Source of the DNA: an uncultured bacterium
GTDB taxonomy: Bacteria; Margulisbacteria; WOR-1; CAVSGV01
NCBI GenBank assembly: GCA_963768305.1
Contig: CAVYHE010000006.1
Span: forward strand, 10,692-74,691
Length of the DNA: 64,000 nucleotides
Reading direction: 5' to 3'
The notes under the pieces are model-generated. The model was not told the origin of the DNA. It searched no databases and worked only from the letters and a program-made list of their open reading frames with translations. Position 1 is the stretch's first letter. Each line of letters begins with the position of its first letter. The position numbers and the translations under genes were made by a program. This document shows positions 1 to 64,000 of the stretch, one piece after another.

Positions 1-526
1 ATGAATATCCACCTCCGAACCCAAGTGTGGAGCCAATGTAAATATCGGAATCATGCCAAGAATCGGACCAGGACGCATTGTAGAAATATGAATCAAAGAG
101 CCCCACCTTGATGAACCAGCCGTTTTTATTTTCATTGAAAAATTTCGGAGTGACGAAAACCGCCGCCACCATTGATGGCGCATTCCCGGTCATCGCGGCT
201 TGCTGAAGAGGAAGGACCAGCGTCTGGATCTCGCCTTCTTTCACGATCACGATATTCTCAAAGAACACCGCTTCGGGGGTGATGCCGGTATTGGAGGTAA
301 TAGAAACGTAATGGGATCCCGCCTGGACATTTTCCATCCTGACAGGGGTTATGCCCTGAAATACATTATCGACATAAACCCTTAGCGGAGAGGTCTTTGA
401 AATTACCTGTAAAATTCCTGATCTGCCCGGGACAGCCTCGTCGGTGCATAATGCGGGGGCCGGGACCGCTATTAAAAATATGGAAAGTATAAAAATGCCT
501 TTTGCCAGGGATCTTTTAATGTTCAT
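1..526 (-). CDS. PEGA-domain secreted protein, N-terminal ~175 codons (gene continues past the window start)
   Basis: Absent from the ORF track because it leaves the window. Reverse-strand translation from ATG (526-524) is open to base 1. It gives MNIKRSLAKGIFILSIFLIAVPAPALC (signal peptide), then ILQVISKTSPLRVYVDNVFQGITPVRMENVQAGSHYVSI, a PEGA-domain pattern. Confidence 0.6.
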   Translation of the reverse strand, partial: MNIKRSLAKGIFILSIFLIAVPAPALCTDEAVPGRSGILQVISKTSPLRVYVDNVFQGITPVRMENVQAGSHYVSITSNTGITPEAVFFENIVIVKEGEIQTLVLPLQQAAMTGNAPSMVAAVFVTPKFFNENKNGWFIKVGLFDSYFYNASWSDSWHDSDIYIGSTLGFGGGYS

Positions 527-855
527 GCTGCTTTGCTCCTTCTTTTATCTATTAAAATAAATATACTCCTCTTTCCTTAATGTGCAATTACAATTTCATT
601 AAAGTTTTATCTCAGTTTTTAATTTTTCTTTATATTATTACCGCCTTTCTCATTGCCTGCCCGCCTATGGGGGACCTTATATAGCTATTGATCACGGCTC
701 ACTGCGGGTATTTTTATCGGCAAGACTGAATAAATAAGGAATATATGAACGCCTTTTGGAGCTCCTCTTAAATATTTCTAATTTCCCATTAAATGAATTC
801 TTAATGTTTATGGTGTATCATATGCTTGATCAATTGAATAAAGGAGGTAATTGTC

Positions 856-1383
856 ATGAAGAAAAACATCTGGCTTTTGACCCTGCTCGTTCTGGTTATG
901 TTGTCCTCGCAGGCGTTCGCGTGGGGATGGAGAAGGGCGCTGCCTCCCAGGCATAACGTGATAGTGCTCAGGGGTGCAAGATACCATTACTGGCACGGAA
1001 CATTCTGGCGTCCGGGGCCTTATGGTTATTTCAAGGTCAGAGCGCCTATAGGCGCCGTCATAACTGTCCTTCCCGGAGGGTACAGGACAGTGATATACGC
1101 GGGCGTATCGTATTATGTCTATGACAATGTTTACTATTCTGACACGCCGTCCGGGTATGTTGTCGTGCCGCCGCCGGCTGAAAATATTGTTGTTCAGGAA
1201 TCGACCGTTGCGCCATCGAGCTCTGTCCCCGGTGAGTCTATAATAGTAAATGTGCCGAACGAAAATGGCTCATTCACTGAGGTCAAGCTTGTAAAATACA
1301 AGAAAGGCTACCTTGGGCCCCAGGGGGAGTTCTATCCCGGACATCCGACAGTTGATCAGTTAAGAGCGCTTTATGGGAAATAA
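856..1383 (+). CDS. secreted hypothetical protein, Tyr/Gly/Pro-rich
   Basis: AAAGGAGG SD lies 8 nt upstream. Signal peptide MKKNIWLLTLLVLVMLSSQAFA. No family recognised with confidence. Confidence 0.6.
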   Translation: MKKNIWLLTLLVLVMLSSQAFAWGWRRALPPRHNVIVLRGARYHYWHGTFWRPGPYGYFKVRAPIGAVITVLPGGYRTVIYAGVSYYVYDNVYYSDTPSGYVVVPPPAENIVVQESTVAPSSSVPGESIIVNVPNENGSFTEVKLVKYKKGYLGPQGEFYPGHPTVDQLRALYGK

Positions 1384-1437
1384 AGCTTCGCTGCCAATTT
1401 TTTACTGGGATTTCATGAACATCGGGAGGAGGTTGTT

Positions 1438-2163
1438 ATGAAAGATCTTTTAAAACAAATTTGTGACAGGCATTCGGACAGGGTCGTGTTCGATGCCAGG
1501 CATACTGTCTCGAAAAAGGACCTGCGGCAAATTCTCGAGGCGGCACGCTGGGCGCCCACCGCTCACAACATGCAGAACTTCGAGATCGTAATCGTCGATG
1601 ATAAAAAGGTACTTGAAGCATTGGCGAAAATAAAACGCCCGATGTCAGAAGCTTTTATCCGCGAGAATTATCCTTTGCTTTCCTTTTCAAAAGAGGAACT
1701 GATCAAGAGGAAAATCGGCATACTGGGCAACACCTTCCCGCCGTCCTGGAGAGATCCAGCAAAACTTGATGAAGCTGTTAAACAAAGAACAGCCGAGCCG
1801 CTGGGCGACCAGATCGGCAAATGTCCGTTGCTGCTTATTGTTGTATATGACCCGGCCAGGCGCGCTCCGGCTTCGGAAGGCGATTTCCTGGGGCATATTA
1901 GCCTTGGCTGCATGACCGAGAACATGTGGATCATGGCCAATTCTCTGGGGCTTGCATTCCATATCGTGAGCACGCTAGGCACGGATCCGGTGGAAAAAGA
2001 AGTCAAGGATATTTTAAAAATCCCCGAGAACCTCAAGATAGTTTACGGGATACGTCTTGGTTTCGCTGCGGAAAAAGCGAAAAAAACGCTTAGGGTTCGC
2101 CGGGACGTGGAGGATTTTACGCACCACAACAGATTTGACAGCAGGGGAATATTATCAGGATGA
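1438..2163 (+). CDS. nitroreductase family protein
   Basis: GGGAGGAGG SD. Motif LRQILEAARWAPTAHNMQNFEIVIVDD is typical of the nitroreductase fold. Confidence 0.8.
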   Translation: MKDLLKQICDRHSDRVVFDARHTVSKKDLRQILEAARWAPTAHNMQNFEIVIVDDKKVLEALAKIKRPMSEAFIRENYPLLSFSKEELIKRKIGILGNTFPPSWRDPAKLDEAVKQRTAEPLGDQIGKCPLLLIVVYDPARRAPASEGDFLGHISLGCMTENMWIMANSLGLAFHIVSTLGTDPVEKEVKDILKIPENLKIVYGIRLGFAAEKAKKTLRVRRDVEDFTHHNRFDSRGILSG

Positions 2164-2167
2164 TAAT

Positions 2168-2923
2168 ATGAAATTGTCCGGCAATATGGTCCTTATAACA
2201 GGCGGTGCGACGGGGATCGGCTATGCGATGGCAGAAGCGTTCCTTGAGGCTGGAAGCGAAGTTTTGATCTGCGGGCGCAGGGAAGCAAAGCTGATCGAGG
2301 CGCAGAAGAGGCATCCTGAATTTCACTTGAAAGTTTGCGATGTGGCGGAAGATAAGGACAGGAGGTCGCTTTTTGAATGGGCGACATCTAATTTTGGCGA
2401 TCTGAACGCCCTTGTAAATAATGCCGGTATTCAGCGGGATATCGACTTGACGAAAGGGATTGATGAGATCACTTCCGGCCAAGATGAGATCAAGATAAAT
2501 CTGGAAGCGCCAATTTATCTTTCCGCTTTATTCATCCCGTTCCTGGCTAAAAAGAAGGACGCGGCAATAATAAATGTTTCGTCCGGCCTTGGTTTTGTCC
2601 CGGCCGTCAAGATGCCGATATACAGCGCGACAAAAGCCGGCGTCCATGCTTATTGCATGACGCTGAGGCAGCAGGTGTTAAAGCTTGGCATCAAGGTTTA
2701 CGAGGTGATACCGCCCACGGTGGACAGCGAACTGAACAAAGAAGGAAGGATGAAGCGGCACATGGCGGCGCCGGAGCTGAAGCCGAAGGAATTCGTGTCT
2801 GCCGTAATGAAGGGCCTTCAGCAGGATGATCCCGAGATCGGTTACGGCATGACAGCGGGCTTTAAAACCGCATCAAGGGCCGATCTTGACAAAAGTTTTC
2901 AGATGATGAACAGCAGGATGTAG
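2168..2923 (+). CDS. short-chain dehydrogenase/reductase (SDR) family oxidoreductase
   Basis: The track ORF starts at 2057, but the in-frame ATG at 2168 gives MKLSGNMVLITGGATGIGYAMA (TGxxxGIG Rossmann motif at the N-terminus). NNAG and YSATK motifs are present. Confidence 0.85.
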   Translation: MKLSGNMVLITGGATGIGYAMAEAFLEAGSEVLICGRREAKLIEAQKRHPEFHLKVCDVAEDKDRRSLFEWATSNFGDLNALVNNAGIQRDIDLTKGIDEITSGQDEIKINLEAPIYLSALFIPFLAKKKDAAIINVSSGLGFVPAVKMPIYSATKAGVHAYCMTLRQQVLKLGIKVYEVIPPTVDSELNKEGRMKRHMAAPELKPKEFVSAVMKGLQQDDPEIGYGMTAGFKTASRADLDKSFQMMNSRM

Positions 2924-2924
2924 A

Positions 2925-3740
2925 ATGATGAACGACCTATCAAGTGACATTATAACCGTTGATCATCTCACAAAACGATTCAAGGATCTGGTCGCCGTCA
3001 ATTCGATATCTTTCAGCGTCAAAAAAGGAGAGATATTCGCTTTCCTCGGCCCGAACGGGGCTGGCAAGACCACCACTATAAAGATGCTCATAACCTTGCT
3101 CGCGCCCACAAGGGGAGAAGCGAGCATTGACGGGCATAACATTGTCCGCGATCCGGCAGAAGTGCGCAGGATAATCGGATACGTGCCTCAGCTTATATCC
3201 GTTGACGGCTCGCTCAGCGCGTATGAAAACCTGATGTTCATGGCCCAGCTCTATGACATTCCTTCCCATGAACGCCGCGGGCGCGTAGAGCAAACTCTCG
3301 CTTTCCTGCGGCTTGAAAAATCGGCAAATTCGATGGTCAGGGAATTTTCCGGGGGTATGATCAGGAAGCTGGAGGTGGGACAGGCGATGCTACATCACCC
3401 GCGCGTGCTTTTCCTGGATGAGCCCACCGTCGGGCTCGATCCGGTCGCGAAACAGAACATATGGGAACATCTTATGGAGCTACGCGACAAATTTGGAACA
3501 ACGATATTCTTTTCAACGCACAACATGGAAGAAGCCGAACAGGTCAGCGACAGAGTGGCTATCATGAACACCGGAAATATAGCGGTCATCGGGACCGTGG
3601 ACGAATTGAAAATGAAGACCGGCAAAAAAGATACCTCGCTTGAAGATGCATTCATATTTTTGACGGGCAATTCACTGAGCGACACGACCAGTTTTCGCGA
3701 GATACGCAGGTCAAGGCGGAACCAGCAAAGATTAGGATAG
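2925..3740 (+). CDS. ABC transporter ATP-binding protein (DrrA/ABC-2 type)
   Basis: Walker A GPNGAGKTT, signature FSGGMIRKL, Walker B LFLDEPTVGLD. The start abuts the SDR stop codon. Confidence 0.9.
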   Translation: MMNDLSSDIITVDHLTKRFKDLVAVNSISFSVKKGEIFAFLGPNGAGKTTTIKMLITLLAPTRGEASIDGHNIVRDPAEVRRIIGYVPQLISVDGSLSAYENLMFMAQLYDIPSHERRGRVEQTLAFLRLEKSANSMVREFSGGMIRKLEVGQAMLHHPRVLFLDEPTVGLDPVAKQNIWEHLMELRDKFGTTIFFSTHNMEEAEQVSDRVAIMNTGNIAVIGTVDELKMKTGKKDTSLEDAFIFLTGNSLSDTTSFREIRRSRRNQQRLG

Positions 3741-3744
3741 AAAT

Positions 3745-4521
3745 ATGCTGAGATATATTTTACAGGTATTCGCAAAATCGTACGTAATAGTTGAAATGGA
3801 AGTGCGAAAGCTCCTCCACGATCCCACCGAGCTCATAACGCGCGCCGTTCAGCCGATACTCTGGCTCGGCATCTTTGGAGAAGCGATGAGCAAGGTGAGG
3901 GCGATCCCGACAGAGGGATTCACCTACCTGCAATTCATAACTCCCGGCATACTGACCCAATCGGTAACGTTTGTCGCGATATTCTACGGTTTAGCGATCA
4001 TCTGGGAGCGCGACATGGGGCTGCTCCAGAAAATGCTTGTTACTCCCACCCCGCGCCTCGCGCTTGTATTGGGAAAGATGATGTCGGCAGGCATTCGAGG
4101 ATTAAGCCAGATGGTGATAGTTTTTCTTTTTGCCGTGCTCCTGCAGGTTCATCTTAATTTAACGCTTCTTCCTATCATTGGGGTGGTCATCATTACAATG
4201 CTGGGCGCCGGTTTTTTCACGGGTCTCTCGATGATCATCGCGTCGATAGTTAAAACAAGGGAACGGTTCATGGGGATAGGGCAGGTAATAACCCTTCCGT
4301 TGTTCTTTGCCTCGAATGCGATATATCCGATAAGCATCATGCCGGGATGGCTTCAGGTCTTTGCATATGCGAATCCCTTAAGTTATATGGTGGACGGACT
4401 TCGCGCTCTGCTTGTTACAGGGAACATGTCTCAGCTTCCTCTGGACATAAGTGTTCTATTCATCACGACGCTTGTAATATCCATCATCAGCGCATACATG
4501 TACCCGAAGGTCGTTATATAA
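3745..4521 (+). CDS. ABC-2 type transporter permease
   Basis: 258-aa polytopic membrane protein immediately after the ATPase, with typical ABC-2 length and hydrophobicity. Confidence 0.85.
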   Translation: MLRYILQVFAKSYVIVEMEVRKLLHDPTELITRAVQPILWLGIFGEAMSKVRAIPTEGFTYLQFITPGILTQSVTFVAIFYGLAIIWERDMGLLQKMLVTPTPRLALVLGKMMSAGIRGLSQMVIVFLFAVLLQVHLNLTLLPIIGVVIITMLGAGFFTGLSMIIASIVKTRERFMGIGQVITLPLFFASNAIYPISIMPGWLQVFAYANPLSYMVDGLRALLVTGNMSQLPLDISVLFITTLVISIISAYMYPKVVI

Positions 4522-4694
4522 TCAAGATCACTTGCCGCAAAGATGATAAGCCCTTTTTTAGACAGTCGTCTTTCCTTGCCTTCTTTTTTGGTGTTTTTCT
4601 AATCAGAATTTAATTGCTTTTTGACTTGATATTTGGTAGCATACTCCTGTTCAATAATCGGCGTATTTTAAAATGCCAAAAAAGGAGGGGGAAA

Positions 4695-5063
4695 ATGAAA
4701 AAGATCATAGCGGTCATTGTTTCTGTTTTCTCTGTGTCCATGTTCGTTTCCGGCGCACTATCTGATACGGCCAATGATCAGGCCAATAGCCAGCAAAGAA
4801 CTGAAATTCAGCAGCAGATGGCTCAGCAGAGGAATGAGGCAAAAGCTTTCCATGAGAGCCTGAAAAAAATGTCCCCAAAGGAAAGAAAAGCTGCCGTTAC
4901 TGCGTTCAGCGCGAAACAATCAGCAGAGCGCAAGGCCCTCAGGGATAAAATGCATTCGGAGACGCAATCACGCATCCAGCAAGTGCAGCCGCAAGGTAAA
5001 CCGTCACACAAGGGACATACGACGGTGCCGCCTGTGACACCGACGGTTCCAACGAATCAATAA
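4695..5063 (+). CDS. secreted hypothetical protein, Gln/Lys-rich helical
   Basis: The in-frame ATG at 4695 is preceded by AAAGGAGGGGG. Signal peptide MKKIIAVIVSVFSVSMFVSGALS. The upstream part of track ORF 4614-5063 lacks an SD. Confidence 0.55.
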   Translation: MKKIIAVIVSVFSVSMFVSGALSDTANDQANSQQRTEIQQQMAQQRNEAKAFHESLKKMSPKERKAAVTAFSAKQSAERKALRDKMHSETQSRIQQVQPQGKPSHKGHTTVPPVTPTVPTNQ

Positions 5064-5142
5064 GCCGGAAGATCCGTCCTGACCATATTTGATCGGAGGG
5101 GAAATGAAAATTTCCCGCCAGGTGCAGACAAAATAGCCGAAC

Positions 5143-6960
5143 TTAATTTCTCTCCGGGGCTTTTTCCCTGTTCCTGGACCTTTCGTTCTCCGTGAGGAAT
5201 TTTTTCCTGAGGCGGATATTCTTCGGGGTTATTTCCACCAATTCGTCGTTATTTATGAATTCCAGCGCCTGCTCTAGCGACAGGATCACCGGCGGGGTGA
5301 GTTTTATCGCGATGTCCGCGCTGGCAGCCCGGATGTTCGTCTGCCTTTTCTCTTTCGTCGGATTCACGGGCATGTCCTGCTGCCTGGAATTCTCGCCCAC
5401 TATCATTCCTTCGTAAACCTGAACGCCGGGCCCGATAAAAAGCCGGCCTCTTTCCTGAATATGCGCCAGCCCGTACGAAGCGCTCCTTCCGTTATTCGAG
5501 GAAACCAGAGAGCCGTTCTGGCGCTTGGAGAGTTCGCCTTTATATCTTTCATATTTTGAAAAAGAATGCGTGAGGATGCCTTCACCCTTCGTGTCCATTA
5601 TGAATTCGCTGCGGAACCCCAGCAGCCCGCGCGTCGGGACGGCATAGACCATTGTCGTTGTACCGTTCTTTGAGGACATCTCCTGCATTTCGCCGCGCCT
5701 GCGCCCCAGCTTTTCTATCACGACCCCGGCGAATTCCTCCGGCACCTGTATCACGGCCTGCTCCACCGGCTCCATCTTTTCATTATGTACGGTCTTGAAT
5801 ATCACTTTCGGCCGGGAAACCTGGATCTCATAACCTTCTCTTCTCATCTGTTCAAGTAGGATGGACAGATGGAGCGCTCCTCTGCCGGAAACCTTGAACC
5901 CTTTTCCCGCCGGGAGCGGCTCTAACTTAAGGCCGACATTCGTTTCCAGCTCTTTCGTAAGGCGCTCCTTCAGGTGCCTTGTGGTAACGTATTTTCCTTC
6001 GCGCCCCGCGAAAGGGGAATCATTGACAATGAATTCCATGATCAACGTAGGCTCATCTATCTCGAGCAGCGCCATAGGCCTGGGGTTTTCCGGAGAAGAA
6101 ATGGTTTCTCCAATAGTTATGTTCTCTATCCCCGCGACAGCCGCAATGTCTCCGCATTGCGCTTCATCAACTTCTACTTTTTTCAATCCTTCATAGATCG
6201 AAAGTTTGGTGATGGTCGCAGTATCAATAGCGCCGCTTCTTCTGCACACGGCAACCTTTTGTCTTTTGTCCAGTTTGCCGCTGGTAACGCGGCCTATCGC
6301 GATGCGGCCCACATAATCGTCATAAGCGAGGTTCGTCACCTGCATCTGAAGCACTTCATTGCTCCTGTCGGGATAAGGAGGCACGTGTTTGATGATGGTA
6401 TCGAACAGCGGGGAAAGGTCCTTTGACGTACCGTTGATCTCATAATTCGCTATGCCGAGCTTTGAGATAGTGTAAACCACCGGAAAATCCAGCTGCTGGT
6501 CGTTCGCGTCCAGCTTTACGAAAAGATCGAATATCATATCCACTACTTTGTGCGCCCTCGCCCCCGGCTTGTCCATTTTATTGATAACAACTATCGGTTT
6601 TATGCCCAGCTTCAGGGATTTTGAAAGCACGAATTTCGTCTGCGGCATGGGGCCTTCCTTCGCGTCCACCAGAAGAAGCACGCTGTCCGCCATTTTCAGG
6701 ACGCGCTCCACCTCGCTGCCAAAATCCGCGTGGCCGGGAGTATCCACAATATTGATCTTGAAATCCTTGTAATGGATGGAGCAGTTCTTTGAAAATATCG
6801 TAATGCCGCGCTCCTTTTCCAATTCATTGGAATCCATGACCAGCTCGCCTATAGTATCCCTTTCGCTGAAGGCGCCGCCCTGGCGGAGAAGATGATCGGT
6901 CAGCGTTGTCTTGCCGTGGTCCACGTGCGCGATTATCGCTATGTTTATGATTTTTTGCAT
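5143..6960 (-). CDS. typA: translational GTPase TypA/BipA
   Basis: 605 aa with AIIAHVDHGKTTL, DTPGHADF and NKMD GTPase motifs and full-length EF-G-like architecture. Confidence 0.95.
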   Translation of the reverse strand: MQKIINIAIIAHVDHGKTTLTDHLLRQGGAFSERDTIGELVMDSNELEKERGITIFSKNCSIHYKDFKINIVDTPGHADFGSEVERVLKMADSVLLLVDAKEGPMPQTKFVLSKSLKLGIKPIVVINKMDKPGARAHKVVDMIFDLFVKLDANDQQLDFPVVYTISKLGIANYEINGTSKDLSPLFDTIIKHVPPYPDRSNEVLQMQVTNLAYDDYVGRIAIGRVTSGKLDKRQKVAVCRRSGAIDTATITKLSIYEGLKKVEVDEAQCGDIAAVAGIENITIGETISSPENPRPMALLEIDEPTLIMEFIVNDSPFAGREGKYVTTRHLKERLTKELETNVGLKLEPLPAGKGFKVSGRGALHLSILLEQMRREGYEIQVSRPKVIFKTVHNEKMEPVEQAVIQVPEEFAGVVIEKLGRRRGEMQEMSSKNGTTTMVYAVPTRGLLGFRSEFIMDTKGEGILTHSFSKYERYKGELSKRQNGSLVSSNNGRSASYGLAHIQERGRLFIGPGVQVYEGMIVGENSRQQDMPVNPTKEKRQTNIRAASADIAIKLTPPVILSLEQALEFINNDELVEITPKNIRLRKKFLTENERSRNREKAPERN

Positions 6961-6990
6961 AAAACTATTATATCAGATATAATTCACCCC

Positions 6991-7908
6991 ATGCGAACAT
7001 TCGTTACCGCGAAAGAGCTCACTAAAAAATTCAAGGACCTTACCGCCGTTGACGGCATCTCCTTTGATATCTACGAAGGCGAATGTTTCGGGATACTCGG
7101 CCCCAACGGCGCGGGAAAGACCAGCACCGTAAGGATGATAAACTGCGTTTCTCCCGTCACGAGCGGGGAGCTGAAGGTCGGTGGGGTACAGGTAAGCGTC
7201 AATAACCGCGCCATCAGGAAAATGACCGGAGTGATGCCACAGGAAGTGAACCTTGATACCGACCTCACTATTTACGAGAACCTCATCATCTTTTCGCAAT
7301 TCTTTGATATCCCGAAGAAGATCGGCAAAAAAAGGATCGCGGAGCTCCTTAAATTCGTGGAGCTTGAGTCTAAAGCGAATAACCGGATAGACGAGCTCTC
7401 CACCGGGATGAAAAGGCGGCTTCTCATTGCGAGGGCGCTGATAAACGAACCGAAACTTATAATAGCTGACGAGCCCACCACAGGGCTGGACCCGCAGGCA
7501 AGGCACTTGATATGGCAGCGGCTGCGGCAATTGAAAAAACAGGGCGTTACCCTGATATTAACGACACAATACATGGAGGAAGCGGAGCAGCTTTGCGACA
7601 GGATAGTGATAATGCATCAGGGGAAAATATTGAAGGCGGGAAAACCAAAAGAACTCATCGAACAGGAGATCGGCAGAGAAGTTATTGAAATACGCATCCC
7701 GAAAGAAGAGGATGAAAATCTGGTCAAACTTCTTTCCGGCTTAAGCCGCGGGTATGAAAGAGTGGGGGATACGCTTTATTTCTACTGCAAAGACGGCCGC
7801 GAGCTGATGAAAAAGATCGTCGAGATGGACCTGAAAAATTATTTCAACAGGCCGGCGTCGCTGGAAGATGTTTTCCTCAAGCTTACCGGAAGGAGCCTGC
7901 TGGAATGA
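6991..7908 (+). CDS. ABC transporter ATP-binding protein (NodI-like, ABC-2 type)
   Basis: In-frame ATG at 6991 (MRTFVTAKELTKKF). The upstream part of the track ORF overlaps typA antisense. Walker A GPNGAGKTS, signature LSTGMKRRL, Walker B IIADEPTTGLD. Confidence 0.9.
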   Translation: MRTFVTAKELTKKFKDLTAVDGISFDIYEGECFGILGPNGAGKTSTVRMINCVSPVTSGELKVGGVQVSVNNRAIRKMTGVMPQEVNLDTDLTIYENLIIFSQFFDIPKKIGKKRIAELLKFVELESKANNRIDELSTGMKRRLLIARALINEPKLIIADEPTTGLDPQARHLIWQRLRQLKKQGVTLILTTQYMEEAEQLCDRIVIMHQGKILKAGKPKELIEQEIGREVIEIRIPKEEDENLVKLLSGLSRGYERVGDTLYFYCKDGRELMKKIVEMDLKNYFNRPASLEDVFLKLTGRSLLE

Positions 7909-8672
7909 ACCTCTCTTACCGCGCGTATTATGTCTGGAAGAGAAATCTAATGTCATACAAGAGGTTCGTTATCCCGACTTTTCTTGTAAGCCTTGGCGAG
8001 CCGCTATTCTACCTTATAACTTTCGGCATCGGGCTGGGAGCGTATATAGGCGTTATCGGCAACAAGTCGTACCTTGAATTCCTTGTTCCCGGCGTAATGG
8101 CGTCAACTGTGATGATGGCGTCCACGTTCGAATGCCTTTACGGGACCTTTGTGAGGATGATCCACGAAAAGATATATGACGCGCTCATTTCTTCGCCGGT
8201 TTCCGCGGAGGATATTGTTGCCGGAGATATCGCGTGGGGCATCACCAGGGGGATAATAAACGGTTCGCTGCTTGTGGCGGTGGGGGCGATTCTCGGGGTG
8301 GTTCATCTTTCACTTTTCGGCATAGTGCTGATGGTGCTTTTGATGATCGCGATAGGTTTTATTTTCTCGTCGCTCGCGATGATAGTGACCGCTTTCGCGC
8401 CGAATTTCGATTTCTTCAATTATTATTCAGAGCTTTTCATCACGCCCATGCTGTTCTTCTCCGGCATATTCTTCCCTCTTGATAAATTCCCGGCATGGAT
8501 CAGGATCCTGGCGGATTTTCTTCCCCTGACGCACGGTGTTGAACTATCAAGAGCGGTCTTCAGCGGATCATACAGCGCCGGACTTCTTATCAACTTATTA
8601 ATTATGGTTTGTTTTGGCGCAGCCGGGTTCTTCCTCGCGCTTGTTTTCATGAAGAGACGGCTTATAAAATAA
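7905..8672 (+). CDS. ABC-2 type transporter permease (NodJ-like)
   Basis: 4-nt overlap (ATGA) with the ATPase gene; 255-aa polytopic membrane protein. Confidence 0.85.
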   Translation: MNLSYRAYYVWKRNLMSYKRFVIPTFLVSLGEPLFYLITFGIGLGAYIGVIGNKSYLEFLVPGVMASTVMMASTFECLYGTFVRMIHEKIYDALISSPVSAEDIVAGDIAWGITRGIINGSLLVAVGAILGVVHLSLFGIVLMVLLMIAIGFIFSSLAMIVTAFAPNFDFFNYYSELFITPMLFFSGIFFPLDKFPAWIRILADFLPLTHGVELSRAVFSGSYSAGLLINLLIMVCFGAAGFFLALVFMKRRLIK

Positions 8673-8676
8673 TACA

Positions 8677-9015
8677 ATGATAAACAATTACGATTTCGGC
8701 GAAATAGACATAGACGGGAAAACCTATCATCACGATGTGATCATTTACAGGGACAGAGTGGATGACAACTGGAGAAGGGTCGAGGGCCATTTGCTTTCCC
8801 TTGGCGATGTTCTTCAGATAATGGATAAGAAACCGGATGTCCTGATAATCGGCAACGGAGCGGACGGGGTAATGAGGGTGCCGGAGGACGTCATTAAAGC
8901 TATCGAAGCTAAAGGGATCAACGTTATCGTTAAAAGGACTGCTGATGCCTGCAATGAATACAATCTTCTCTCTCAAACGCAGAATGTGGTTGCCGCACTC
9001 CATTTGACTTGCTGA
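8677..9015 (+). CDS. Mth938-like (DUF498/NDUFAF3-like) domain protein
   Basis: 112 aa. The pattern FGEIDIDGKTYHHDVIIY...PDVLIIGNGADGVMRVPEDV matches the Mth938 family layout. Confidence 0.7.
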   Translation: MINNYDFGEIDIDGKTYHHDVIIYRDRVDDNWRRVEGHLLSLGDVLQIMDKKPDVLIIGNGADGVMRVPEDVIKAIEAKGINVIVKRTADACNEYNLLSQTQNVVAALHLTC

Positions 9016-9062
9016 TAGCTATTTACCTCATTTTATAGTATAATTGACTCTGAGGTCTTTTA

Positions 9063-9485
9063 ATGAACGATTTCGAGATCCGAAAAGCGAGAAAGCAGGA
9101 TAAAGCCCCCATCCTTAAGCTCATCAAGGAAAGCGACATTTTTGCCCCTAGGCTTAGATATGAGGATTTCTTTGTCGCGTACAGGGGCGTGAACCTTGTC
9201 GGCGTCGCGCGTGTAAAGACCTACAAAAAGGTCAGGATAAGCGAATTGACCAATGTTGGCGTAAAAGACGGCTGGAGAAAATGCGGGATAGGCAGCATGA
9301 TCGTCTCCAGGATATTTGACAAATTAAAATATGACACTTATGTAATGACCATTGAGCCGGGTTTTTATGAGAAACTCGGATTTATGAAAGTTCAAGAAAT
9401 TCCCGCGGCCCTTAAAAAAAACAGGGCCTGGTGCAAAGGATGCGACAAGAAGAATTGCACGACCATGGTAAAAAAGATTAAATGA
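9063..9485 (+). CDS. GNAT family N-acetyltransferase
   Basis: 140 aa. The acetyl-CoA motif region VGVKDGWRKCGIGSMIV is followed by FYEKLGF. Confidence 0.8.
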   Translation: MNDFEIRKARKQDKAPILKLIKESDIFAPRLRYEDFFVAYRGVNLVGVARVKTYKKVRISELTNVGVKDGWRKCGIGSMIVSRIFDKLKYDTYVMTIEPGFYEKLGFMKVQEIPAALKKNRAWCKGCDKKNCTTMVKKIK

Positions 9486-9542
9486 CATCTCCCGTCCCCG
9501 CTTTTCCCGAAATTCAGGAAGATCGAGTTATCTGACAAGGGC

Positions 9543-10364
9543 TTGTTCCGCGGATATTTTTCCAAAAACCCCGAAAAACCTTCGGAAACAACATTCACCA
9601 ATTTTTTCATCTGGAGGGACTGCGACAATACCGGGCTTACTTCAATTAACGGGAATCTCTGCGTCATGGCGAAACCGGAGAATGAAGACCCGTATTTTTT
9701 CGAGCCGTTGGGCGACAATAATATCGAAGGAACATTAAGGATCTGTTCAGCCCGCATTCCCAGGTTCAGCAGGATCTCGGAAAAATTCATGAAGGAGCAT
9801 TTCGAGGGCAAGCCGGGCTTTAAGATCGTATCAGTAAGGGATAATTCCGATTATGTTTACAGAACGGAAGACCTTATTGCTTTGAAAGGGAAAAAATACG
9901 ACGGGAAGCGAAATAAGATAAAGCGGTTCCTGAAAAATAATATACCGATCTACCAGGAATTAACGGATGACCTTGTACCTGACTGCCTGAAGCTGCTGGC
10001 CAAATGGAGCAAGAATAAAATTCCGGCAATATGTTTGGACGAACCCATCAAGGAAGCATTGAATAACTTTTCGGCGTTGGACGTTGAAGGCGCCGCAATA
10101 AAGATAAACGGAAAAGTTGAAGCATTCACCATCGGCGAGGCCTTGAACGATGATACAGCGATCATATATATCGAGGTTGCGAACTCCGATATCGACGGCC
10201 TTGCGCAGTACATAAACCAGCAGTTCTGCAGGAATGCGTGGTCACGCTGTACATATATTAACAGGGAGCAGGATATGGGGGACGCGGGATTGAGAAGGGC
10301 GAAGTTGTCGTATCATCCGGTTAAACTGATAAATAAATTCGATATTACTTTGGACTTACCTTAA
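9543..10364 (+). CDS. DUF2156 (lysyl-PG synthase C-terminal-like) domain protein
   Basis: FTNFFIWRD, KGKKYDGKRNKIKRF and REQDMGDAGLRRAKLSYHP are typical of DUF2156. The frame is open from 9486 with no ATG or GTG, and TTG 9543 is the first candidate start, so the start is uncertain. Confidence 0.7.
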   Translation: MFRGYFSKNPEKPSETTFTNFFIWRDCDNTGLTSINGNLCVMAKPENEDPYFFEPLGDNNIEGTLRICSARIPRFSRISEKFMKEHFEGKPGFKIVSVRDNSDYVYRTEDLIALKGKKYDGKRNKIKRFLKNNIPIYQELTDDLVPDCLKLLAKWSKNKIPAICLDEPIKEALNNFSALDVEGAAIKINGKVEAFTIGEALNDDTAIIYIEVANSDIDGLAQYINQQFCRNAWSRCTYINREQDMGDAGLRRAKLSYHPVKLINKFDITLDLP

Positions 10365-10396
10365 GTTATAATGGTGTATAAGGAGCGCATATAACT

Positions 10397-11332
10397 TTGA
10401 ACGATTTAAAGAAAAATAAGATCGCCGTGCTCATGGGCGGCAGGTCGGGGGAGCGGGAAGTTTCTTTAAGAAGCGGCAAGAAAGTTCTGGATTCCCTTAA
10501 AGCGCAAGGGTTTCACGCCATCCCCATCGATCCCGATAAAAAGCTCATCGAAAAACTCAAGAAAAACAAGATCGACATCGCATACATAATGCTTCACGGG
10601 AAATACGGCGAGGACGGTACCATACAGGGACTCCTTGAACATTTTGGCATCCCTTATACCGGCTCAAAGATATTGGCTTCCGCGCTGGCCATGAACAAGG
10701 TTGCCGCGAAAAGAATATTCCAGGCGATAGGCGTTCCAACCCCGCAGTACATGACCATCGATCCTGAAAAAAGCATAAAAGACCAGTGCGGAAAAATAAA
10801 AAGGATATTTCCTTTCCCTCTTGTTGTGAAACCGGTGTCGGAGGGCTCCAGCCTTGGCGTGACGATAGTACAAGATGAGAACAAGCTTGAGGATGTCCTC
10901 TCTGATACGGTCAGAAAATTCCATGATGTTTTTATTGAAGAATTCATAAAAGGCAAGGAAGTGACAGTAGGCATACTTGGAAAAGGCAAAGATGTTTTTG
11001 CTTTGCCGATACTTGAATTAAAACCGAAAGCGCAATTTTATGATTTCAAGGCGAAGTACACCGCGGGCGGAACGGAATTTATATTACCCGCGCGGCTGCC
11101 AAAGGATCTGTACAAGCATGTTCAGGAAACGGCGGTGCGCGCGCACAAGGCGCTCGGATGCTACGGCGTATCCAGGGTGGACATTATCGTAAGAGGGGCC
11201 CACACTCCATTTGTCCATGAAGTGAACACCATCCCGGGCATGACGGACGTGTCCGACCTGCCGGCGGAGGCAAAGTGCGCCGGGATCTCTTATGATGAAC
11301 TTGTAGTTAAGATCCTCGAGAGCGCTTTTTAA
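10397..11332 (+). CDS. ddl: D-alanine--D-alanine ligase
   Basis: KIAVLMGGRSGEREVSLRSG at the N-terminus, an ATP-grasp core and EVNTIPGMT near the C-terminus. TTG start. Confidence 0.9.
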   Translation: MNDLKKNKIAVLMGGRSGEREVSLRSGKKVLDSLKAQGFHAIPIDPDKKLIEKLKKNKIDIAYIMLHGKYGEDGTIQGLLEHFGIPYTGSKILASALAMNKVAAKRIFQAIGVPTPQYMTIDPEKSIKDQCGKIKRIFPFPLVVKPVSEGSSLGVTIVQDENKLEDVLSDTVRKFHDVFIEEFIKGKEVTVGILGKGKDVFALPILELKPKAQFYDFKAKYTAGGTEFILPARLPKDLYKHVQETAVRAHKALGCYGVSRVDIIVRGAHTPFVHEVNTIPGMTDVSDLPAEAKCAGISYDELVVKILESAF

Positions 11333-11341
11333 AAATTAAAA

Positions 11342-12118
11342 ATGCCCCATCAAAAAAATAAGGTCCCGAGCAGAAAGAACCTGAAAAGATCGGCCAGCTG
11401 GCTAGTTATGTCAATAGCTCTGGCGCTCGTCATCATTGCGATTATCACCGGGTTCGTCCTTTCACTTCCCGTCTGGAAAACATCAAATGTCAAGGTCATT
11501 GGCAATTCACTTCTTACGAAAGACAAGGTGATCAATATCGCGAAAGTTCCGCTTGGCGAAGATCTTTTCCTCATCGATCTGGATGAAATAAGGGAAAGAT
11601 TTTCCGGGATAATCCAGGTCAAGGATATCCGGATCGTCCGTAAGTTGCCGGACACTATTGCCATCGAAATAAAAGAGCGAGCTCCTTTCGCGATAGCGGT
11701 CATCGGAGGCGGAACATCACTGATCGATGATGAGGGTTATATCATAGCGAAGCAGGACCTGGGGCCCTCATCGGCGGGATACGATATCGTGAAATATCCG
11801 GTCATAAGGGGCATAAATAAAAAATCGCTTGAGAACGGCAACAGATTGAATTCCGGTGACAGGAAATTCATCAGATCTGCGCTGAATTCCATTTCAGGTC
11901 CGATGGCTGCGGGGACGATCCAGATAGACATCAGCAACAGGGATGATATAGCGGTTCTTATCGAGGATATCCTGAAAGTAAATATCGGCGATGCCGTAAA
12001 TGTTGAAAAAAAACTTGGCGTTGCCAAGGCGCTCATCGGGTCGCTGAAAGACAAATGGACAAAAGCGGCTTACATAGACGTAAAAGTTCCGGACAGCCCG
12101 GTCATTAAGTTCAAGTAG
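11342..12118 (+). CDS. ftsQ: cell division protein FtsQ (POTRA domain)
   Basis: Single N-terminal TM helix, then VKVIGNSLLTKDKVINIAKVPLGEDLFLIDLDEIRERF (POTRA). Sits between ddl and ftsZ. Confidence 0.8.
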   Translation: MPHQKNKVPSRKNLKRSASWLVMSIALALVIIAIITGFVLSLPVWKTSNVKVIGNSLLTKDKVINIAKVPLGEDLFLIDLDEIRERFSGIIQVKDIRIVRKLPDTIAIEIKERAPFAIAVIGGGTSLIDDEGYIIAKQDLGPSSAGYDIVKYPVIRGINKKSLENGNRLNSGDRKFIRSALNSISGPMAAGTIQIDISNRDDIAVLIEDILKVNIGDAVNVEKKLGVAKALIGSLKDKWTKAAYIDVKVPDSPVIKFK

Positions 12119-12223
12119 CTGTCAGTACTAAATTCCCCTTGCTTTTCCCCTGAACTCTGCTATATTACTGGGTTACACAGCGTCGGAATCCAATGTTGCA
12201 GGTGCAAAAACAGGTGAAAATAC

Positions 12224-13279
12224 GTGATCGGCGACGGAATAAAAAGTTTCGCTAAAATAAAAGTAATGGGAGTGGGCGGCGGGGGCACCAACGCCGTCAA
12301 CAGGATGATCGGCTCCGGCCTCAAAGGCGTTGAATTCTGGGCTACCAACACGGACCTTCAGGCGTTATCAGTATCGCTCGCGGACCACAAACTCCAGATA
12401 GGCGGAAAACTTACCAAAGGTCTCGGCGCAGGCTCCAACCCCGACATCGGCCAAAAAGCGGCTGAAGAATCCAAGGAAGAGATCAGAACGGCGATCGCCG
12501 ATGCGGACATGGTCTTCCTCACGGCCGGCATGGGCGGCGGAACGGGCACCGGTGCGTCGCCTCTTATCGCGGAGGTCGCCAGGGAAATAGGAGCCCTCAC
12601 CGTCGGCGTTGTCACAAAACCGTTCAGGTTCGAAGGACCGGTAAGGATATCGCAGGCGGAAAGCGGAGTGGTCCTGCTGAGAGAAAAAGTTGACGCCTTG
12701 ATAGTGATCCCGAATGACAAACTTCTTCAGGTAGTTGAAAAACGCACGTCCATCATCGACGCGTTCAAGATAGCCGATGATGTTCTCCGCCACGGCGTAA
12801 AAGGGATATCCGATCTCATCACAGTCCCCGGGCTCATAAATCTCGACTTTGCGGATATCAGGACGATAATGTTCGACGCGGGTTCCGCGATGATGGGTAT
12901 CGGGACAGCGTCAGGCGAGAACAGGGCGGTGGAAGCCGCGGAACAGGCGATATCGAGCCCGCTGCTCGAAGAAACTATCAATGGCGCGAAAGGCGTTGTT
13001 TTCAATGTCACGGGCGGAAGCGATCTGACGCTTTATGAAGTGAATGATGCTGCCGAGGTCATTTACAACGCTGTTGATCCGGAAGCGAACATAATTTTCG
13101 GCGCCGTGATAGACGAGAAATTACAGGGTGAAGTTGTCATCACGGTCATCGCCACCGGGTTCAAACATATTGAAAAAGAGATCGGCGCGGAAGAGACCTC
13201 GATAAGGACGAAGATAAGGCCCGAGCTTTTACAGCCAAAAGAGAAAATAGAACTCCCCGCGTTTTTAAAGAACGTTTAA
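12224..13279 (+). CDS. ftsZ: cell division GTPase FtsZ
   Basis: [13 protein letters not shown], the tubulin signature [10 protein letters not shown], and the C-terminal peptide [13 protein letters not shown] start. Confidence 0.95.
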
Positions 13280-13309
13280 TAATTCTTCACGAAGATTAAC
13301 TGGGAGACA

Positions 13310-13335
13310 GGGATTTTCCCGCGGAGCGGGATCCC
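13310..13335. terminator. GC-rich hairpin between ftsZ and tRNA-Gln (possible bidirectional terminator)
   Basis: GGGAT-TTT-CCCGC-GGA-GCGGG-ATCCC forms a 10-bp interrupted stem. There is no clear U-tract on either strand. Confidence 0.35.
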
Positions 13336-13388
13336 GCAACACATTATTATATTCCATAATAAGGAGGCGGGAGAACCCCGAAACCAAT

Positions 13389-13459
13389 CTGCCGGACTAG
13401 GATTCGAACCTAGATAGACAGATCCAGAATCTGTCGTCCTACCATTAGACGATCCGGCA
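13389..13459 (-). tRNA. tRNA-Gln (anticodon CUG)
   Basis: The reverse complement folds as a cloverleaf: acceptor UGCCGGA/UCCGGCA, anticodon arm ACAGA-UUCUGGA-UCUGU, T loop GGUUCGAAUCC. CCA is not encoded. Confidence 0.85.
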
Positions 13460-13483
13460 ATGATTCCATTTATTTGTCATTGG

Positions 13484-13726
13484 TCACTGCCACCACGGCG
13501 GATTCCACCATTGAGGCTGAAAAATCAGGATGAATAAGCCGTAAAAAACTATGAAGATCGAAAGCCCGATGAATATCTTGAACTGCCAAGACAGCGGCTC
13601 TTTCCACTTTTTTATCATCCAGTAAGAGAAAGCCAGTGCAATAAAGCCGATGATCGTGACCGATATCCCTTTAAATATCGGACTGCTGTAGGTCGCAATG
13701 AAGAAATTTATCCCTTTTGGTTCCAT
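13484..13726 (-). CDS. small membrane protein (3 predicted TM segments), hypothetical
   Basis: 80-aa hydrophobic ORF, co-directional with tRNA-Gln. No family recognised. Confidence 0.5.
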   Translation of the reverse strand: MEPKGINFFIATYSSPIFKGISVTIIGFIALAFSYWMIKKWKEPLSWQFKIFIGLSIFIVFYGLFILIFQPQWWNPPWWQ

Positions 13727-14399
13727 AATAGAAAGATTATATCACAGGGATTTGTTATTCGCGAGATTAGGAAGACAAAACCTTCATTTATATCTCAACT
13801 CGTTCTTTATCATTATATTTTAAACTTGATCAAAAAAAGCTTTTTATCTCGGATTCAGGGTGTATACTATGCTCGTTTCCATAAAAGATAATTTCATTAT
13901 AAAAAAGGAAGTGATGATCATGACAAGGGGTGCTATTTGTCATTCATTTCCGGTTCCGCGCCCAGATAAAAAGATCGACTTGATGACCAGATATTTTAAA
14001 TTATGGCGCAGTGTAAAACTTCTTCTTTTGACCGCCGGTATCATAGCATGGAGCATTTCTTCTGCCGGAGCGGATACATTCACGGTCTCGAATACTGATG
14101 ACAGCGGCGCAGGTTCTCTCAGGCAAGCCATCATCGATGCCAATTCCACTATAGGATCCAGCACGATCAACTTTACAAGCGATGTAAGCGGCACGATCAC
14201 TCTTTTGAGCAGTTTACCAACCACGAGCCAAACTATCACTCTTGATCTTTCAGGCGCGACAGGGATTGTTACGCTTGCAGGGAACACAATGGGTTTTGGC
14301 CAGCCGCTCACCTTGAATGGCGGCGCTCTTACGATCAGTGCGGATTCCGGGATGCCTGGCACAAACGCCCTTACTATTGCCGGCACAGGCGTCGCGACG

Positions 14400-16815
14400 C
14401 TGGATGTGACGGGTGGCGCGGCGATAAGCGCTACTACCGGGACTATTGGCGACAGCGCAGGCTCAACCGGCGAAGTCACTGTTGATAGCTCCACATGGGA
14501 GAACAGTTCTGATCTTACGGTTGGTAACGCAGGCGCAGGCAGTTTATTTATTTCAAATGGCGGGGCGGTGAGTAACAACCATGGTAATATCGGCTACCTC
14601 ACTGGTTCAAACGGCACTGTATCTGTTGACGGTACCGGCTCCACATGGGAGAACAGTTCTGATCTTACGGTTGGCAACTACGGAACAGGCGCCTTAACTA
14701 TTTCAGATGGCAGTGCGGTGACTAACGCCATTGGCATTATCGGCTACTGGGCCGGCTCAACCGGCGAAGTTACTGTTGACGACTCCACATGGACGAACGG
14801 TTCTTATCTTGTGGTTGGCGAAGTAGGCACAGGCGCCTTAACTATTTCAGATGGCGGTATTGTGAATAACGCCGCTAGTGCGATTGCTGACAGCCCCGGC
14901 TCAACCGGTACTGTAACTGTTGACGGCACCAGTTCCACATGGACGAACAGTTCTTATCTTAACGTTGGCAATATGGGTACAGCTGCTTTAACCATTTCAA
15001 ATGGCGGCACGGTGACTAACACCAATGGCTATATCGGCATAGCAGCTGGTTCAACCGGTACTGTAACTGTTGATGGCGCCGGCTCCACATGGGAGAACAG
15101 TTCTAATCTTACGGTTGGAGAATCAGGCACAGGCAGTTTATTCATTTCTAATGGCGGCACAGTGAGTAACGGTATTGGCTATATCGGCTACAACGCCGGC
15201 TCAACCGGGAATGTAACTATTGACGGCTCCGGCTCCGCATGGACGAACAGCGGCAGTCTTATAGTTGGCAACTCAGGCACTGGCAATTTATTCATTTCAA
15301 ATGGCGGTACAGTGAGTAACAACAATTGCTATATTGGCGATGACGCAGGCTCAACCGGCACTGTAACTGTTGACGGCACCGCCTCCACATGGACGAACAG
15401 CGGAGATCTTAATATTGGCAACTCAGGCACAGGCAGTTTAACCATTTCAAATGGCGGTGCGGTGAGTAACACCAATGGTATTATAGGCGCCAGCGCCGGC
15501 TCAACGGGCGAAGTCGTTGTTGACGGCCCCGCCTCCACATGGGAGAACAGCGCTGCTCTTATTGTTGGCGGCTCAGGCACAGGCAGTTTAAATATTTCAA
15601 ATGGCGGTGCGGTAAGTAACAACTATGGCTATATCGGCGGGTATGTAGGCTCAACTGGAACCGTATCTGTTGATGGTGCCGGCTCCACATGGACGAACAA
15701 CTATGATCTTGCTGTTGGCTCCTCTAGCACAGGTGCCTTAACTATTTCCAATGGCGGCGCGGTGAATGACGACAATGGAATAATTGGTTATATCGCTGGC
15801 TCAACCGGCACAGCAACTGTTGATGGTACCGGTTCCACATGGACGAACAGCGGAAGATCTTACTGTCGGAGGCTCAAGTGAAGGCGCTTTAACTATTTCA
15901 AATGGCGGAGTGGTGAGTAACAATAATGGCTATATTGGCTATTATGGAGATTCAACGGGTGAAGTTACCGTTGACGGCCCCGCCTCCACATGGGAGAACA
16001 GCGCTGATCTTTACGTTGGCAACTCAGGCACAGGCAGTTTATTCATTTCAAATGGCGGTACGGTGAGTGCTGACAACAGCTATATCGGGAACAATACTTA
16101 CTCAACCGGTACTGTAACTGTTGATGGCCCAGCCTCCACATGGACGAACAGTAGCAATCTTACAGTTGGCAATTCAGGCACGGGCAGTTTAACCATTTCA
16201 AATGGCGGTACTGTGAGTAACGACGCTGGAATAATCGGTGACAGCGCCGGCTCAACCGGCGAAGTCATTGTTGATGGTACCGCTTCCACATGGGAGAACA
16301 GCGGCAATCTTTTTGTTGGCCTCTTAGGCGCAGGCAGTTTAACCATTTCCAATGGCGGTACAGTGAGTAACAACAATGGCTATATCGGCTACAACACCGG
16401 CTCAACTGGCGAAGTTACCGTTGACGGCCCTGCCTCCACATGGGAGAACAGCGCTGATCTTACTATTGGCAGCTTCGGAACAGGCGCTTTAACTATTTCC
16501 AATGGCGGAACGGTAAATGACGGTGCTGGAATAATCGGTGACAGCGCCGGCTCAACTGGGAATGTAACTGTTGATGGTCCCGGCTCCACATGGACTAACA
16601 GTTCTGATCTTTATATTGGCAACTCAGTCACAGGCACCTTAACCATTTCAAATGGCGGCACCGTGAGTAATAACTATGGCTATATCGGCAATGCCGCCGG
16701 CTCAACCGGCGAAGTCACTGTTGACGGCCCCGGCTCCACATGGACGAACAACAATGATCTTACTGTTGGCAACTCAGGCACAGGCACCTTAACCATTTCA
16801 GATGGCGGGATGGTG
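14400..16815 (+). repeat. coding tandem repeat block A: ~16 units of 144-150 bp (48-50 aa)
   Basis: Unit consensus is roughly STGxVTVDGxGSTWxNSxDLxVGNSGTGSLxISNGGxVSNxxGYIGxxAG. The tccacatgg landmark recurs at 14491, 14641, 14785 and 14935. It resembles the T5SS/PEP-CTERM-associated repeat family. Confidence 0.85.
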
Positions 16816-17615
16816 AATGTTGGAAGCGGTTCCGGAACGATCACGCTGGCAGAAGGCGCCGGCTCGATCGGAACGCTCAATATAGGTTCGGGCGGTGCCG
16901 CTGGATCCGTAGAAGCCGCGGGTATTACAGGAGGCTCAGGCGCCGCTATCCTTAATTTTGATCATAATGAGGCGGGGTATATATTCGCGCCTGACATTAC
17001 CGGCTCACTCGGTGTTACCCAGACCGGCAGCGGCACGACCATCTTAACTGGCACCAACACATATGCAGGTGTTACGACGATCGATGCTGGGACACTCCAG
17101 ATCGGTGATGGTGGTACAGCAGGGAGTCTGGGTACAGGGGATGTAACGGATAACTCGTCGCTGGTATTCAACCACAGTGATGATCTGATCGTGTCAAATG
17201 CCATCTCGGGTACAGGAAGTTTCACCCAGAGTGGTACAGATACTCTTACTCTTACAGGTACCAATACATATACAGGAGCCACGGTCGTCAACACAGGCAC
17301 ACTTGAAGCAGGCGTGGTCGACGCGTTTGGCAGCAACTCGGCCGTGATAATGGCGGATGACCCGACTGCCGTATTGGATCTTAACGACTTCAATACGCAG
17401 ATCGGTTCTCTCACAGGCGGCGGGACATCGGGTGGGAATGTAATACTTGGCGCCGCGACCCTGACAATTGGCGGTGACAACACAAGCCCCACGGCCTACG
17501 CTGGTGAGATCTCCGGCACCGGTGCGCTGATCAAAGTTGGTACAGGCACTCTTACTCTTACTGGTACCAACATATATACAGGAGATACGACGATCAGTGA
17601 AGGGACGCTCCAGAT
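16815..17615 (+). repeat. PATR (autotransporter-associated beta-strand repeat) block 1
   Basis: GSGTTILTGTNTYAGVTTIDAGTLQIGDGGTAGSLG and GTDTLTLTGTNTYTGATVVNTGTLEAG are textbook PATR motifs. This block is paralogous to 23495-24300. Confidence 0.8.
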
Positions 17616-20600
17616 CAGTAGTGGCGGTACGGTAAATGATGGCGCTGGAATAATCGGCGACAGCGCCGACTCAACCGGCGAAGTCATTGTTGATGGTACC
17701 GGCTCCACATGGACGAACAGTTCTGATCTTACAGTTGGCAACTCAGGCACAGGTAGTTTATTTATTTCAAATGGCGGTACTGTGAATGCCGACAACAGCT
17801 ATATCGGGAACAATACTTACTCAACCGGAAATGTAACTGTTGATGGTACCGGCTCTACGTGGACGAATAGCGTGGATCTTGCAGTTGGCAACTGGGGTAC
17901 AGGCAGTTTAAATATTTCAAATGGCGGTGCGGTGACTAATACTGTTGGCGTTATTGGCTACAATACTGGCTCAACCGGGATTGTAACTGTTGACGGCTCC
18001 ACATGGACGAACAGTTCTAGTCTTACAGTTGGTAACTCAGGCGCAGGCAGTTTAACTGTTTTAAATGAAGGTGTGGTGAGTGCTGACTATCTTTTAGTTG
18101 GCAACTCAGGCACAGGTGCTTTAACTATTTCCAATGGCGGGGCAGTGAATAATGGCATTGGCGTAATTGGCTACAGCATTGGCTCAACCGGTACTGTAAG
18201 TGTTGATGGTACCGGCTCCACATGGAATAACAGCGGGGATCTTACTGTTGGCAACTCAGGCACAGGCAGTTTATCCATTTCAAATGGCGGTACGGTGAGT
18301 AACGGCACTGGCTATATTGGCGACGTTGGAGGCTCAATCGGCGAAGTAACTGTTGACGACTCTACATGGACGAACAGTAGTTATCTTGTGGTTGGCTTAT
18401 TCGGAACAGGTGCTTTAACTATTTCCAATGGCGGCGCAGTGAGTAACAACGATGGCGCCTATATCGGCTATTTTGGAGGCTCAACCGGTGAAGTCATTGT
18501 CGACGGTCCCGCCTCCACATGGGAGAACAGCGCTGATCTTTTCGTTGGCGACTCAGGCACAGGCAGTTTATTTATTTCAAATGGCGGCACAGTGAATAAT
18601 AACTATGGCTATATCGGGAACAATATTTACTCAACCGGTACTGCCACCGTTGACGGAACCGGCTCCACATGGACTAACAGCTTTTATCTTATGGTAGGCA
18701 ACTCAGGTACAGGCAGTTTAACTATTTCAAATGGCGGCGCGGTGAGTAACACTAATGGCTTTATCGGCTACAACGCCGGCTCAACTGGTGAAGTCATTGT
18801 TGACGGCCCCGGCTCCACATGGGAGAACAGTTCTGATCTTTATGTTGGCGCCTTGGGCACAGGCAGTTTAACCATTTCAAATGGCGGTGCGGTGAGTAAC
18901 ATCAATGGCTATATCGGCGACTATGAAGGCTCAACCGGCGAAGTCACTGTTGATGGTACCGGCTCCGCATGGAATAACAGCGGGGATCTTAAGGTTGGCA
19001 ACTCGGGCACAGGTTCCTTAACTATTTCAGATGGCGGCGCAGTGAGTAATGGCATTGGTTATATCGGGAACATCGCCGGCTCAACCGGTACTGTAACCGT
19101 TGACGGCATAGGCTCCACATGGATGAACAGCGATTATCTTTTCGTTGGCAGCTCAGGTACAGGTTCCTTAACTATTTCAGATGGCGGTACGGTGAGTAAT
19201 AATGGCGTTGGTATAATTGGCACTAATGCCGGTTCAAATGGCACTGTAACTGTTGACGGCCCCGGTTCAAAATGGGAGAACAGTGGCAATCTTATGGTTG
19301 GTGGCTCAGGTACAGGCAGTTTATTCATTTCAGATGGCAGTACGGTGAGTAACGGCGCTGGCTATATCGCCTACGGTATTGGCTCAACCGGGACTGTAAC
19401 TGTTGACGGTGTCGGCTCAACATGGGAGAACAGCGGAGATCTTACTGTTGGCGAATCAGGAACAGGTACTTTAACTATTTCTAATGGCGGGATGGTGATT
19501 AGCTACGCTGGAATAATTGGTGATAGCGCCACTTCAACCGGCATTGTAACTGTTGATGGTGCCAGCTCCACATGGGAGAACAGTTCTGATCTCATAGTTG
19601 GCAACTCAGGCACAGGCAATTTATTCATTTCAAATGGCGGTACGGTGAGTGCCGACAACAGCTATATCGGGAACAATACTTACTCAACCGGCAATGTAAC
19701 TGTTGAGGGCTCCGGCTCAACATGGACGAACAGCGGGGATCTTACAGTTGGCGGCTCAGGCACAGGCAGTTTATTTGTTTCAAATGGCGGTATGGTGAGT
19801 AATACCAATGGCTATATCGGGAACAATACTTACTCAACCGGTACTGTAAGTGTAGATGGTATCGGCTCCACATGGGAGAACAGCGGAGATCTTACTGTTG
19901 GCGAATCAGGCACAGGCAATTTATTCGTTTCAAATGGCGGCACGGTGAGTGACAACAATGGTTATATCGGCAACTACGCTTACTCAACCGGCAATGTAAC
20001 TGTTGACGGCTCCGGCTCAACATGGACGAACAGCGGCAATCTTACGGTTGGCGAATTAGGCACAGGCGTTTTAACTATTTCAGATGGCGGTATGGTGAAT
20101 GACAACAATGGCTATATCGACATCTTCGGCGGCTCAAACGGGACTGTCAATGTTGATGGCTCCACATGGACGAACAGCGGCAATCTTACGGTTGGCAACT
20201 CAGGCACAGGCAGTTTAGCGATTTTAAACGAGGGTACGGTGAGTAGCGCATATGGCGTGATCGGTGCCGGTGCCGGCTCAACCGGCGAAGTCACTGTTGA
20301 TTATTCAACATGGACGAACAGTTCTGATCTTACTGTTGGAAGCTTCGGAACAGGCGGTTTAACTATTTCAAACGGCGGCGCGGTGAGTGACAACTTTAGC
20401 TGTATCGGCTACGGCACCGGCTCAACCGGGACTGTAACCGTTGACGGCCCCGTATCTACATGGACTAACAGCGACAATCTTACGGTTGGCAACTCAGGCA
20501 CAGGGAGTTTATTCATTTCAACTGGCGGTACTGTGAGTGACAACAACAGCTATATCGGTAACAATGCTTACTCAACCGGTACTGTAACTGTTGATGGTAC

Positions 20601-23495
20601 CGGCTCAACATGGACTAACAGCGGTAATCTTACTGTTGGCAACTCAGGGACAGGGAGTTTATTTATTTCAACTGGCGGTACTGTGAGTGACAACAACAGC
20701 TATATCGGGAACAATGCTTACTCAACCGGTACTGTAACTGTTGATGGTACCGGCTCCACATGGGCGACCAGCTATACCTTGTATGTTGGCCAATCAGGCA
20801 CAGGCGCCTTAACCATTTCCAATGGCGGCGTGGTAATGAACACAAATTGCAATATCGGCTACAGTACTGGTTCAACTGGTGAAGTCACTGTTGACGATTC
20901 CACATGGGCGAACAGCGGGGATCTTACTATTGGCAACTCTGGTACAGGGAGTTTATTTATTTCAACTGGCGGTACAGTGAGCGACCACAGCGGAACTATC
21001 GGCCTCAACGCCGGCTCAATCGGTACTGTAACCGTTGACGGCTCTACATGGACCAATAATTATGATCTTAATGTTGGCATCTCAGGAACAGGCGCTTTAA
21101 CAATTTCAGGTGGCGGTACGGTGAGCAATGCCAATGGCTGTATCGGCAACGGCGCCGGCTCAACAGGCACTGTAACTGTTGATGGTATCGGCTCCACATG
21201 GACTAATGGCCTTGATCTTAAAGTTGGCTTCTCTGGCACAGGCGCTTTAAATATATCAAATGGGGGTGAAGTGAGTGATAGGGGTGGCGTAATTGGCTAT
21301 TATGGAGATTCGACCGGCGAAGTCACTGTTGACGGTGCCAGCTCCACATGGACTAATAGTTCCAATCTTACAGTTGGCGAATCTGGTACAGGCAGTTTAA
21401 CTGTTTCAAATGGCGGAGCGGTGAGCAACACCAATGGCTATATCGGAGACTATGAAGGCTCAACGGGCGAAGTCGCTATTGACGGCGCCACATGGAATAA
21501 CAGTTCTGATCTTTACGTTGGTACCGCAGGCGCAGGCGCTTTAACCATTTCAGATGGCGGTACGGTGAGCGACAACTATGGCTATATCGGCAACAACGGC
21601 GGCTCCACCGGCACTGTAACTGTTGACGGTAGCGGCTCCGCATGGACGAACAACAACGATCTTACGGTCGGCAATTCAGGCGCAGGCGCTTTAACCATTT
21701 CAGATGGCGGTACGGTGAGTAACATAATGGGTTGTATCGGCCTCAACGCCGGTTCAACCGGTACTGTAACTGTTGACGGCTCCGCATGGGAGAACAGTGC
21801 TGCTCTAATAGTTGGCAACTCAGGCGCAGGCAGTTTAACTATTTCAGACGGCGGTACAGTGAGTGACAACTATGGCTATATCGCCAACAATGCCAGCTCA
21901 ACCAGCACTGTATCTGTTGATGGTACCGGCTCCGCATGGGAGAACAGCGGCAGTCTTACTGTTGGCAGATTGGGCACGGGCAGTTTATTTATTACAAATG
22001 GAGGCACGGTTAGTAACAACTATGGTTATATCGGCTACAACACCGGCTCAAGCGGCACTGTAACTGTTGATGGTTCCACATGGACGAACAGCAACGATCT
22101 TACGATCGGCAATTCAGGCGCAGGCAGTTTAATTATTTCAAATGGCGGTATGGTGAATAGCAGCGCTGGCTATATTGGTTACAGCACCGGCTCAACCGGC
22201 GAAGTCGCTGTTGACGGCTCCACATGGAATAACAGTTCTGATCTTATTATTGGCGGCTCAGGCACAGGCAGTTTATTCATTTCAAATGGCGGTACAGTGA
22301 GTAATAACTATGGCTATATCGCCTACAACCCCGGCTCAACCGGTACTGTAACTGTTGACGGTATCGGCTCCACTTGGACGAACAACAATGATCTTTATGT
22401 TGGCTTCTCAGGCGCAGGCGGTTTGATCATTTCAAACGGCGGCACAGTGAGTAACGGCGCTGGTTATATCGGTTACAACACTTACTCAACCGGTACTGTA
22501 ACTGTTGACGGCCCCGGCTCCACATGGACGAACAGCGGCAATCTTACTGTTGGTAACTCAGGCACAGGCAGTTTAGCCATTTCAAATGGCGGCACAGTGA
22601 GTGCCGACAACAGCTATATCGGCAACAACGCCGGCTCAACCGGCGAAGTCATTGTTGATGGTGCCGGATCCACATGGGAGAACAGTTCTAACCTTACGGT
22701 TGGCTTCTCAGGCACAGGCGGTTTGATCATTTCAAATGGCGGTACGGCGTATAACTACTATGGAACAATTGGCGATAACACCGGCTCAACCGGTACTGTA
22801 ACTGTTGACGGCTCCGGCTCCACATGGACCAACAACAATGATCTTACGGTTGGCAACTCAGGCACGGGCAATTTATTTATTTCAAGTGGCGGTACGGTGA
22901 GTAACGCAAATGGCTATATCGGCTATAACGCCAGCTCAACCGGCGAAGTCATTGTTGACGGCGCCGGCTCCACATGGGAGAACAGCTCTGATCTTACGGT
23001 TGGCGAATCAGGCACAGGCAGTTTATTCATTTCAAATGGCGGTACGGTGAATAGCTGGTATGGCTTTATCGGCTACTACACCGGTTCAACCGGCACTGTA
23101 ACTGTTGACGGCGCCGGCTCCACATGGACGAACGCCAATACTATTTATGTTGGCGACGAAGGCACAGGCAGTTTAACCATTTCCGAGGGCGGGGTGGTGA
23201 CTAACATCAATGGCTATATCGGCAACGCCGCCGGCTCAACCGGCACTGTAAGTGTTGATGGTCCCGCCTCCACATGGACGAACAATGATACTCTTACGAT
23301 TGGCAATTCAGGCACAGGCAGTTTAACCATTTCAAATGGCGGTGCGGTGAGTAACACCTATGGCTATATCGGCACTGACGCCGGCTCAACCGGTACTGTA
23401 ACTGTTGATGGCCCCGGCTCCACATGGACTAACGGCTATGATCTTTTCATTGGTATCTCAGGCACAGGTGCTTTAACCATTTCAGATGGCGGTAT
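17615..23495 (+). repeat. coding tandem repeat block B: ~40 units of 144-150 bp
   Basis: Same unit as block A. Some neighbouring units are almost identical, for example 20491-20610 versus 20641-20760. Confidence 0.85.
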
Positions 23496-25640
23496 GGTGA
23501 GCGTAGGGAGCGGTTCCGGAACGATCACGCTGGCAGAAGACGCCGGCTCGATCGGAACGCTCAATATCGGTTCGGGCGGCGCCGCTGGATCCGTCGAAGC
23601 CGCGGGTATTACAGGAGGCTCAGGCGCCGCTATTCTTAACTTTGACCATAATGAGTCGGCGTATGTATTCGCGCCTGACATTGCCGGCTCACTCGGTGTT
23701 ACCCAGACCGGCAGCGGCACGACCATCTTAACAGGCACCAACATATATACAGGAGTTACAACGATCGATGCTGGAACACTCGAGGTTGGTGATGGTGGTA
23801 CAGCAGGCAGCCTTGGTACAGGTGATGTAACGGATAACTCGTCGCTGGTATTCAACCACAGTGATGATCTGACAGTGTCAAATGGGATCTCAGGTACAGG
23901 AACACTTACCCAGAACGGTTCAGATACTCTTGTCCTTACAGGCACAAACATATATACAGGAGCCACGATTGTCAACACAGGCACGCTTGAAGCGGGCGTG
24001 GTCGACGCGTTTGGCAGCAACTCGGCCGTGATAATGGCGGATGACGCGACTGCTATATTGGACCTTAATGATTTCGATACGCATATCGGTTCTCTCACAG
24101 GCGGCGGGACAACGGGTGGGAATGTAATGCTTGGTGCCGCGACCCTGACGGTTGGCGGTGATGATACAAGCCCGGCAGCCTATGCTGGAGAGATCTCCGG
24201 CACCGGTGCGCTGACCAAAACTGGCACAGGCACTCTTACTCTTACCGGTACCAACACATATACAGGTGTTACTACGATCAATGCGGGGACGCTCCAGATT
24301 GGTGACGGGGGAACATCAGGCAGCCTGGGTACAGGGGATGTAACGGATAACTCATCGCTGGTATTCAACCGCAGTGATGATGTGACGGTATCTAATGTTA
24401 TCTCGGGCACAGGGACACTTACCCAGAACGGCAGCGGGACAACCATCCTTACTGGTACCAACACATATACAGGAGTTACTACGATCGATGCGGGGACGCT
24501 CGAGGTTGGTGATGGTGGTACAGCAGGCAGCCTTGGTACAGGGGATGTAACGGATAACTCGTCGCTGGTATTCAACCACAGTGATGATTTGACAGTGTCA
24601 AATGGGATCTCAGGTACAGGAACACTTACCCAGAACGGTTCAGATACTCTTGTCCTTACAGGCACAAACATATATACAGGAGCCACGATTGTCAACACAG
24701 GCACGCTTGAAGCGGGCGTGGTCGACGCGTTTGGCAGCAACTCGGCCGTGATAATGGCGGATGACGCGACTGCTATATTGGACCTTAATGATTTCGATAC
24801 GCATATCGGTTCTCTCACCGGCGGCGGGACAACGGGTGGGAATGTAATGCTTGGCGCTGGGATCCTGACAGTCGGCGGTGATAATACAAGTCCGGCAGCC
24901 TACGCTGGTGAGATCTCCGGCACAGGGGCCCTGATTAAAACTGGCACAGGCACTCTTACTCTTACTGGTACCAACACATATACTGGAGTTACTACGATCG
25001 ATGCGGGGACTCTCCAGGTTGGAGATGGAGGGACAGCAGGGAGTCTAGGTACAGGGGATGTAACGGATAACTCATCGCTGGTATTCAACCGCAGTGATAA
25101 TGTGACGGTATCAAATGCTATCTCAGGTACAGGGGCGCTTACCCAAAACGGTACAGATACTCTTACTCTTACTGGCGCCAACACATATACAGGAGTTACG
25201 ACGATCGATGCCGGTACTCTCCAGGTTGGTGACGGTGGTACTACAGGCAGCCTGGGAACAGGTGATGTTACGGATAACTCCGCGCTGGTGTTCAACCACA
25301 GTGATGATTTGACGGTGTCTAATGCAATCTCAGGAACAGGGACACTTACCCAGAACGGCACAGATACTCTTATTCTTACTGGCACCAACACATATACGGG
25401 AGTTACGACGATCGATGCCGGAACGCTCGAGGTTGGTGATGGGGGTACAACAGGGAGTCTGGGTACAGGGGATGTAACGGATAACTCGTTACTGGTGTTC
25501 AACCACAGTAATGATTTGACCGTATCAAATGGGATATCAGGTACAGGGACACTGACCCAGAACGGCAGCGGGACAATAATCCTTTCCGGTGCCAGCTCAT
25601 ATACAGGAACCACTACCATCAACTCGGGGACATTGGATAT
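23495..25640 (+). repeat. PATR block 2, including a near-identical duplication with a 720-bp offset
   Basis: About 12 PATR motifs. Positions 23761-24140 and 24481-24860 align at an offset of exactly 720 bp, with roughly 225-bp stretches at 100 percent identity. Confidence 0.85.
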
Positions 25641-26254
25641 ACATCAAGATCGATCATTGACAGGAGACCTGACATTAGCAGGGGGCACACTGGAACTGGG
25701 AGCTAATACCCTGACAGAAACAGGCGTCTATACTCAAGGCGCGGGAACCGTCCTGAAACTTACCACCAACAGCACGACCAATTTTGGCAGGATAGTAAGT
25801 TCCAGCGATGCAACTGTTAATGCCGATAGCTCAGTGAATGTGACGGTAGGCAGTTATTTACTGAACGGCGCTGAATTTTCGATCATAGACGGCGCAGGCG
25901 GCACAGGCGTAAATGTCCCGGGGACGATCACTTCAAGCGATCATCGAATAATTTTCTCTGGCTTAAGCTTGGATGGCGACCTTATCTTAATTGCAAAGCG
26001 CCTCCAGACTAACTTTGCCGGGTTAGCCGATAATTCTAATGCCGCGGCCGTGGGCAAAGTTCTCGATCATATTACAAACCCCTCGAGCGATATGCAAACT
26101 GTCTTGTTTGTGCTCGAGAACCTAAGCGATTCCGATATACCCGCCGCGCTCGATACGTTGACGCCTGTTGTAGACTCGGGAGCTATAGATACGAGCACAA
26201 TATCGCTCAACAGCTTTGTCGGAGCCGCCCTCGATAGGATCGAAAACGGAAGCA

Positions 26255-27097
26255 AGGCGGACCCGATATGGGGTAAAGTTTACAGCAGTAATCTTACTCA
26301 AGGATCACAAAATGACATAGGGGGATTTAATGCATCCGACTCAGGCATGGTAATTGGCATTGACCGCCCGTTCACCGACACCCTGACCCTTGGCATGAGC
26401 GGCGGTTATGCGAACGGAAATGTCAACTCAAACGACAATAACGCAAAAACGAATATAGGCAGCACACAGCTCACCTTATACGGAGAATATCAGGACAAAG
26501 AACGCCCGTATTTTATCGATGCCGCCGGCTCTTTAGCATTGAACTCGTATAACGGCTCACGCCGCATCAGCGTAGGCTCCATATCCAGGAAAGCGGATTC
26601 CGAATATCCGGGTCTCCAGTATGGTGCTTACTTAGGAGGCGGGTACAAATTTCGATCTTGGGAACAAATTAGAGGTTACGCCGCTCTTATCGCTTCAGTA
26701 CAGCCATCTTTCTCTCGCAGACTATACTGAAACCGGAGCCGGGTCCATGAACTTGGATGTTTCAAGTCAGGACTATGATATGCTGCAGGCGGGCGTGGGC
26801 GCAAGGATAATCTACCCTGCCGAATTGCAGTGGTGCAACCTCACTCTCACAGGCCACGCAAAATTGCTCTATGACTTTGTCGGCGACAAAGTGGTGGTCA
26901 TATCGAAATTTACCGGCGGGGGCGGATCGTTCACCTCAGAGGGGGCCGATCTGATACGATGCAGCTTGAATGCCGGCGGCGAGCTTGTCTTCGACTTTAG
27001 GAACCATTTCTCTGTTATCGGAGATTGTAATTTGGAAACGGAAGATAATTTCCTCGGTATCAGCAGTTCGCTAACGGCGAGGTATGAATTTGAATAA
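26255..27097 (+). other. autotransporter beta-barrel translocator domain (~280 aa) of the giant gene
   Basis: Alternating beta-strand pattern: DPIWGKVYSS...GFNASDSGMVIGIDRPF...LTLGMSGGYANG...TQLTLYGEY. After the frameshift it continues LQYSHLSLADYTETGAGSMNLDV...GISSSLTARYEFE. Confidence 0.8.
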
Positions 27098-27148
27098 TAT
27101 AATATTTTGAATTTGAAGCTCAAATTCCGGACGGTCAGTTGATATTGT

Positions 27149-27757
27149 TCATTCCAGATGCTTCATCGACATCTCGAGCGGGCGCTTTTTGGGGCTTGTT
27201 GACCTTCTTTCAGAATATCCCAGAGCTATAACGGCCATGAATTCGCCTTTCGGCTCTTCCAGGAATTCGAGCACTTCGTCCTTTATCATCACCATTATAC
27301 CCAGCCAGACCGAGGCGATGCCGAGCGACGTTGCGGCAAGCAGAAGATTTTCCACGGCCGCGGAAGAGCTTTGAATTTCCATCGTTCTGAAGAGATCGAA
27401 TGAAAGTTGACTGTCGATCTGAAATAGCTCTGTCCCGTGCTTGATAAGCTCGCCGGAATTCGCCACGGCTACCACCACCGGCGCGCTCAGAATGCTCCTT
27501 GCCGCCATTCGCAGCAGCGTCGCCGATGCCTTCGGGAACTGTGACGCCCTGTTGGATATCAACTGGGCAAGCTCCTTTTTCTTCGTGCCTTTTATCACTA
27601 TGAACCGCCATGACTGCTGGTTGTGGGCTGACGGCGCCTGGTTGGCCGCGTCCAGAATGGTCTTGAGGTCCTCGTCGGACACCGGCGTTTCCGTGAACGT
27701 TCTGGTGCTGCGCCTTTCACGGATCGTTCTTAAGGCCGCGTTGTCAAAATTTTTCAT
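27149..27757 (-). CDS. nitroreductase family protein
   Basis: RERRSTRTFTETPVSDEDLKTILDAANQAPSAHNQQSWRFIVI is the nitroreductase N-terminal signature. Confidence 0.8.
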   Translation of the reverse strand: MKNFDNAALRTIRERRSTRTFTETPVSDEDLKTILDAANQAPSAHNQQSWRFIVIKGTKKKELAQLISNRASQFPKASATLLRMAARSILSAPVVVAVANSGELIKHGTELFQIDSQLSFDLFRTMEIQSSSAAVENLLLAATSLGIASVWLGIMVMIKDEVLEFLEEPKGEFMAVIALGYSERRSTSPKKRPLEMSMKHLE

Positions 27758-27861
27758 TTTAAAAATTATACAAGCTTTGCGGCGCAGGTCAATAGTTGAC
27801 CATGATCAAGATAACGCTTTAAATTGTTACTCAGGAGTGCTAAAATTCACGCCTAAAAAAA

Positions 27862-28689
27862 ATGACACCGCGCCAAGAATTCATCGATCGGGTTTATTCC
27901 GTTAAAAAACGGTTCCTGGGCATGTACCAGGCCGCCCATGCGGGGCATATTGCCTGTTCGCTCTCCTGCGCCGAGATATTGGTGTTTTTAAGGTTTTTCT
28001 GGATGCATGAAAAGGACCGCCTTATCCTGTCCAAGGGGCACGCGGCGGCGGCCATGTATTCGGTCTTAGCCGAATACGGCATCCTGTCAGAAGAGGACAT
28101 AAAGACCTTTTATCAGAACGGCACCTATCTGGGAGCGCATCCGCCCGCCAATAAGATAAAAGGCATTCCTTTTGCCACCGGCAGTCTGGGCCACGGCCTT
28201 TCCATCATTGCCGGAATGTCCCTGGCGGCAAAGTTAAAGAATGAAAAACACCTGTGTTTTTGCGTGACATCGGACGGCGAATTGGATGAAGGAAGCATCT
28301 GGGAAGCGGCATTGTTCATCTCCCATCATAAACTGAACAATCTGGTCTGGTTGATAGACCGAAATAATATACAGGGCCTTGGCAGGACTGAAAGCGTGCT
28401 GGCGCTGGAGCCGTTGCCCGCAAAACTAAAAGCTTTTGGGCTTTTTGTGGCCGAAGCGGATGGCCATGATTACGGATCACTTGACGCGGCTAAAAATGAA
28501 TGCCAGCATGACCCGGCGGCAGTTTCATTGCCCAAGGTGATCATCTGTAAAACCGCCAAAGGACACGGCGTAAGCTTTATGGAAAATACGGTTGACTGGC
28601 ATTACCTGCCGATGGATAACGAAAATTATAAAAAAGCGCTCGAAGAGCTGGAGATCGGCTATCATAAGTCAAAAGAGGAGCATCGATGA
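27862..28689 (+). CDS. transketolase, N-terminal (ThDP-binding) subunit
   Basis: HIACSLSCAEIL, SKGHAAAAMYSVLAEYG, GSLGHGLSIIAGM and SDGELDEGSIWEA match the split-transketolase N section. Confidence 0.85.
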   Translation: MTPRQEFIDRVYSVKKRFLGMYQAAHAGHIACSLSCAEILVFLRFFWMHEKDRLILSKGHAAAAMYSVLAEYGILSEEDIKTFYQNGTYLGAHPPANKIKGIPFATGSLGHGLSIIAGMSLAAKLKNEKHLCFCVTSDGELDEGSIWEAALFISHHKLNNLVWLIDRNNIQGLGRTESVLALEPLPAKLKAFGLFVAEADGHDYGSLDAAKNECQHDPAAVSLPKVIICKTAKGHGVSFMENTVDWHYLPMDNENYKKALEELEIGYHKSKEEHR

Positions 28690-29594
28690 GAGCTGATTTT
28701 GCCCGCGTTATGGTTGAGCTGCATGATAAACATCCTAACTTTATAATGTTAACCGCTGACCTTGGATACATGGCACTGGAAAAGGTCAGAGATAAATATC
28801 AGGACCGTTTTATTAACGCAGGGGTAGCCGAACAAAATCTTATCTCGCTTGCCGCGGGCTTGGCTTATGAAGGATTTGTTCCGTGGGTATATAATATTGC
28901 CCCCTTTGGCGTGTTGAGGCCATATGAACAGATCAGGAATGATGTCTGCCTTCATAATCTTCCGGTAAAGATCATTGGCAATGGGGGAGGCTATGGCTAC
29001 GGTATTATGGGTCCGACCCACCATACCCTGGAGGACATCGCAGTGATGCGGGTGTTGCCCAATATGAAAGTTTACGTGCCGCTTACTGCTTCGGACGTGG
29101 AAGAAGCCGTAAAAATGATGGCCCGGGATGCCTCGCCTAATTATTTAAGGTTGAACATGGCTTCCAAGCTTGGCATGCCCATTGAAAGTTTCAAGCCATG
29201 GAGAAAATTAAAGAACGGGCATAAAGCGATCGCCATCGGCACCGGCCCGGTAATCGCAAACCTGCTGGAAATAAGTGATAAGGACCTGCTGGAGGAAATT
29301 GAGATATGGTATGTCAGCCAACTCCCAATAAGCGAACTCCCTGAAGAATTAATTACCAGCATTAAAGAAAAAAGGAAAGTCATTACCATGGAAGAGCATT
29401 ACGGGCAGTGCGGCCTTAAAGAGACCATTGCCGATCTTATCTTAAGAAAAGCTGATCGCCAGATAAGCTATAAGAGCATTTATGCCCTCGGTTATCCTGC
29501 GGGGGAATCGGGCAGCCAAAAATGGTACCAGGAACAGTCCGGCCTGGCGGGCGAAGGGCTGATAAAAAACCTAAAGGAGCTGGTTCATGATTAA
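28686..29594 (+). CDS. transketolase, C-terminal (pyrimidine-binding) subunit
   Basis: ATGA overlap with the N subunit. FINAGVAEQNLISLAAGLA and GPTHHTLEDIAVMRVLPNM are present. Confidence 0.85.
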   Translation: MRADFARVMVELHDKHPNFIMLTADLGYMALEKVRDKYQDRFINAGVAEQNLISLAAGLAYEGFVPWVYNIAPFGVLRPYEQIRNDVCLHNLPVKIIGNGGGYGYGIMGPTHHTLEDIAVMRVLPNMKVYVPLTASDVEEAVKMMARDASPNYLRLNMASKLGMPIESFKPWRKLKNGHKAIAIGTGPVIANLLEISDKDLLEEIEIWYVSQLPISELPEELITSIKEKRKVITMEEHYGQCGLKETIADLILRKADRQISYKSIYALGYPAGESGSQKWYQEQSGLAGEGLIKNLKELVHD

Positions 29595-31564
29595 AGAAGA
29601 AATAAATAAACTGGAAGGGCCGATTGCGGTTTTTGGGGCGGGTGGATTTATCGGCGCTAACCTGCTCAGGACCATTCTTGAGGTCAGGGATGATTGTTTT
29701 GGGATTACCCACCAGAAATTCATTCCCTGGCGTCTTTCGGGGATCTCCGCAAAAAATATCATCTATGCCGACCTGAAACTTCCTTCAACCGTATCCGGGA
29801 TCTTTGACAAGTTTAATTTTAAAACTATCTTTAATTTTGCGGCTTACGGCGGCTACTCCAAACAGGACGACACGGACTTGATTTATAAGATCAACTTGCT
29901 CGGAGCAGTGGATCTTTTGGAAATAGCGGCGCGCCAAGGCTTTTCCGCCTATGTGCATGCGGGATCATCTTCTGAGTATGGGTTCAATGCCAGCGCACCC
30001 AAAGAAAGCGCCGAGCTAATGCCGAACAGCCATTATTCTGTTTCAAAGATCGCCACCGCTTCGCTTATGCGTTATCTTGGCCGCACAAAGGAACTGCCTG
30101 TCATTAATCTGCGCATTTATTCGGCTTATGGGCCTTACGAAGAGCCTGACCGGCTGATCCCGGTGATCCTTAAATGCGGGATGGAGGGCAAATATCCTTC
30201 GCTGGTAGATCCCGATATATCACGTGATTTTATTTATGTTCAGGATGTGGTTGAAGCTGCTGTATTGGCTGCGACGCTCGGCGTTAAAAAATTACCAGGC
30301 GGCTCCTTAAATATCGCCACCGGTAAAAAAACCACCATTAGAGAAGTTGCCCGGTTAATCAAGGAGATATTCAATCTTAAAGTTGAACCTAAATGGGGTA
30401 CGATGCCCAACAGGAGCTGGGATATCAGGGATTGGTACGGAGACCCTGCTTATGCCAAAGAGATATTGGGTTGGCAGGCAAAAACTTCTTTAAAAGACGG
30501 CTTGATCAAAACCATTGATTGGGTAAAGAGCCAAAAGGCCGCTCCGGATCTTATGGCCGCCGCTCCATTGGCCGTTCCTAAAAAAATATCGGCCGTCATT
30601 GCCTGCTACCGGGATGCCAAGGCTATTCCCATCATGCACGATCGACTAACCAAAGTATTCGCTCAAATGAAGGTGGATTATGAGATCATTTTTGTCAATG
30701 ACGCAAGCCCGGATAACACAGATGATGTGCTAAAGGAGATCACTGCTCAAGATGATCACGTTATTACCATTGAACACACAAGAAATTTTGGTTCTCAGAG
30801 CGCCTTCCTGAGCGGCATGCAGGTCTCTACCGGTGACGGGGTCGTACTCCTCGATGGCGACCTGCAGGATCCGCCCGAAATGATCCCTGAATTTTACAAA
30901 AAGTGGCTGGAGGGCTATGAGGTTATCTACGGCCGAAGAGTAAAGCGCGAGGTTTCCCGGATCTTAAATGTCTGTTACAGGGCTTTTTACCGGATCTTCA
31001 GGGGAATGTCATACGTGCCCATGCCTCTGGACGCCGGTGATTTCTCGTTAATGGACAGAAAAGTGGTCAACGAGCTTCTGGCCCTGCCGGAGACCGATCA
31101 ATTCTTGCGAGGACTAAGGGCATGGGTAGGGTTCAAACAAGTTGGAGTTGACTATATGAGACCCGAGCGGATGTTCGGCGTGACCACAAATAACTGGCAG
31201 AAAAATATCTGGTGGGCTAAAAAGGCCATCTTTTCCTTCAGTTTTGTCCCTCTGGAGTTGCTTAGTTATTTGGGTTTGCTGCTGACCGTAATTTCATTCC
31301 TGGCACTCATCGGGCAGATCATCGCGAGGATCTTCATGCCCAATATTCCTCAGGGCATTACCACCATTATCGTCCTTATTCTATTCTTTGGGGCCATACA
31401 ATTACTGGCCATTTCCATTATCGGCGAATACCTTTATAAAAATTTTCGAAGAAACCAAGAAAAGGCCAAAATTTATCCGCAAGTCAATTCGCCAGGGCAA
31501 TACTTACCTTACAGCCGGGGAGGAAATAAACAACTTTTTAGATCAAAGAAAAAACCGCGTTTAA
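29587..31564 (+). pseudogene. fused NAD-dependent epimerase/dehydratase and GT2 polyprenyl-phosphate glycosyltransferase (GtrB/ArnC-like); C-terminus frameshifted at an A5 run
   Basis: N-terminal half: GAGGFIGANL and YSVSK (YxxxK). C-terminal half: IIFVNDASPDNT, LDGDLQDPPE and two TM helices, then IGEYLYK. Dropping one A at 31438-31442 restores IFEETKKRPKFIRKSI and a stop at 31562-31564. As assembled, the ORF runs on into the next gene (track ORF 29587-31995). Confidence 0.75.
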
Positions 31565-31566
31565 TT

Positions 31567-32471
31567 ATGGCATACCAAATCAAACACTGCATTTTTTGCG
31601 GCAATAATGAAAAGCTCAAAGAGCTCTATCCCCGTAATTTTACCGATAAAGATCTAAACCCGGCCGTATTTTCGGCGCGCAGGGATACCGATCGTTTTCA
31701 TTATAAGATCGTGCGCTGTCAGAACTGCGGCTTGATATTTTCGAGGGAAGTTCTGCCGGAAGAAGAACTTTCACGGTTATATTCGCAAAGCGCAGTAACT
31801 TTTGATGAATATACCGCCATCATCCGCAGGGATTATTTGCGCCCCCTCAAGCCGTTTTTAGATCTGGTCAATAAAGGCTCGGCCCTCGAGATCGGCTGCA
31901 GCAGCGGATTTTTCCTCGAAGAGCTGTTAATGCAGGGATTTAAGGAAGTTCACGGCTGTGATCCCAGTCTGGAGGCCAAAAAAGGCAGACCCTGAGATCA
32001 AGGGGAAATATATCTTCCGGATTTTTCAAAAAAGGAGCCTACAAAGATAACAGTTTTGACCTTGTTTGCTCATTTCAAACTTTGGACCATCTGGACGATC
32101 CGGCTGGAACCGTAAGGACCTGTTATGAAATTTTAAAGCCGGACGGGCTCATATATTTTATCACCCATGATGCCAGACAGCCTTCAGGCGAAAATATTGC
32201 GGGATAGATCGCCGATAATAGACGTGGAACACATTTATTTATTCAATAAAATAACTTTAAGCCGTTTATTTACGGAGGCGAATTTTGCTGTTCTTAATGT
32301 TGGGGACATTAAGAACAGTTACCCTATCAATTACTGGCTAAGGCTGGCGCTTAAGAACGGCCGATCCGGTAATATTTTAAAATATGCCGTCGAAAGAACC
32401 GGCCTGGGCTAGCTTCTATCCCTATCGCCGCGGGAAATATTTTTGTGGTGGCGAGATGCAGAAAGAATTAA
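31567..32471 (+). pseudogene. class I SAM-dependent methyltransferase with an N-terminal Cys4 motif; at least 3 (probably 5) +1 frameshifts
   Basis: MAYQIKHCIFCGN...CQNCGLIF and LEIGCSSGFFLEEL (motif I). After frame corrections near 31984, 32007 and 32178 it reads SFDLVCSFQTLDHLDDPAGTVRTCYEILKPDGLIYFITHDA and then SLQAKILRDRSPIIDVEHIYLFN. The tail IPIAAGNIFVVARCRKN ends at 32469-32471. Confidence 0.6.
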
Positions 32472-34542
32472 TAATGACTGCCCGGGCTAAAATATACAAT
32501 TTCTTAAATAGATATTTACATAAAATAAACCTTGAGAATATTATTATCGGTATTTGTTTTTTGATTTTAGCGGTAAAGTTTTACTCGGTCGCAGGCAGAT
32601 TTTTAGACACGGACGAAGAATATTATTTTTACATTACCTCGGCAATAAGTAAAGGGGTGAATATATATGCGGAGCTGAATTTCTCTATTCGCCCATCCCA
32701 TGGTATCTCTGTTCCGTGTTTTTCAGGCTTTTCCATAATCTGTATCAATCACTCCTAACGATAAGATTGCTTATAATCTCCCTTTCCCTGCTGAGCTTTT
32801 TTCTGATCTTTGATATGCTGAAAAGACTAAGGGCCTCTTGGTTTGTGATCCCGGTCACATTCTTTATACTTTACTCTATGCAATTCAGCCTTAAATTAAT
32901 GGAATATCGATCGGACAACGTACTGTTCTTTGTGCTTATTTTACAGGGGTATCTGATGTTTTTAATGTCACAATATACGGCTTTCTCCCCTTTAAAAATC
33001 GCCGCTGTTATTTTCTTGGCTTTTCTCAGTTTTCATATCAACCAAAAAGCGATCATCATAGAACTGCCTTTGTTGTTCGCATTTTGCGTTTGCTTCTTTA
33101 ATGATTTAAGCGTTTCGTTCTGATCTATAAAAAAGCCCTGCTCTTTTTTGGCGCAATTATAATTGTTTGCCTGATCTTTTCCAGGAACTACCATCAATTC
33201 TTCTGTCAATCATATATTTACGGCCCTATTATGTTAAATCAATTTTCGAAGATATCCCCTTCGGCTTCCTTTGTCAATAATCTTAATCTTTTGATCCCAT
33301 TTATTAAGGATAACTTGGCGTTTTAAATTCATCGGCTTGATCTCATCAATAGTTCTTTTACTTGCTCTAAAAACAATAAAAATTACCTGGTGCCGCTCAT
33401 GTTCTTGGCAGGGGCTGTGGTTTTAGTTTTAATAGCGCCTTTCCCTTTCATACACTATCAAGCTTATTGCGTTTGGGCCGTCTTGTTCTCACTCCTTTAC
33501 CTGATCAGCATCTGCATTAATTCCTGGCCCCATCGTAAAATATTGCTTTTCGTTATTTTCTTTCTGTTAGCTGCCAGCGGGGCTCTTACATTTCAGCGTT
33601 ATGAATTTCCTTTTCAAAATCTAAAAGGATACGCCACTGAAATTGACCATATGAGGAATAATCGGGGAAAACAAACTTGCTTCTTTTGGTGGATCGTCCA
33701 TTAACATCGAAAGTGACTTTCCGCTCTGGAGCGGGGAGCTTCAATTTGTGTATGGCACTAAAGCCCTTCAAACCAACACTGCAAGAACTACTTTAAAGGA
33801 TAAAGCGACTAAATTTGTTTTTATTGATCCGCGCAAAATATCGAAAAGACCCTTTATGGCGAAGACGGCTATTTTATAAAAGCTAATTATCAAAAATGTC
33901 ATGGCTTGCCTCTCATGATCGCTTCTAAATGGGCTTATCTTGGCCCTGGACAACGGACAATCAACATTGAAATTGCCGGCAAGTTCAAGGTTATGCCATT
34001 TTCAAATATATCCAATTCGATCACTCTGGATAACTATAAGCTAAAAAGCTTTCAGACCTTGTACCTGAAACAAGGGCCGCATTCTATTAAATCTGCCCTG
34101 CCAGCAGCTTTATTAATTGAGTTTGATTCAGCAAAGATCAACTCCGAAAGTTTTGATAATTTAAATGGTTCAAAATATCAATTTATACAGTACAATCAGG
34201 ATTTTTCAGGAAAATTCGAACTTTTAGGGGCAATTAAATACGAAAAATCCGGCAAGGCCTTTTATCGATTCTTTTGGAAAGCACTATCAGATATCAATGA
34301 TGGACTAATGGCATTTCATCATTTTTACGGCAGCGGAGGCAATTATATTAACGGTATAAATGTAGATCCAACGGATGGCTGGTTGACTCAGAGCTTTAAA
34401 AAGCGGTGAAGTAATTTCCTACGAGTTCTCAGTGGTTCTGAATAAAGAATATAAGTCCATGGATATCGGCTGGTATTATGAGCAAGAATGGAGCAGACGG
34501 ATACCATGCGGGGCAGGGACTTTTTACAGGATGTATATCTGA
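32456..34542 (+). pseudogene. GT-C-fold (ArnT/PMT-like) membrane glycosyltransferase candidate, heavily fragmented
   Basis: AT-rich. The pieces 32456-32758, 32716-33123, 33390-33704, 33906-34409 and a tail to 34542 are colinear in different frames. An N-terminal TM helix is followed by a DTDEEYY loop and many TM segments, then a soluble C-terminal domain. Family assignment is by architecture only. Confidence 0.45.
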
Positions 34543-34576
34543 TCTTCTGATATACTAATGGTTGATAATCTGCTAA

Positions 34577-34643
34577 GGCCCTATCGTCTAGTGGTTAGGA
34601 CAGCGCCCTCTCAAGGCGTAAACACGGGTTCGACTCCCGTTAG
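34577..34643 (+). tRNA. tRNA-Glu (anticodon CUC), 5' 67 nt only; the 3' acceptor strand is replaced by element sequence
   Basis: GGCCCUA-UC-GUCUAGUGGUUAGGAC-A-GCGCC-CUCUCAA-GGCGU-AAAC-ACGGG-UUCGACU-CCCGU-UAG, then UUCU, which cannot pair with GGCC. The arms closely parallel E. coli tRNA-Glu. Confidence 0.8.
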
Positions 34644-36102
34644 TTCTATTAAACTGGTTTTTGAAGCATGTTTCATTTGTAATTGCTCGAAGATAGGCGA
34701 AAATCTAGCGGTCCCAAACTTCTCTCCATCAAAAGCTATTCCTTCTGGAAATACCAAACTTTGGAACCTTTGCCTTAGGTCTAGCCCGGCGTTTGCCCAG
34801 AGGTTTGCTATATTTCCCATAAAAGCTTTGCAATAGTTTAAGCAGGATCCAACGTCATTGAGTTCGATCTTGGTTTCGTTCAACTCAGTTCTTTTAACAA
34901 TTATATCGTTATTAATATCTTCAATTTTTCTTTTGTAAGTTGCTTCATCAAAAGTCCCTTTGATGATCAACTCATCAAGCCTATCCTTCTTTTCTTCCAA
35001 AGCTTTAAGTTCTTTTTCAAGTCTGTATTCTTCTTTTATTTGTTCCGCTTGCTTATTTTTCCATACATCTAGGACAATAGCCTCGAATAAATTGAGGATG
35101 TCCGCGCTAGGTTGAATTGACTTCAAGAGTTCATAAAAACTCGTCTCCAAGGCCTCTTTTTTGACATATAACGAGCAACCCTTGGTTCTGCAATGATAAT
35201 AGGCGTATTTGTTCTTTCTGCCCTTTGACCAGCTTCCCGTTAGCTTTTTTTCGCATTTTGAACATTTAACAAAGTTTCTAAGAGGAAAGTCAGGGTTGCT
35301 CCTTACTCTTGGAGCAAAAGATGGTCTTTTACCATCAAGAAGAAGTTGAACTTTATAAAACGTATCTTTTGATATTATAGCCTCATGTATAGCTTCTATC
35401 ATATCCAGCGAGTAAACCTTGATAAGTCCAGCATATAGAGGGTTGCGAAGAATCTTCTTCAGCTTATTTTCGGTCAGCTCTTTATATCCTTGCTTTCTCA
35501 ACATATTAACAATATCAACTTGTCTATATAAGCCGGTCTCTGCGAGTTTGAATATCTCTTTAATGTATTTACTTTCCTGAGAAGGGATAAGCATCAGCTC
35601 TTTTATTATCTATAGATCGGGCATAGCCTTTTGGGACACGAAAAACCCAGCGACCTTGCAATAATGCTTCTTTCATGCCCTTTGTAGTTCTTTCTCCTCT
35701 TATTTCATTTTCATATTGAGATACAGCTCCGAGAATACTTCTAATAGCTCTCCCGGAAGGCGTATTATCATTATTTTCAGTTACCGATAATACATTAAGG
35801 CCATAACTACTTAATTTATTAATAAGTTCAAGATGATCGGTGAGGTTTCTTGCTAAACGGTCATATTTCCAGATGATCAAAGCAGATAATTGTTTTTTGT
35901 TTTCAAAAGAATATTTAAGCAACTTAATAAGCTCCGGCCTATCCTGAGTTTTTGCGCTCTCGCCGCGCTCAATAAAAAGCCTGTCAACCTCATATCCTTT
36001 ATTAAGAGCGAATTCTTTACAGTCTTTTTCTTGTGCCTCAAGACTATAGCCTTGTTCGGCCTGTTCTTTAGTTGAAACTCTGCAATAGATAATAGCCTTC
36101 AT
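34611..36102 (-). pseudogene. large serine recombinase (integrase), single +1 frameshift
   Basis: The N-terminal ORF 35569-36102 has MKAIIYCRVSTKEQ (catalytic Ser) and the resolvase domain. ORF 34611-35594 has the recombinase domain, a zinc ribbon CSKCEKKLTG...YYHCRTKGC and a coiled coil. The junction is repaired by removing one base from the run at 35601-35604. Confidence 0.85.
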
Positions 36103-36208
36103 TGGTTAACCTTTGTTGTTATTCCAAAACGAACCCAATTATTGGGTATTGGAGATATTTACATCCAAGCTCCCCGGTATAGGAATATTATATCTGATCG
36201 TTTTGCCG

Positions 36209-36672
36209 TTAAACGTTCAAGTTCAGTATTAGAGTTTTAATGATAAGGTTTAAGGTTGAAGTTTTATACTTTTGAAACTTTTCAAGCACCTCAATTGAAT
36301 TCCTGGCAATTTGGGGCTTATAACCTTCTTTTGTCATAAAACTGCCAAGATCCTTCAAGGAAAGAGCCTGTTATAGTTGGATCTGATTCCAACTTAATAT
36401 ACTCATTTTCAATAAAGCATATCCTCCGATAGACTAATAAGTTTGAAAGAACAATTTCAACTAATTGGCTTTCATAAGTATTCTCAGGTTGATAATATTC
36501 GTAGATTCTTCACAAAAGTCTTTGCTTTCAAGCTTATCATAGTCATTTACGATCTGCTGAAAAGGCCAAATTTCAAAGCATTCATTCTACTGATCAATTT
36601 TCCCTCATCGGTCTTAACCCCGCCCATTAAGGCATTTTGTTTATTTGCTTCTATTTGTTTTTCGGTTGTCAC
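36209..36672 (-). pseudogene. hypothetical element protein, fragmented over three frames
   Basis: AGGAGA SD plus GTG at 36672 gives MTTEKQIEANKQNALMGGVKTDEGKLISRMNALKFGLFS. It continues in other frames with YYQPENTYESQLVEIVLSNLLVYRRICFIENE and SIEVLEKFQKY. The pattern recalls a widespread uncharacterised family. Confidence 0.3.
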
Positions 36673-36811
36673 TACTATTTCTCCTATTATTAATATATTC
36701 GCTAACAGTTATCTCGGCTACTTTATATAAGCGATCTCTTATTTCTTCAATGTCTTTATCAGAATACTTAGAACCTTTAAGGTGTTTCCTGCATTGCTCT
36801 ATCGTAAACAC
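36641..36811 (-). CDS. small hypothetical protein (56 aa)
   Basis: AAAAGGAG SD plus GTG at 36811 gives VFTIEQCRKHLKGSKYSDKDIEEIRDRLYKVAEITVSEYINN. Below the ORF-track size cutoff. Confidence 0.3.
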   Translation of the reverse strand: MFTIEQCRKHLKGSKYSDKDIEEIRDRLYKVAEITVSEYINNRRNSSDNRKTNRSK

Positions 36812-36994
36812 GGCCCGACTCCTTTTGTATAGAGTTCGGGTTCATGCCGATACTTACTACATTTAATGTTTTATGTTGTTTCGAGTGCTTCTTGAAAACT
36901 TACACTTTTATTCTTTCTTCTTGACTTATGCTAACTTTTTTCCCTGCTCTTGTAATAATAGATATTTTTTGATAATTCTTTTGATCTAATAAAT

Positions 36995-37833
36995 TCAATA
37001 TTTCCTTGTCAGTAAATTCTCCTCTTTCCATGAAGTTGCTTTTATGTTTATTTCTTCATTATCGGTTTTCATAATTGTTATTTCTTGATACTCTTTATTT
37101 CTAATAATATCTATTATATTCTTTTCTTGTTCGGTTAAATGGTTCCTGAATAGGTCGGATATTGTTGAGCCGTCGCGTATTTTAATGTTTATGTTTCCAT
37201 ATTGCTTTGCAAGGGTATCTGCATACCAGAAAAAGGGGAGGACTATTAAAGGAGAACCGCAATAGTCAAACTTGGCATTAAACGCGACAAAGTCACGTTC
37301 AACCAGAAACATGGAATTATCTTCTTCGTCTATTGAAAGAATAATTTTTTCGCCGCATAAGCTTGCTAAGGTACAATATTCCAGTTGTTTAATATTCTCT
37401 TCCTCATTTTTTTGCTCTTTTAGGCGATGCAGTTGAATTTCTCCGCTAGAATGTTCAATTCGATATAAGCCTACTTTCTCGTTAGCAATTTTATGAAGAA
37501 CATTCTTAATTTTATCGATGGGGCATCCAATTTTCCTAAGGTCAGTTATTATAAGTAGTTTGATGATGTCTATCGCTAAAATTTGCGCCACCCAGACTCG
37601 GTATTTTCTCTTGATCCTGATATTATGTCTTTTGCATCCCAGTCATTTATCTTACGATAGGTTAAGTCGCTAACGATAGTTTGAGAGTTTTTTAGGGTAA
37701 ATATCGCCTCGTGAAAGTCATCAAATATTTGTTGAGAAAGCTTATAGTGCTCTGACAAATAAGTATCGAGTTTTCTGTTATTGTAATATAGTTCTATAAG
37801 AAATTTTCTTAGATCAAGTTTTTCGGCACTCAT
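36995..37833 (-). pseudogene. MerR-like HTH protein; two overlapping ORFs (37576-37833 and 36995-37591) that look like one gene
   Basis: Across the junction the sequence reads LTYRKINDWDAKDIISGSRENTESGWRKF / AIDIIKLLIITDLRKIGCPIDKIKNVL. This follows the MerR pattern (wing, then xxR-Y/F-S, then a helix ending LRxxG). The frame offset is -1, unlike the other breaks. Confidence 0.45.
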
Positions 37834-38022
37834 AATTTATACCATCAAGTATAATTCTATCACCCAGCAATTATACCGTCAAGTTCAATTTACAGCTATG
37901 CCGGGTAGGAATAAGGCCTAATTTCTCTCTGCTTGCTCTCTGTTCGCTCGTTGTTCGCTCGGTGTTCAACCAGTCTATTAAGAGCTTTTTGCCGCCCTTT
38001 TCTCGCGCTTCGTCCACGCTTC

Positions 38023-38205
38023 TTAATTACCTGTAATCTCGGCTTGGCATATTCTTGCTATAATACCTATGAAGCAACCTAGGCATACAAAGCCTACTCC
38101 TACAGTTGCTTGAGTTAATTCATTAAGTCCATAGACAACAGCAAATATTGCCAAAATAATAAGCAAATAATAGAACCCTTTTTTTACTGCCAGTCCCACA
38201 TCCAT
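38023..38205 (-). CDS. small membrane protein (60 aa), hypothetical
   Basis: The internal ATG at 38205 is preceded by AAAAAGGGGTGA. Two hydrophobic helices. Confidence 0.45.
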   Translation of the reverse strand: MDVGLAVKKGFYYLLIILAIFAVVYGLNELTQATVGVGFVCLGCFIGIIARICQAEITGN

Positions 38206-38227
38206 CTTATTCACCCCTTTTTTTTTA

Positions 38228-38392
38228 TTATTCTTTTTCGGCCGCCAAAGCCCATACAAAAGCAATAACCCAACCGATAAATGTCCATCCTAACAGAATA
38301 TTAAGCGCGACGATCCCAGCACCCCCTTTTTTGCCTATAGCGCAAAGTGAGGGCAGAAAATAAATAAACAAGCCTATTATTAAAAGAACCAT
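38228..38392 (-). CDS. superinfection-immunity (Imm_superinfect-like) small membrane protein, 54 aa
   Basis: Not in the track (under 60 aa). MVLLIIGLFIYFLPSLCAIGKKGGAGIVALNILLGWTFIGWVIAFVWALAAEKE matches the YFLP...LNxxLGWTxxGWxxAxxWA family pattern. Confidence 0.6.
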   Translation of the reverse strand: MVLLIIGLFIYFLPSLCAIGKKGGAGIVALNILLGWTFIGWVIAFVWALAAEKE

Positions 38393-38416
38393 AGCCTCGC
38401 TCTCCTTCTAGTTTAA

Positions 38417-38842
38417 TTATTCTGTTGAAGCGTTGCCGTAATCTTCCTCATGATCCAATTGCCCATTATCGTAATAGTATTTCCATAGACCAACTTCTCT
38501 TCCTTTAATATACTTTCCTATATCCTTTAATTGCCCATTCTCATAATAGGACTTACATAAACCATCCAGCAAACCATCGATATAATTCTCCCTTGTTTCC
38601 AATTGACCATTATAATAGTAATACACCCATATCCCCTCATTTTCGCCATTCACATACTTACCTTTTGTTTCCAATAGGCCATTTTCATAATAATATATCT
38701 GAAGACCATCAGGCATACCATCCTCAGTAACTTCATGATATTCTCGTATCTGCCCATTCTCATAGTAGGACTTTTCCACTTTTGCAAAAGATGGGCCTGT
38801 TAAAATAAGCATTAAGAACATTGCAAAAATTATCTTTTTCAT
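38417..38842 (-). CDS. secreted MORN-variant repeat protein (YwqK-like)
   Basis: Signal peptide MKKIIFAMFLMLILTGPSFA, then five or six repeats of YYENGQLxxxGxYxxGxxxGxW. Confidence 0.75.
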   Translation of the reverse strand: MKKIIFAMFLMLILTGPSFAKVEKSYYENGQIREYHEVTEDGMPDGLQIYYYENGLLETKGKYVNGENEGIWVYYYYNGQLETRENYIDGLLDGLCKSYYENGQLKDIGKYIKGREVGLWKYYYDNGQLDHEEDYGNASTE

Positions 38843-38912
38843 TGTTCAATTCCTCATTTTTCGTGCTGGTTTTATGCTAACAACACAAAGTCTTTATTAC
38901 CTTTCTTGTTTC

Positions 38913-39101
38913 TTATCCTTTAACGTAGTACCAGACGCTTAACGCTATCATCCCGACATAGACATATCCACTTATGCTGGGAGCTATCATTATCGCAAGG
39001 ATCCACCCGAAGCATATCGTGAACCACATCAGCCCGCCACGCCATTGCGCCCTTTTCTGCGCCCTGAATACTCCTTTCGTTATATCTTCTATGTCTGTCA
39101 T
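38913..39101 (-). CDS. small membrane protein (62 aa), hypothetical
   Basis: GAGGAGG SD upstream. Two TM helices. The competing overlapping ORF 38920-39108 lacks these features. Confidence 0.45.
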   Translation of the reverse strand: MTDIEDITKGVFRAQKRAQWRGGLMWFTICFGWILAIMIAPSISGYVYVGMIALSVWYYVKG

Positions 39102-39122
39102 AAAACACCTCCTCTTATTTGT

Positions 39123-39356
39123 TTATAATGTTATATTTTTGACCATGGATCGAGCCAAAAAACTTTTTTCTCGTTGTTCTTTCGTTGTTAGAAAGCGACT
39201 CGTAAGGCTAATTTTTCTTTTTTCGGTCTTTGTTTGATCATGCCCAAGAGGGTCATTTTGGAAGCTTAAAATGTCTATTTTCTCACGCTTCACTCGAGCT
39301 TCATTGAGAAAAGAAGAAGAGGCGATCTTGCGTTTATGCCTTACGCCGTTCCCCAT
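39123..39356 (-). CDS. basic hypothetical protein (77 aa), divergent from the XRE gene
   Basis: Lys/Arg-rich ORF starting 71 bp from the XRE start on the opposite strand, a cro/cI-like layout. Coding status is uncertain. Confidence 0.3.
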   Translation of the reverse strand: MGNGVRHKRKIASSSFLNEARVKREKIDILSFQNDPLGHDQTKTEKRKISLTSRFLTTKEQREKSFLARSMVKNITL

Positions 39357-39427
39357 AGGGAACTACTTTACCATCAAAAAATAATAATATCAAAGCCGTT
39401 CTTTCTGGGGAACGGGGGCTTAAAAAG

Positions 39428-39631
39428 ATGGTCAAAAATGAAATCGGGATGAGGATAAAACAGTTAAGAGAACAAAAAGGGTTGACGATCGAAAAATTAG
39501 CCTACGAAAATGACCTTGCAAAAGGCAATTTAAGCGAAATTGAAAAGGGGTTAATTGATCCTAGACTTTCAACTCTTGAGAAGATAGCAAAGGGCTTGGA
39601 TGTAAAATTAAAAGAACTTCTCGACTATTAG
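39428..39631 (+). CDS. XRE-family helix-turn-helix transcriptional regulator
   Basis: IGMRIKQLREQKGLTIEKLAYENDLAKGNLSEIEKG is a classic HTH_3 motif; 67 aa. Confidence 0.8.
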   Translation: MVKNEIGMRIKQLREQKGLTIEKLAYENDLAKGNLSEIEKGLIDPRLSTLEKIAKGLDVKLKELLDY

Positions 39632-39915
39632 CGACTTAATTGCAGATACATTTTCTCTAACCTCATAGAGATCGGAGAGCCATCATTCAATTGAGTGATG
39701 TTTTCTACGTCATCCCCACATTTAGCACATGTTCCCATAATGGCAACATTGCGCTCCTTATCAATATAGATCTTATAGTCTTTTACTGTTGCAAGGAAGC
39801 ATTTGTCGCAAGATGTATATTTAAGAATATTTGGGAAGTTTATGAAGGCATCCTGCATTATCTCTTCAAGCTGTTTAAGGTTGATCTCCCGCTGATCTGG
39901 TTTTTGAACATACAT
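39628..39915 (-). CDS. hypothetical protein with a CxxC...CxxC motif (95 aa)
   Basis: SCDKC ... CAKCG suggests a zinc ribbon. Converges on the XRE gene with a 4-nt overlap. Confidence 0.4.
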   Translation of the reverse strand: MYVQKPDQREINLKQLEEIMQDAFINFPNILKYTSCDKCFLATVKDYKIYIDKERNVAIMGTCAKCGDDVENITQLNDGSPISMRLEKMYLQLSR

Positions 39916-40172
39916 ACCAATACCCCCTGCCTCCGTCTTACATGCGTATTATTCTCTTGATAGAAGGCGAGGAATTATACGCCCGCGATATATGACAATG
40001 CAAGGGTTTGCAGTATCTATCTTCTCTACGGAGCTACTTTCCATAAAACAAATTCATCTATTCTACAATTCCAATACCAATAGGGATGTCTTATATTAAA
40101 CTGCCGGGGCCAATTCTCTTAATTTGTATATGGCCATGAGGTCGTTTATAATATGGTTCCAATTTGAATGTA

Positions 40173-40184
40173 TTAGGGCTGCCA
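40173..40184 (+). other. detached 3' end of tRNA-Glu: TTAG core plus GGCU (nt 69-72), G73 and CCA
   Basis: TTAGGGCTGCCA. GGCU pairs with the 5' G1-C4 (G1:U72 wobble, three G:C pairs). G is the usual bacterial tRNA-Glu discriminator, and it is followed by an encoded CCA. Confidence 0.7.
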
Positions 40185-40228
40185 ACTCGCTTCGTTCGGT
40201 TTGACTTTGACATAATGAAAGTTATAAT

Positions 40229-40807
40229 ATGTCTGCAATTCAATTTATAGGAGGAATTTATGAAAAGATTCTTATCGGTCTCGGAATTCTGGTCGTTATT
40301 ATCGTGATCGGCGCCCTCGTTTACTGCTCTTACATCGGGATGTTCACGAAGATCAATATTACTGAAGAACAAATGGGACCGTTCTATTTCGTATACGCAC
40401 CATATAAAGGTGATTATGCGAAGGTCGGCCCGACCATGGATAAGGTCCGCGCAAGACTTGAAAGCGAATTCGGCATAAAGCCGATGAGAGCCATGGGCAT
40501 ATATTACAGCGATCCCAGATCTGTCAAAACCGCAGACTTGAAGGCCGACGTGGGATTTTTGCTGGAAAAGTCATATGAAACCCTGGCCGATTCAATAATG
40601 AAAAAAATGTGGGTCAGGATAATGTTCCAGAAAAATTACATGGTCGCGGAGTTTCCCATGAAGAACAAAACATCCATTATGGCGGGAATTATGAAGGTCT
40701 ATCCGGAAGTCACTAAATACATGAAGCTCAAAGGCTACAAACCCGTTCCTGCCATAGAGATCTACGAAAAAGACAGGATCATATACGCTTTCGAAATAAA
40801 GCAATAG
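40229..40807 (+). CDS. membrane-anchored GyrI-like (SRPBCC/AraC effector-binding-like) domain protein
   Basis: N-terminal TM helix, then PFYFVYAPYKGDYAKVGPTMDKV...AIEIYEKD, which resembles GyrI-like small-molecule-binding domains. The start is uncertain: a strong SD (AGGAGGA) serves an out-of-frame ATG at 40260. Confidence 0.6.
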   Translation: MSAIQFIGGIYEKILIGLGILVVIIVIGALVYCSYIGMFTKINITEEQMGPFYFVYAPYKGDYAKVGPTMDKVRARLESEFGIKPMRAMGIYYSDPRSVKTADLKADVGFLLEKSYETLADSIMKKMWVRIMFQKNYMVAEFPMKNKTSIMAGIMKVYPEVTKYMKLKGYKPVPAIEIYEKDRIIYAFEIKQ

Positions 40808-40936
40808 AAATTTCTCCGCTTTTTTAGAAAGTTCGCGATAACCCCGCATCCGGTCGCATTAGGGCGTTTTACCTTCGGACCTTCAAAATATCAAATAGAA
40901 GACATATCCGATTTATGTTAAGATATTTCAAAATAT

Positions 40937-42019
40937 ATGAGCCTATTCCTTCTCATTTTTCTTGTGTCTGCGGCATTGACCCTGATATTAACGCCTGCTG
41001 CCGGGAAATTGGCCGTTAAACTGGGAGCTGTTGACAGGCCCTCGAGAAGAAAGGTCCACAAGAATATCATCCCCAGGTTCGGCGGGCTTTCCATTTTCAT
41101 CAGTTTTATGATCACGGTGATAGCGGCGTTATTCCTTATAAACCAGTTCAGGGTACATTTGGTAGCTGATGAAATACTGGGTTTGAAAGGGATACTTTTC
41201 GGCGGGACGCTCATCGTATTGCTCGGGCTTTTCGACGACCTGAAGGGGATGCCGGCGCTGGTAAAGCTTGCCGGCCAGATAATCGCTTCAGGGATCGCGA
41301 CATATTTCGGGGTCAGCATACTTTTCATTTCAACTCCTTTTACTCACATCCTCAGGTTAGGCATATGGGCGGTCCCTTTAACCATAGTATGGATGGTCTC
41401 AATAACTAACGCGATCAATCTCATCGACGGCCTGGACGGGCTTGCTTCGGGCATTACGGCGATAGCCGCGGGAACATTATTCATTGTTGCGATAAAGATG
41501 GGACAGATGGATTCCGCCATTCTCCTCGCGGCCATTGCGGGCACATCGATCGGATTTTTGAGATTTAACTTTTTCCCCGCGTCGATATTCCTGGGCGATT
41601 CGGGTAGCCTTTTCTTCGGTTTCATGCTCGCATGCGCTTCAATTATCGGGGTCCTTAAAAGCACGCTGGTGATCGCCCTTTTGATCCCCATAGTGATACT
41701 TGCCATACCGATATATGACACGGCAACGGCGATAATCAGAAGGGCCGTTAAAGGCAGGTCCATTTTTGAGGCCGATAAAAAGCATCTTCATCACAGGCTG
41801 CTCAAGGCCGGGTTCAACCAGAGGCAGGTCGTTATAATGATATTCGGTGCCTGCTTGATCCTGTCAATGGCAGCCCTTGCGGCCACGATATTCGAGAATT
41901 ATCCCGCGCTGATATTCCTTTGCATGTTCGTCGTGCTTGGCATACTTGCGCTTGATTTTGCCAAAGATATATTAAGAAGCATCACGTTCCTCAATGGAGA
42001 TAACAAGCATGACGCATAA
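40937..42019 (+). CDS. glycosyltransferase family 4 (WecA/TagO/MraY-like) undecaprenyl-phosphate sugar-1-phosphate transferase
   Basis: 360-aa polytopic protein with NAINLIDGLDGLASG and FLGDSGSLFFGF motifs. Confidence 0.85.
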   Translation: MSLFLLIFLVSAALTLILTPAAGKLAVKLGAVDRPSRRKVHKNIIPRFGGLSIFISFMITVIAALFLINQFRVHLVADEILGLKGILFGGTLIVLLGLFDDLKGMPALVKLAGQIIASGIATYFGVSILFISTPFTHILRLGIWAVPLTIVWMVSITNAINLIDGLDGLASGITAIAAGTLFIVAIKMGQMDSAILLAAIAGTSIGFLRFNFFPASIFLGDSGSLFFGFMLACASIIGVLKSTLVIALLIPIVILAIPIYDTATAIIRRAVKGRSIFEADKKHLHHRLLKAGFNQRQVVIMIFGACLILSMAALAATIFENYPALIFLCMFVVLGILALDFAKDILRSITFLNGDNKHDA

Positions 42020-43193
42020 GAAGAGGGTACTTTTCGTTTTCGGCACGCGGCCGGAAGCCATAAAAATGGCGCCGGTCATAGCCGAAGCAAAAAAACATCC
42101 GGACTTTTTTGATCCTATCATCGCGGTCACCGGGCAGCACAGGGAAATGCTGGATCAAGTATTGAAAGTTTTCAATATCAGGCCCGATTATGACCTGATG
42201 GTGATGGAGCACGAACAGCAGGCCGTGTCTTCCATCGCATGCAAATGCCTGCAAGGGCTGGAAGAGGTCATCATAAGGGAGCATCCGAGCATCGTTGTCG
42301 TCCAAGGGGACACTTCCACGACTTTTGCTTCGTCGCTTGCCGCGTTCTACCAGCATGTTCCTCTCGCGCATGTGGAAGCGGGGCTCAGGACCGGGAAAAA
42401 ATATTATCCGTTCCCGGAAGAAATGAACAGGAAGCTCACAAGCTCGCTGGCGGACATCCATTTCGCGCCGACAGAGACGGCCGTTAAAAATCTTCTTGCC
42501 GAATCGGTCAACAGGTCGTCGATATATCTTACCGGCAACACTGTCATAGACGCGCTCCAGAAAATGGCAAAGAGATCGTTCGATCTGAAAAAGTCCGGCA
42601 TAGATATTAAAGAAAAAGGGAAGAAGCTGATTCTTGTCACCGTGCACAGGCGGGAAAGCTTCGGCGCACCCCTTAGAAGCATCTGTGAGGCGATAAAAAG
42701 GATCGCGCATAAGCACCGCGACGTCGCGACAGTGATACTTCCGGTCCACAGGAATCCCATTGTTTCCGAGACCGTCCATGAGATCCTGGGCGAGGCGGCG
42801 AACGTCCAGCTGATAAAGCCGCTTGATTACGAGCCATTCGTGCACCTGATGAAGAGCTGCCACATTATATTGACCGATTCCGGCGGGATACAGGAGGAAG
42901 CGCCGTCTCTTGGAGTGCCGGTCCTTGTCCTGCGCGAAGAAACAGAAAGGCCGGAAGCTGTCATTGCGAACACGGTAAAAGTTGTCGGCACAAGCACGGA
43001 AAACATCACTGCGGCGTTTGAAAAACTTTTGACGGATGAAAATGAATACAATAAGATGTCTAAAGCTGTGAACCCGTACGGCGACGGAAAAGCGTCGCAA
43101 AGGATCATCGCGGCGCTCATTCATTATTTTGGATTCATTGACGTGAGGCCCGTTGAATTTGACGCGTCAAAAGGTGCGGCGAAGATCAAATGA
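42009..43193 (+). CDS. wecB: UDP-N-acetylglucosamine 2-epimerase (non-hydrolysing)
   Basis: RVLFVFGTRPEAIKMAPV, VQGDTSTTF, HVEAGLRT and TDSGGIQEEAPSLGVPVLVLR. ATG 42009 is preferred; 41994 is an alternative. Confidence 0.9.
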   Translation: MTHKKRVLFVFGTRPEAIKMAPVIAEAKKHPDFFDPIIAVTGQHREMLDQVLKVFNIRPDYDLMVMEHEQQAVSSIACKCLQGLEEVIIREHPSIVVVQGDTSTTFASSLAAFYQHVPLAHVEAGLRTGKKYYPFPEEMNRKLTSSLADIHFAPTETAVKNLLAESVNRSSIYLTGNTVIDALQKMAKRSFDLKKSGIDIKEKGKKLILVTVHRRESFGAPLRSICEAIKRIAHKHRDVATVILPVHRNPIVSETVHEILGEAANVQLIKPLDYEPFVHLMKSCHIILTDSGGIQEEAPSLGVPVLVLREETERPEAVIANTVKVVGTSTENITAAFEKLLTDENEYNKMSKAVNPYGDGKASQRIIAALIHYFGFIDVRPVEFDASKGAAKIK

Positions 43194-43378
43194 TGAATTA
43201 CCTGAAATACATGAACCTCGGACTTATGATGGTGACGCCGGCCATGGTCGGGCTGTTGATAGGCGCGCTGCTCGACAGGGCTTTTAGATCGTCGCCTTTG
43301 TTCACGCTGATATTCCTTATCCTTGGTATTTTGTCCGGCATCTGGAGCATTTATAAATCGGTCAAGATATTGATCTAG
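43190..43378 (+). CDS. AtpZ/AtpI-like small membrane protein of the ATP synthase operon
   Basis: 62 aa, two TM helices, first gene of the atp operon, overlapping the wecB stop (ATGA). Confidence 0.55.
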   Translation: MMNYLKYMNLGLMMVTPAMVGLLIGALLDRAFRSSPLFTLIFLILGILSGIWSIYKSVKILI

Positions 43379-43388
43379 GGAGGGACTT

Positions 43389-44063
43389 TTGGAGACATTG
43401 CACATAGGCGTTCATCCGCAGTGGCAGGCGTTCGGCCTGATATTTCACGCCGATACTCTCATTTCCGCCTGGATAGTATCATTTATCCTTATCGCGTTCG
43501 CTGTATTCATCAGGATCGTGATCAGTATAAGACCCGGGTTGGTACAAAGTGCCGTCGAGCTGGGAGCGGAGAACCTTAACGGGTTGCTTATCGAACGGAT
43601 AGGTCAGAAAGGTTTAAAATATTTTCCTTTTATTGCGACCCTTTTCCTTTTCATAATAACTTCTAATTGGCTGGGGCTGCTTCCGTTCGAACTTAAGCCG
43701 CCGACGGCCGACCTTAATACAACAGCCGGATTGGCTTTATTGACAATAATCCTTGTACAGGTTTTCGGAATGATAGAAAAAGGCCCGATCATGTATTTCA
43801 AAAGATTCTTTGAACCGAACCCGGTCTTTTTTCCGCTTAACGTTATCGAGGAACTTGCAAAGCCTGTTTCACTTTCTATCAGGCTTTTCGGCAATATTTT
43901 CAGCAAGGAAACCATAATTGTGATATTATGCGGCCTTGTTGCCCTCCCTTTGTTCTATCCAATACCGATACTGGCGTTGAGCTTGCTGATAGGAGCGATA
44001 CAGGCGTATATTTTCATGCTTTTGGCGGTATTTTACATATCAATGGCTTTGGAAGGCCACTGA
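43389..44063 (+). CDS. atpB: F0F1 ATP synthase subunit a
   Basis: LSIRLFGNIFSKE (conserved Arg) and LLIGAIQAYIFMLL. TTG start. Confidence 0.9.
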   Translation: METLHIGVHPQWQAFGLIFHADTLISAWIVSFILIAFAVFIRIVISIRPGLVQSAVELGAENLNGLLIERIGQKGLKYFPFIATLFLFIITSNWLGLLPFELKPPTADLNTTAGLALLTIILVQVFGMIEKGPIMYFKRFFEPNPVFFPLNVIEELAKPVSLSIRLFGNIFSKETIIVILCGLVALPLFYPIPILALSLLIGAIQAYIFMLLAVFYISMALEGH

Positions 44064-44084
44064 TTTTATAAAGGAGGTGTTTTT

Positions 44085-44324
44085 GTGACGATACAGATGA
44101 TCTCAGTTATCGGCGCGGCGTTCGGGCTGGCGATAGCGGCGTTCGGCTCCGCCCTTGCTCAGGGCTTCGCGACAGGCAAAGCGGTGGAAGGGATATCGCG
44201 CCAGCCGGAAGCCAGAGGGCCCATCATGTCGGCTCTCATCATAGGGATGTCTTTCATAGAGTCCCTGACCCTTTACGCATTGCTTATCGCGATCATATTG
44301 ATATTTGTGAACCCATTCAAGTAA
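44085..44324 (+). CDS. atpE: F0F1 ATP synthase subunit c
   Basis: Hairpin protein with the GKAVEGISRQPEA loop and an ion-binding Glu in SFIESLTLY. GTG start after AAAGGAGG. Confidence 0.9.
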   Translation: MTIQMISVIGAAFGLAIAAFGSALAQGFATGKAVEGISRQPEARGPIMSALIIGMSFIESLTLYALLIAIILIFVNPFK

Positions 44325-44412
44325 AGGAGGAGCTTACAGCTGACGGCAAACAGCTTACGGCTAACTGCCGTTTGCCGTAGTCCGAAGGACGTGCTGTAAG
44401 CCGTAAGCTAGT
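44325..44412 (+). promoter_or_regulatory. structured atpE-atpF intergenic RNA element: stranded SD plus a 70-nt three-way junction or pseudoknot
   Basis: AGGAGG lies at 44325-30. Stem A pairs 44332-40 with 44393-401 (9 bp). Stem B pairs 44343-51 with 44370-78 (9 bp). Hairpin C is 44380-90 (GTCC-GAA-GGAC). An alternative 10-bp pairing joins 44352-61 to 44400-09, just upstream of ATG 44413. Confidence 0.45.
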
Positions 44413-44892
44413 ATGTTAACTATCAACGGAACTTTAATAGCTATAGTCATAAACTTCATCATTTTGGTTTATGTGCTTAATTATTTCATGTATGAGCCGA
44501 TAAAGAAGGTCCTGAACGACAGGAAGGCGGATGTGAACAGGATGCTTTCGGAAGCGGAGGTAAAGATGACCACCGCACAGACTTTCATTGAGAACGGCAG
44601 GGAAGCGATAAACGCGGCCAATACATCCGCAAAAGAACTTATTGACCAGGCATCCGCGGCAGCAGAAAAGATCAGGACCGAAATGCTTGCCGACGCGAAA
44701 AAAGAAGTTGATGAACACAAGGACAGGGCGAAAGAGGAGATAAGGCAGATGAAGCTGGATGCGAAAAGGTCCGTTGCTGACGAAGCGGCCCGACTCTCAG
44801 TGGTTATAGCGGAAAAGATAATAATGAAAAAGATCGACAGGAAGACGCAGAGAACAATGGCTGATAAATTCATCGGGAAGGTCAGATTCTAA
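44413..44892 (+). CDS. atpF: F0F1 ATP synthase subunit b
   Basis: N-terminal TM helix followed by a long charged helix, in the expected operon position. There is no SD within 20 nt of the ATG. Confidence 0.85.
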   Translation: MLTINGTLIAIVINFIILVYVLNYFMYEPIKKVLNDRKADVNRMLSEAEVKMTTAQTFIENGREAINAANTSAKELIDQASAAAEKIRTEMLADAKKEVDEHKDRAKEEIRQMKLDAKRSVADEAARLSVVIAEKIIMKKIDRKTQRTMADKFIGKVRF

Positions 44893-44893
44893 T

Positions 44894-45403
44894 ATGATAG
44901 CAAGAAGATACGCTAGGGCGCTGCTCTCATCTGCGCTGAAAGAAGGCGCGGCTGAATCAGTAAAAAAGGAACTATCCGCTCTTGCGGGCCTTATGAAACA
45001 TGGAAAATATTTCAATTTTTTCACCAGCAGATCGGTCCGGCCGGATGAAAAACTTGAAATGTTCTCGTCATTCAGCCCGCTTATGAAGGCGTTCCTGAGG
45101 GTCGTAATCGACAATAAAAGAGAAGAGGACATTTGCCTTATTTCCTGCGAATATGCGGAGCTTTTGAATTTACGGAACAATATTCTTGAGGCGACAGTTT
45201 CGTCCAGGCAGCCGCTGACGGAAGAACAAATGGCAACGATCAAAAGGAAACTTGCAAGAGGCACAGGCAAGAAGATCGACATAAGCTGCAAAGCCGACAA
45301 GAGCATAATCGGCGGCGTGAAGATAAAATACGGCAGCAAGGTGATTGACGGGACCGTTTCGGGGATGCTGGAAGGTTACTTGAACAGGCTTACAAGGAGA
45401 TGA
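44894..45403 (+). CDS. atpH: F0F1 ATP synthase subunit delta
   Basis: [10 protein letters not shown] start and C-terminal [22 protein letters not shown] (OSCP family). Confidence 0.8.
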
Positions 45404-45404
45404 A

Positions 45405-46910
45405 ATGCTGAAGGAAGAAATTAGCAAGCTTCTGCAAAAGAAGATCGACTCATATAAAGGCGTGATCAAAGAAGAGGATACCGGAGAGGTCGTTTCATCC
45501 GGCGACGGGGTTGCCATATTGACGGGGCTGAACGGCGCCAAGGTTTCTGAGATCCTTGAATTCGAAAGCGGCACAAAAGGCATAGTACTTAACCTGATGG
45601 AAGACCATATCGGCTGCATTGTGATGGGCAATGTCCGCAGTGTTAAGGAAAGCCAGAAGGTCAAATGCACGGGTACCATTGCCGGAGTGCCGGTGGGCAA
45701 AGGGCTTCTGGGGCGCGTCGTGAATGCATTGGGCGAACCCATAGACGGCAAAGGCGCCATTTTCACTAACGAAAGAAGGAACATAGAATTCCTCGCTCCA
45801 TCGGTCGTCGACAGGCAGCCCGTGAGAGAGCCGCTTCAGACAGGGATAAAAGCCATCGATTCCATGATCCCCATAGGAAGAGGGCAGAGAGAATTGATAA
45901 TCGGCGACAGGCAGACGGGAAAGACTGCGATAGCTGTTGATACGATAATCAACCAGAAAAAGGAAAATGTTAAATGTATTTATGTGGCCATCGGCCAGAA
46001 AATGTCAACGATATCATCGATATATGAAATTTTAGAGGACGCCGGCGCAATGGAATATACCACTATCGTCGCCGCGCCTGCTGATGCGCCCCCGTCGCTG
46101 CAGTACCTGGCTCCATATTCCGGCTGCGCGATGGGCGAGTATTACATGTATAAGGGCGAACATGCCCTGGTCATATATGACGATCTTTCAAAGCACGCGG
46201 CGGCATACAGGGAGCTGTCATTATTGCTCAGGCGTCCGCCGGGAAGGGAAGCTTACCCCGGGGATATTTTCTATCTTCATTCCAGGCTCCTTGAAAGGGC
46301 CGCGAAACTTTCGGACGCGATGGGCGGCGGATCTCTTACGGCGCTTCCGGTCGTTGAAACCCTCGCGGCTGACATATCAGCTTACATCCCGACGAACGTC
46401 ATCTCGATCACTGACGGCCAGATATATCTTGAAAGTGAATTGTTCTATTCCGGCATCCGTCCCGCTATCAACGCCGGCCTTTCCGTATCAAGGGTTGGCG
46501 GTTCGGCGCAGATCAAAGCGATGAAGCAGGTCGCTGCCAGATTGAGACTGGACCTCGCGCAGTACAGGGACCTGGTGGCGTTCGCGCAGTTCGCGTCGGA
46601 CCTGGACCAGGCGACGAGGAATCAGCTTATAATGGGAGAGCGCCTGACGGAAGTCCTGGTGCAAGGTCAATACGCGCCGATGGACATAGCGCACCAGGTA
46701 GCCGCGATCTTCGCGGGAATAAGGGGATATCTGGACGACCTGAAAAAAGAAGATGTCAGGAAGTTCGAATCCGGCTTCCTTAAATATCTGGATTCATATT
46801 GCCATGACACGCTGATGAACATCAGGACAGAAAAACTGGTAAGCGTGGCGTCCGAGAAAAAACTGGTGGAAGCTCTCGAGAAATATAAAAATCTGTTCAG
46901 GAGCAAATAA
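45405..46910 (+). CDS. atpA: F0F1 ATP synthase subunit alpha
   Basis: GDRQTGKTA Walker A and full-length conservation (501 aa). Confidence 0.95.
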
Positions 46911-49548
<2,638 letters not shown>

Positions 49549-50823
49549 ATGAGAAAAGCTCTTGTGACCGGCGGGAAAAGGCTTAGCGGGACCGTGTCCA
49601 TTTCCGGTTCGAAGAACGCGGCGCTTCCTCTGCTGGCGGCGACCATCCTTCTCCACGGAGAAACGACATTTACGAACATCCCGAATCTCCTGGACGTAAT
49701 AACCATGATAAGAGTGCTTCGCACGCTTGGGCTGAGAGCCGAATATTTCGAGCCGGATACTGTAAAGGTCTATACGAACGATTCCGTTAAGCATGTGGCA
49801 CCCTATGAGCTTGTCACGAAAATGAGGGCGTCATTCTTCATCATAGGCCCTATACTTGCAAGGAACGGCCTTGCAAAGGTACCTCTTCCCGGCGGGTGCA
49901 ACATCGGCTCGCGTCCGGTCAATCTTCACATAAAAGGACTTGAGGCTTTAGGCGCGCATATCAGCATGGAACACGGTTTTGTCGTGGCAAAGGCCGGCAA
50001 ATTAAAAGGCTGCGAAAATTTATCTGGATTTCCCGTCCGTTGGCGCGACCGAGACGATAATGATGGCGGCGGCGTGCGCGGAAGGCGAAACACTGCTTGA
50101 GAACGCCGCGCAGGAGCCGGAGATAGCCGACCTTGCGGCGTTCCTTAACAGATGCGGCGCGCACATAGAGGGTGCCGGAAAGGATACAATAAGGATTGCA
50201 GGGGTCGGTAAATTAAAAGGCGTCGAATACAGAGTAATGCCGGACAGGATAGAAGCCAGCACTCTTATGGTAGCGGGAGCCATCACAAAAGGGGACATAA
50301 CTTTAAAAGGGGTCGTGGAGCAGCATGTGGAGCCCGTCATAAGGAAGCTTCAGGACGCGGGAGTGGAGGTCACAGTATCAGGAGATCAGATCAAGATAAA
50401 GGTCAAGGACGGCTTAAAAGCTATAGATGTTAAGACAATGCCTTATCCGGGATTTCCCACCGATGCCCAGCCGCAATTCACTTCGCTTGATGAGCATTGC
50501 GACCGGCACTTCCGTCATCACGGAAACCGTTTTTGAGAACAGGTTCATGCATGTTCACGAGCTGAAAAGGATGGGAGCGGATATCCAGATAGAGGGCCAG
50601 AGCGCGATAATAAACGGGCGTCAAGAAACTTTCCGGCTGCCCTGTGCGGGCGTCGGACCTGAGGGCGGGCGCGGCGCTTGTTCTGGCGGGGCTCGCGGCG
50701 GAAGGCGAAACATTAGTTGACGATGTCGAGAGGTTCATCGAGAGAGGATATGAAAATCTGATAGGTAAACTTACATCGCTGGGCGGGAACGTAAAAGAGA
50801 TCAATGGAACCAATAATCAATAA
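49549..50823 (+). pseudogene. murA: UDP-N-acetylglucosamine 1-carboxyvinyltransferase, interrupted by three single-base insertions (probable consensus errors)
   Basis: Four colinear pieces occupy successive +1 frames: SISGSKNAALPLLAA... / IYLDFPSVGATETIMMAAACAEGETLL... / [32 protein letters not shown]... / [46 protein letters not shown]. The breaks are at 50015-18, 50489 and 50616-18. Confidence 0.9.
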
Positions 50824-51193
50824 CTTGAGCGGAATGAGGATAGACAGTTCATTCATTAAAAGATTGACGGATAGATTCAAAGATAAATGGATAGTAAGCT
50901 TCAGTTTCGTTAAAAAAGCGGAAATGAAAAGATTGAACGGAACATACAGGAAAAAGAGCGGGCCTACCGATGTCCTTTCATTCTCAATGAAGGAAGGCCG
51001 CCTGCTCGGCGATGTTGTAATATGCCCGGCTGTAGCAAAGGTCAATGCAAAGGAATACGGGGTATCATTGAAATATGAGCTTACCCGATTGGCCGCGCAC
51101 GGGATGCTTCATCTTCTCGGATATGACCACGGAAAAAAAATGTTCGATCTTCAGGATCGATTAACCTGCCTAACGGCAGGCAAACGGAGGTGA
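50804..51193 (+). CDS. ybeY: rRNA maturation RNase YbeY
   Basis: GPTDVLSF and [11 protein letters not shown] zinc-binding motif; 129 aa. Confidence 0.85.
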
Positions 51194-51198
51194 TATAA

Positions 51199-51561
51199 AT
51201 GCCCAGGAAATTCGTTCAAAGCCTTGGATACGCGCAAAAAGGGATCCGCCATTCTATCAAGTCACAGAGGAATATAAGGATACATTTTACGGTCGCGGCA
51301 TTGACCGTAGCTCTCGGATTTTATTTCCGGCTCAGCCTGATCGAATTTATTTTTATTGCGATCATGATCAGCATGGTCATTGTCGCGGAAATGTTGAATA
51401 CGGCCATTGAAGAGACCGTCAATCTGTTCACCCCCGGGCATCATCCCCGCGCAACTTTAGCGAAAGATACCGCCGCCGGGGCGGTGCTATTTTCCGTCAT
51501 TTGTGCTATAATCGTCGGCTGTTTGATTTTCATCCCGCATCTGGCCGGGCTAGGGAGATAA
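51199..51561 (+). CDS. dgkA: diacylglycerol/undecaprenol kinase (DgkA family)
   Basis: 120 aa, three TM helices, EMLNTAIEETVN and AKDTAAGAVL motifs. Confidence 0.8.
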   Translation: MPRKFVQSLGYAQKGIRHSIKSQRNIRIHFTVAALTVALGFYFRLSLIEFIFIAIMISMVIVAEMLNTAIEETVNLFTPGHHPRATLAKDTAAGAVLFSVICAIIVGCLIFIPHLAGLGR

Positions 51562-51563
51562 GC

Positions 51564-54512
<2,949 letters not shown>

Positions 54513-54646
54513 TTGCCGGTCTCCGTCCCTTTACCCTCATTTCCCCTGTTTTTCACCCAAAAATAGTTATCCGACAAAGTGAAATTTTTCATTGTAATTG
54601 TCGATAAACATTAGAAGAAAGATCGTTTTAATAGGAGGATATCTAC

Positions 54647-57121
54647 ATGGTGATTTCATTTGTTTCAAGTGTGTCAGCTCAGGATGTGTTCAAGGCGGCG
54701 GGATTCAACGATAAAAATAAAGATGATCTCATCAAGAAGGCTTCTGTTCGGAATTTATGGAGCAACGAGGGATATAACAATTCAGCTGATATTAATGGTG
54801 ACGATCAAATAAATGTCGCTGAATGCAAATCGTATCTGCATAAACATCCGGAGATCCAGTTAAAGGAGAAAAACCTTTCCCGGTTAACACTGCTTGATCA
54901 GAAAAATCTTTTCGACCTGTACAATGAAGCGATCAATAAAATGCTCAATGCTGATAAGAACGTATCAGATGCCGTACATTCCGGGACAAGGAACCTTCAA
55001 AGCGACAAAGCTGAAAGACGGTTGGAAGCATTGGCGTATGATATCGTTGGATCAGGGATCGGCAAGGATTACGCAAAGAGCCTCCTTTCACGGATATTCC
55101 AGGCCCCGGGTTACTATTTAATGTTCGGCGATCCCGGCATAAACCAGGAGTTCGCCTTTCGAATGTCAAGTGAATATGGTTTTTCCGGAACAAAGGAATT
55201 GATGAATTCTTTTCCGTTGCACATTAGGGCCGGTATTATGAACGCCCTGTTAAAGATCTGTGTTGTTGATAGTTATATAAAGGTTGCATTTGAGCCGCCC
55301 GCTGTCACACAAAAGATCCACATCAGCATTGATGAAGCAAAAGCATTATTTGATGAAGCATTTATTATTGCCAAAGGTATACCGACTCAGGAAGAAAAAG
55401 ACGAATTAATCGCAGAAATTGCCGTTAGCAAGGCGAGCCTGAACATGTTCTATGATGCCTTTTCTTTGATCGCTCTTTGCTCGTCAGAATGGACAAGGGA
55501 TCATAGTTTCGAGGTTTGTTCCAGCATCGCGTCACAGCATAAATTATTTGACAAGGCGATCGAGATCGCGCAAATGATCTCTTCAGAAAGTACACGTATG
55601 TATACGATAGGAGAAATAGCAGGGAAGATGACAATGTCAAACATGTTCGATAGGGCACTCAAGATATGCCGTCAATTTCACATTCCGGAAAAAGGAATCA
55701 TTGAGATCGACAGCCGTATCACAAAGGAAAAAATCAATGAATTATCAAAAAAAGGCAATTTTGATGAAGCTTTTAAGCTCGCGTTATCAATTAAGAGCCT
55801 TAAATTCAGAGCACACACCATCCTAAATTTGATAGCGAAGATGCAGGCCTCCAATTCAGACAGGAATAAAATATATTATCTTTGTGATCAAGCTCTTGAT
55901 CTTATCTCGTCCGTGAAAGATGTCGATTCCAGGAACGGGGAGCACGGAGCTTATTGGGAATGGGATGCGAGGGTCTATTTACTCGTAGGTGCGTTTAACT
56001 ATGATTATGGTATGGATTCGATTGACTATGGCATGTTTAACATCATAAAAAAATCCGATATGAATGAAATGCAGTTGAAAAACCTGTTTTTAAAGATACT
56101 CAATGTGATCGATCTCTTGGGCGTTTATGAGGAGGTAGAAGTAAAACGCATAAGTGATGGCGCGAAACTGTCTGTTAACAATGAAGATAAAGAACAATAT
56201 GAAACGGTCTTAAGAGACGCACAGGGGAGCAAAAAAAAATATGCTATTCTTGAACATCTTAAATATGCCGATGACAAGAATGACGTGTTTTTGGATCTTC
56301 TTGATCTTATCGAGAAGAAAAATATTTCCAGGGGCAGCCTGATCGAGATCTATAAAAAGGCCGAGGAAGTTGCAATTCCTCTAGTGGGCTTTGAAGGGCA
56401 TATGCATGATTTTTATTGCCATTCAACCGATTGCGGGAACCTAATACTTGGCAAAATAGCGGAAAAATATGCCGGGATGAAAATGTATGATGACGCGGCA
56501 AGGGCGATCGGTTTCACGGACGGATCATATTCTTTCTCCACGAGAGATAATGCCATAAGAATCACGGTTGACGGCCTGATAATCCAAAAATCCGGAGAAA
56601 AAGCGCTGGAGCTGTTGAAATTGTCCAGCTCGGATGATGAAAAGGTGAATATGTTCTCAAAGCTTCTTAAATCAGGTTCCGGGGTTCTCTCGCTGCAATC
56701 ATTGATCTCGCTTGCAAGATCGATCGATGATCCGATAAAAAGATTAAAACTGTTAATTAAGATCTCTCATTTGGCGCCAAATAAGCGTTTGGATGAAAAG
56801 ATATGCATGGAAATGATAGTGAAAAGCATCAATTTCAACGAAGATTCAGATCCTGATCTTGGGCAAAATGCGGAAATTCTGCCCGTCATCTCGTCCATGA
56901 TAAAAGAATTTCATTTAAGTCAAGATTCCATGAGAACGGCATTCACTCTTCTTATTGCTAAGGCAAAACTGATCGAACTTCAATATGACAGGGAAAAGGT
57001 ATTTTCGGGCATAGCTGATGAGATGCTGAAATCAGGGTTCAAAAAAGACGAAATAGTCCAGCTCTTTCAGGAGCTCAATTTAAGGAAACCCCCGCAGTTC
57101 AGGACGCTCTATTTTTGGTAG
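54647..57121 (+). CDS. 824-aa hypothetical protein: N-terminal EF-hand/dockerin-like loop plus degenerate helical (TPR/HEAT-like) repeats
   Basis: AGGAGGA SD. DINGDDQINVAE looks like a Ca-binding loop. A recurring motif of the form FD[EKR]A[LFI]x[ILM][AC]... followed by IA recurs about every 35-45 aa. No family recognised. Confidence 0.6.
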   Translation: MVISFVSSVSAQDVFKAAGFNDKNKDDLIKKASVRNLWSNEGYNNSADINGDDQINVAECKSYLHKHPEIQLKEKNLSRLTLLDQKNLFDLYNEAINKMLNADKNVSDAVHSGTRNLQSDKAERRLEALAYDIVGSGIGKDYAKSLLSRIFQAPGYYLMFGDPGINQEFAFRMSSEYGFSGTKELMNSFPLHIRAGIMNALLKICVVDSYIKVAFEPPAVTQKIHISIDEAKALFDEAFIIAKGIPTQEEKDELIAEIAVSKASLNMFYDAFSLIALCSSEWTRDHSFEVCSSIASQHKLFDKAIEIAQMISSESTRMYTIGEIAGKMTMSNMFDRALKICRQFHIPEKGIIEIDSRITKEKINELSKKGNFDEAFKLALSIKSLKFRAHTILNLIAKMQASNSDRNKIYYLCDQALDLISSVKDVDSRNGEHGAYWEWDARVYLLVGAFNYDYGMDSIDYGMFNIIKKSDMNEMQLKNLFLKILNVIDLLGVYEEVEVKRISDGAKLSVNNEDKEQYETVLRDAQGSKKKYAILEHLKYADDKNDVFLDLLDLIEKKNISRGSLIEIYKKAEEVAIPLVGFEGHMHDFYCHSTDCGNLILGKIAEKYAGMKMYDDAARAIGFTDGSYSFSTRDNAIRITVDGLIIQKSGEKALELLKLSSSDDEKVNMFSKLLKSGSGVLSLQSLISLARSIDDPIKRLKLLIKISHLAPNKRLDEKICMEMIVKSINFNEDSDPDLGQNAEILPVISSMIKEFHLSQDSMRTAFTLLIAKAKLIELQYDREKVFSGIADEMLKSGFKKDEIVQLFQELNLRKPPQFRTLYFW

Positions 57122-57351
57122 ATCTGTAACTGACCAGGAAGTATCGCGGAGGACGCGGTTTACATGGTGGAAGCGCGGATGCTGAAGCACAATGACGATT
57201 GTCAGTTACTTCGCCTTTTTCGATTTTTCAAAAACGATGTTATTTTCCTTGAGGGTTGCTTCTATCGTGTCGCCTTCCTTGAAAGTGCCTTTCAGCATGT
57301 TGTAAACTGCACCGATTTGATTTAAATCTTTAAATGTTATAAAGTTATCAT

Positions 57352-58038
57352 ATGCCTGACATTCTCATTATCGATGACGAAAAGGACATTGTTGAATCAA
57401 TAGAGTATAACCTCAAAAAAGATGGTTTTTCCACTCACAAGAGCTTTGACGGACTCAACGGCTTAAAACTTGCGAAAGAAATCATCCCGGATCTTATACT
57501 CCTTGACCTCATGCTTCCCGGAATGAGCGGAATAGAGGTCTGCAAGGCGTTGAAGAAGAACGACGCTACCTCGAAGGTCCCGGTGATAATGCTCACGGCG
57601 AAAAAACAGGAGATCGATAAGGTTGTCGGCCTTGAAGTCGGCGCTGACGATTATATTTCCAAGCCGTTCAGCATGAAAGAGCTTATTGCAAGGATAAAGG
57701 CAGTGCTTAGAAGGTACGGCATTTCAGCAAAAGGGGAGAAACAGAGATCCCAGATAATATTCGCCGACTTGAAGATCGATCTGGAACGCCATGAGGTAAC
57801 AGTTAAAGGAAAGTCCATCGATCTTTCTGCCAAAGAATTCAAACTTTTGGAGTTCCTTGCATCTAACAAAGAAAAAGTATTTTCCAGGGAAAGGCTGCTT
57901 GATGACGTATGGGGCATACAGGCCGAAGTGGAGACCCGCACCGTGGATGTCCACATAAGAAGGCTGCGCGAAAAGCTCGGAAAAGCCGGCGACCACATCC
58001 AGACAGTCATCGGCTTCGGATATAAATTCAAGGAATAG
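57352..58038 (+). CDS. phoB: OmpR/PhoB-family response regulator
   Basis: Receiver domain (DDE...D in LILLDLMLPG, T in MLTA, K in SKPF) plus a winged-helix output domain. Adjacent to phoR and pst. Confidence 0.85.
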   Translation: MPDILIIDDEKDIVESIEYNLKKDGFSTHKSFDGLNGLKLAKEIIPDLILLDLMLPGMSGIEVCKALKKNDATSKVPVIMLTAKKQEIDKVVGLEVGADDYISKPFSMKELIARIKAVLRRYGISAKGEKQRSQIIFADLKIDLERHEVTVKGKSIDLSAKEFKLLEFLASNKEKVFSRERLLDDVWGIQAEVETRTVDVHIRRLREKLGKAGDHIQTVIGFGYKFKE

Positions 58039-59370
58039 ATGGAAGAAAATATATACTGGAAAATATTCTTTTCCAATGTCGCGGTCCTGGTCATTGGGAT
58101 AATAATCCTTGTCCTTGCACATTTCTCAATCCTCAGCTTTACTATTATCCTGATAATGCTTTTCGTTTTCTCGACCGCACTCACTTCGTTCTTTATACAT
58201 AATATCGACCGGCTTTCGGATGCTATCTTCGATATTTCAAAGGGCGAATACAAAACATCTTTTCAAAAAAGGTCCAATTCTGAATTCAGGCGGATCGAGG
58301 ACGCTATAAGCGAGCTTCAGGAGCGGCTTTCATACACGATTGGGGAGCTTTCGGGATCACAGAATAAGCTGAAAGCCATATTATCATCGATGACAGAAGG
58401 CGTTGTGGCCGTTGATAGCAAAGAAAATATCATTCTTTTCAACAGCGCGGCGGAAAACTTCCTTGCTTTGAAGGAAAAGGATGTCATGGGCCGGAATTTC
58501 ATCGAAAGGATCAGGCAGCCAGAGATCGTTGAAGCATTAAGGTCTGCCATATCAGGCGAAACGGCGCTTGAAAGACAGGCCATGATCCTGTCGCCCAAAA
58601 AAAGGACACTGCTTGTTGCCGTGAACCGCATGGAGGGCGGAGGCGCCGTGGCCGTTCTGAATGACATTACCAGGATGAAGCAGCTGGAGGAATTAAGGAG
58701 CGAATTCACCGCGAACGTGTCGCATGAACTTAAAACCCCGCTTACCGCGATCAAGGCATCAGCTGAAACACTTCTTGAAGGAGCAATTGATGATAAAGAG
58801 AATAATATCAATTTCGTTAAACAGATCAGCCGGCATGCTGAAAGATTATCTTTTTTGATCGATGACATACTCGAGCTTTCCAGCCTTGAAGGAAAAAAAC
58901 GGCCGGATAATGCGAGAGCCGTCGAGATCATTGGCGTTATTGATCAGGCCATTGAGGAGCTTTCTTCAAAGATACATCAAAAGAAGATATCAACATCAGT
59001 GGAGCTTCATCCCGGTTCATCAACAGTCATTTGCGATCAGGATCAGATATTGAGGGTATTTATCAACCTGCTAGATAACGCCGTAAAATATAATGATCCC
59101 GGAGGGTCCGTAAAGATCACTTCCTCGGATGAAGGCGATCTTACGCGGTTCAGCGTGGAAGACACCGGGATCGGCATAGAAGAAAAACACCTGCCGAGAA
59201 TATTTGAAAGATTTTACACCGTTGACAGGGCGAGGTCCCGCGAAATGGGCGGAACCGGCCTCGGGCTGGCAATAGCAAAACATATTGTCGAGCTTAACGG
59301 CGGGCGGATCTCAGTCTCAAGCCGGCCCGGAAAAGGCTCCGTTTTCAGTTTCACGCTTAAAAAAGCATAG
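58039..59370 (+). CDS. phoR: PAS-domain sensor histidine kinase (PhoR-like)
   Basis: Two TM helices, a PAS domain, the H-box FTANVSHELKTPLTAI, and N/G boxes (DNAVKYN, DTGIGI, GGTGLGLAI). Confidence 0.85.
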   Translation: MEENIYWKIFFSNVAVLVIGIIILVLAHFSILSFTIILIMLFVFSTALTSFFIHNIDRLSDAIFDISKGEYKTSFQKRSNSEFRRIEDAISELQERLSYTIGELSGSQNKLKAILSSMTEGVVAVDSKENIILFNSAAENFLALKEKDVMGRNFIERIRQPEIVEALRSAISGETALERQAMILSPKKRTLLVAVNRMEGGGAVAVLNDITRMKQLEELRSEFTANVSHELKTPLTAIKASAETLLEGAIDDKENNINFVKQISRHAERLSFLIDDILELSSLEGKKRPDNARAVEIIGVIDQAIEELSSKIHQKKISTSVELHPGSSTVICDQDQILRVFINLLDNAVKYNDPGGSVKITSSDEGDLTRFSVEDTGIGIEEKHLPRIFERFYTVDRARSREMGGTGLGLAIAKHIVELNGGRISVSSRPGKGSVFSFTLKKA

Positions 59371-59378
59371 CCGAAAAG

Positions 59379-59417
59379 TTTACATCTTCGTAACATCCCC
59401 GACATAATCCTGTAATC
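59379..59417 (+). promoter_or_regulatory. candidate Pho boxes upstream of the porin gene
   Basis: Hexamers with an 11-bp period: TTTACA (59379), GTAACA (59390), then degenerate GACATA (59401) and GTAATC (59412). Confidence 0.35.
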
Positions 59418-59541
59418 GCCTTCATTCATAATTGCCCGCGAAATGATGATCCTGTCATTCAATGGAGAGAACAAGGAGGTGGTTGTTTATTTATTTCGTT
59501 CCCGGTTTTGAGACTGAAATGAGATCAAAGGAGGGGTGTAA

Positions 59542-60639
59542 ATGAAAAAGTATCTTTTATGTTTTATGTTCGTGTTCGGTTTCATGTTATTTTCTTCGGG
59601 AGTTTTCGCGGCTGCGACAGAAAGCCCATTTTCCGGCTATGTGTGGTTCAGGGAAACGGGCAATAACAAGGTGTTCGATGACGGCCAGACGAATACTTCA
59701 AAACTGTCCGTCGACAGAGCGTATATGACATGGAAACTTAATTACGAGGATAACCTAGCGGGCAATATTACTTTGGACCTTCCTATGAAAGCGGGCACAA
59801 ACGCAAAAAACAATGATTGGACAACTTTTGTTAAATACGCGTATGTGGACGTGAAGAACGTTCTTCCGGAGGACGGATTTGTCAGGATCGGCCAGCAACC
59901 TGTGTATTTTGCCATGATAGACAAGTGGCAATACCAGTTCATTTATAAGAACCTTGAAGACAACCTCGGGCTTCTTTCAAGCGCCGACCTTGGTGTTTCA
60001 CTTCAGGGAACACTTTTCGGCGGACTGGCGGATTATCAGGTGGCCGGTTACGGTGGTAACGGTTATGCTCAGCCAACGGAAACCGATAACAATGTTGCCA
60101 CTGACATAAGCATGGCGGTTTATCCGATCCCCGGATTATCGATAAGAGGATCATTGTATAACTCAACTGTCAGCTCGGGGGATGCTTACGCCAGCAACGG
60201 CATTTCTGCAGGAAAATGGTATAACGGCTTGGCAGCCAATTATTACTGGGGGCCGCTCTGGTTCATGTGGGAAGGCGTTGAAGGCATGAAGCCTAACTCA
60301 GTTGACAGCGACAGCTTCAAGGTTTCGGGAAATTCAAAATTGGTCATGTGGACCATAAATGACAGATGGGATGTGGGAGTAAGGGAAGACATCTTCGACC
60401 CGGATGTTAATAATGACAGCGCGGCCGGGACAGACAATACTTCCAATTCCAAGCAGGACTTGATGATATACGGCGTGAACTATCATTGGGCGAACGATCT
60501 GCTCTTGCAGCTTAATACTTCCAAGTTGGTTTATGACGGCGGCAACCAGAATGCCGGGGCAAATCCATACAGCCCGAGCCCAAGCACTGCAAGATATACC
60601 CAGTATGAAACCATAATGCAGGTAAAGTGGTCGTATTAA
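59542..60639 (+). CDS. outer-membrane porin (phosphate-selective OprO/P-like by context)
   Basis: Signal peptide MKKYLLCFMFVFGFMLFSSGVFA, beta-rich sequence, and C-terminal MQVKWSY aromatic end. Located between phoR and pstS. Confidence 0.7.
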   Translation: MKKYLLCFMFVFGFMLFSSGVFAAATESPFSGYVWFRETGNNKVFDDGQTNTSKLSVDRAYMTWKLNYEDNLAGNITLDLPMKAGTNAKNNDWTTFVKYAYVDVKNVLPEDGFVRIGQQPVYFAMIDKWQYQFIYKNLEDNLGLLSSADLGVSLQGTLFGGLADYQVAGYGGNGYAQPTETDNNVATDISMAVYPIPGLSIRGSLYNSTVSSGDAYASNGISAGKWYNGLAANYYWGPLWFMWEGVEGMKPNSVDSDSFKVSGNSKLVMWTINDRWDVGVREDIFDPDVNNDSAAGTDNTSNSKQDLMIYGVNYHWANDLLLQLNTSKLVYDGGNQNAGANPYSPSPSTARYTQYETIMQVKWSY

Positions 60640-60695
60640 TTAACAGGCTTGTTACACGGATTTAACCGTCCTGTAACATCTTTGGTCGATAATAT
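60640..60695 (+). promoter_or_regulatory. pstS promoter: four phased Pho-box hexamers plus a -10 element
   Basis: TTAACA (60640), GTTACA (60651), TTAACC (60662) and GTAACA (60673) are spaced exactly 11 bp apart. GATAAT/TAATAT at 60688-60695 lies about 10 bp downstream. Confidence 0.55.
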
Positions 60696-60719
60696 AGTAG
60701 AGAAAAAGGAGGAAAAAAA

Positions 60720-61595
60720 ATGAAAAGATCAATAATAGCAATTCTGGCTCTGGTTCTGCTTTGTTCTTCGGCATTTGCCGGAGTGATACAGATAAAAGGC
60801 TCCGACACCGAATTGAACGCGGTGCAGGCCATGGCCGAAGCATACATGAACAAGGACGCGTCCACTTCCATAGCGGTGACGGGCGGCGGCTCCGGCGCGG
60901 GGTTCGCGGCCCTTATCAACGGCAAGGCTGACATGGCTATAGCTTCCAGGGCCATATTGCCGGCGGAAGTTTCCCAGTGCCGCGCGAGAGGTATAGACCC
61001 GAATTACATAGTGTTCGGGATAGACGGCCTCTCGGTCATCGTCAATAAAGCGAATGGCGTCAAGACGCTTACGATGGACCAGGTGGCGAAGATATATAAA
61101 GGGGACATAACGAACTGGAAAGAAGTTGGCGGCGCCGATATGCCGATATCCCTTTACGGCAGGCAGTCAAGCTCAGGGACTTTCGTGTATTTCCGCAAAA
61201 ATGTCCTGCAAGGCGAATATTCCACAAAGATGAACAGGATGAGCGGGAACGCCGAGATAGTTGAAGGCGTCAAAGCTGATCGTTCCGGGATAGGTTATGT
61301 GGGCGTTGGCTATACACAAAAGGACGGGAATGTCATAGACGGCATCTCTGTCCTGAGCATCGCCGCGAAAGACGGCATGCCTGCGGTATCGCCGCTGGTT
61401 GAAGCGGATGTATTGAGCGGCAAATATCCGATAGCAAGGCCGCTGTACCATTATTTCAACGGTAAACCCAATGATACCTTAAGAGCTTTCCTGAACTTCG
61501 AGCTTTCAAGCGATGGACAGGCGCTCCTTAAGGCCCAGGGTTTCTACCCGATAACGCCGAATTATGTAGAGGTGAACCAGGCCAACCTTAAATAA
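60720..61595 (+). CDS. pstS: phosphate ABC transporter substrate-binding protein
   Basis: Signal peptide, then IKGSDTELNAVQAMAEAY and VTGGGSGAGFAALINGKADMAIASR. Confidence 0.9.
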   Translation: MKRSIIAILALVLLCSSAFAGVIQIKGSDTELNAVQAMAEAYMNKDASTSIAVTGGGSGAGFAALINGKADMAIASRAILPAEVSQCRARGIDPNYIVFGIDGLSVIVNKANGVKTLTMDQVAKIYKGDITNWKEVGGADMPISLYGRQSSSGTFVYFRKNVLQGEYSTKMNRMSGNAEIVEGVKADRSGIGYVGVGYTQKDGNVIDGISVLSIAAKDGMPAVSPLVEADVLSGKYPIARPLYHYFNGKPNDTLRAFLNFELSSDGQALLKAQGFYPITPNYVEVNQANLK

Positions 61596-61676
61596 AGGTT
61601 GGATGTTTTCTTCATAGGCTGAGAGCTGCTTCGGTGCATCGGAGCGGCTCTTGGCTTATGTGTTTGACGGAGGAAA

Positions 61677-62564
61677 ATGAAAAAAAGATCTACTACCAAT
61701 ATTCTTGAACGTGCGGTCGAATTACTTTTCTTCGTGAGCGCAATGCTCTCGGTAGTCGTTCTAGCTGGGATCTTCATTCTTTTGATCATAAGCGCGGTTC
61801 CGGCTTTCAAGGAAATATCTTTATTTGATTTTTTCAGGACCGTAATATGGAATCCCGACGGGTATGATACATCATCATACGGGATCATCGCGATGTTCGT
61901 AAGCACGGTAATGGTCACTGCCGGCGCTCTTTTGTTCGCCGTTCCGATAGGGATATTCACTGCTGCGTACATGGCGGAGATCGCCGGCCCGAAGGAAAGG
62001 GAGATCATAAAGCCCGTTATCGAGATCCTTGCGGGCATTCCTTCCGTAGTTGTCGGCTTTCTTGGTATCGTCGTTGTATCGCCTCTTATCGCGAAAGTAT
62101 TTCATCTCTCGAACGGCTTGAATGCCTTGAACGGCTCCGTTCTTCTCGGGATCATGGCTTTGCCTACCATCATAAGCATTTCTGAAGATTCGATAACCAT
62201 GGTGCCGAACCATTACAAAGAAGGGTCTTACGCACTTGGGGCTAACAAATGGCAGACACTTTTCTTTGTGACTATTCCTGCCGCTTCGTCGGGGATAATG
62301 GCTTCCATAATGCTCGGGATGGGGAGGGCGATAGGCGAGACGATGACAGTGCTCATGGCCACTGGCAACGCGTCAGCGATGCCCACTTCATTCTTTGATT
62401 CTGTAAGGACAATGACCGCGACCATCGCGATAGAACTGGGAGAGGTTCCTTATAACACCACTCATTATTACGCTCTCTTCGCCGTGGGTTTTTATATTTT
62501 CGTGATAACTTTTATCGTGAACCTTGCTGCGGACCATTTCTCACATAAAGCGGGGAAATACTGA
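61677..62564 (+). CDS. pstC: phosphate ABC transporter permease PstC
   Basis: Six TM helices and an EAA-like loop YKEGSYALGANKWQTLFFVTIP. Confidence 0.9.
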   Translation: MKKRSTTNILERAVELLFFVSAMLSVVVLAGIFILLIISAVPAFKEISLFDFFRTVIWNPDGYDTSSYGIIAMFVSTVMVTAGALLFAVPIGIFTAAYMAEIAGPKEREIIKPVIEILAGIPSVVVGFLGIVVVSPLIAKVFHLSNGLNALNGSVLLGIMALPTIISISEDSITMVPNHYKEGSYALGANKWQTLFFVTIPAASSGIMASIMLGMGRAIGETMTVLMATGNASAMPTSFFDSVRTMTATIAIELGEVPYNTTHYYALFAVGFYIFVITFIVNLAADHFSHKAGKY

Positions 62565-62565
62565 T

Positions 62566-63429
62566 ATGGCGACATCGTCCAAACTTAAAAAATATGAAGG
62601 CATCATAGGCTGGCTGATGATGCTGCCGGTCTTCTTCGTGATATTCATTATCGCGTGGATAGTTATCGATATATTTATTAAAGGCATAGGCGTCATTTCT
62701 TTTCAATTCCTTTTCACGGCTCCGCGCGACGGAATGACAAAAGGCGGGATATTCCCGTGCATCGTCGGAACTTTTTACGTGACGATGATCACGGCGCTGT
62801 TCTCAATACCATTTGGAGTGTTCGCCGCGATATATCTCAACGAATACGCAAAAGACACAAAGCTCAACCGTTTTATCAGGCTGGCGATAAGGAACCTTTC
62901 GGGCGTGCCTTCGATAGTTTACGGGCTTTTCGGCGTCGCGCTTTTTGTCGATACGATGAAATTCGGAACTTCCGTGCTTTCTTCCGGCCTGACACTGGGA
63001 CTTCTTACTCTTCCGTGGACGATAACAGCCAGCGAAGAAGCTCTTAAGGCGGTCCCGGACGCGTACAGAGCCGGCTCGCTCGCTCTTGGCGCCACAAAAT
63101 GGCAGATGATAAGGACTTCGGTCCTTCCTTACGCGGTGCCCGGCATAATGACCGGGGCGATACTTGGGCTTTCCAGGGCGGCAGGGGAGACCGCGCCGCT
63201 TCTTTTCACGGGAGTCGCTTTTTATCTTCCGAAGCTGCCGCATTCGATATTCGAACAATTCATGGCGCTCCCTTACCATCTTTTCGTGATGTCCACCCAG
63301 CACCACGACATAATCGGCGTAAGGCCGCTGGCGTACGGAACTGCCGCGGTGCTTCTGGTCTTTGTCCTGATGTTCAATTCCGCGGCGATATATATCCGAT
63401 ATAAATTCAGGCTGATAAGGAAGATATAA
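62566..63429 (+). CDS. pstA: phosphate ABC transporter permease PstA
   Basis: The in-frame ATG at 62566 lies directly after the pstC stop. [22 protein letters not shown] loop. Confidence 0.9.
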
Positions 63430-63430
63430 C

Positions 63431-64000
63431 ATGCAGGATGATATAGTTATAAAAGTGAAAGATTTCAGTTTTTATTACGGCGACGAGAAGGCTCTGAACA
63501 GGATCAATATGGAGATCAAGAAGAACCATGTGACCGCATTGATCGGCCCATCGGGATGCGGAAAATCCACATTCCTTCGGTCGCTCAACAGGATGAACGA
63601 CATAATAAAGAACACTCGCATAGAAGGAAGCATCCATATCGATGGGAATGATATTTATTCCTCGGAGGTCGATGTGACGGCATTGCGCAGGAAGGTCGGC
63701 ATGGTCTTTCAGAAATCGAATCCATTCCCAAAATCCATATTCGACAATGTCGCTTACGGGATAAGGGTCAATAAAATAACATCGAATAAGGATGAGATCG
63801 AGAACATCGTTGCGGAAAGCCTCAAGGCTGCGGCCATTTGGGATGAAGTGAAGGACAAACTTGATAAGAACGCCCTTGACCTCTCTGGCGGCCAGCAGCA
63901 GAGATTATGCATCGCCAGGGCGCTTGCGATAAAGCCGGAAATAATCCTTATGGATGAGCCTGCATCCGCGCTCGATCCTATCTCGACCGCGAAGATCGAA
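63431..64000 (+). CDS. pstB: phosphate ABC transporter ATP-binding protein PstB, first 190 codons (runs off the window)
   Basis: Not in the track (no stop in the window). [22 protein letters not shown], Walker [24 protein letters not shown] and [11 protein letters not shown]. Confidence 0.9.

Follow-up and report, generated by a model that had tools for sequence, protein, structure and literature searches.

How many genes lie between positions 13860 and 27097 of the window (the whole stretch of 64,000 nucleotides analysed here), and does this DNA encode a surface protein of extreme length, the remains of one, or a product of faulty assembly? The initial annotation read three colinear open reading frames (ORFs) on the plus strand (13860-15881, 15784-26730, and 26747-27097; frames 2, 0, and 1) as parts of one autotransporter gene that would, after repair, encode about 4,370 aa. 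The three ORFs are a single gene split by two single-base insertions (15855 and 26652), i.e., by two +1 shifts. When one base is deleted at each site, a single ORF of 13,176 nt is obtained, which encodes 4,391 aa from the ATG at 13920 or, from an alternative start (Met22, at 13983), the 4,370 aa that had been proposed. The parts of the gene and the two shifts are as follows:

13920 to 14072, plus strand: start codon and putative N-terminal signal region (aa 1-51), assigned by inspection, with AGGAAG about 9 nt upstream
14073 to 14462, plus strand: head of 130 aa (DTFTVSNTDDSGAGSLRQAIIDAN...), all-beta in a low-confidence model
14463 to 16830, plus strand: repeat block 1, 16 TIGR04393 units (HMM, regular expression, TRF)
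15854 to 15855, plus strand: frameshift 1, an extra A in AGCGGA[A]GATCTT, within repeat unit 10
16831 to 17670, plus strand: PATR block 1, three PATR (HMM)
17671 to 23535, plus strand: repeat block 2, 39 TIGR04393 units (regular expression, TRF)
23536 to 25620, plus strand: PATR block 2, nine PATR (HMM), with 207-nt periodicity
25621 to 26265, plus strand: linker from beta-helix to barrel, with an NPSSDMxTV motif kept in Omnitrophota homologues
26266 to 27097, plus strand: autotransporter beta-barrel domain and stop codon (PF03797, full length)
26650 to 26652, plus strand: frameshift 2, an extra T in AAATTTC, TACAAATT[T]CGATCTT, within the barrel

Frameshift 1 reads GGAAGAT at the place where the other repeat units have GGNGAT. 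At frameshift 2, removal of the extra T restores GGGYKFDLGNKLEVTPL, which is the consensus of the homologues, and the alignment with these homologues runs unbroken across the repaired site. Antisense ORFs of 176-240 aa are also present inside the array and were taken to be by-products of stop-poor repetitive sequence.

The order of the parts, the PATR blocks, and the barrel, all of which the initial annotation had proposed, were confirmed by HMM searches. PF03797 matched the frame-repaired C-terminus with an E-value of 2.4e-54 (profile positions 1-252 of 255), and PATR was found in 3 + 9 stretches by PF12951 (89.9 and 246.8 bits, cut-off 27), the second block lying near the barrel side, as well as by TIGR02601 (E 1.8e-27, 94.7 bits). 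The identification of the unit as the T5SS/PEP-CTERM-associated repeat was likewise borne out, as a sample of seven units matched TIGR04393 with an E-value of 1.2e-120 (393 bits, cut-off 23). The scanned pieces, from which most of repeat block 2 was omitted, contained no further Pfam or NCBIfam domain. No PEP-CTERM motif was detected by a crude regular expression, and the C-terminus of the protein is the autotransporter barrel. The N-terminus, inspected by eye, has a basic n-region, a hydrophobic core (LLLLTAGIIAW; Kyte-Doolittle peak of 2.35 at aa 34-44), and then SAGA|DT, its start being ambiguous (13920 or 13983). The head matched no NCBIfam or Pfam family. Modelled with AlphaFold2 from its sequence alone, it gave a poor structure (pLDDT 52), and a homologue search returned only short fragments that have its first ~55 residues in common; a link to a 'CSLREA'-type N-terminal motif is conceivable.

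The estimate of about 55 units (about 16 plus about 40) was close to exact: a regular-expression anchor counted exactly 55 units of 48-51 aa, arranged as 16 + 39, with one irregular unit of 71 aa, and TRF reported period-150 arrays of 15.9, 3.0, and 36.4 copies.

Two points were absent from the initial annotation, namely the frameshifts elsewhere in the assembly, which justify the repair, and a lineage-specific insertion at tRNA-Gln. In the related genomes, represented by seven contigs (BipA 92-94% identical at the amino acid level, flanks ~82% at the nucleotide level), ftsZ is followed by a small ORF, tRNA-Gln, and then directly by a nitroreductase gene, with no autotransporter gene at this place. 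Thus, the gene is a lineage-specific insertion with remnants of tRNA-Gln at its borders, and the relevant features are:

13299 to 13316, plus strand: exact 18-nt copy of the tRNA-Gln 3' end of related genomes, a boundary remnant just past the ftsZ stop codon
13388 to 13460, minus strand: tRNA-Gln(CTG), with compensatory changes in every stem when compared with the tRNA-Gln that related genomes carry
13484 to 13726, minus strand: small hydrophobic ORF of 80 aa, kept in related genomes and inverted here relative to ftsZ
27120 to 27139, minus strand: 20-mer similar to the 3' end of a tRNA but diverged, where related genomes carry the true tRNA-Gln 3' end beside the nitroreductase stop codon

The Rfam search returned two tRNAs only. 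The BipA encoded in the window is 75-77% identical to Margulisiibacteriota proteins, and on this sequence evidence the host probably belongs to the Margulisiibacteriota. Exact look-ups with the nitroreductase, FtsQ, and BipA proteins gave no record; one cluster member (P0177) shows 100% identity with this BipA. As the upstream segment is inverted compared with related genomes, an invertible promoter switch was also considered. It was rejected, as there were no convincing flanking inverted repeats and no promoter-like excess, and the inverted segment consists of the tRNA and the small ORF.

It might be argued that the length is an assembly artefact, due to surplus copies in the repeat array or the PATR blocks or to the inclusion of a foreign fragment, and that the true gene is much shorter. 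The largest near-repeats of the gene, which sit in the PATR blocks, would be consistent with this: PATR block 2 has an internal duplication of 986 nt (90.6% nucleotide identity), PATR block 1 and the beginning of PATR block 2 share 88.6% identity over 915 nt, and these duplications contain perfect matches of 200 nt or more. In addition, the assembly is demonstrably error-prone, and the nearest barrels come from another phylum. However, the units are only 62-91% identical to each other in pairwise DNA comparisons (mean 74%), so that the array does not consist of identical copies stacked together, and each unit is unique and can be anchored. Reading frame and unit register are held through all 55 units, the GC content (50.8% vs. 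48% in the flanks) is unremarkable, and the host genes on either side are syntenic with related genomes, so that a chimera could only have arisen through two separate misjoins. An artefact of this kind therefore appears very improbable. As for the two frameshifts, sequencing errors (indels) in the assembly are their most likely source, which would leave the gene intact in the cell. Past each shift, the new frame carries on the unit or barrel sequence without loss, with 10.9 kb open. Indeed, other genes in the window are broken in a similar manner: three +1 shifts interrupt a murA-type EPSP_synthase gene (50,000-50,650), the break in a serine recombinase falls between its Resolvase and Recombinase domains, and a methyltransferase domain is split at ~31,980. 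With ~7 frameshifts in the 64 kb window and 2 in the 13.2 kb gene, the shifts occur at the background rate of the assembly, even in an essential murA-type gene, and the autotransporter gene is therefore probably intact.

Nonetheless, the gene is broken twice in the assembled sequence, and some observations speak against error: frameshift 2 lies in unique, non-repeat sequence, neither site is a long homopolymer, and the upstream 8 kb, from BipA to ftsZ, is free of frameshifts, which implies that errors are unevenly spread over the window. Both insertions might thus be real mutations in a genuine, very recent pseudogene, the only product of which would be an N-terminal fragment of 673 aa without a barrel. 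The gene is, moreover, a lineage-specific and apparently acquired insertion, a type of cargo that is often lost, the adjoining core genes are intact, and its C-terminus carries one additional residue past the conserved terminal Phe. However, neither the 10.9 kb nor the 0.45 kb 3' of the shifts contains a stop codon or more decay, and the density of frameshifts equals that of the window as a whole. The murA-type gene, hit by three like shifts, is still conserved in its protein sequence, and real decay of this gene is implausible because the genome retains an intact ddl-ftsQ-ftsZ cluster. A pseudogene is, on balance, unlikely, but it is the rival that deserves the most weight. Phase variation and programmed frameshifting were rejected, as the sites have neither repeat tracts nor long homopolymers.

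The extreme C-terminus merits separate comment. The protein ends in ...RYEFE, whereas 19 of the 19 closest homologous barrels end in F (...RY[KDGNRS]F), so that the last residue is not the terminal aromatic residue (beta-signal) of type Va autotransporters. The ...FE ending could weaken the signal recognised by BAM, or it could reflect another indel; a single T added in 'gaatttgaataa' would give ...RYEF followed by a stop codon.

Whether the repeats form a beta-helix had been raised together with the first description of the gene, and structure prediction supports it. The AlphaFold2 model of six units (19234-20133) has a pLDDT of 97.3 and a pTM of 0.94 and is all-beta, with six strands per unit; thus, the 50-aa unit is predicted to be two three-stranded rungs of a three-sided beta-helix. 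As a literature search found no paper naming TIGR04393, and the repeat block had no sequence match in the PDB at E <= 1, profile search included, two rungs per unit would be the first structural reading, albeit a predicted one, of this widespread repeat. The best match of the model among solved folds, and the only significant one, was TibA (4q1q; E 1e-5, probability 1.00, TM 0.45-0.49), followed by Ag43.

Judging from this fold resemblance and from the architecture, the most likely role of the rod is that of an adhesin or aggregation fibre, which the lack of an enzymatic domain in the scanned pieces also favours. Alternatively, the intact protein might serve as a spacer or coat element, present a cation-, mineral-, or ice-binding surface, or be cleaved to release its passenger. 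The passenger is, in fact, extremely regular and, with 220 Asp + 68 Glu vs. 6 Lys + 5 Arg, extremely acidic (Gly, Thr, Ser, and Asn account for 58% of residues), it has no separate tip domain besides the 130-aa beta head, and beta-helical ice-binding proteins occur among the weak fold matches. However, these matches (E > 0.5) are not significant, the sole significant one is a self-associating adhesin, and the long beta-helix autotransporters characterised so far are adhesins. We consider a non-adhesive function quite unlikely.

Taken together, the locus is probably best explained as a single, intact gene for a classical (type Va) autotransporter of ~4,391 aa, inserted at a tRNA-Gln locus and encoding an adhesin-like rod. 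After Sec export of such a protein, BAM would insert the C-terminal barrel, and the passenger would thread out C-terminus first and fold rung by rung. Because folding would proceed on exit, export could be processive and largely independent of length. The ~111 rungs of the units, together with those of PATR and the head, would form an acidic rod, ~60-75 nm in length and attached to the outer membrane. It is reasonable to assume that the gene entered the lineage (probably Margulisiibacteriota) at the tRNA-Gln locus between ftsZ and the nitroreductase gene, and that it may have grown through amplification of units and copying of an 'array plus PATR' module; the 88.6% nucleotide identity between PATR block 1 and the first part of PATR block 2 supports the copying step. 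If intact, the protein ranks with the longest monomeric autotransporters known, and its near-perfectly regular passenger might serve as a model for how far a 12-strand barrel can support processive export driven by folding. The locus would also illustrate how a surface-fibre gene moves into a tRNA-linked variable site of a poorly known phylum.

The view that the protein is far beyond typical type Va passengers, and that its export raises a question, holds with regard to extreme size. It does not hold for export, as the passage of a long passenger is already exemplified by Fap2 of Fusobacterium nucleatum and by long autotransporters with the same repeat, so that there is no new puzzle. Thus, the size is extreme but not unprecedented, the protein is otherwise an ordinary self-exporting surface protein, and these results leave the understanding of type V secretion unchanged. 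The TIGR04393 repeat occurs in 11,461 cluster representatives (E <= 1e-3), including autotransporters with full PF03797 barrels of 3,385, 3,379, 3,185, and 2,545 aa (database representatives) and PEP-CTERM-type proteins of up to 5,990 aa; a PEP-CTERM motif was found by crude regular expression in 73 of the 150 best-scoring representatives of the repeat family. Among the 150 best-scoring of the 11,461 representatives, the protein described here is the longest autotransporter-type member and has the most units (57 HMM hits vs. 42 in the next, counted with an HMM trained on its own units). It is tempting to go further and propose that the protein sets the record for length among type Va autotransporters and for array size (55 units) among TIGR04393 proteins, that a Margulisiibacteriota bacterium gained it across phyla from an Omnitrophota-like donor via recombination at tRNA-Gln, and that the host uses it for long-range attachment to other cells or particles. 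This bolder version is doubtful; if true, it would offer a natural case in which to test how long a passenger can be and still be exported by a barrel.

The nearest barrels and linkers are those of Omnitrophota metagenome-assembled genomes (34-49% amino acid identity over 518 aa), i.e., of a phylum other than that of the housekeeping genes in the window. The Omnitrophota autotransporters have 0-8 units and 450-2,428 aa and end in a terminal Phe, in contrast to the ...FE ending described above. These lengths were taken from ORFs on the respective loci, and the matches listed by the protein search were all below ~1.75 times the query. The genome scan for relatives was run with a 7-sequence alignment, and a metagenome scan with the barrel region as the query revealed no close relative. 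One Omnitrophota protein of 1,183 aa (L005) has a like architecture at a quarter of the size and shares the head motif NTNDSGLGSLRQAI; it gave 8 repeat-unit HMM hits, has one PATR-like motif (by regular expression only), and ends in F.

With TibA, AIDA-I, and Ag43, the protein has only the fold in common: TibA and Ag43 have passengers that are three-sided right-handed beta-helices on a PF03797 barrel, whereas here the rung is 25 aa, the unit 50 aa, and the protein about four times longer. Self-associating autotransporters are marked by family-specific repeats and a heptosyltransferase; in the scanned pieces, neither Pfam nor NCBIfam reported a family peculiar to these proteins, and the scanned flanking ORFs contained no heptosyltransferase family, which places the protein outside this group. 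Fap2 offers the closer parallel in size. This type Va autotransporter comprises 3,786 aa; its extracellular region has 3,430 residues, and a 47-nm rod-shaped beta-helix, formed by 2,905 residues, is followed by a linker and a C-terminal barrel (PMC12397386). A sequence relationship with Fap2 appears to be lacking, as judged indirectly from the PDB searches with the repeat block. Both proteins are monomeric autotransporters with a giant beta-helix passenger (here predicted), a linker, and a C-terminal barrel. However, the protein described here is ~16% longer, is built from a regular 50-aa unit and PATR without an extended tip region, and comes from an uncultivated environmental lineage.

Three colinear ORFs on the + strand between 13,860 and 27,097 (13860-15881 in frame 2, 15784-26730 in frame 0, and 26747-27097 in frame 1) constitute one autotransporter gene, as the initial annotation had proposed and as is borne out by an amino-acid pattern that, at both junctions, carries on in the next frame with nothing lost. 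Deletion of one base at each frameshift site gives a single ORF of 13,176 nt, whose product comprises 4,391 aa from the ATG at 13920 (AGGAAG ~9 nt upstream) or 4,370 aa from the alternative start, Met22 (13983). The frameshifts and the N-terminal parts are as follows:

15,854/15,855, + strand: frameshift 1, an extra A in AGCGGA(A)GATCTT, which falls midway through repeat unit 10, between ...STWTNSG and DLTVGG...
26,650-26,652, + strand: frameshift 2, an extra T in AAATT(T)CG, which separates ...GGGYKF from DLGNKLEVTPLLSLQY... inside the barrel
aa 1-51: signal region with a basic stretch, the hydrophobic core LLLLTAGIIAW, and SAGA/DT, recognised solely by eye and from a hydropathy scan
aa 52-181: head, rich in glycine and threonine, beginning DTFTVSNTDDSGAGSLRQAIIDAN

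Within the repeat and PATR arrays, the - strand also has ORFs of 176-240 aa (13940-14578, 16962-17492, and 23436-25622); these antisense ORFs are most likely not genes but a side effect of repetitive sequence with few stop codons.

A regex anchor counts exactly 55 repeat units of 48-51 aa, 16 ahead of the first PATR block and 39 behind it; an irregular 71-aa unit is one with an extra half unit, and TRF gives arrays with a period of 150 and copy numbers of 15.9, 3.0, and 36.4. All three families named in the initial annotation were found by HMM searches: TIGR04393 (NCBIfam) at 393 bits in a 7-unit sample against a cut-off of 23, PATR (PF12951/TIGR02601) with three matches in block 1 and nine in block 2, and the PF03797 autotransporter beta-domain in the repaired C-terminus (E 2.4e-54, profile positions 1-252 of 255). 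The scanned pieces, which include only a minor part of repeat block 2, yielded no further Pfam/NCBIfam domain. Gly, Thr, Ser, and Asn together account for 58% of the passenger, and its charge bias is extreme, with 288 acidic (220 Asp and 68 Glu) versus 11 basic residues (6 Lys and 5 Arg) in approximately 3,850 (14073-25620). The protein ends in ...RYEFE, whereas all 19 of the closest barrels end in Phe. One T added to ttt in the terminal gaa ttt gaa taa (27083-27097) would give ...RYEF-stop; this end may come from a further indel error, unless the protein really departs from the usual C-terminal signal.

Whether the frameshifts reflect error or decay is mostly answered by the window itself, because other genes there are broken likewise:

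49549-50810, + strand: EPSP_synthase-family (murA-type) gene with three +1 shifts, at about 50,030, 50,487, and 50,625
35569-36102 (Resolvase) and 34611-35594 (Recombinase/zinc-ribbon), - strand: large serine recombinase with a +1 frameshift between the parts
~31,980: methyltransferase domain split by a -1 shift, with the rest in another frame (31962-32207)

The thrice-shifted murA-type gene is the strongest sign of indel errors in the assembly; one frame accounts for profile positions 1-147 of its Pfam match, the next for positions 173-322, and conservation carries over into every new frame. For a cell-wall gene of this type, beside an intact ddl-ftsQ-ftsZ, a sequencing artefact is far more likely than decay. 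With about seven frameshifts in the whole 64 kb, two in the 13.2-kb autotransporter gene represent the background rate. That the autotransporter is instead a real, very recent pseudogene is rather unlikely; it would accord with the 8-kb BipA-to-ftsZ stretch, which has zero shifts, and with frameshift sites that lack long homopolymers. On balance, the autotransporter frameshifts are quite likely artefacts, and the gene is probably intact in the cell. The repeat array is probably not an assembly product. Pairwise identity among the 150-nt units averages only 74% (62-91%), so that each is distinguishable, and the longest near-repeats belong to the PATR sequence, with 986 nt at 90.6% inside block 2. 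PATR block 1 also matches the start of block 2 over 915 nt at 88.6%, which points to growth of the gene by duplication of an "array end plus PATR" module, besides unit amplification. Upstream of the murA-type gene, abutting genes that share its direction form an apparent operon (44.4-49.1 kb).

The autotransporter is preceded by BipA, ABC transporter genes, ddl, ftsQ, and ftsZ, and followed by a nitroreductase, a split transketolase, and an epimerase/glycosyltransferase gene. Proteins labelled Candidatus Margulisiibacteriota, WOR-1, or Saganbacteria share 75-77% identity with BipA. Its metagenomic relatives are closer, at 92-94%, and seven contigs that carry them keep the entire BipA-to-ftsZ block at ~82% nucleotide identity. 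On these contigs, ftsZ leads directly through a 79-82-aa ORF and tRNA-Gln to the nitroreductase in ~0.5 kb, and none of the seven has an autotransporter at this site. Unlike in the related genomes, the small ORF and tRNA-Gln of the window are inverted relative to ftsZ, and three tRNA-Gln features bound the autotransporter segment:

13,299-13,316: exact 18-nt copy of the 3' end of the related genomes' tRNA-Gln, just past ftsZ
13388-13460: tRNA-Gln(CTG), with compensatory changes in every stem relative to the related genomes' copy
27120-27139: diverged 20-mer resembling a tRNA 3' end, placed after the autotransporter stop and before the nitroreductase

Together, the seven loci that lack an autotransporter, the inverted segment, and the tRNA-Gln features indicate a lineage-specific insertion with local rearrangement at the tRNA-Gln site, and the three bounding features suggest recombination at tRNA-Gln. 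No integrase was found inside the inserted segment, and the GC content of the autotransporter gene is 50.8%, compared with 48% in the flanks. In the window, ftsQ directly precedes ftsZ (351 aa), without an intervening ftsA (11342-13279), as in the gene lists of all related contigs but one (L039). From the nitroreductase to tRNA-Glu (27862-34577), the window holds the split transketolase genes and an 802-aa epimerase/glycosyltransferase ORF that runs into the methyltransferase domain split at ~31,980; a chain of short ORFs (32137-33123) may be more broken coding sequence. The related genomes have here one gene of 683-688 aa without a Pfam match. The following stretch (34577-40173), starting at tRNA-Glu(CTC) (34577-34648) and including the split recombinase, has a GC content of 34-39% versus about 48%. 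Two related contigs (L036 and L037) align up to tRNA-Glu and resume at 40,173, which marks this stretch as a genomic island absent from both.

The fold of six units (19234-20133) was predicted with AlphaFold2, with further six-unit segments from this gene as the alignment. The model is all-beta (pLDDT 97.3, pTM 0.94), with six strands per 50-aa unit (7, 3-4, 3, 7, 4, and 3 residues); each unit is thus modelled as two three-stranded rungs of a beta-helix, the fold considered in the initial annotation. The rise of a beta-helix is usually ~0.48 nm per rung, so that the units, with 111 rungs, would by themselves span about 53 nm, and a rod including the PATR and head parts might reach roughly 60-75 nm. 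The head itself was modelled poorly (pLDDT 52, AlphaFold2, single sequence). No solved structure was matched by sequence, either for the repeat block or for the block profile. In Foldseek searches of the PDB, the sole significant match was the TibA passenger 4q1q (E 1e-5, probability 1.00, TM 0.45-0.49), followed by Ag43 structures, tapirins, tailspikes, and pectate-lyase-like helices.

The autotransporter parts and the predicted fold are results, and the export steps draw on established knowledge of type Va secretion. The protein would first be exported by Sec, after which its barrel would be inserted with the aid of BAM; the passenger would then thread C-to-N, driven by rung-by-rung folding outside the cell. 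Since such export is sequential, greater length would cost time but add no new requirement, and a passenger so poor in basic residues is in keeping with secretion competence. The lack of a catalytic domain and the nearest folds, those of the self-associating TibA and Ag43, make attachment or aggregation the most likely role; a spacer, coat, or ion-binding role is a lesser possibility.

The closest barrels and linkers come from Omnitrophota MAGs, with at most 49-50% amino-acid identity. ORFs at 34 such loci measure 450-2,428 aa, and only three have 6-8 TIGR04393-like units. In a 1,183-aa Omnitrophota protein (L005), a head motif matching that of the window protein is followed by repeat-unit HMM matches and a PATR-like motif (regex only), and its C-terminus ends in F, unlike the ...RYEFE of the window protein. 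Cross-phylum transfer is plausible but unproven. The TIGR04393 family comprises 11,461 cluster representatives at E <= 1e-3; the best 150 reach 5,990 aa, and about half of these look PEP-CTERM-anchored by a crude regex. Autotransporter-type representatives, with barrels confirmed by PF03797, reach 3,385, 3,379, 3,185, and 2,545 aa. The window protein leads the best 150 in unit count (57 HMM matches versus 42 for the next), a comparison biased by an HMM trained on units of the window protein itself. Fap2 of Fusobacterium nucleatum, a type Va adhesin, has 3,786 aa and a 47-nm beta-helix (PMC12397386), and passengers of characterised adhesins span 280-3,333 aa (PMC9289746). Margulisbacteria are named in a giant-gene survey as one of the phyla in which very large genes are numerous (bioRxiv 10.1101/2023.11.21.568195). 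These size comparisons place the gene at the top of the known distribution but inside its bounds. Thus, the anatomy given in the initial annotation is correct by HMMs and regex, whereas the significance attached to its length was overstated: the autotransporter is a very long addition to an already known protein type.

What the first reader, a model, noticed from the sequence alone, without database searches (positions are those of the whole stretch)
34577..40184. tRNA-Glu(CUC) gene split in two by a 5.5-kb serine-recombinase element, with the missing 3' end 5,533 bp downstream
The cloverleaf is intact from G1 (34577) through the T arm to ..CCCGUUAG (34643). The sequence then turns into TTCTATT, which leaves two C:U mismatches against the 5' acceptor strand GGCCCUA.

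The missing piece follows a second TTAG at 40173-40176: GGCU (nt 69-72), the discriminator G73 and an encoded CCA. Joining 34643 to 40177 gives a canonical 75-nt tRNA-Glu. The intervening DNA is AT-rich and opens with a large serine recombinase gene that abuts the left junction.

Serine integrases exchange strands at a 2-bp core and do not duplicate target sequence. So, unlike the usual tyrosine-integrase tRNA islands, the tRNA is not regenerated here. It is broken while the element is integrated and would be restored by excision. That is the logic of the skin/sigK or phage/comK 'active lysogeny' switches, but with a tRNA as the interrupted gene, which I have not seen described.
Basis: partly seen in the sequence, partly recalled or inferred. 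Interest (0 to 1): 0.78.

Follow-up and report, generated by a model that had tools for sequence, protein, structure and literature searches.

The report
Serine-integrase island in a tRNA-Glu gene
A 5.5-kb mobile element with a serine integrase sits in the 3' end of a glutamate tRNA gene; its relatives rebuild the tRNA when they insert, so the broken tRNA seen here is most likely a mis-assembled or decaying copy and not a genetic switch.

Summary
The sequence observation is correct. A tRNA-Glu(CUC) at 34577-34648 has two C:U mismatches in its acceptor stem and no CCA. Its proper 3' end (TTAG|GGCTGCCA) lies 5,533 bp downstream, and deleting 34644-40176 gives a perfect 75-nt tRNA. Between the two pieces lies a low-GC element whose large serine recombinase (LSR) gene runs antisense 33 nt into the tRNA.

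The "split tRNA as a reversible switch" reading is not supported. A second assembly of the same locus (L121, flanks 98.5% identical) has the same element with an intact LSR and an intact tRNA. The element carries its own copy of the tRNA 3' end, which gives a 13-bp direct repeat. Two more distant elements show the same repeat. At least 86 of the 120 closest LSRs end in a tRNA-antisense tail that still encodes CCA.

The window differs from L121 by four bases in that copy. It also differs by 22 other short bursts of changes, which break the LSR, two other element genes and a host gene. That pattern indicates a noisy consensus or decay, not design.

The family itself is notable. attP lies inside the LSR reading frame, so integration swaps a conserved 25-aa tail for 9 residues encoded antisense by the tRNA.

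The parts
34577..34648 (+). tRNA-Glu(CUC) at the left junction (attL). Positions 1-68 are identical to the intact gene; the 3' acceptor strand is damaged (TTCT instead of GGCT) and there is no CCA.
   Evidence: ARAGORN. Rfam scores 55.4 bits here against 66.4 bits for the intact L121 copy. The minimum-energy fold is not a cloverleaf.
34640..34652 (+). attL copy of the 13-bp repeat. It reads TTAGTTCTATTAA here and TTAGGGCTACCAA in L121. The substitutions are at 34644, 34645, 34649 and 34650.
   Evidence: Alignment with L121. The DNA is 100% identical for more than 50 nt on either side.
34611..35594 (-). C-terminal part of the LSR gene (recombinase domain, zinc ribbon, coiled coil). Its last 9 codons (TGVEPVFTP) are antisense to the tRNA T arm.
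   Evidence: Pfam PF07508 and PF13408. It is 97% identical to residues 171-498 of P0002.
35569..36102 (-). N-terminal part of the LSR gene (resolvase catalytic domain, with R8 and S10).
   Evidence: Pfam PF00239, E=1.4e-38. It is 100% identical to residues 1-167 of P0002.
35595..35600 (.). A 2-nt gap plus 3 substitutions relative to L121, which put the LSR gene out of frame.
36142..36672 (-). Remains of a 177-aa backbone gene that is intact in L121 and fragmented here.
   Evidence: tblastn hits fall in two frames. Indels lie at 36193-36554.
36641..36811 (-). 56-aa backbone ORF of unknown function, conserved next to the LSR in relatives.
   Evidence: 100% identical to the L121 product. It has the same position in L207 and L209.
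36903..37833 (-). MerR-like HTH backbone gene, 309 aa in L121. Here it is spread over three frames.
   Evidence: tblastn. A weak MerR_1 hit is recorded for the homologues.
38023..39101 (-). Cargo genes: an 80-aa membrane protein, a superinfection-immunity protein (38228-38392), a MORN-repeat protein (38417-38842) and a 62-aa membrane protein.
   Evidence: Pfam PF14373 (E=1.2e-12) and PF07661 (E=4.3e-18).
39428..39631 (+). Cro/C1-type HTH regulator.
   Evidence: Pfam HTH_3, E=2.9e-11.
39628..39915 (-). 95-aa ORF of unknown function, also present in L121.
   Evidence: 94.6% identical to the L121 product.
40096..40173 (-). Detached 'tail exon' of the LSR gene. In the excised circle it continues the ORF in frame with IHSNWNHIINDLMAIYKLRELAPAV*.
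   Evidence: Reconstructed junctions of four elements, compared with free-form relatives.
40147..40172 (+). P arm of the attachment site at the right junction. It contains GGTTCCAA at 40155-40162, 18 nt before the repeat.
   Evidence: Conserved in L120, L121, L209 and L122. In attB the corresponding T-loop motif GGTTCGAC lies 13 nt before the repeat.
40173..40185 (+). attR copy of the 13-bp repeat (TTAGGGCTGCCAA). It is the displaced native 3' end of the tRNA: nt 65-72, G73 and CCA.
   Evidence: The native 3' flank is conserved with L120.

Best explanation
What it is: 34644-40176 is a small integrative element, about 5.5 kb. It carries an LSR, a conserved three-gene backbone, a Cro/C1-type regulator and superinfection-immunity-type cargo. 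It belongs to a large uncharacterised LSR family that targets tRNA-Glu genes.

How the family works (shown by comparison):
- attP lies inside the 3' end of the integrase reading frame.
- attP contains a 9-13-bp copy of the tRNA's 3' end (acceptor 3' strand, discriminator and CCA).
- Recombination with the tRNA gene pushes the host's own 3' end to the far junction (attR). The element's copy takes its place, so the tRNA stays intact.
- Integration also replaces the integrase's conserved 25-aa C-terminal tail with about 9 residues read antisense from the T arm.

Inferred steps: the crossover probably lies in GG/GC of the acceptor 3' strand. This LSR works like other LSRs on 40-50-bp sites.

The broken tRNA in this window is secondary and not part of the mechanism. 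Four bases of the element-borne copy differ from the otherwise identical sister locus. They form one of 23 short bursts of differences that also break the LSR, two backbone genes and a neighbouring host gene.

I judge consensus error in a strain-variable stretch of a long-read metagenome assembly the likeliest cause (about 0.5). Genuine decay of an immobilised copy comes next (about 0.3). Either way there is no evidence of a reversible switch.
For: The element and its ends:
- In-silico excision restores the tRNA.
- L121 is the same element at the same site, with a 13-bp repeat, an intact tRNA (66.4 bits) and an intact 498-aa LSR.
- L120 has a 9-bp repeat and L209 a 12-bp repeat, both with an intact tRNA-Glu(CUC).

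The LSR gene spans attP:
- Joining attR-left to attL-right in the window, L121, L120 and L209 always continues the LSR ORF in frame into a homologous tail, consensus WNQI(L/I)x(D/E)(L/M)xxI(F/Y)K(L/F)(K/R)(D/E)L.
- Relatives not next to a tRNA have the same tail. One of them is a phage contig, seen in two samples, with tail and lysis genes on both sides of the LSR gene.
- The tail is predicted to be a helix (residues 495-509, pLDDT about 77).

The family:
- 2164 hits at E<=1e-20.
- 86 of the 120 best end in a tRNA-antisense tail whose preceding codon pair contains TGG, the complement of CCA.
- The window's LIEL is the only exception among 140 proteins.

LSR membership: Pfam domains. The predicted fold matches serine-integrase, Bxb1, phiC31 and LI structures at E of 1e-19 to 1e-11 and has a long coiled coil.

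Site anatomy:
- A GGTTC motif lies 18 nt before the repeat in attP and 13 nt before it in attB. That is the 5-bp shift described for LSR sites (PMC3783163).
- The summed dyad centre falls 5-7 nt into the repeat (P about 0.003).

The damage is secondary:
- Of 96 differing columns against L121, 82 lie in 23 bursts and only 5 are isolated substitutions.
- At every LSR site that can be polarised, the window departs from residues conserved across the family.
- There are frame breaks in the host 697-aa gene, the 309-aa gene and the 177-aa gene.
- A probable 1-nt loss lies at the start of gene B.
Against: - The rest of the window has long intact ORFs (3648 aa at 15784-26730, and the ATP synthase operon). 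Any noise would therefore have to be local.
- The four changes (GG>TT and CC>TT) carry no indel. They hit the probable crossover dinucleotide and the CCA, which could reflect selection or a real event.
- L121 is itself a short contig with at least one split gene (MORN), so it is not a perfect reference.
- The right-hand 1.4 kb of the two elements really does differ (78-93% identity). The two copies are therefore not simple clonal descendants.
- No reads were available. No free circle or empty site of this particular element was found.
- The crossover position and the function of the tail are inferred, not shown.
Confidence: 0.75

Rival explanations
1. Genuine decay or lock-in. After integration, real mutations changed the element-borne tRNA 3' end, including the probable crossover dinucleotide GG>TT, and broke the integrase. 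The element can then no longer excise, and tRNA-Glu(CUC) is permanently lost. The loss would be tolerated if a tRNA-Glu(UUC) elsewhere in the genome reads GAG.
For: - As it stands, the sequence has two C:U mismatches, no CCA and a non-cloverleaf minimum-energy fold.
- The LSR, the 309-aa gene and the 177-aa gene are all out of frame.
- Fragmentary LSR genes of this family occur in other MAGs (P0122-P0134).
- The four changes carry no indel.
Against: - Real decay at about 1.5% divergence should give scattered single substitutions. Here only 5 of 96 differences are isolated substitutions and the rest come in bursts.
- A host gene next to the tRNA is broken in the same manner.
- The allele exists only in this one contig.
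- The presence of another tRNA-Glu could not be checked.
Confidence: 0.3
2. The element is designed not to regenerate the tRNA, so tRNA-Glu(CUC) is off while the element is integrated and is restored by regulated excision. This would be an 'active lysogeny' switch with a tRNA as the interrupted gene.
For: - Excision at TTAG would rebuild a perfect tRNA.
- LSR-driven switches exist for protein genes (skin/sigK, SPbeta/spsM, comK; my own knowledge).
- tRNA-disrupting integration exists for tyrosine integrases (PMC10865867).
Against: - The sister copy and the whole family regenerate the tRNA.
- The recombinase is out of frame here.
- If the crossover is at GG/GC, attL (TT) and attR (GG) no longer match, and excision would fail.
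- There is no element-borne tRNA to compensate.
- No empty-site or circle sequences were found.
Confidence: 0.04
3. A natural attP variant. Part of the element population carries TTCTATTA instead of the tRNA mimic. Such a variant integrated independently here and truly disrupted the tRNA.
For: - LSR strand exchange needs only a matching central dinucleotide, so a mimic-less attP could still integrate if the crossover is within TTAG.
- The right-hand part of the element differs from L121 (78-93% identity). This shows that the two copies have different histories or have recombined.
Against: - The DNA is 100% identical for more than 50 nt on both sides of the four changes.
- No other family member lacks the mimic.
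- The dyad centre is not in TTAG.
Confidence: 0.05
4. Coincidence. TTAGGGCTGCCA at 40173 is a chance match, and the element ends elsewhere.
For: None beyond the short length of the match.
Against: - 0.02 matches are expected by chance.
- L121, L120 and L209 have the same architecture.
- The LSR ORF continues in frame across the reconstructed junction into a conserved tail.
Confidence: 0.01

Closest known systems
Dehalococcoides ssrA genomic islands with the serine recombinase DsiB (McMurdie et al. 2011, PMC3146451)
   Same: - A large serine recombinase gene lies on the reverse strand next to attL.
- The target is the 3' end of a tRNA-like gene, which is rebuilt.
- A short direct repeat (20 bp) of that 3' end marks the far boundary.
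- The paper notes an ssrA direct repeat at the attL position embedded in a dsiB homologue on a marine fosmid.
   Different: - The target there is tmRNA (T loop); here it is tRNA-Glu (acceptor 3' strand).
- Those islands have a second small recombinase, DsiA, and ParB and Mom genes, none of which is present here.
- A conserved C-terminal tail exchanged on integration was not described there.
Thermotogota group 1 proviruses (MPV1, MCV1 and others) inserted next to tRNA-Glu, with serine recombinases (10.1101/2020.11.07.368316)
   Same: The integrase is a serine recombinase, the insertion is next to a tRNA-Glu gene, and specificity for the tRNA was hypothesised.
   Different: - Those are full-size proviruses in Thermotogota.
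- att sites, the overlap of the integrase gene with the tRNA, and the 3'-end mimic are not described in the passages read.
- No deposited phage has an LSR more than 32% identical to this one.
Classical tyrosine-integrase tRNA islands (the Islander signature; PMC4383910)
   Same: The signature is the same: a tRNA gene, an island with the integrase next to it, then a displaced tRNA 3' fragment. attP carries a piece of the tRNA so that integration restores it.
   Different: - The recombinase family and mechanism differ: a serine recombinase with a 2-bp staggered double-strand exchange.
- The repeat is only 9-13 bp.
- That paper states that serine recombinases were not known to target tRNA genes.
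LSR-mediated gene-interruption switches (skin/sigK, SPbeta/spsM, phi10403S/comK)
   Same: A large serine recombinase element sits inside a gene, and precise excision would restore the gene.
   Different: - In those systems the interrupted gene is really split by design, and excision is developmentally or environmentally regulated.
- Here the family restores its target, and the only broken copy has a broken recombinase.
- This comparison rests on my own knowledge of those systems and was not tested.
tRNA-dependent lysogeny of mycobacteriophages (Guerrero-Bustamante & Hatfull 2024, PMC10865867)
   Same: attB overlaps a tRNA gene, and in that system the tRNA is not reconstructed. This is a precedent for tRNA disruption by integration.
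   Different: - That system uses a tyrosine integrase.
- The phage carries a replacement tRNA of the same isotype. No tRNA lies inside 34644-40176.
Archaeal 'suicidal' SSV-type tyrosine integrases (PMC8371274)
   Same: The att site lies within the integrase gene, and the target is a tRNA gene, so integration changes the integrase gene itself.
   Different: - Those are tyrosine recombinases and are archaeal.
- Integration splits the gene into two large parts. Here only the last 25 codons are exchanged.
A118/LI, SPbeta, Bxb1 and phiC31 serine integrases (solved structures)
   Same: - The domain order is the same: resolvase domain, recombinase domain, and zinc ribbon with a coiled-coil insert.
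- The outer DNA motif shows the same 5-bp shift between attP and attB.
   Different: - Identity is at most 32%, over about 62% of the length.
- Those enzymes target protein-coding or intergenic sites.
- Their attP is not inside their own reading frame, as far as I know.

Membership tests
Large serine recombinase (serine integrase) | N-terminal resolvase-type catalytic domain with the catalytic serine | tested here: met
   PF00239, E=1.4e-38. R8 and S10 are invariant or nearly so in the family alignments.
Large serine recombinase (serine integrase) | Recombinase domain followed by a zinc ribbon with a coiled-coil insert | tested here: met
   PF07508 and PF13408. The AlphaFold model of the relative P0036 has long helices at 336-383 and 389-414. 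Foldseek matches full-length integrase structures at E of 1e-19 to 1e-11.
Large serine recombinase (serine integrase) | One continuous, translatable gene | tested here: not met
   The window copy is in two frames, with a 2-nt gap at 35599/35600. The feature is met in L121 (P0002, 498 aa) and in L120.
Large serine recombinase (serine integrase) | Short imperfectly symmetric att sites, with the outer motif 5 bp closer to the centre in attB than in attP | tested here: met
   GGTTC lies 18 nt before the repeat in attP and 13 nt before it in attB, in four elements. The summed dyad signal over six attP sites has P of about 0.003. The rule comes from PMC3783163. This is consistent with the feature but is not biochemical proof.
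Large serine recombinase (serine integrase) | A recombination directionality factor for excision | not tested
   No candidate was identified. The conserved backbone genes (MerR-like, 56 aa, about 177 aa) have no informative family hits.
tRNA-gene islands that restore their target (Islander signature) | An intact tRNA gene at the integrase-proximal end | tested here: not met
   The window has two C:U mismatches and no CCA. The feature is met in L121, L120, L208 and L209-211.
tRNA-gene islands that restore their target (Islander signature) | A displaced 3' fragment of the same tRNA at the far end | tested here: met
   40173-40185. The same is seen in L121, L120 and L209.
tRNA-gene islands that restore their target (Islander signature) | A tyrosine-family integrase | tested here: not met
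   The integrase is a serine recombinase.
Regulated gene-integrity / active-lysogeny switch | The target gene is non-functional while the element is integrated | tested here: inconclusive
   This is true of the window sequence as given. It is not true of the sister locus or of the family, and it may be an assembly error.
Regulated gene-integrity / active-lysogeny switch | A functional recombinase able to excise the element | tested here: not met
   The LSR is frameshifted. attL and attR differ at the probable crossover dinucleotide.
Regulated gene-integrity / active-lysogeny switch | Evidence of excision (empty site or circle junction in the population) | not testable with these tools
   No reads were available. 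A pattern covering attL and attP of this element found nothing in viral or JGI metagenome contigs.
tRNA-dependent lysogeny | [quoted passage not shown] | tested here: not met
   ARAGORN and Rfam find no tRNA within 34644-40176.
Dehalococcoides ssrA-GI type island | An LSR next to attL, with the repeat of the target's 3' end embedded in the LSR gene | tested here: met
   The LSR stop codon is 33 nt inside the tRNA, and the repeat encodes the residues LVAL or LIEL.
Dehalococcoides ssrA-GI type island | Target ssrA; companion small recombinase DsiA with a ParB/Mom module | tested here: not met
   The target is tRNA-Glu. There is no second recombinase and no ParB or Mom hit among the element's ORFs.

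The most novel reading that the evidence does not exclude
The conserved arrangement could be a built-in state sensor. The LSR gene spans attP, so the free element makes an integrase with a conserved helical 25-aa tail. The integrated element makes one that ends in 9 residues encoded antisense by the tRNA T arm. If the tail biases the enzyme towards integration, or its loss silences or re-tunes the enzyme, directionality would be coupled to integration state without, or in addition to, a separate directionality factor. This would be a bacterial serine-recombinase counterpart of the archaeal 'suicidal' integrases, operating in a family of more than 2000 members that targets tRNA-Glu. A weaker add-on: the window copy is a real natural knock-out of the tRNA mimic, locked by a mismatch at the crossover dinucleotide.
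Probability: 0.2. Interest if true: 0.65.

Novelty: new member of a known kind. Interest (0 to 1): 0.4.

Why it matters
The specific claim, a tRNA used as an on/off gene by a serine-integrase element, would have been new, but the evidence does not support it.

What remains is smaller but real:
- A large, uncharacterised family of serine integrases in uncultured bacteria inserts into tRNA-Glu genes. Named relatives come from Omnitrophota, Scalindua and Desulfobulbaceae MAGs. A curated-island paper stated that serine recombinases were not known to do this (PMC4383910).
- These elements reach the same result as tyrosine-integrase islands, restoring the tRNA, by carrying a 9-13-bp mimic that strand exchange itself should not need.
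- Their attP sits inside the integrase gene, so the enzyme's C-terminus depends on integration state.

This gives a compact, predictable attB (a tRNA 3' end) for possible integrase tools, and a testable idea about directionality control.

The case is also a caution. In long-read MAGs, a 'broken' gene at a mobile-element junction needs read-level confirmation.

Tried and rejected
- **Genome scan with the T-arm 21-mer.** Only L112 was informative, and the window's own contig was not returned.
- **Search for attL or attP of this element** with AAACTGGTTTTTGAAGCATG in viral contigs and JGI metagenomes. No hits.
- **The search for related loci with the family alignment in viral contigs.** It returned only distant LSRs of at most 35% identity, because the patterns chosen were generic catalytic motifs. 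These were not analysed.
- **The search for related loci with P0002 in metagenomes.** One irrelevant locus.
- **Exact look-ups of window proteins to find the source or sister strains.** Nothing turned up except a 500-nt contig for ATP synthase c. P0121 shows only that the window's contig is a single 101,285-bp record.
- **A methylation-motif basecalling artefact.** All three GGCWACC sites of L121 are altered in the window, but 12 such sites elsewhere in the window are intact, about the number expected. A genome-wide artefact is therefore rejected and the coincidence remains unexplained.
- **Short-patch gene conversion from a diverged relative as the source of the bursts.** The window variants do not match L120 or other family members.
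- **A programmed frameshift in the LSR.** Rejected because the sister copy is a plain continuous ORF.
- **Crossover at the TA of TTAG.** My first hand alignment favoured it. The systematic dyad scan favours a centre 5-7 nt into the repeat.
- **Family searches for the backbone genes.** PHROGs and NCBIfam gave nothing useful.

Full report
**1. Observation**

ARAGORN finds two tRNA genes in the window. They are tRNA-Gln(CUG) at 13388-13460 (minus strand) and tRNA-Glu(CUC) at 34577-34648.

The tRNA-Glu is canonical up to ...CCCGTTAG (34643). It then reads TTCTATTA. This leaves C3:U70 and C4:U69 unpaired, and there is no CCA. Rfam's tRNA model still scores it at 55.4 bits but flags the two non-standard pairs.

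TTAGGGCTGCCA occurs once in the window, at 40173-40184, where 0.02 matches are expected by chance. Removing 34644-40176 yields a 75-nt tRNA-Glu with seven acceptor pairs, G73 and CCA.

The interval is 32-40% GC, against 44-53% to its right.

**2. Content of the interval**

On the minus strand, starting at the tRNA, lies a large serine recombinase (LSR) gene in two frames:
- 35569-36102, the resolvase domain (E=1.4e-38);
- 34611-35594, the recombinase domain and zinc ribbon.

Its stop codon lies 33 nt inside the tRNA, so its last nine residues (TGVEPVFTP) are the antisense translation of the T arm.

The rest of the element holds:
- small ORFs of unknown function;
- a superinfection-immunity protein (PF14373);
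- a MORN-repeat protein;
- a Cro/C1-type HTH regulator.

There is no tRNA gene inside the element.

**3. The same locus in another assembly**

A scan of one genome per species with the T-arm sequence brought in L112/L120. This is a 1.77-Mb MAG chromosome with an identical 67-nt tRNA 5' part, about 72% DNA identity in neighbouring genes, and a homologous 498-aa LSR that is intact.

A protein search with that LSR returned P0002. Its 8.7-kb contig, L121, aligns to window 31432-40191. Identity is 98.5% in the left flank, 100% in the tRNA 5' part, 98.4% in the LSR gene, 92% in the middle of the element and 78% in its right-hand part.

In L121 the left junction reads CCCG-TTAGGGCTACCAA-ACTGG, which is an intact tRNA scoring 66.4 bits. 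The right junction reads TGTA-TTAGGGCTACCAA-CTCACT. The element is therefore flanked by a 13-bp direct repeat of the tRNA's 3' end.

The window differs at the left junction by exactly four bases (G>T at 34644 and 34645, C>T at 34649 and 34650). The DNA on both sides is otherwise identical for more than 50 nt.

**4. The family**

The LSR belongs to a family with 2164 hits at E<=1e-20. Of the 120 best:
- 86 end in ...L(V/A)xx(T/R)G(F/V/L)EP... This is the antisense reading of a tRNA 3' half. The L-V/A codon pair contains TGG, the complement of CCA.
- 5 carry a different tail instead: ...WNQILQD(M/I)xNIF(E/K)(L/F)...

Where DNA context could be fetched:
- The first kind abuts an intact tRNA-Glu(CUC) (L120, L121, L208, L209-211).
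- The second kind is not next to any tRNA. One example is a phage contig, recovered from two samples, with tail, amidase and RusA genes on both sides of the integrase gene (L123/L124). This is the unintegrated form.

For the four integrated elements with both ends available (window, L121, L120, L209), I joined the right-junction left arm to the left-junction right arm. In every case the LSR reading frame continues in frame into a homologous 25-residue tail:
- IHSNWNHIINDLMAIYKLRELAPAV
- IRANWNQIITELMSIYKLRELAPAI
- TDSSWNQIVQELENIFKFKDLVRVA

This fixes the element's ends independently of the tRNA argument. It also shows that attP lies inside the integrase gene. The detached tail exon in the window is 40096-40173 on the minus strand. 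An AlphaFold model of the free-form relative P0036 shows the usual LSR domains with a long coiled coil and predicts the tail as a helix (residues 495-509, pLDDT about 77). Foldseek matches it to serine-integrase, Bxb1, phiC31 and LI structures.

**5. Site anatomy**

- The repeats are 13 bp (L121), 9 bp (L120) and 12 bp (L209). They always start at the last T-stem base and run towards CCA.
- In attP a GGTTCCAA motif starts 18 nt before the repeat. In attB the T-loop GGTTCGA starts 13 nt before it. A 5-bp inward shift of the outer (zinc-ribbon) motif in attB is the published rule for LSR sites (PMC3783163).
- A dyad-symmetry scan of six independent attP sequences peaks 5-7 nt into the repeat, at TTAGG|GC|TACCA. 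The summed score is 54, against a null maximum of 44 +/- 2.7 (P about 0.003).

The crossover is therefore more likely at GG/GC of the acceptor 3' strand than in TTAG. This is an inference and has not been shown. The bases to the right of the crossover (CTACCA) are supplied by the element. They are what keeps the tRNA intact.

**6. Why the window copy looks broken**

Over 31480-38000 the window and L121 differ at 96 alignment columns:
- Only 14 are isolated, and 9 of those are single-base indels.
- The other 82 lie in 23 short bursts of 2-8 changes, often with small indels.

The four-base change at the tRNA 3' end is one such burst.

In the LSR gene every burst removes a family-conserved feature: LNRIL>LKKIL, SWLPD>YSL-D, the frameshift, and LVAL>LIEL. 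L121 agrees with the family at each of them.

Relative to L121, frame breaks also affect:
- the 309-aa MerR-like gene;
- the 177-aa gene;
- the host's 697-aa membrane-protein gene to the left of the tRNA.

The start of gene B, to the right of the element, appears to be one A short. It has a strong promoter at 40201-40228 and an RBS plus ATG at 40261, but the ATG is out of frame.

The near-absence of scattered single substitutions is not what evolutionary divergence or ordinary pseudogene decay looks like. It is what a poorly supported consensus looks like in a strain-variable stretch of a long-read metagenome assembly. L121 and L120 come from an assembly with Flye-style contig names.

Against this, the rest of the window has long intact ORFs, and the four changes carry no indel.

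A genome-wide methylation artefact was considered and rejected. The LIEL allele exists only in the window's own contig. Without reads the question cannot be settled. I put consensus error at about 0.5, real decay or lock-in at about 0.3, a natural mimic-less attP variant at about 0.05 and a designed switch at about 0.04.

**7. Mechanism**

Shown by comparison:
- This is an LSR element specific for tRNA-Glu.
- Its attP sits inside the integrase ORF.
- It carries a tRNA 3'-end mimic that restores the gene.
- The host 3' end is displaced to attR.
- The integrase tail is exchanged on integration.

Inferred:
- The crossover dinucleotide.
- Binding of the zinc-ribbon domain to the GGTTC motif.
- Any role of the tail or of the conserved backbone genes (about 300-aa MerR-like, 56 aa, 155-186 aa) in directionality.

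In the window as written, excision would be blocked twice: by the frameshift, and by TT against GG at the probable crossover. Lack of an encoded CCA alone would not inactivate the tRNA, because the window's tRNA-Gln gene also lacks it.

**8. Comparison with what is known**

- The Islander paper states that serine recombinases were not known to target tRNA genes (PMC4383910).
- There are nevertheless precedents. Dehalococcoides ssrA islands have the LSR DsiB next to attL, a 20-bp repeat of the tmRNA 3' end, and an ssrA repeat embedded in a dsiB homologue (PMC3146451). Thermotogota proviruses sit next to tRNA-Glu and carry serine recombinases (10.1101/2020.11.07.368316). A minority of tRNA-integrating tycheposons carry an LSR.
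- Integration that destroys a tRNA is known for tyrosine integrases, with a phage tRNA as replacement (PMC10865867). No such replacement exists here.
- att sites inside the integrase gene are known for archaeal 'suicidal' tyrosine integrases (PMC8371274).
- No deposited phage has an LSR more than 32% identical to this family. The closest solved structures by sequence are resolvase-type catalytic domains and the A118/LI integrase C-terminal domain.

I therefore file the element as a new member of a known kind. It is not a new kind of switch.

**9. Verdict**

Interest is moderate (0.4). It rests on the family's architecture rather than on the broken tRNA.

Noticed in passing
window 15784-26730 (+): A single 3648-aa open reading frame. 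It was not examined. Its integrity shows that most of the window is free of frameshift errors.
   Followed up: no
window 32456-34539 (+): The host gene to the left of the tRNA encodes a 697-aa membrane protein in L121. In the window it is spread over at least four frame segments. The stretch is also low in GC (35-41%).
   Followed up: partly
window 40201-40270: Gene B (GyrI-like) has a near-consensus promoter (TTGACT, 16 nt, TATAAT) and an RBS plus ATG at 40261. That ATG is out of frame by one base (ATGAAAAG here, against ATGAAAAAG in L120). This is probably the loss of one base from a homopolymer.
   Followed up: partly
window 34537-40228 compared with L120 5364-11564: The whole cassette (tRNA promoter, tRNA, element, displaced 3' end and about 25 nt of native 3' flank) is inverted relative to gene B between the two genomes. 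The left neighbours also differ: the 697-aa gene here and NAD synthase in L120.
   Followed up: partly
L122 1-6944: An unintegrated-form LSR (P0036) lies next to a type I-B-like CRISPR-Cas gene set (Cas6, Cas3, Cas8b, Cas4/Cas1 fusion). This may be a free element carrying CRISPR-Cas.
   Followed up: no
L207 11430-11560: This family LSR abuts only the 3' half of a tRNA-Glu(UUC); the 5' half is missing. The island carries a type I restriction-modification system.
   Followed up: no
L121 1-20: The contig ends 7 nt beyond the right-junction repeat. The assembly graph therefore breaks at the att site, which may reflect alternative junctions in that sample.
   Followed up: no
window 38417-38842 compared with L121 1250-1676: The MORN-repeat gene is one 141-aa ORF in the window but is split into 77-aa and 71-aa ORFs in L121. 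L121 is therefore not error-free either.
   Followed up: partly
window 34644, 35407 and 40177: All three GGCWACC sites of L121 are altered in the window, although 12 such sites elsewhere in the window are intact. This was noticed post hoc and remains unexplained.
   Followed up: partly
window 36254-36311 (+): A weak match to the Na+ riboswitch aptamer model (23 bits, against a cut-off of 40.5). It is also present in L121 and is probably a chance match.
   Followed up: no
window 36641-37833; L120 8185-9885; L209 3162-4774; L207 3402-4558: A conserved backbone lies next to the LSR in several relatives. It consists of a MerR-like HTH protein of about 300 aa and a protein of about 56 aa, plus in most of them a protein of 155-186 aa. 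None has an informative family hit. They are candidates for a directionality factor or for replication.
   Followed up: partly
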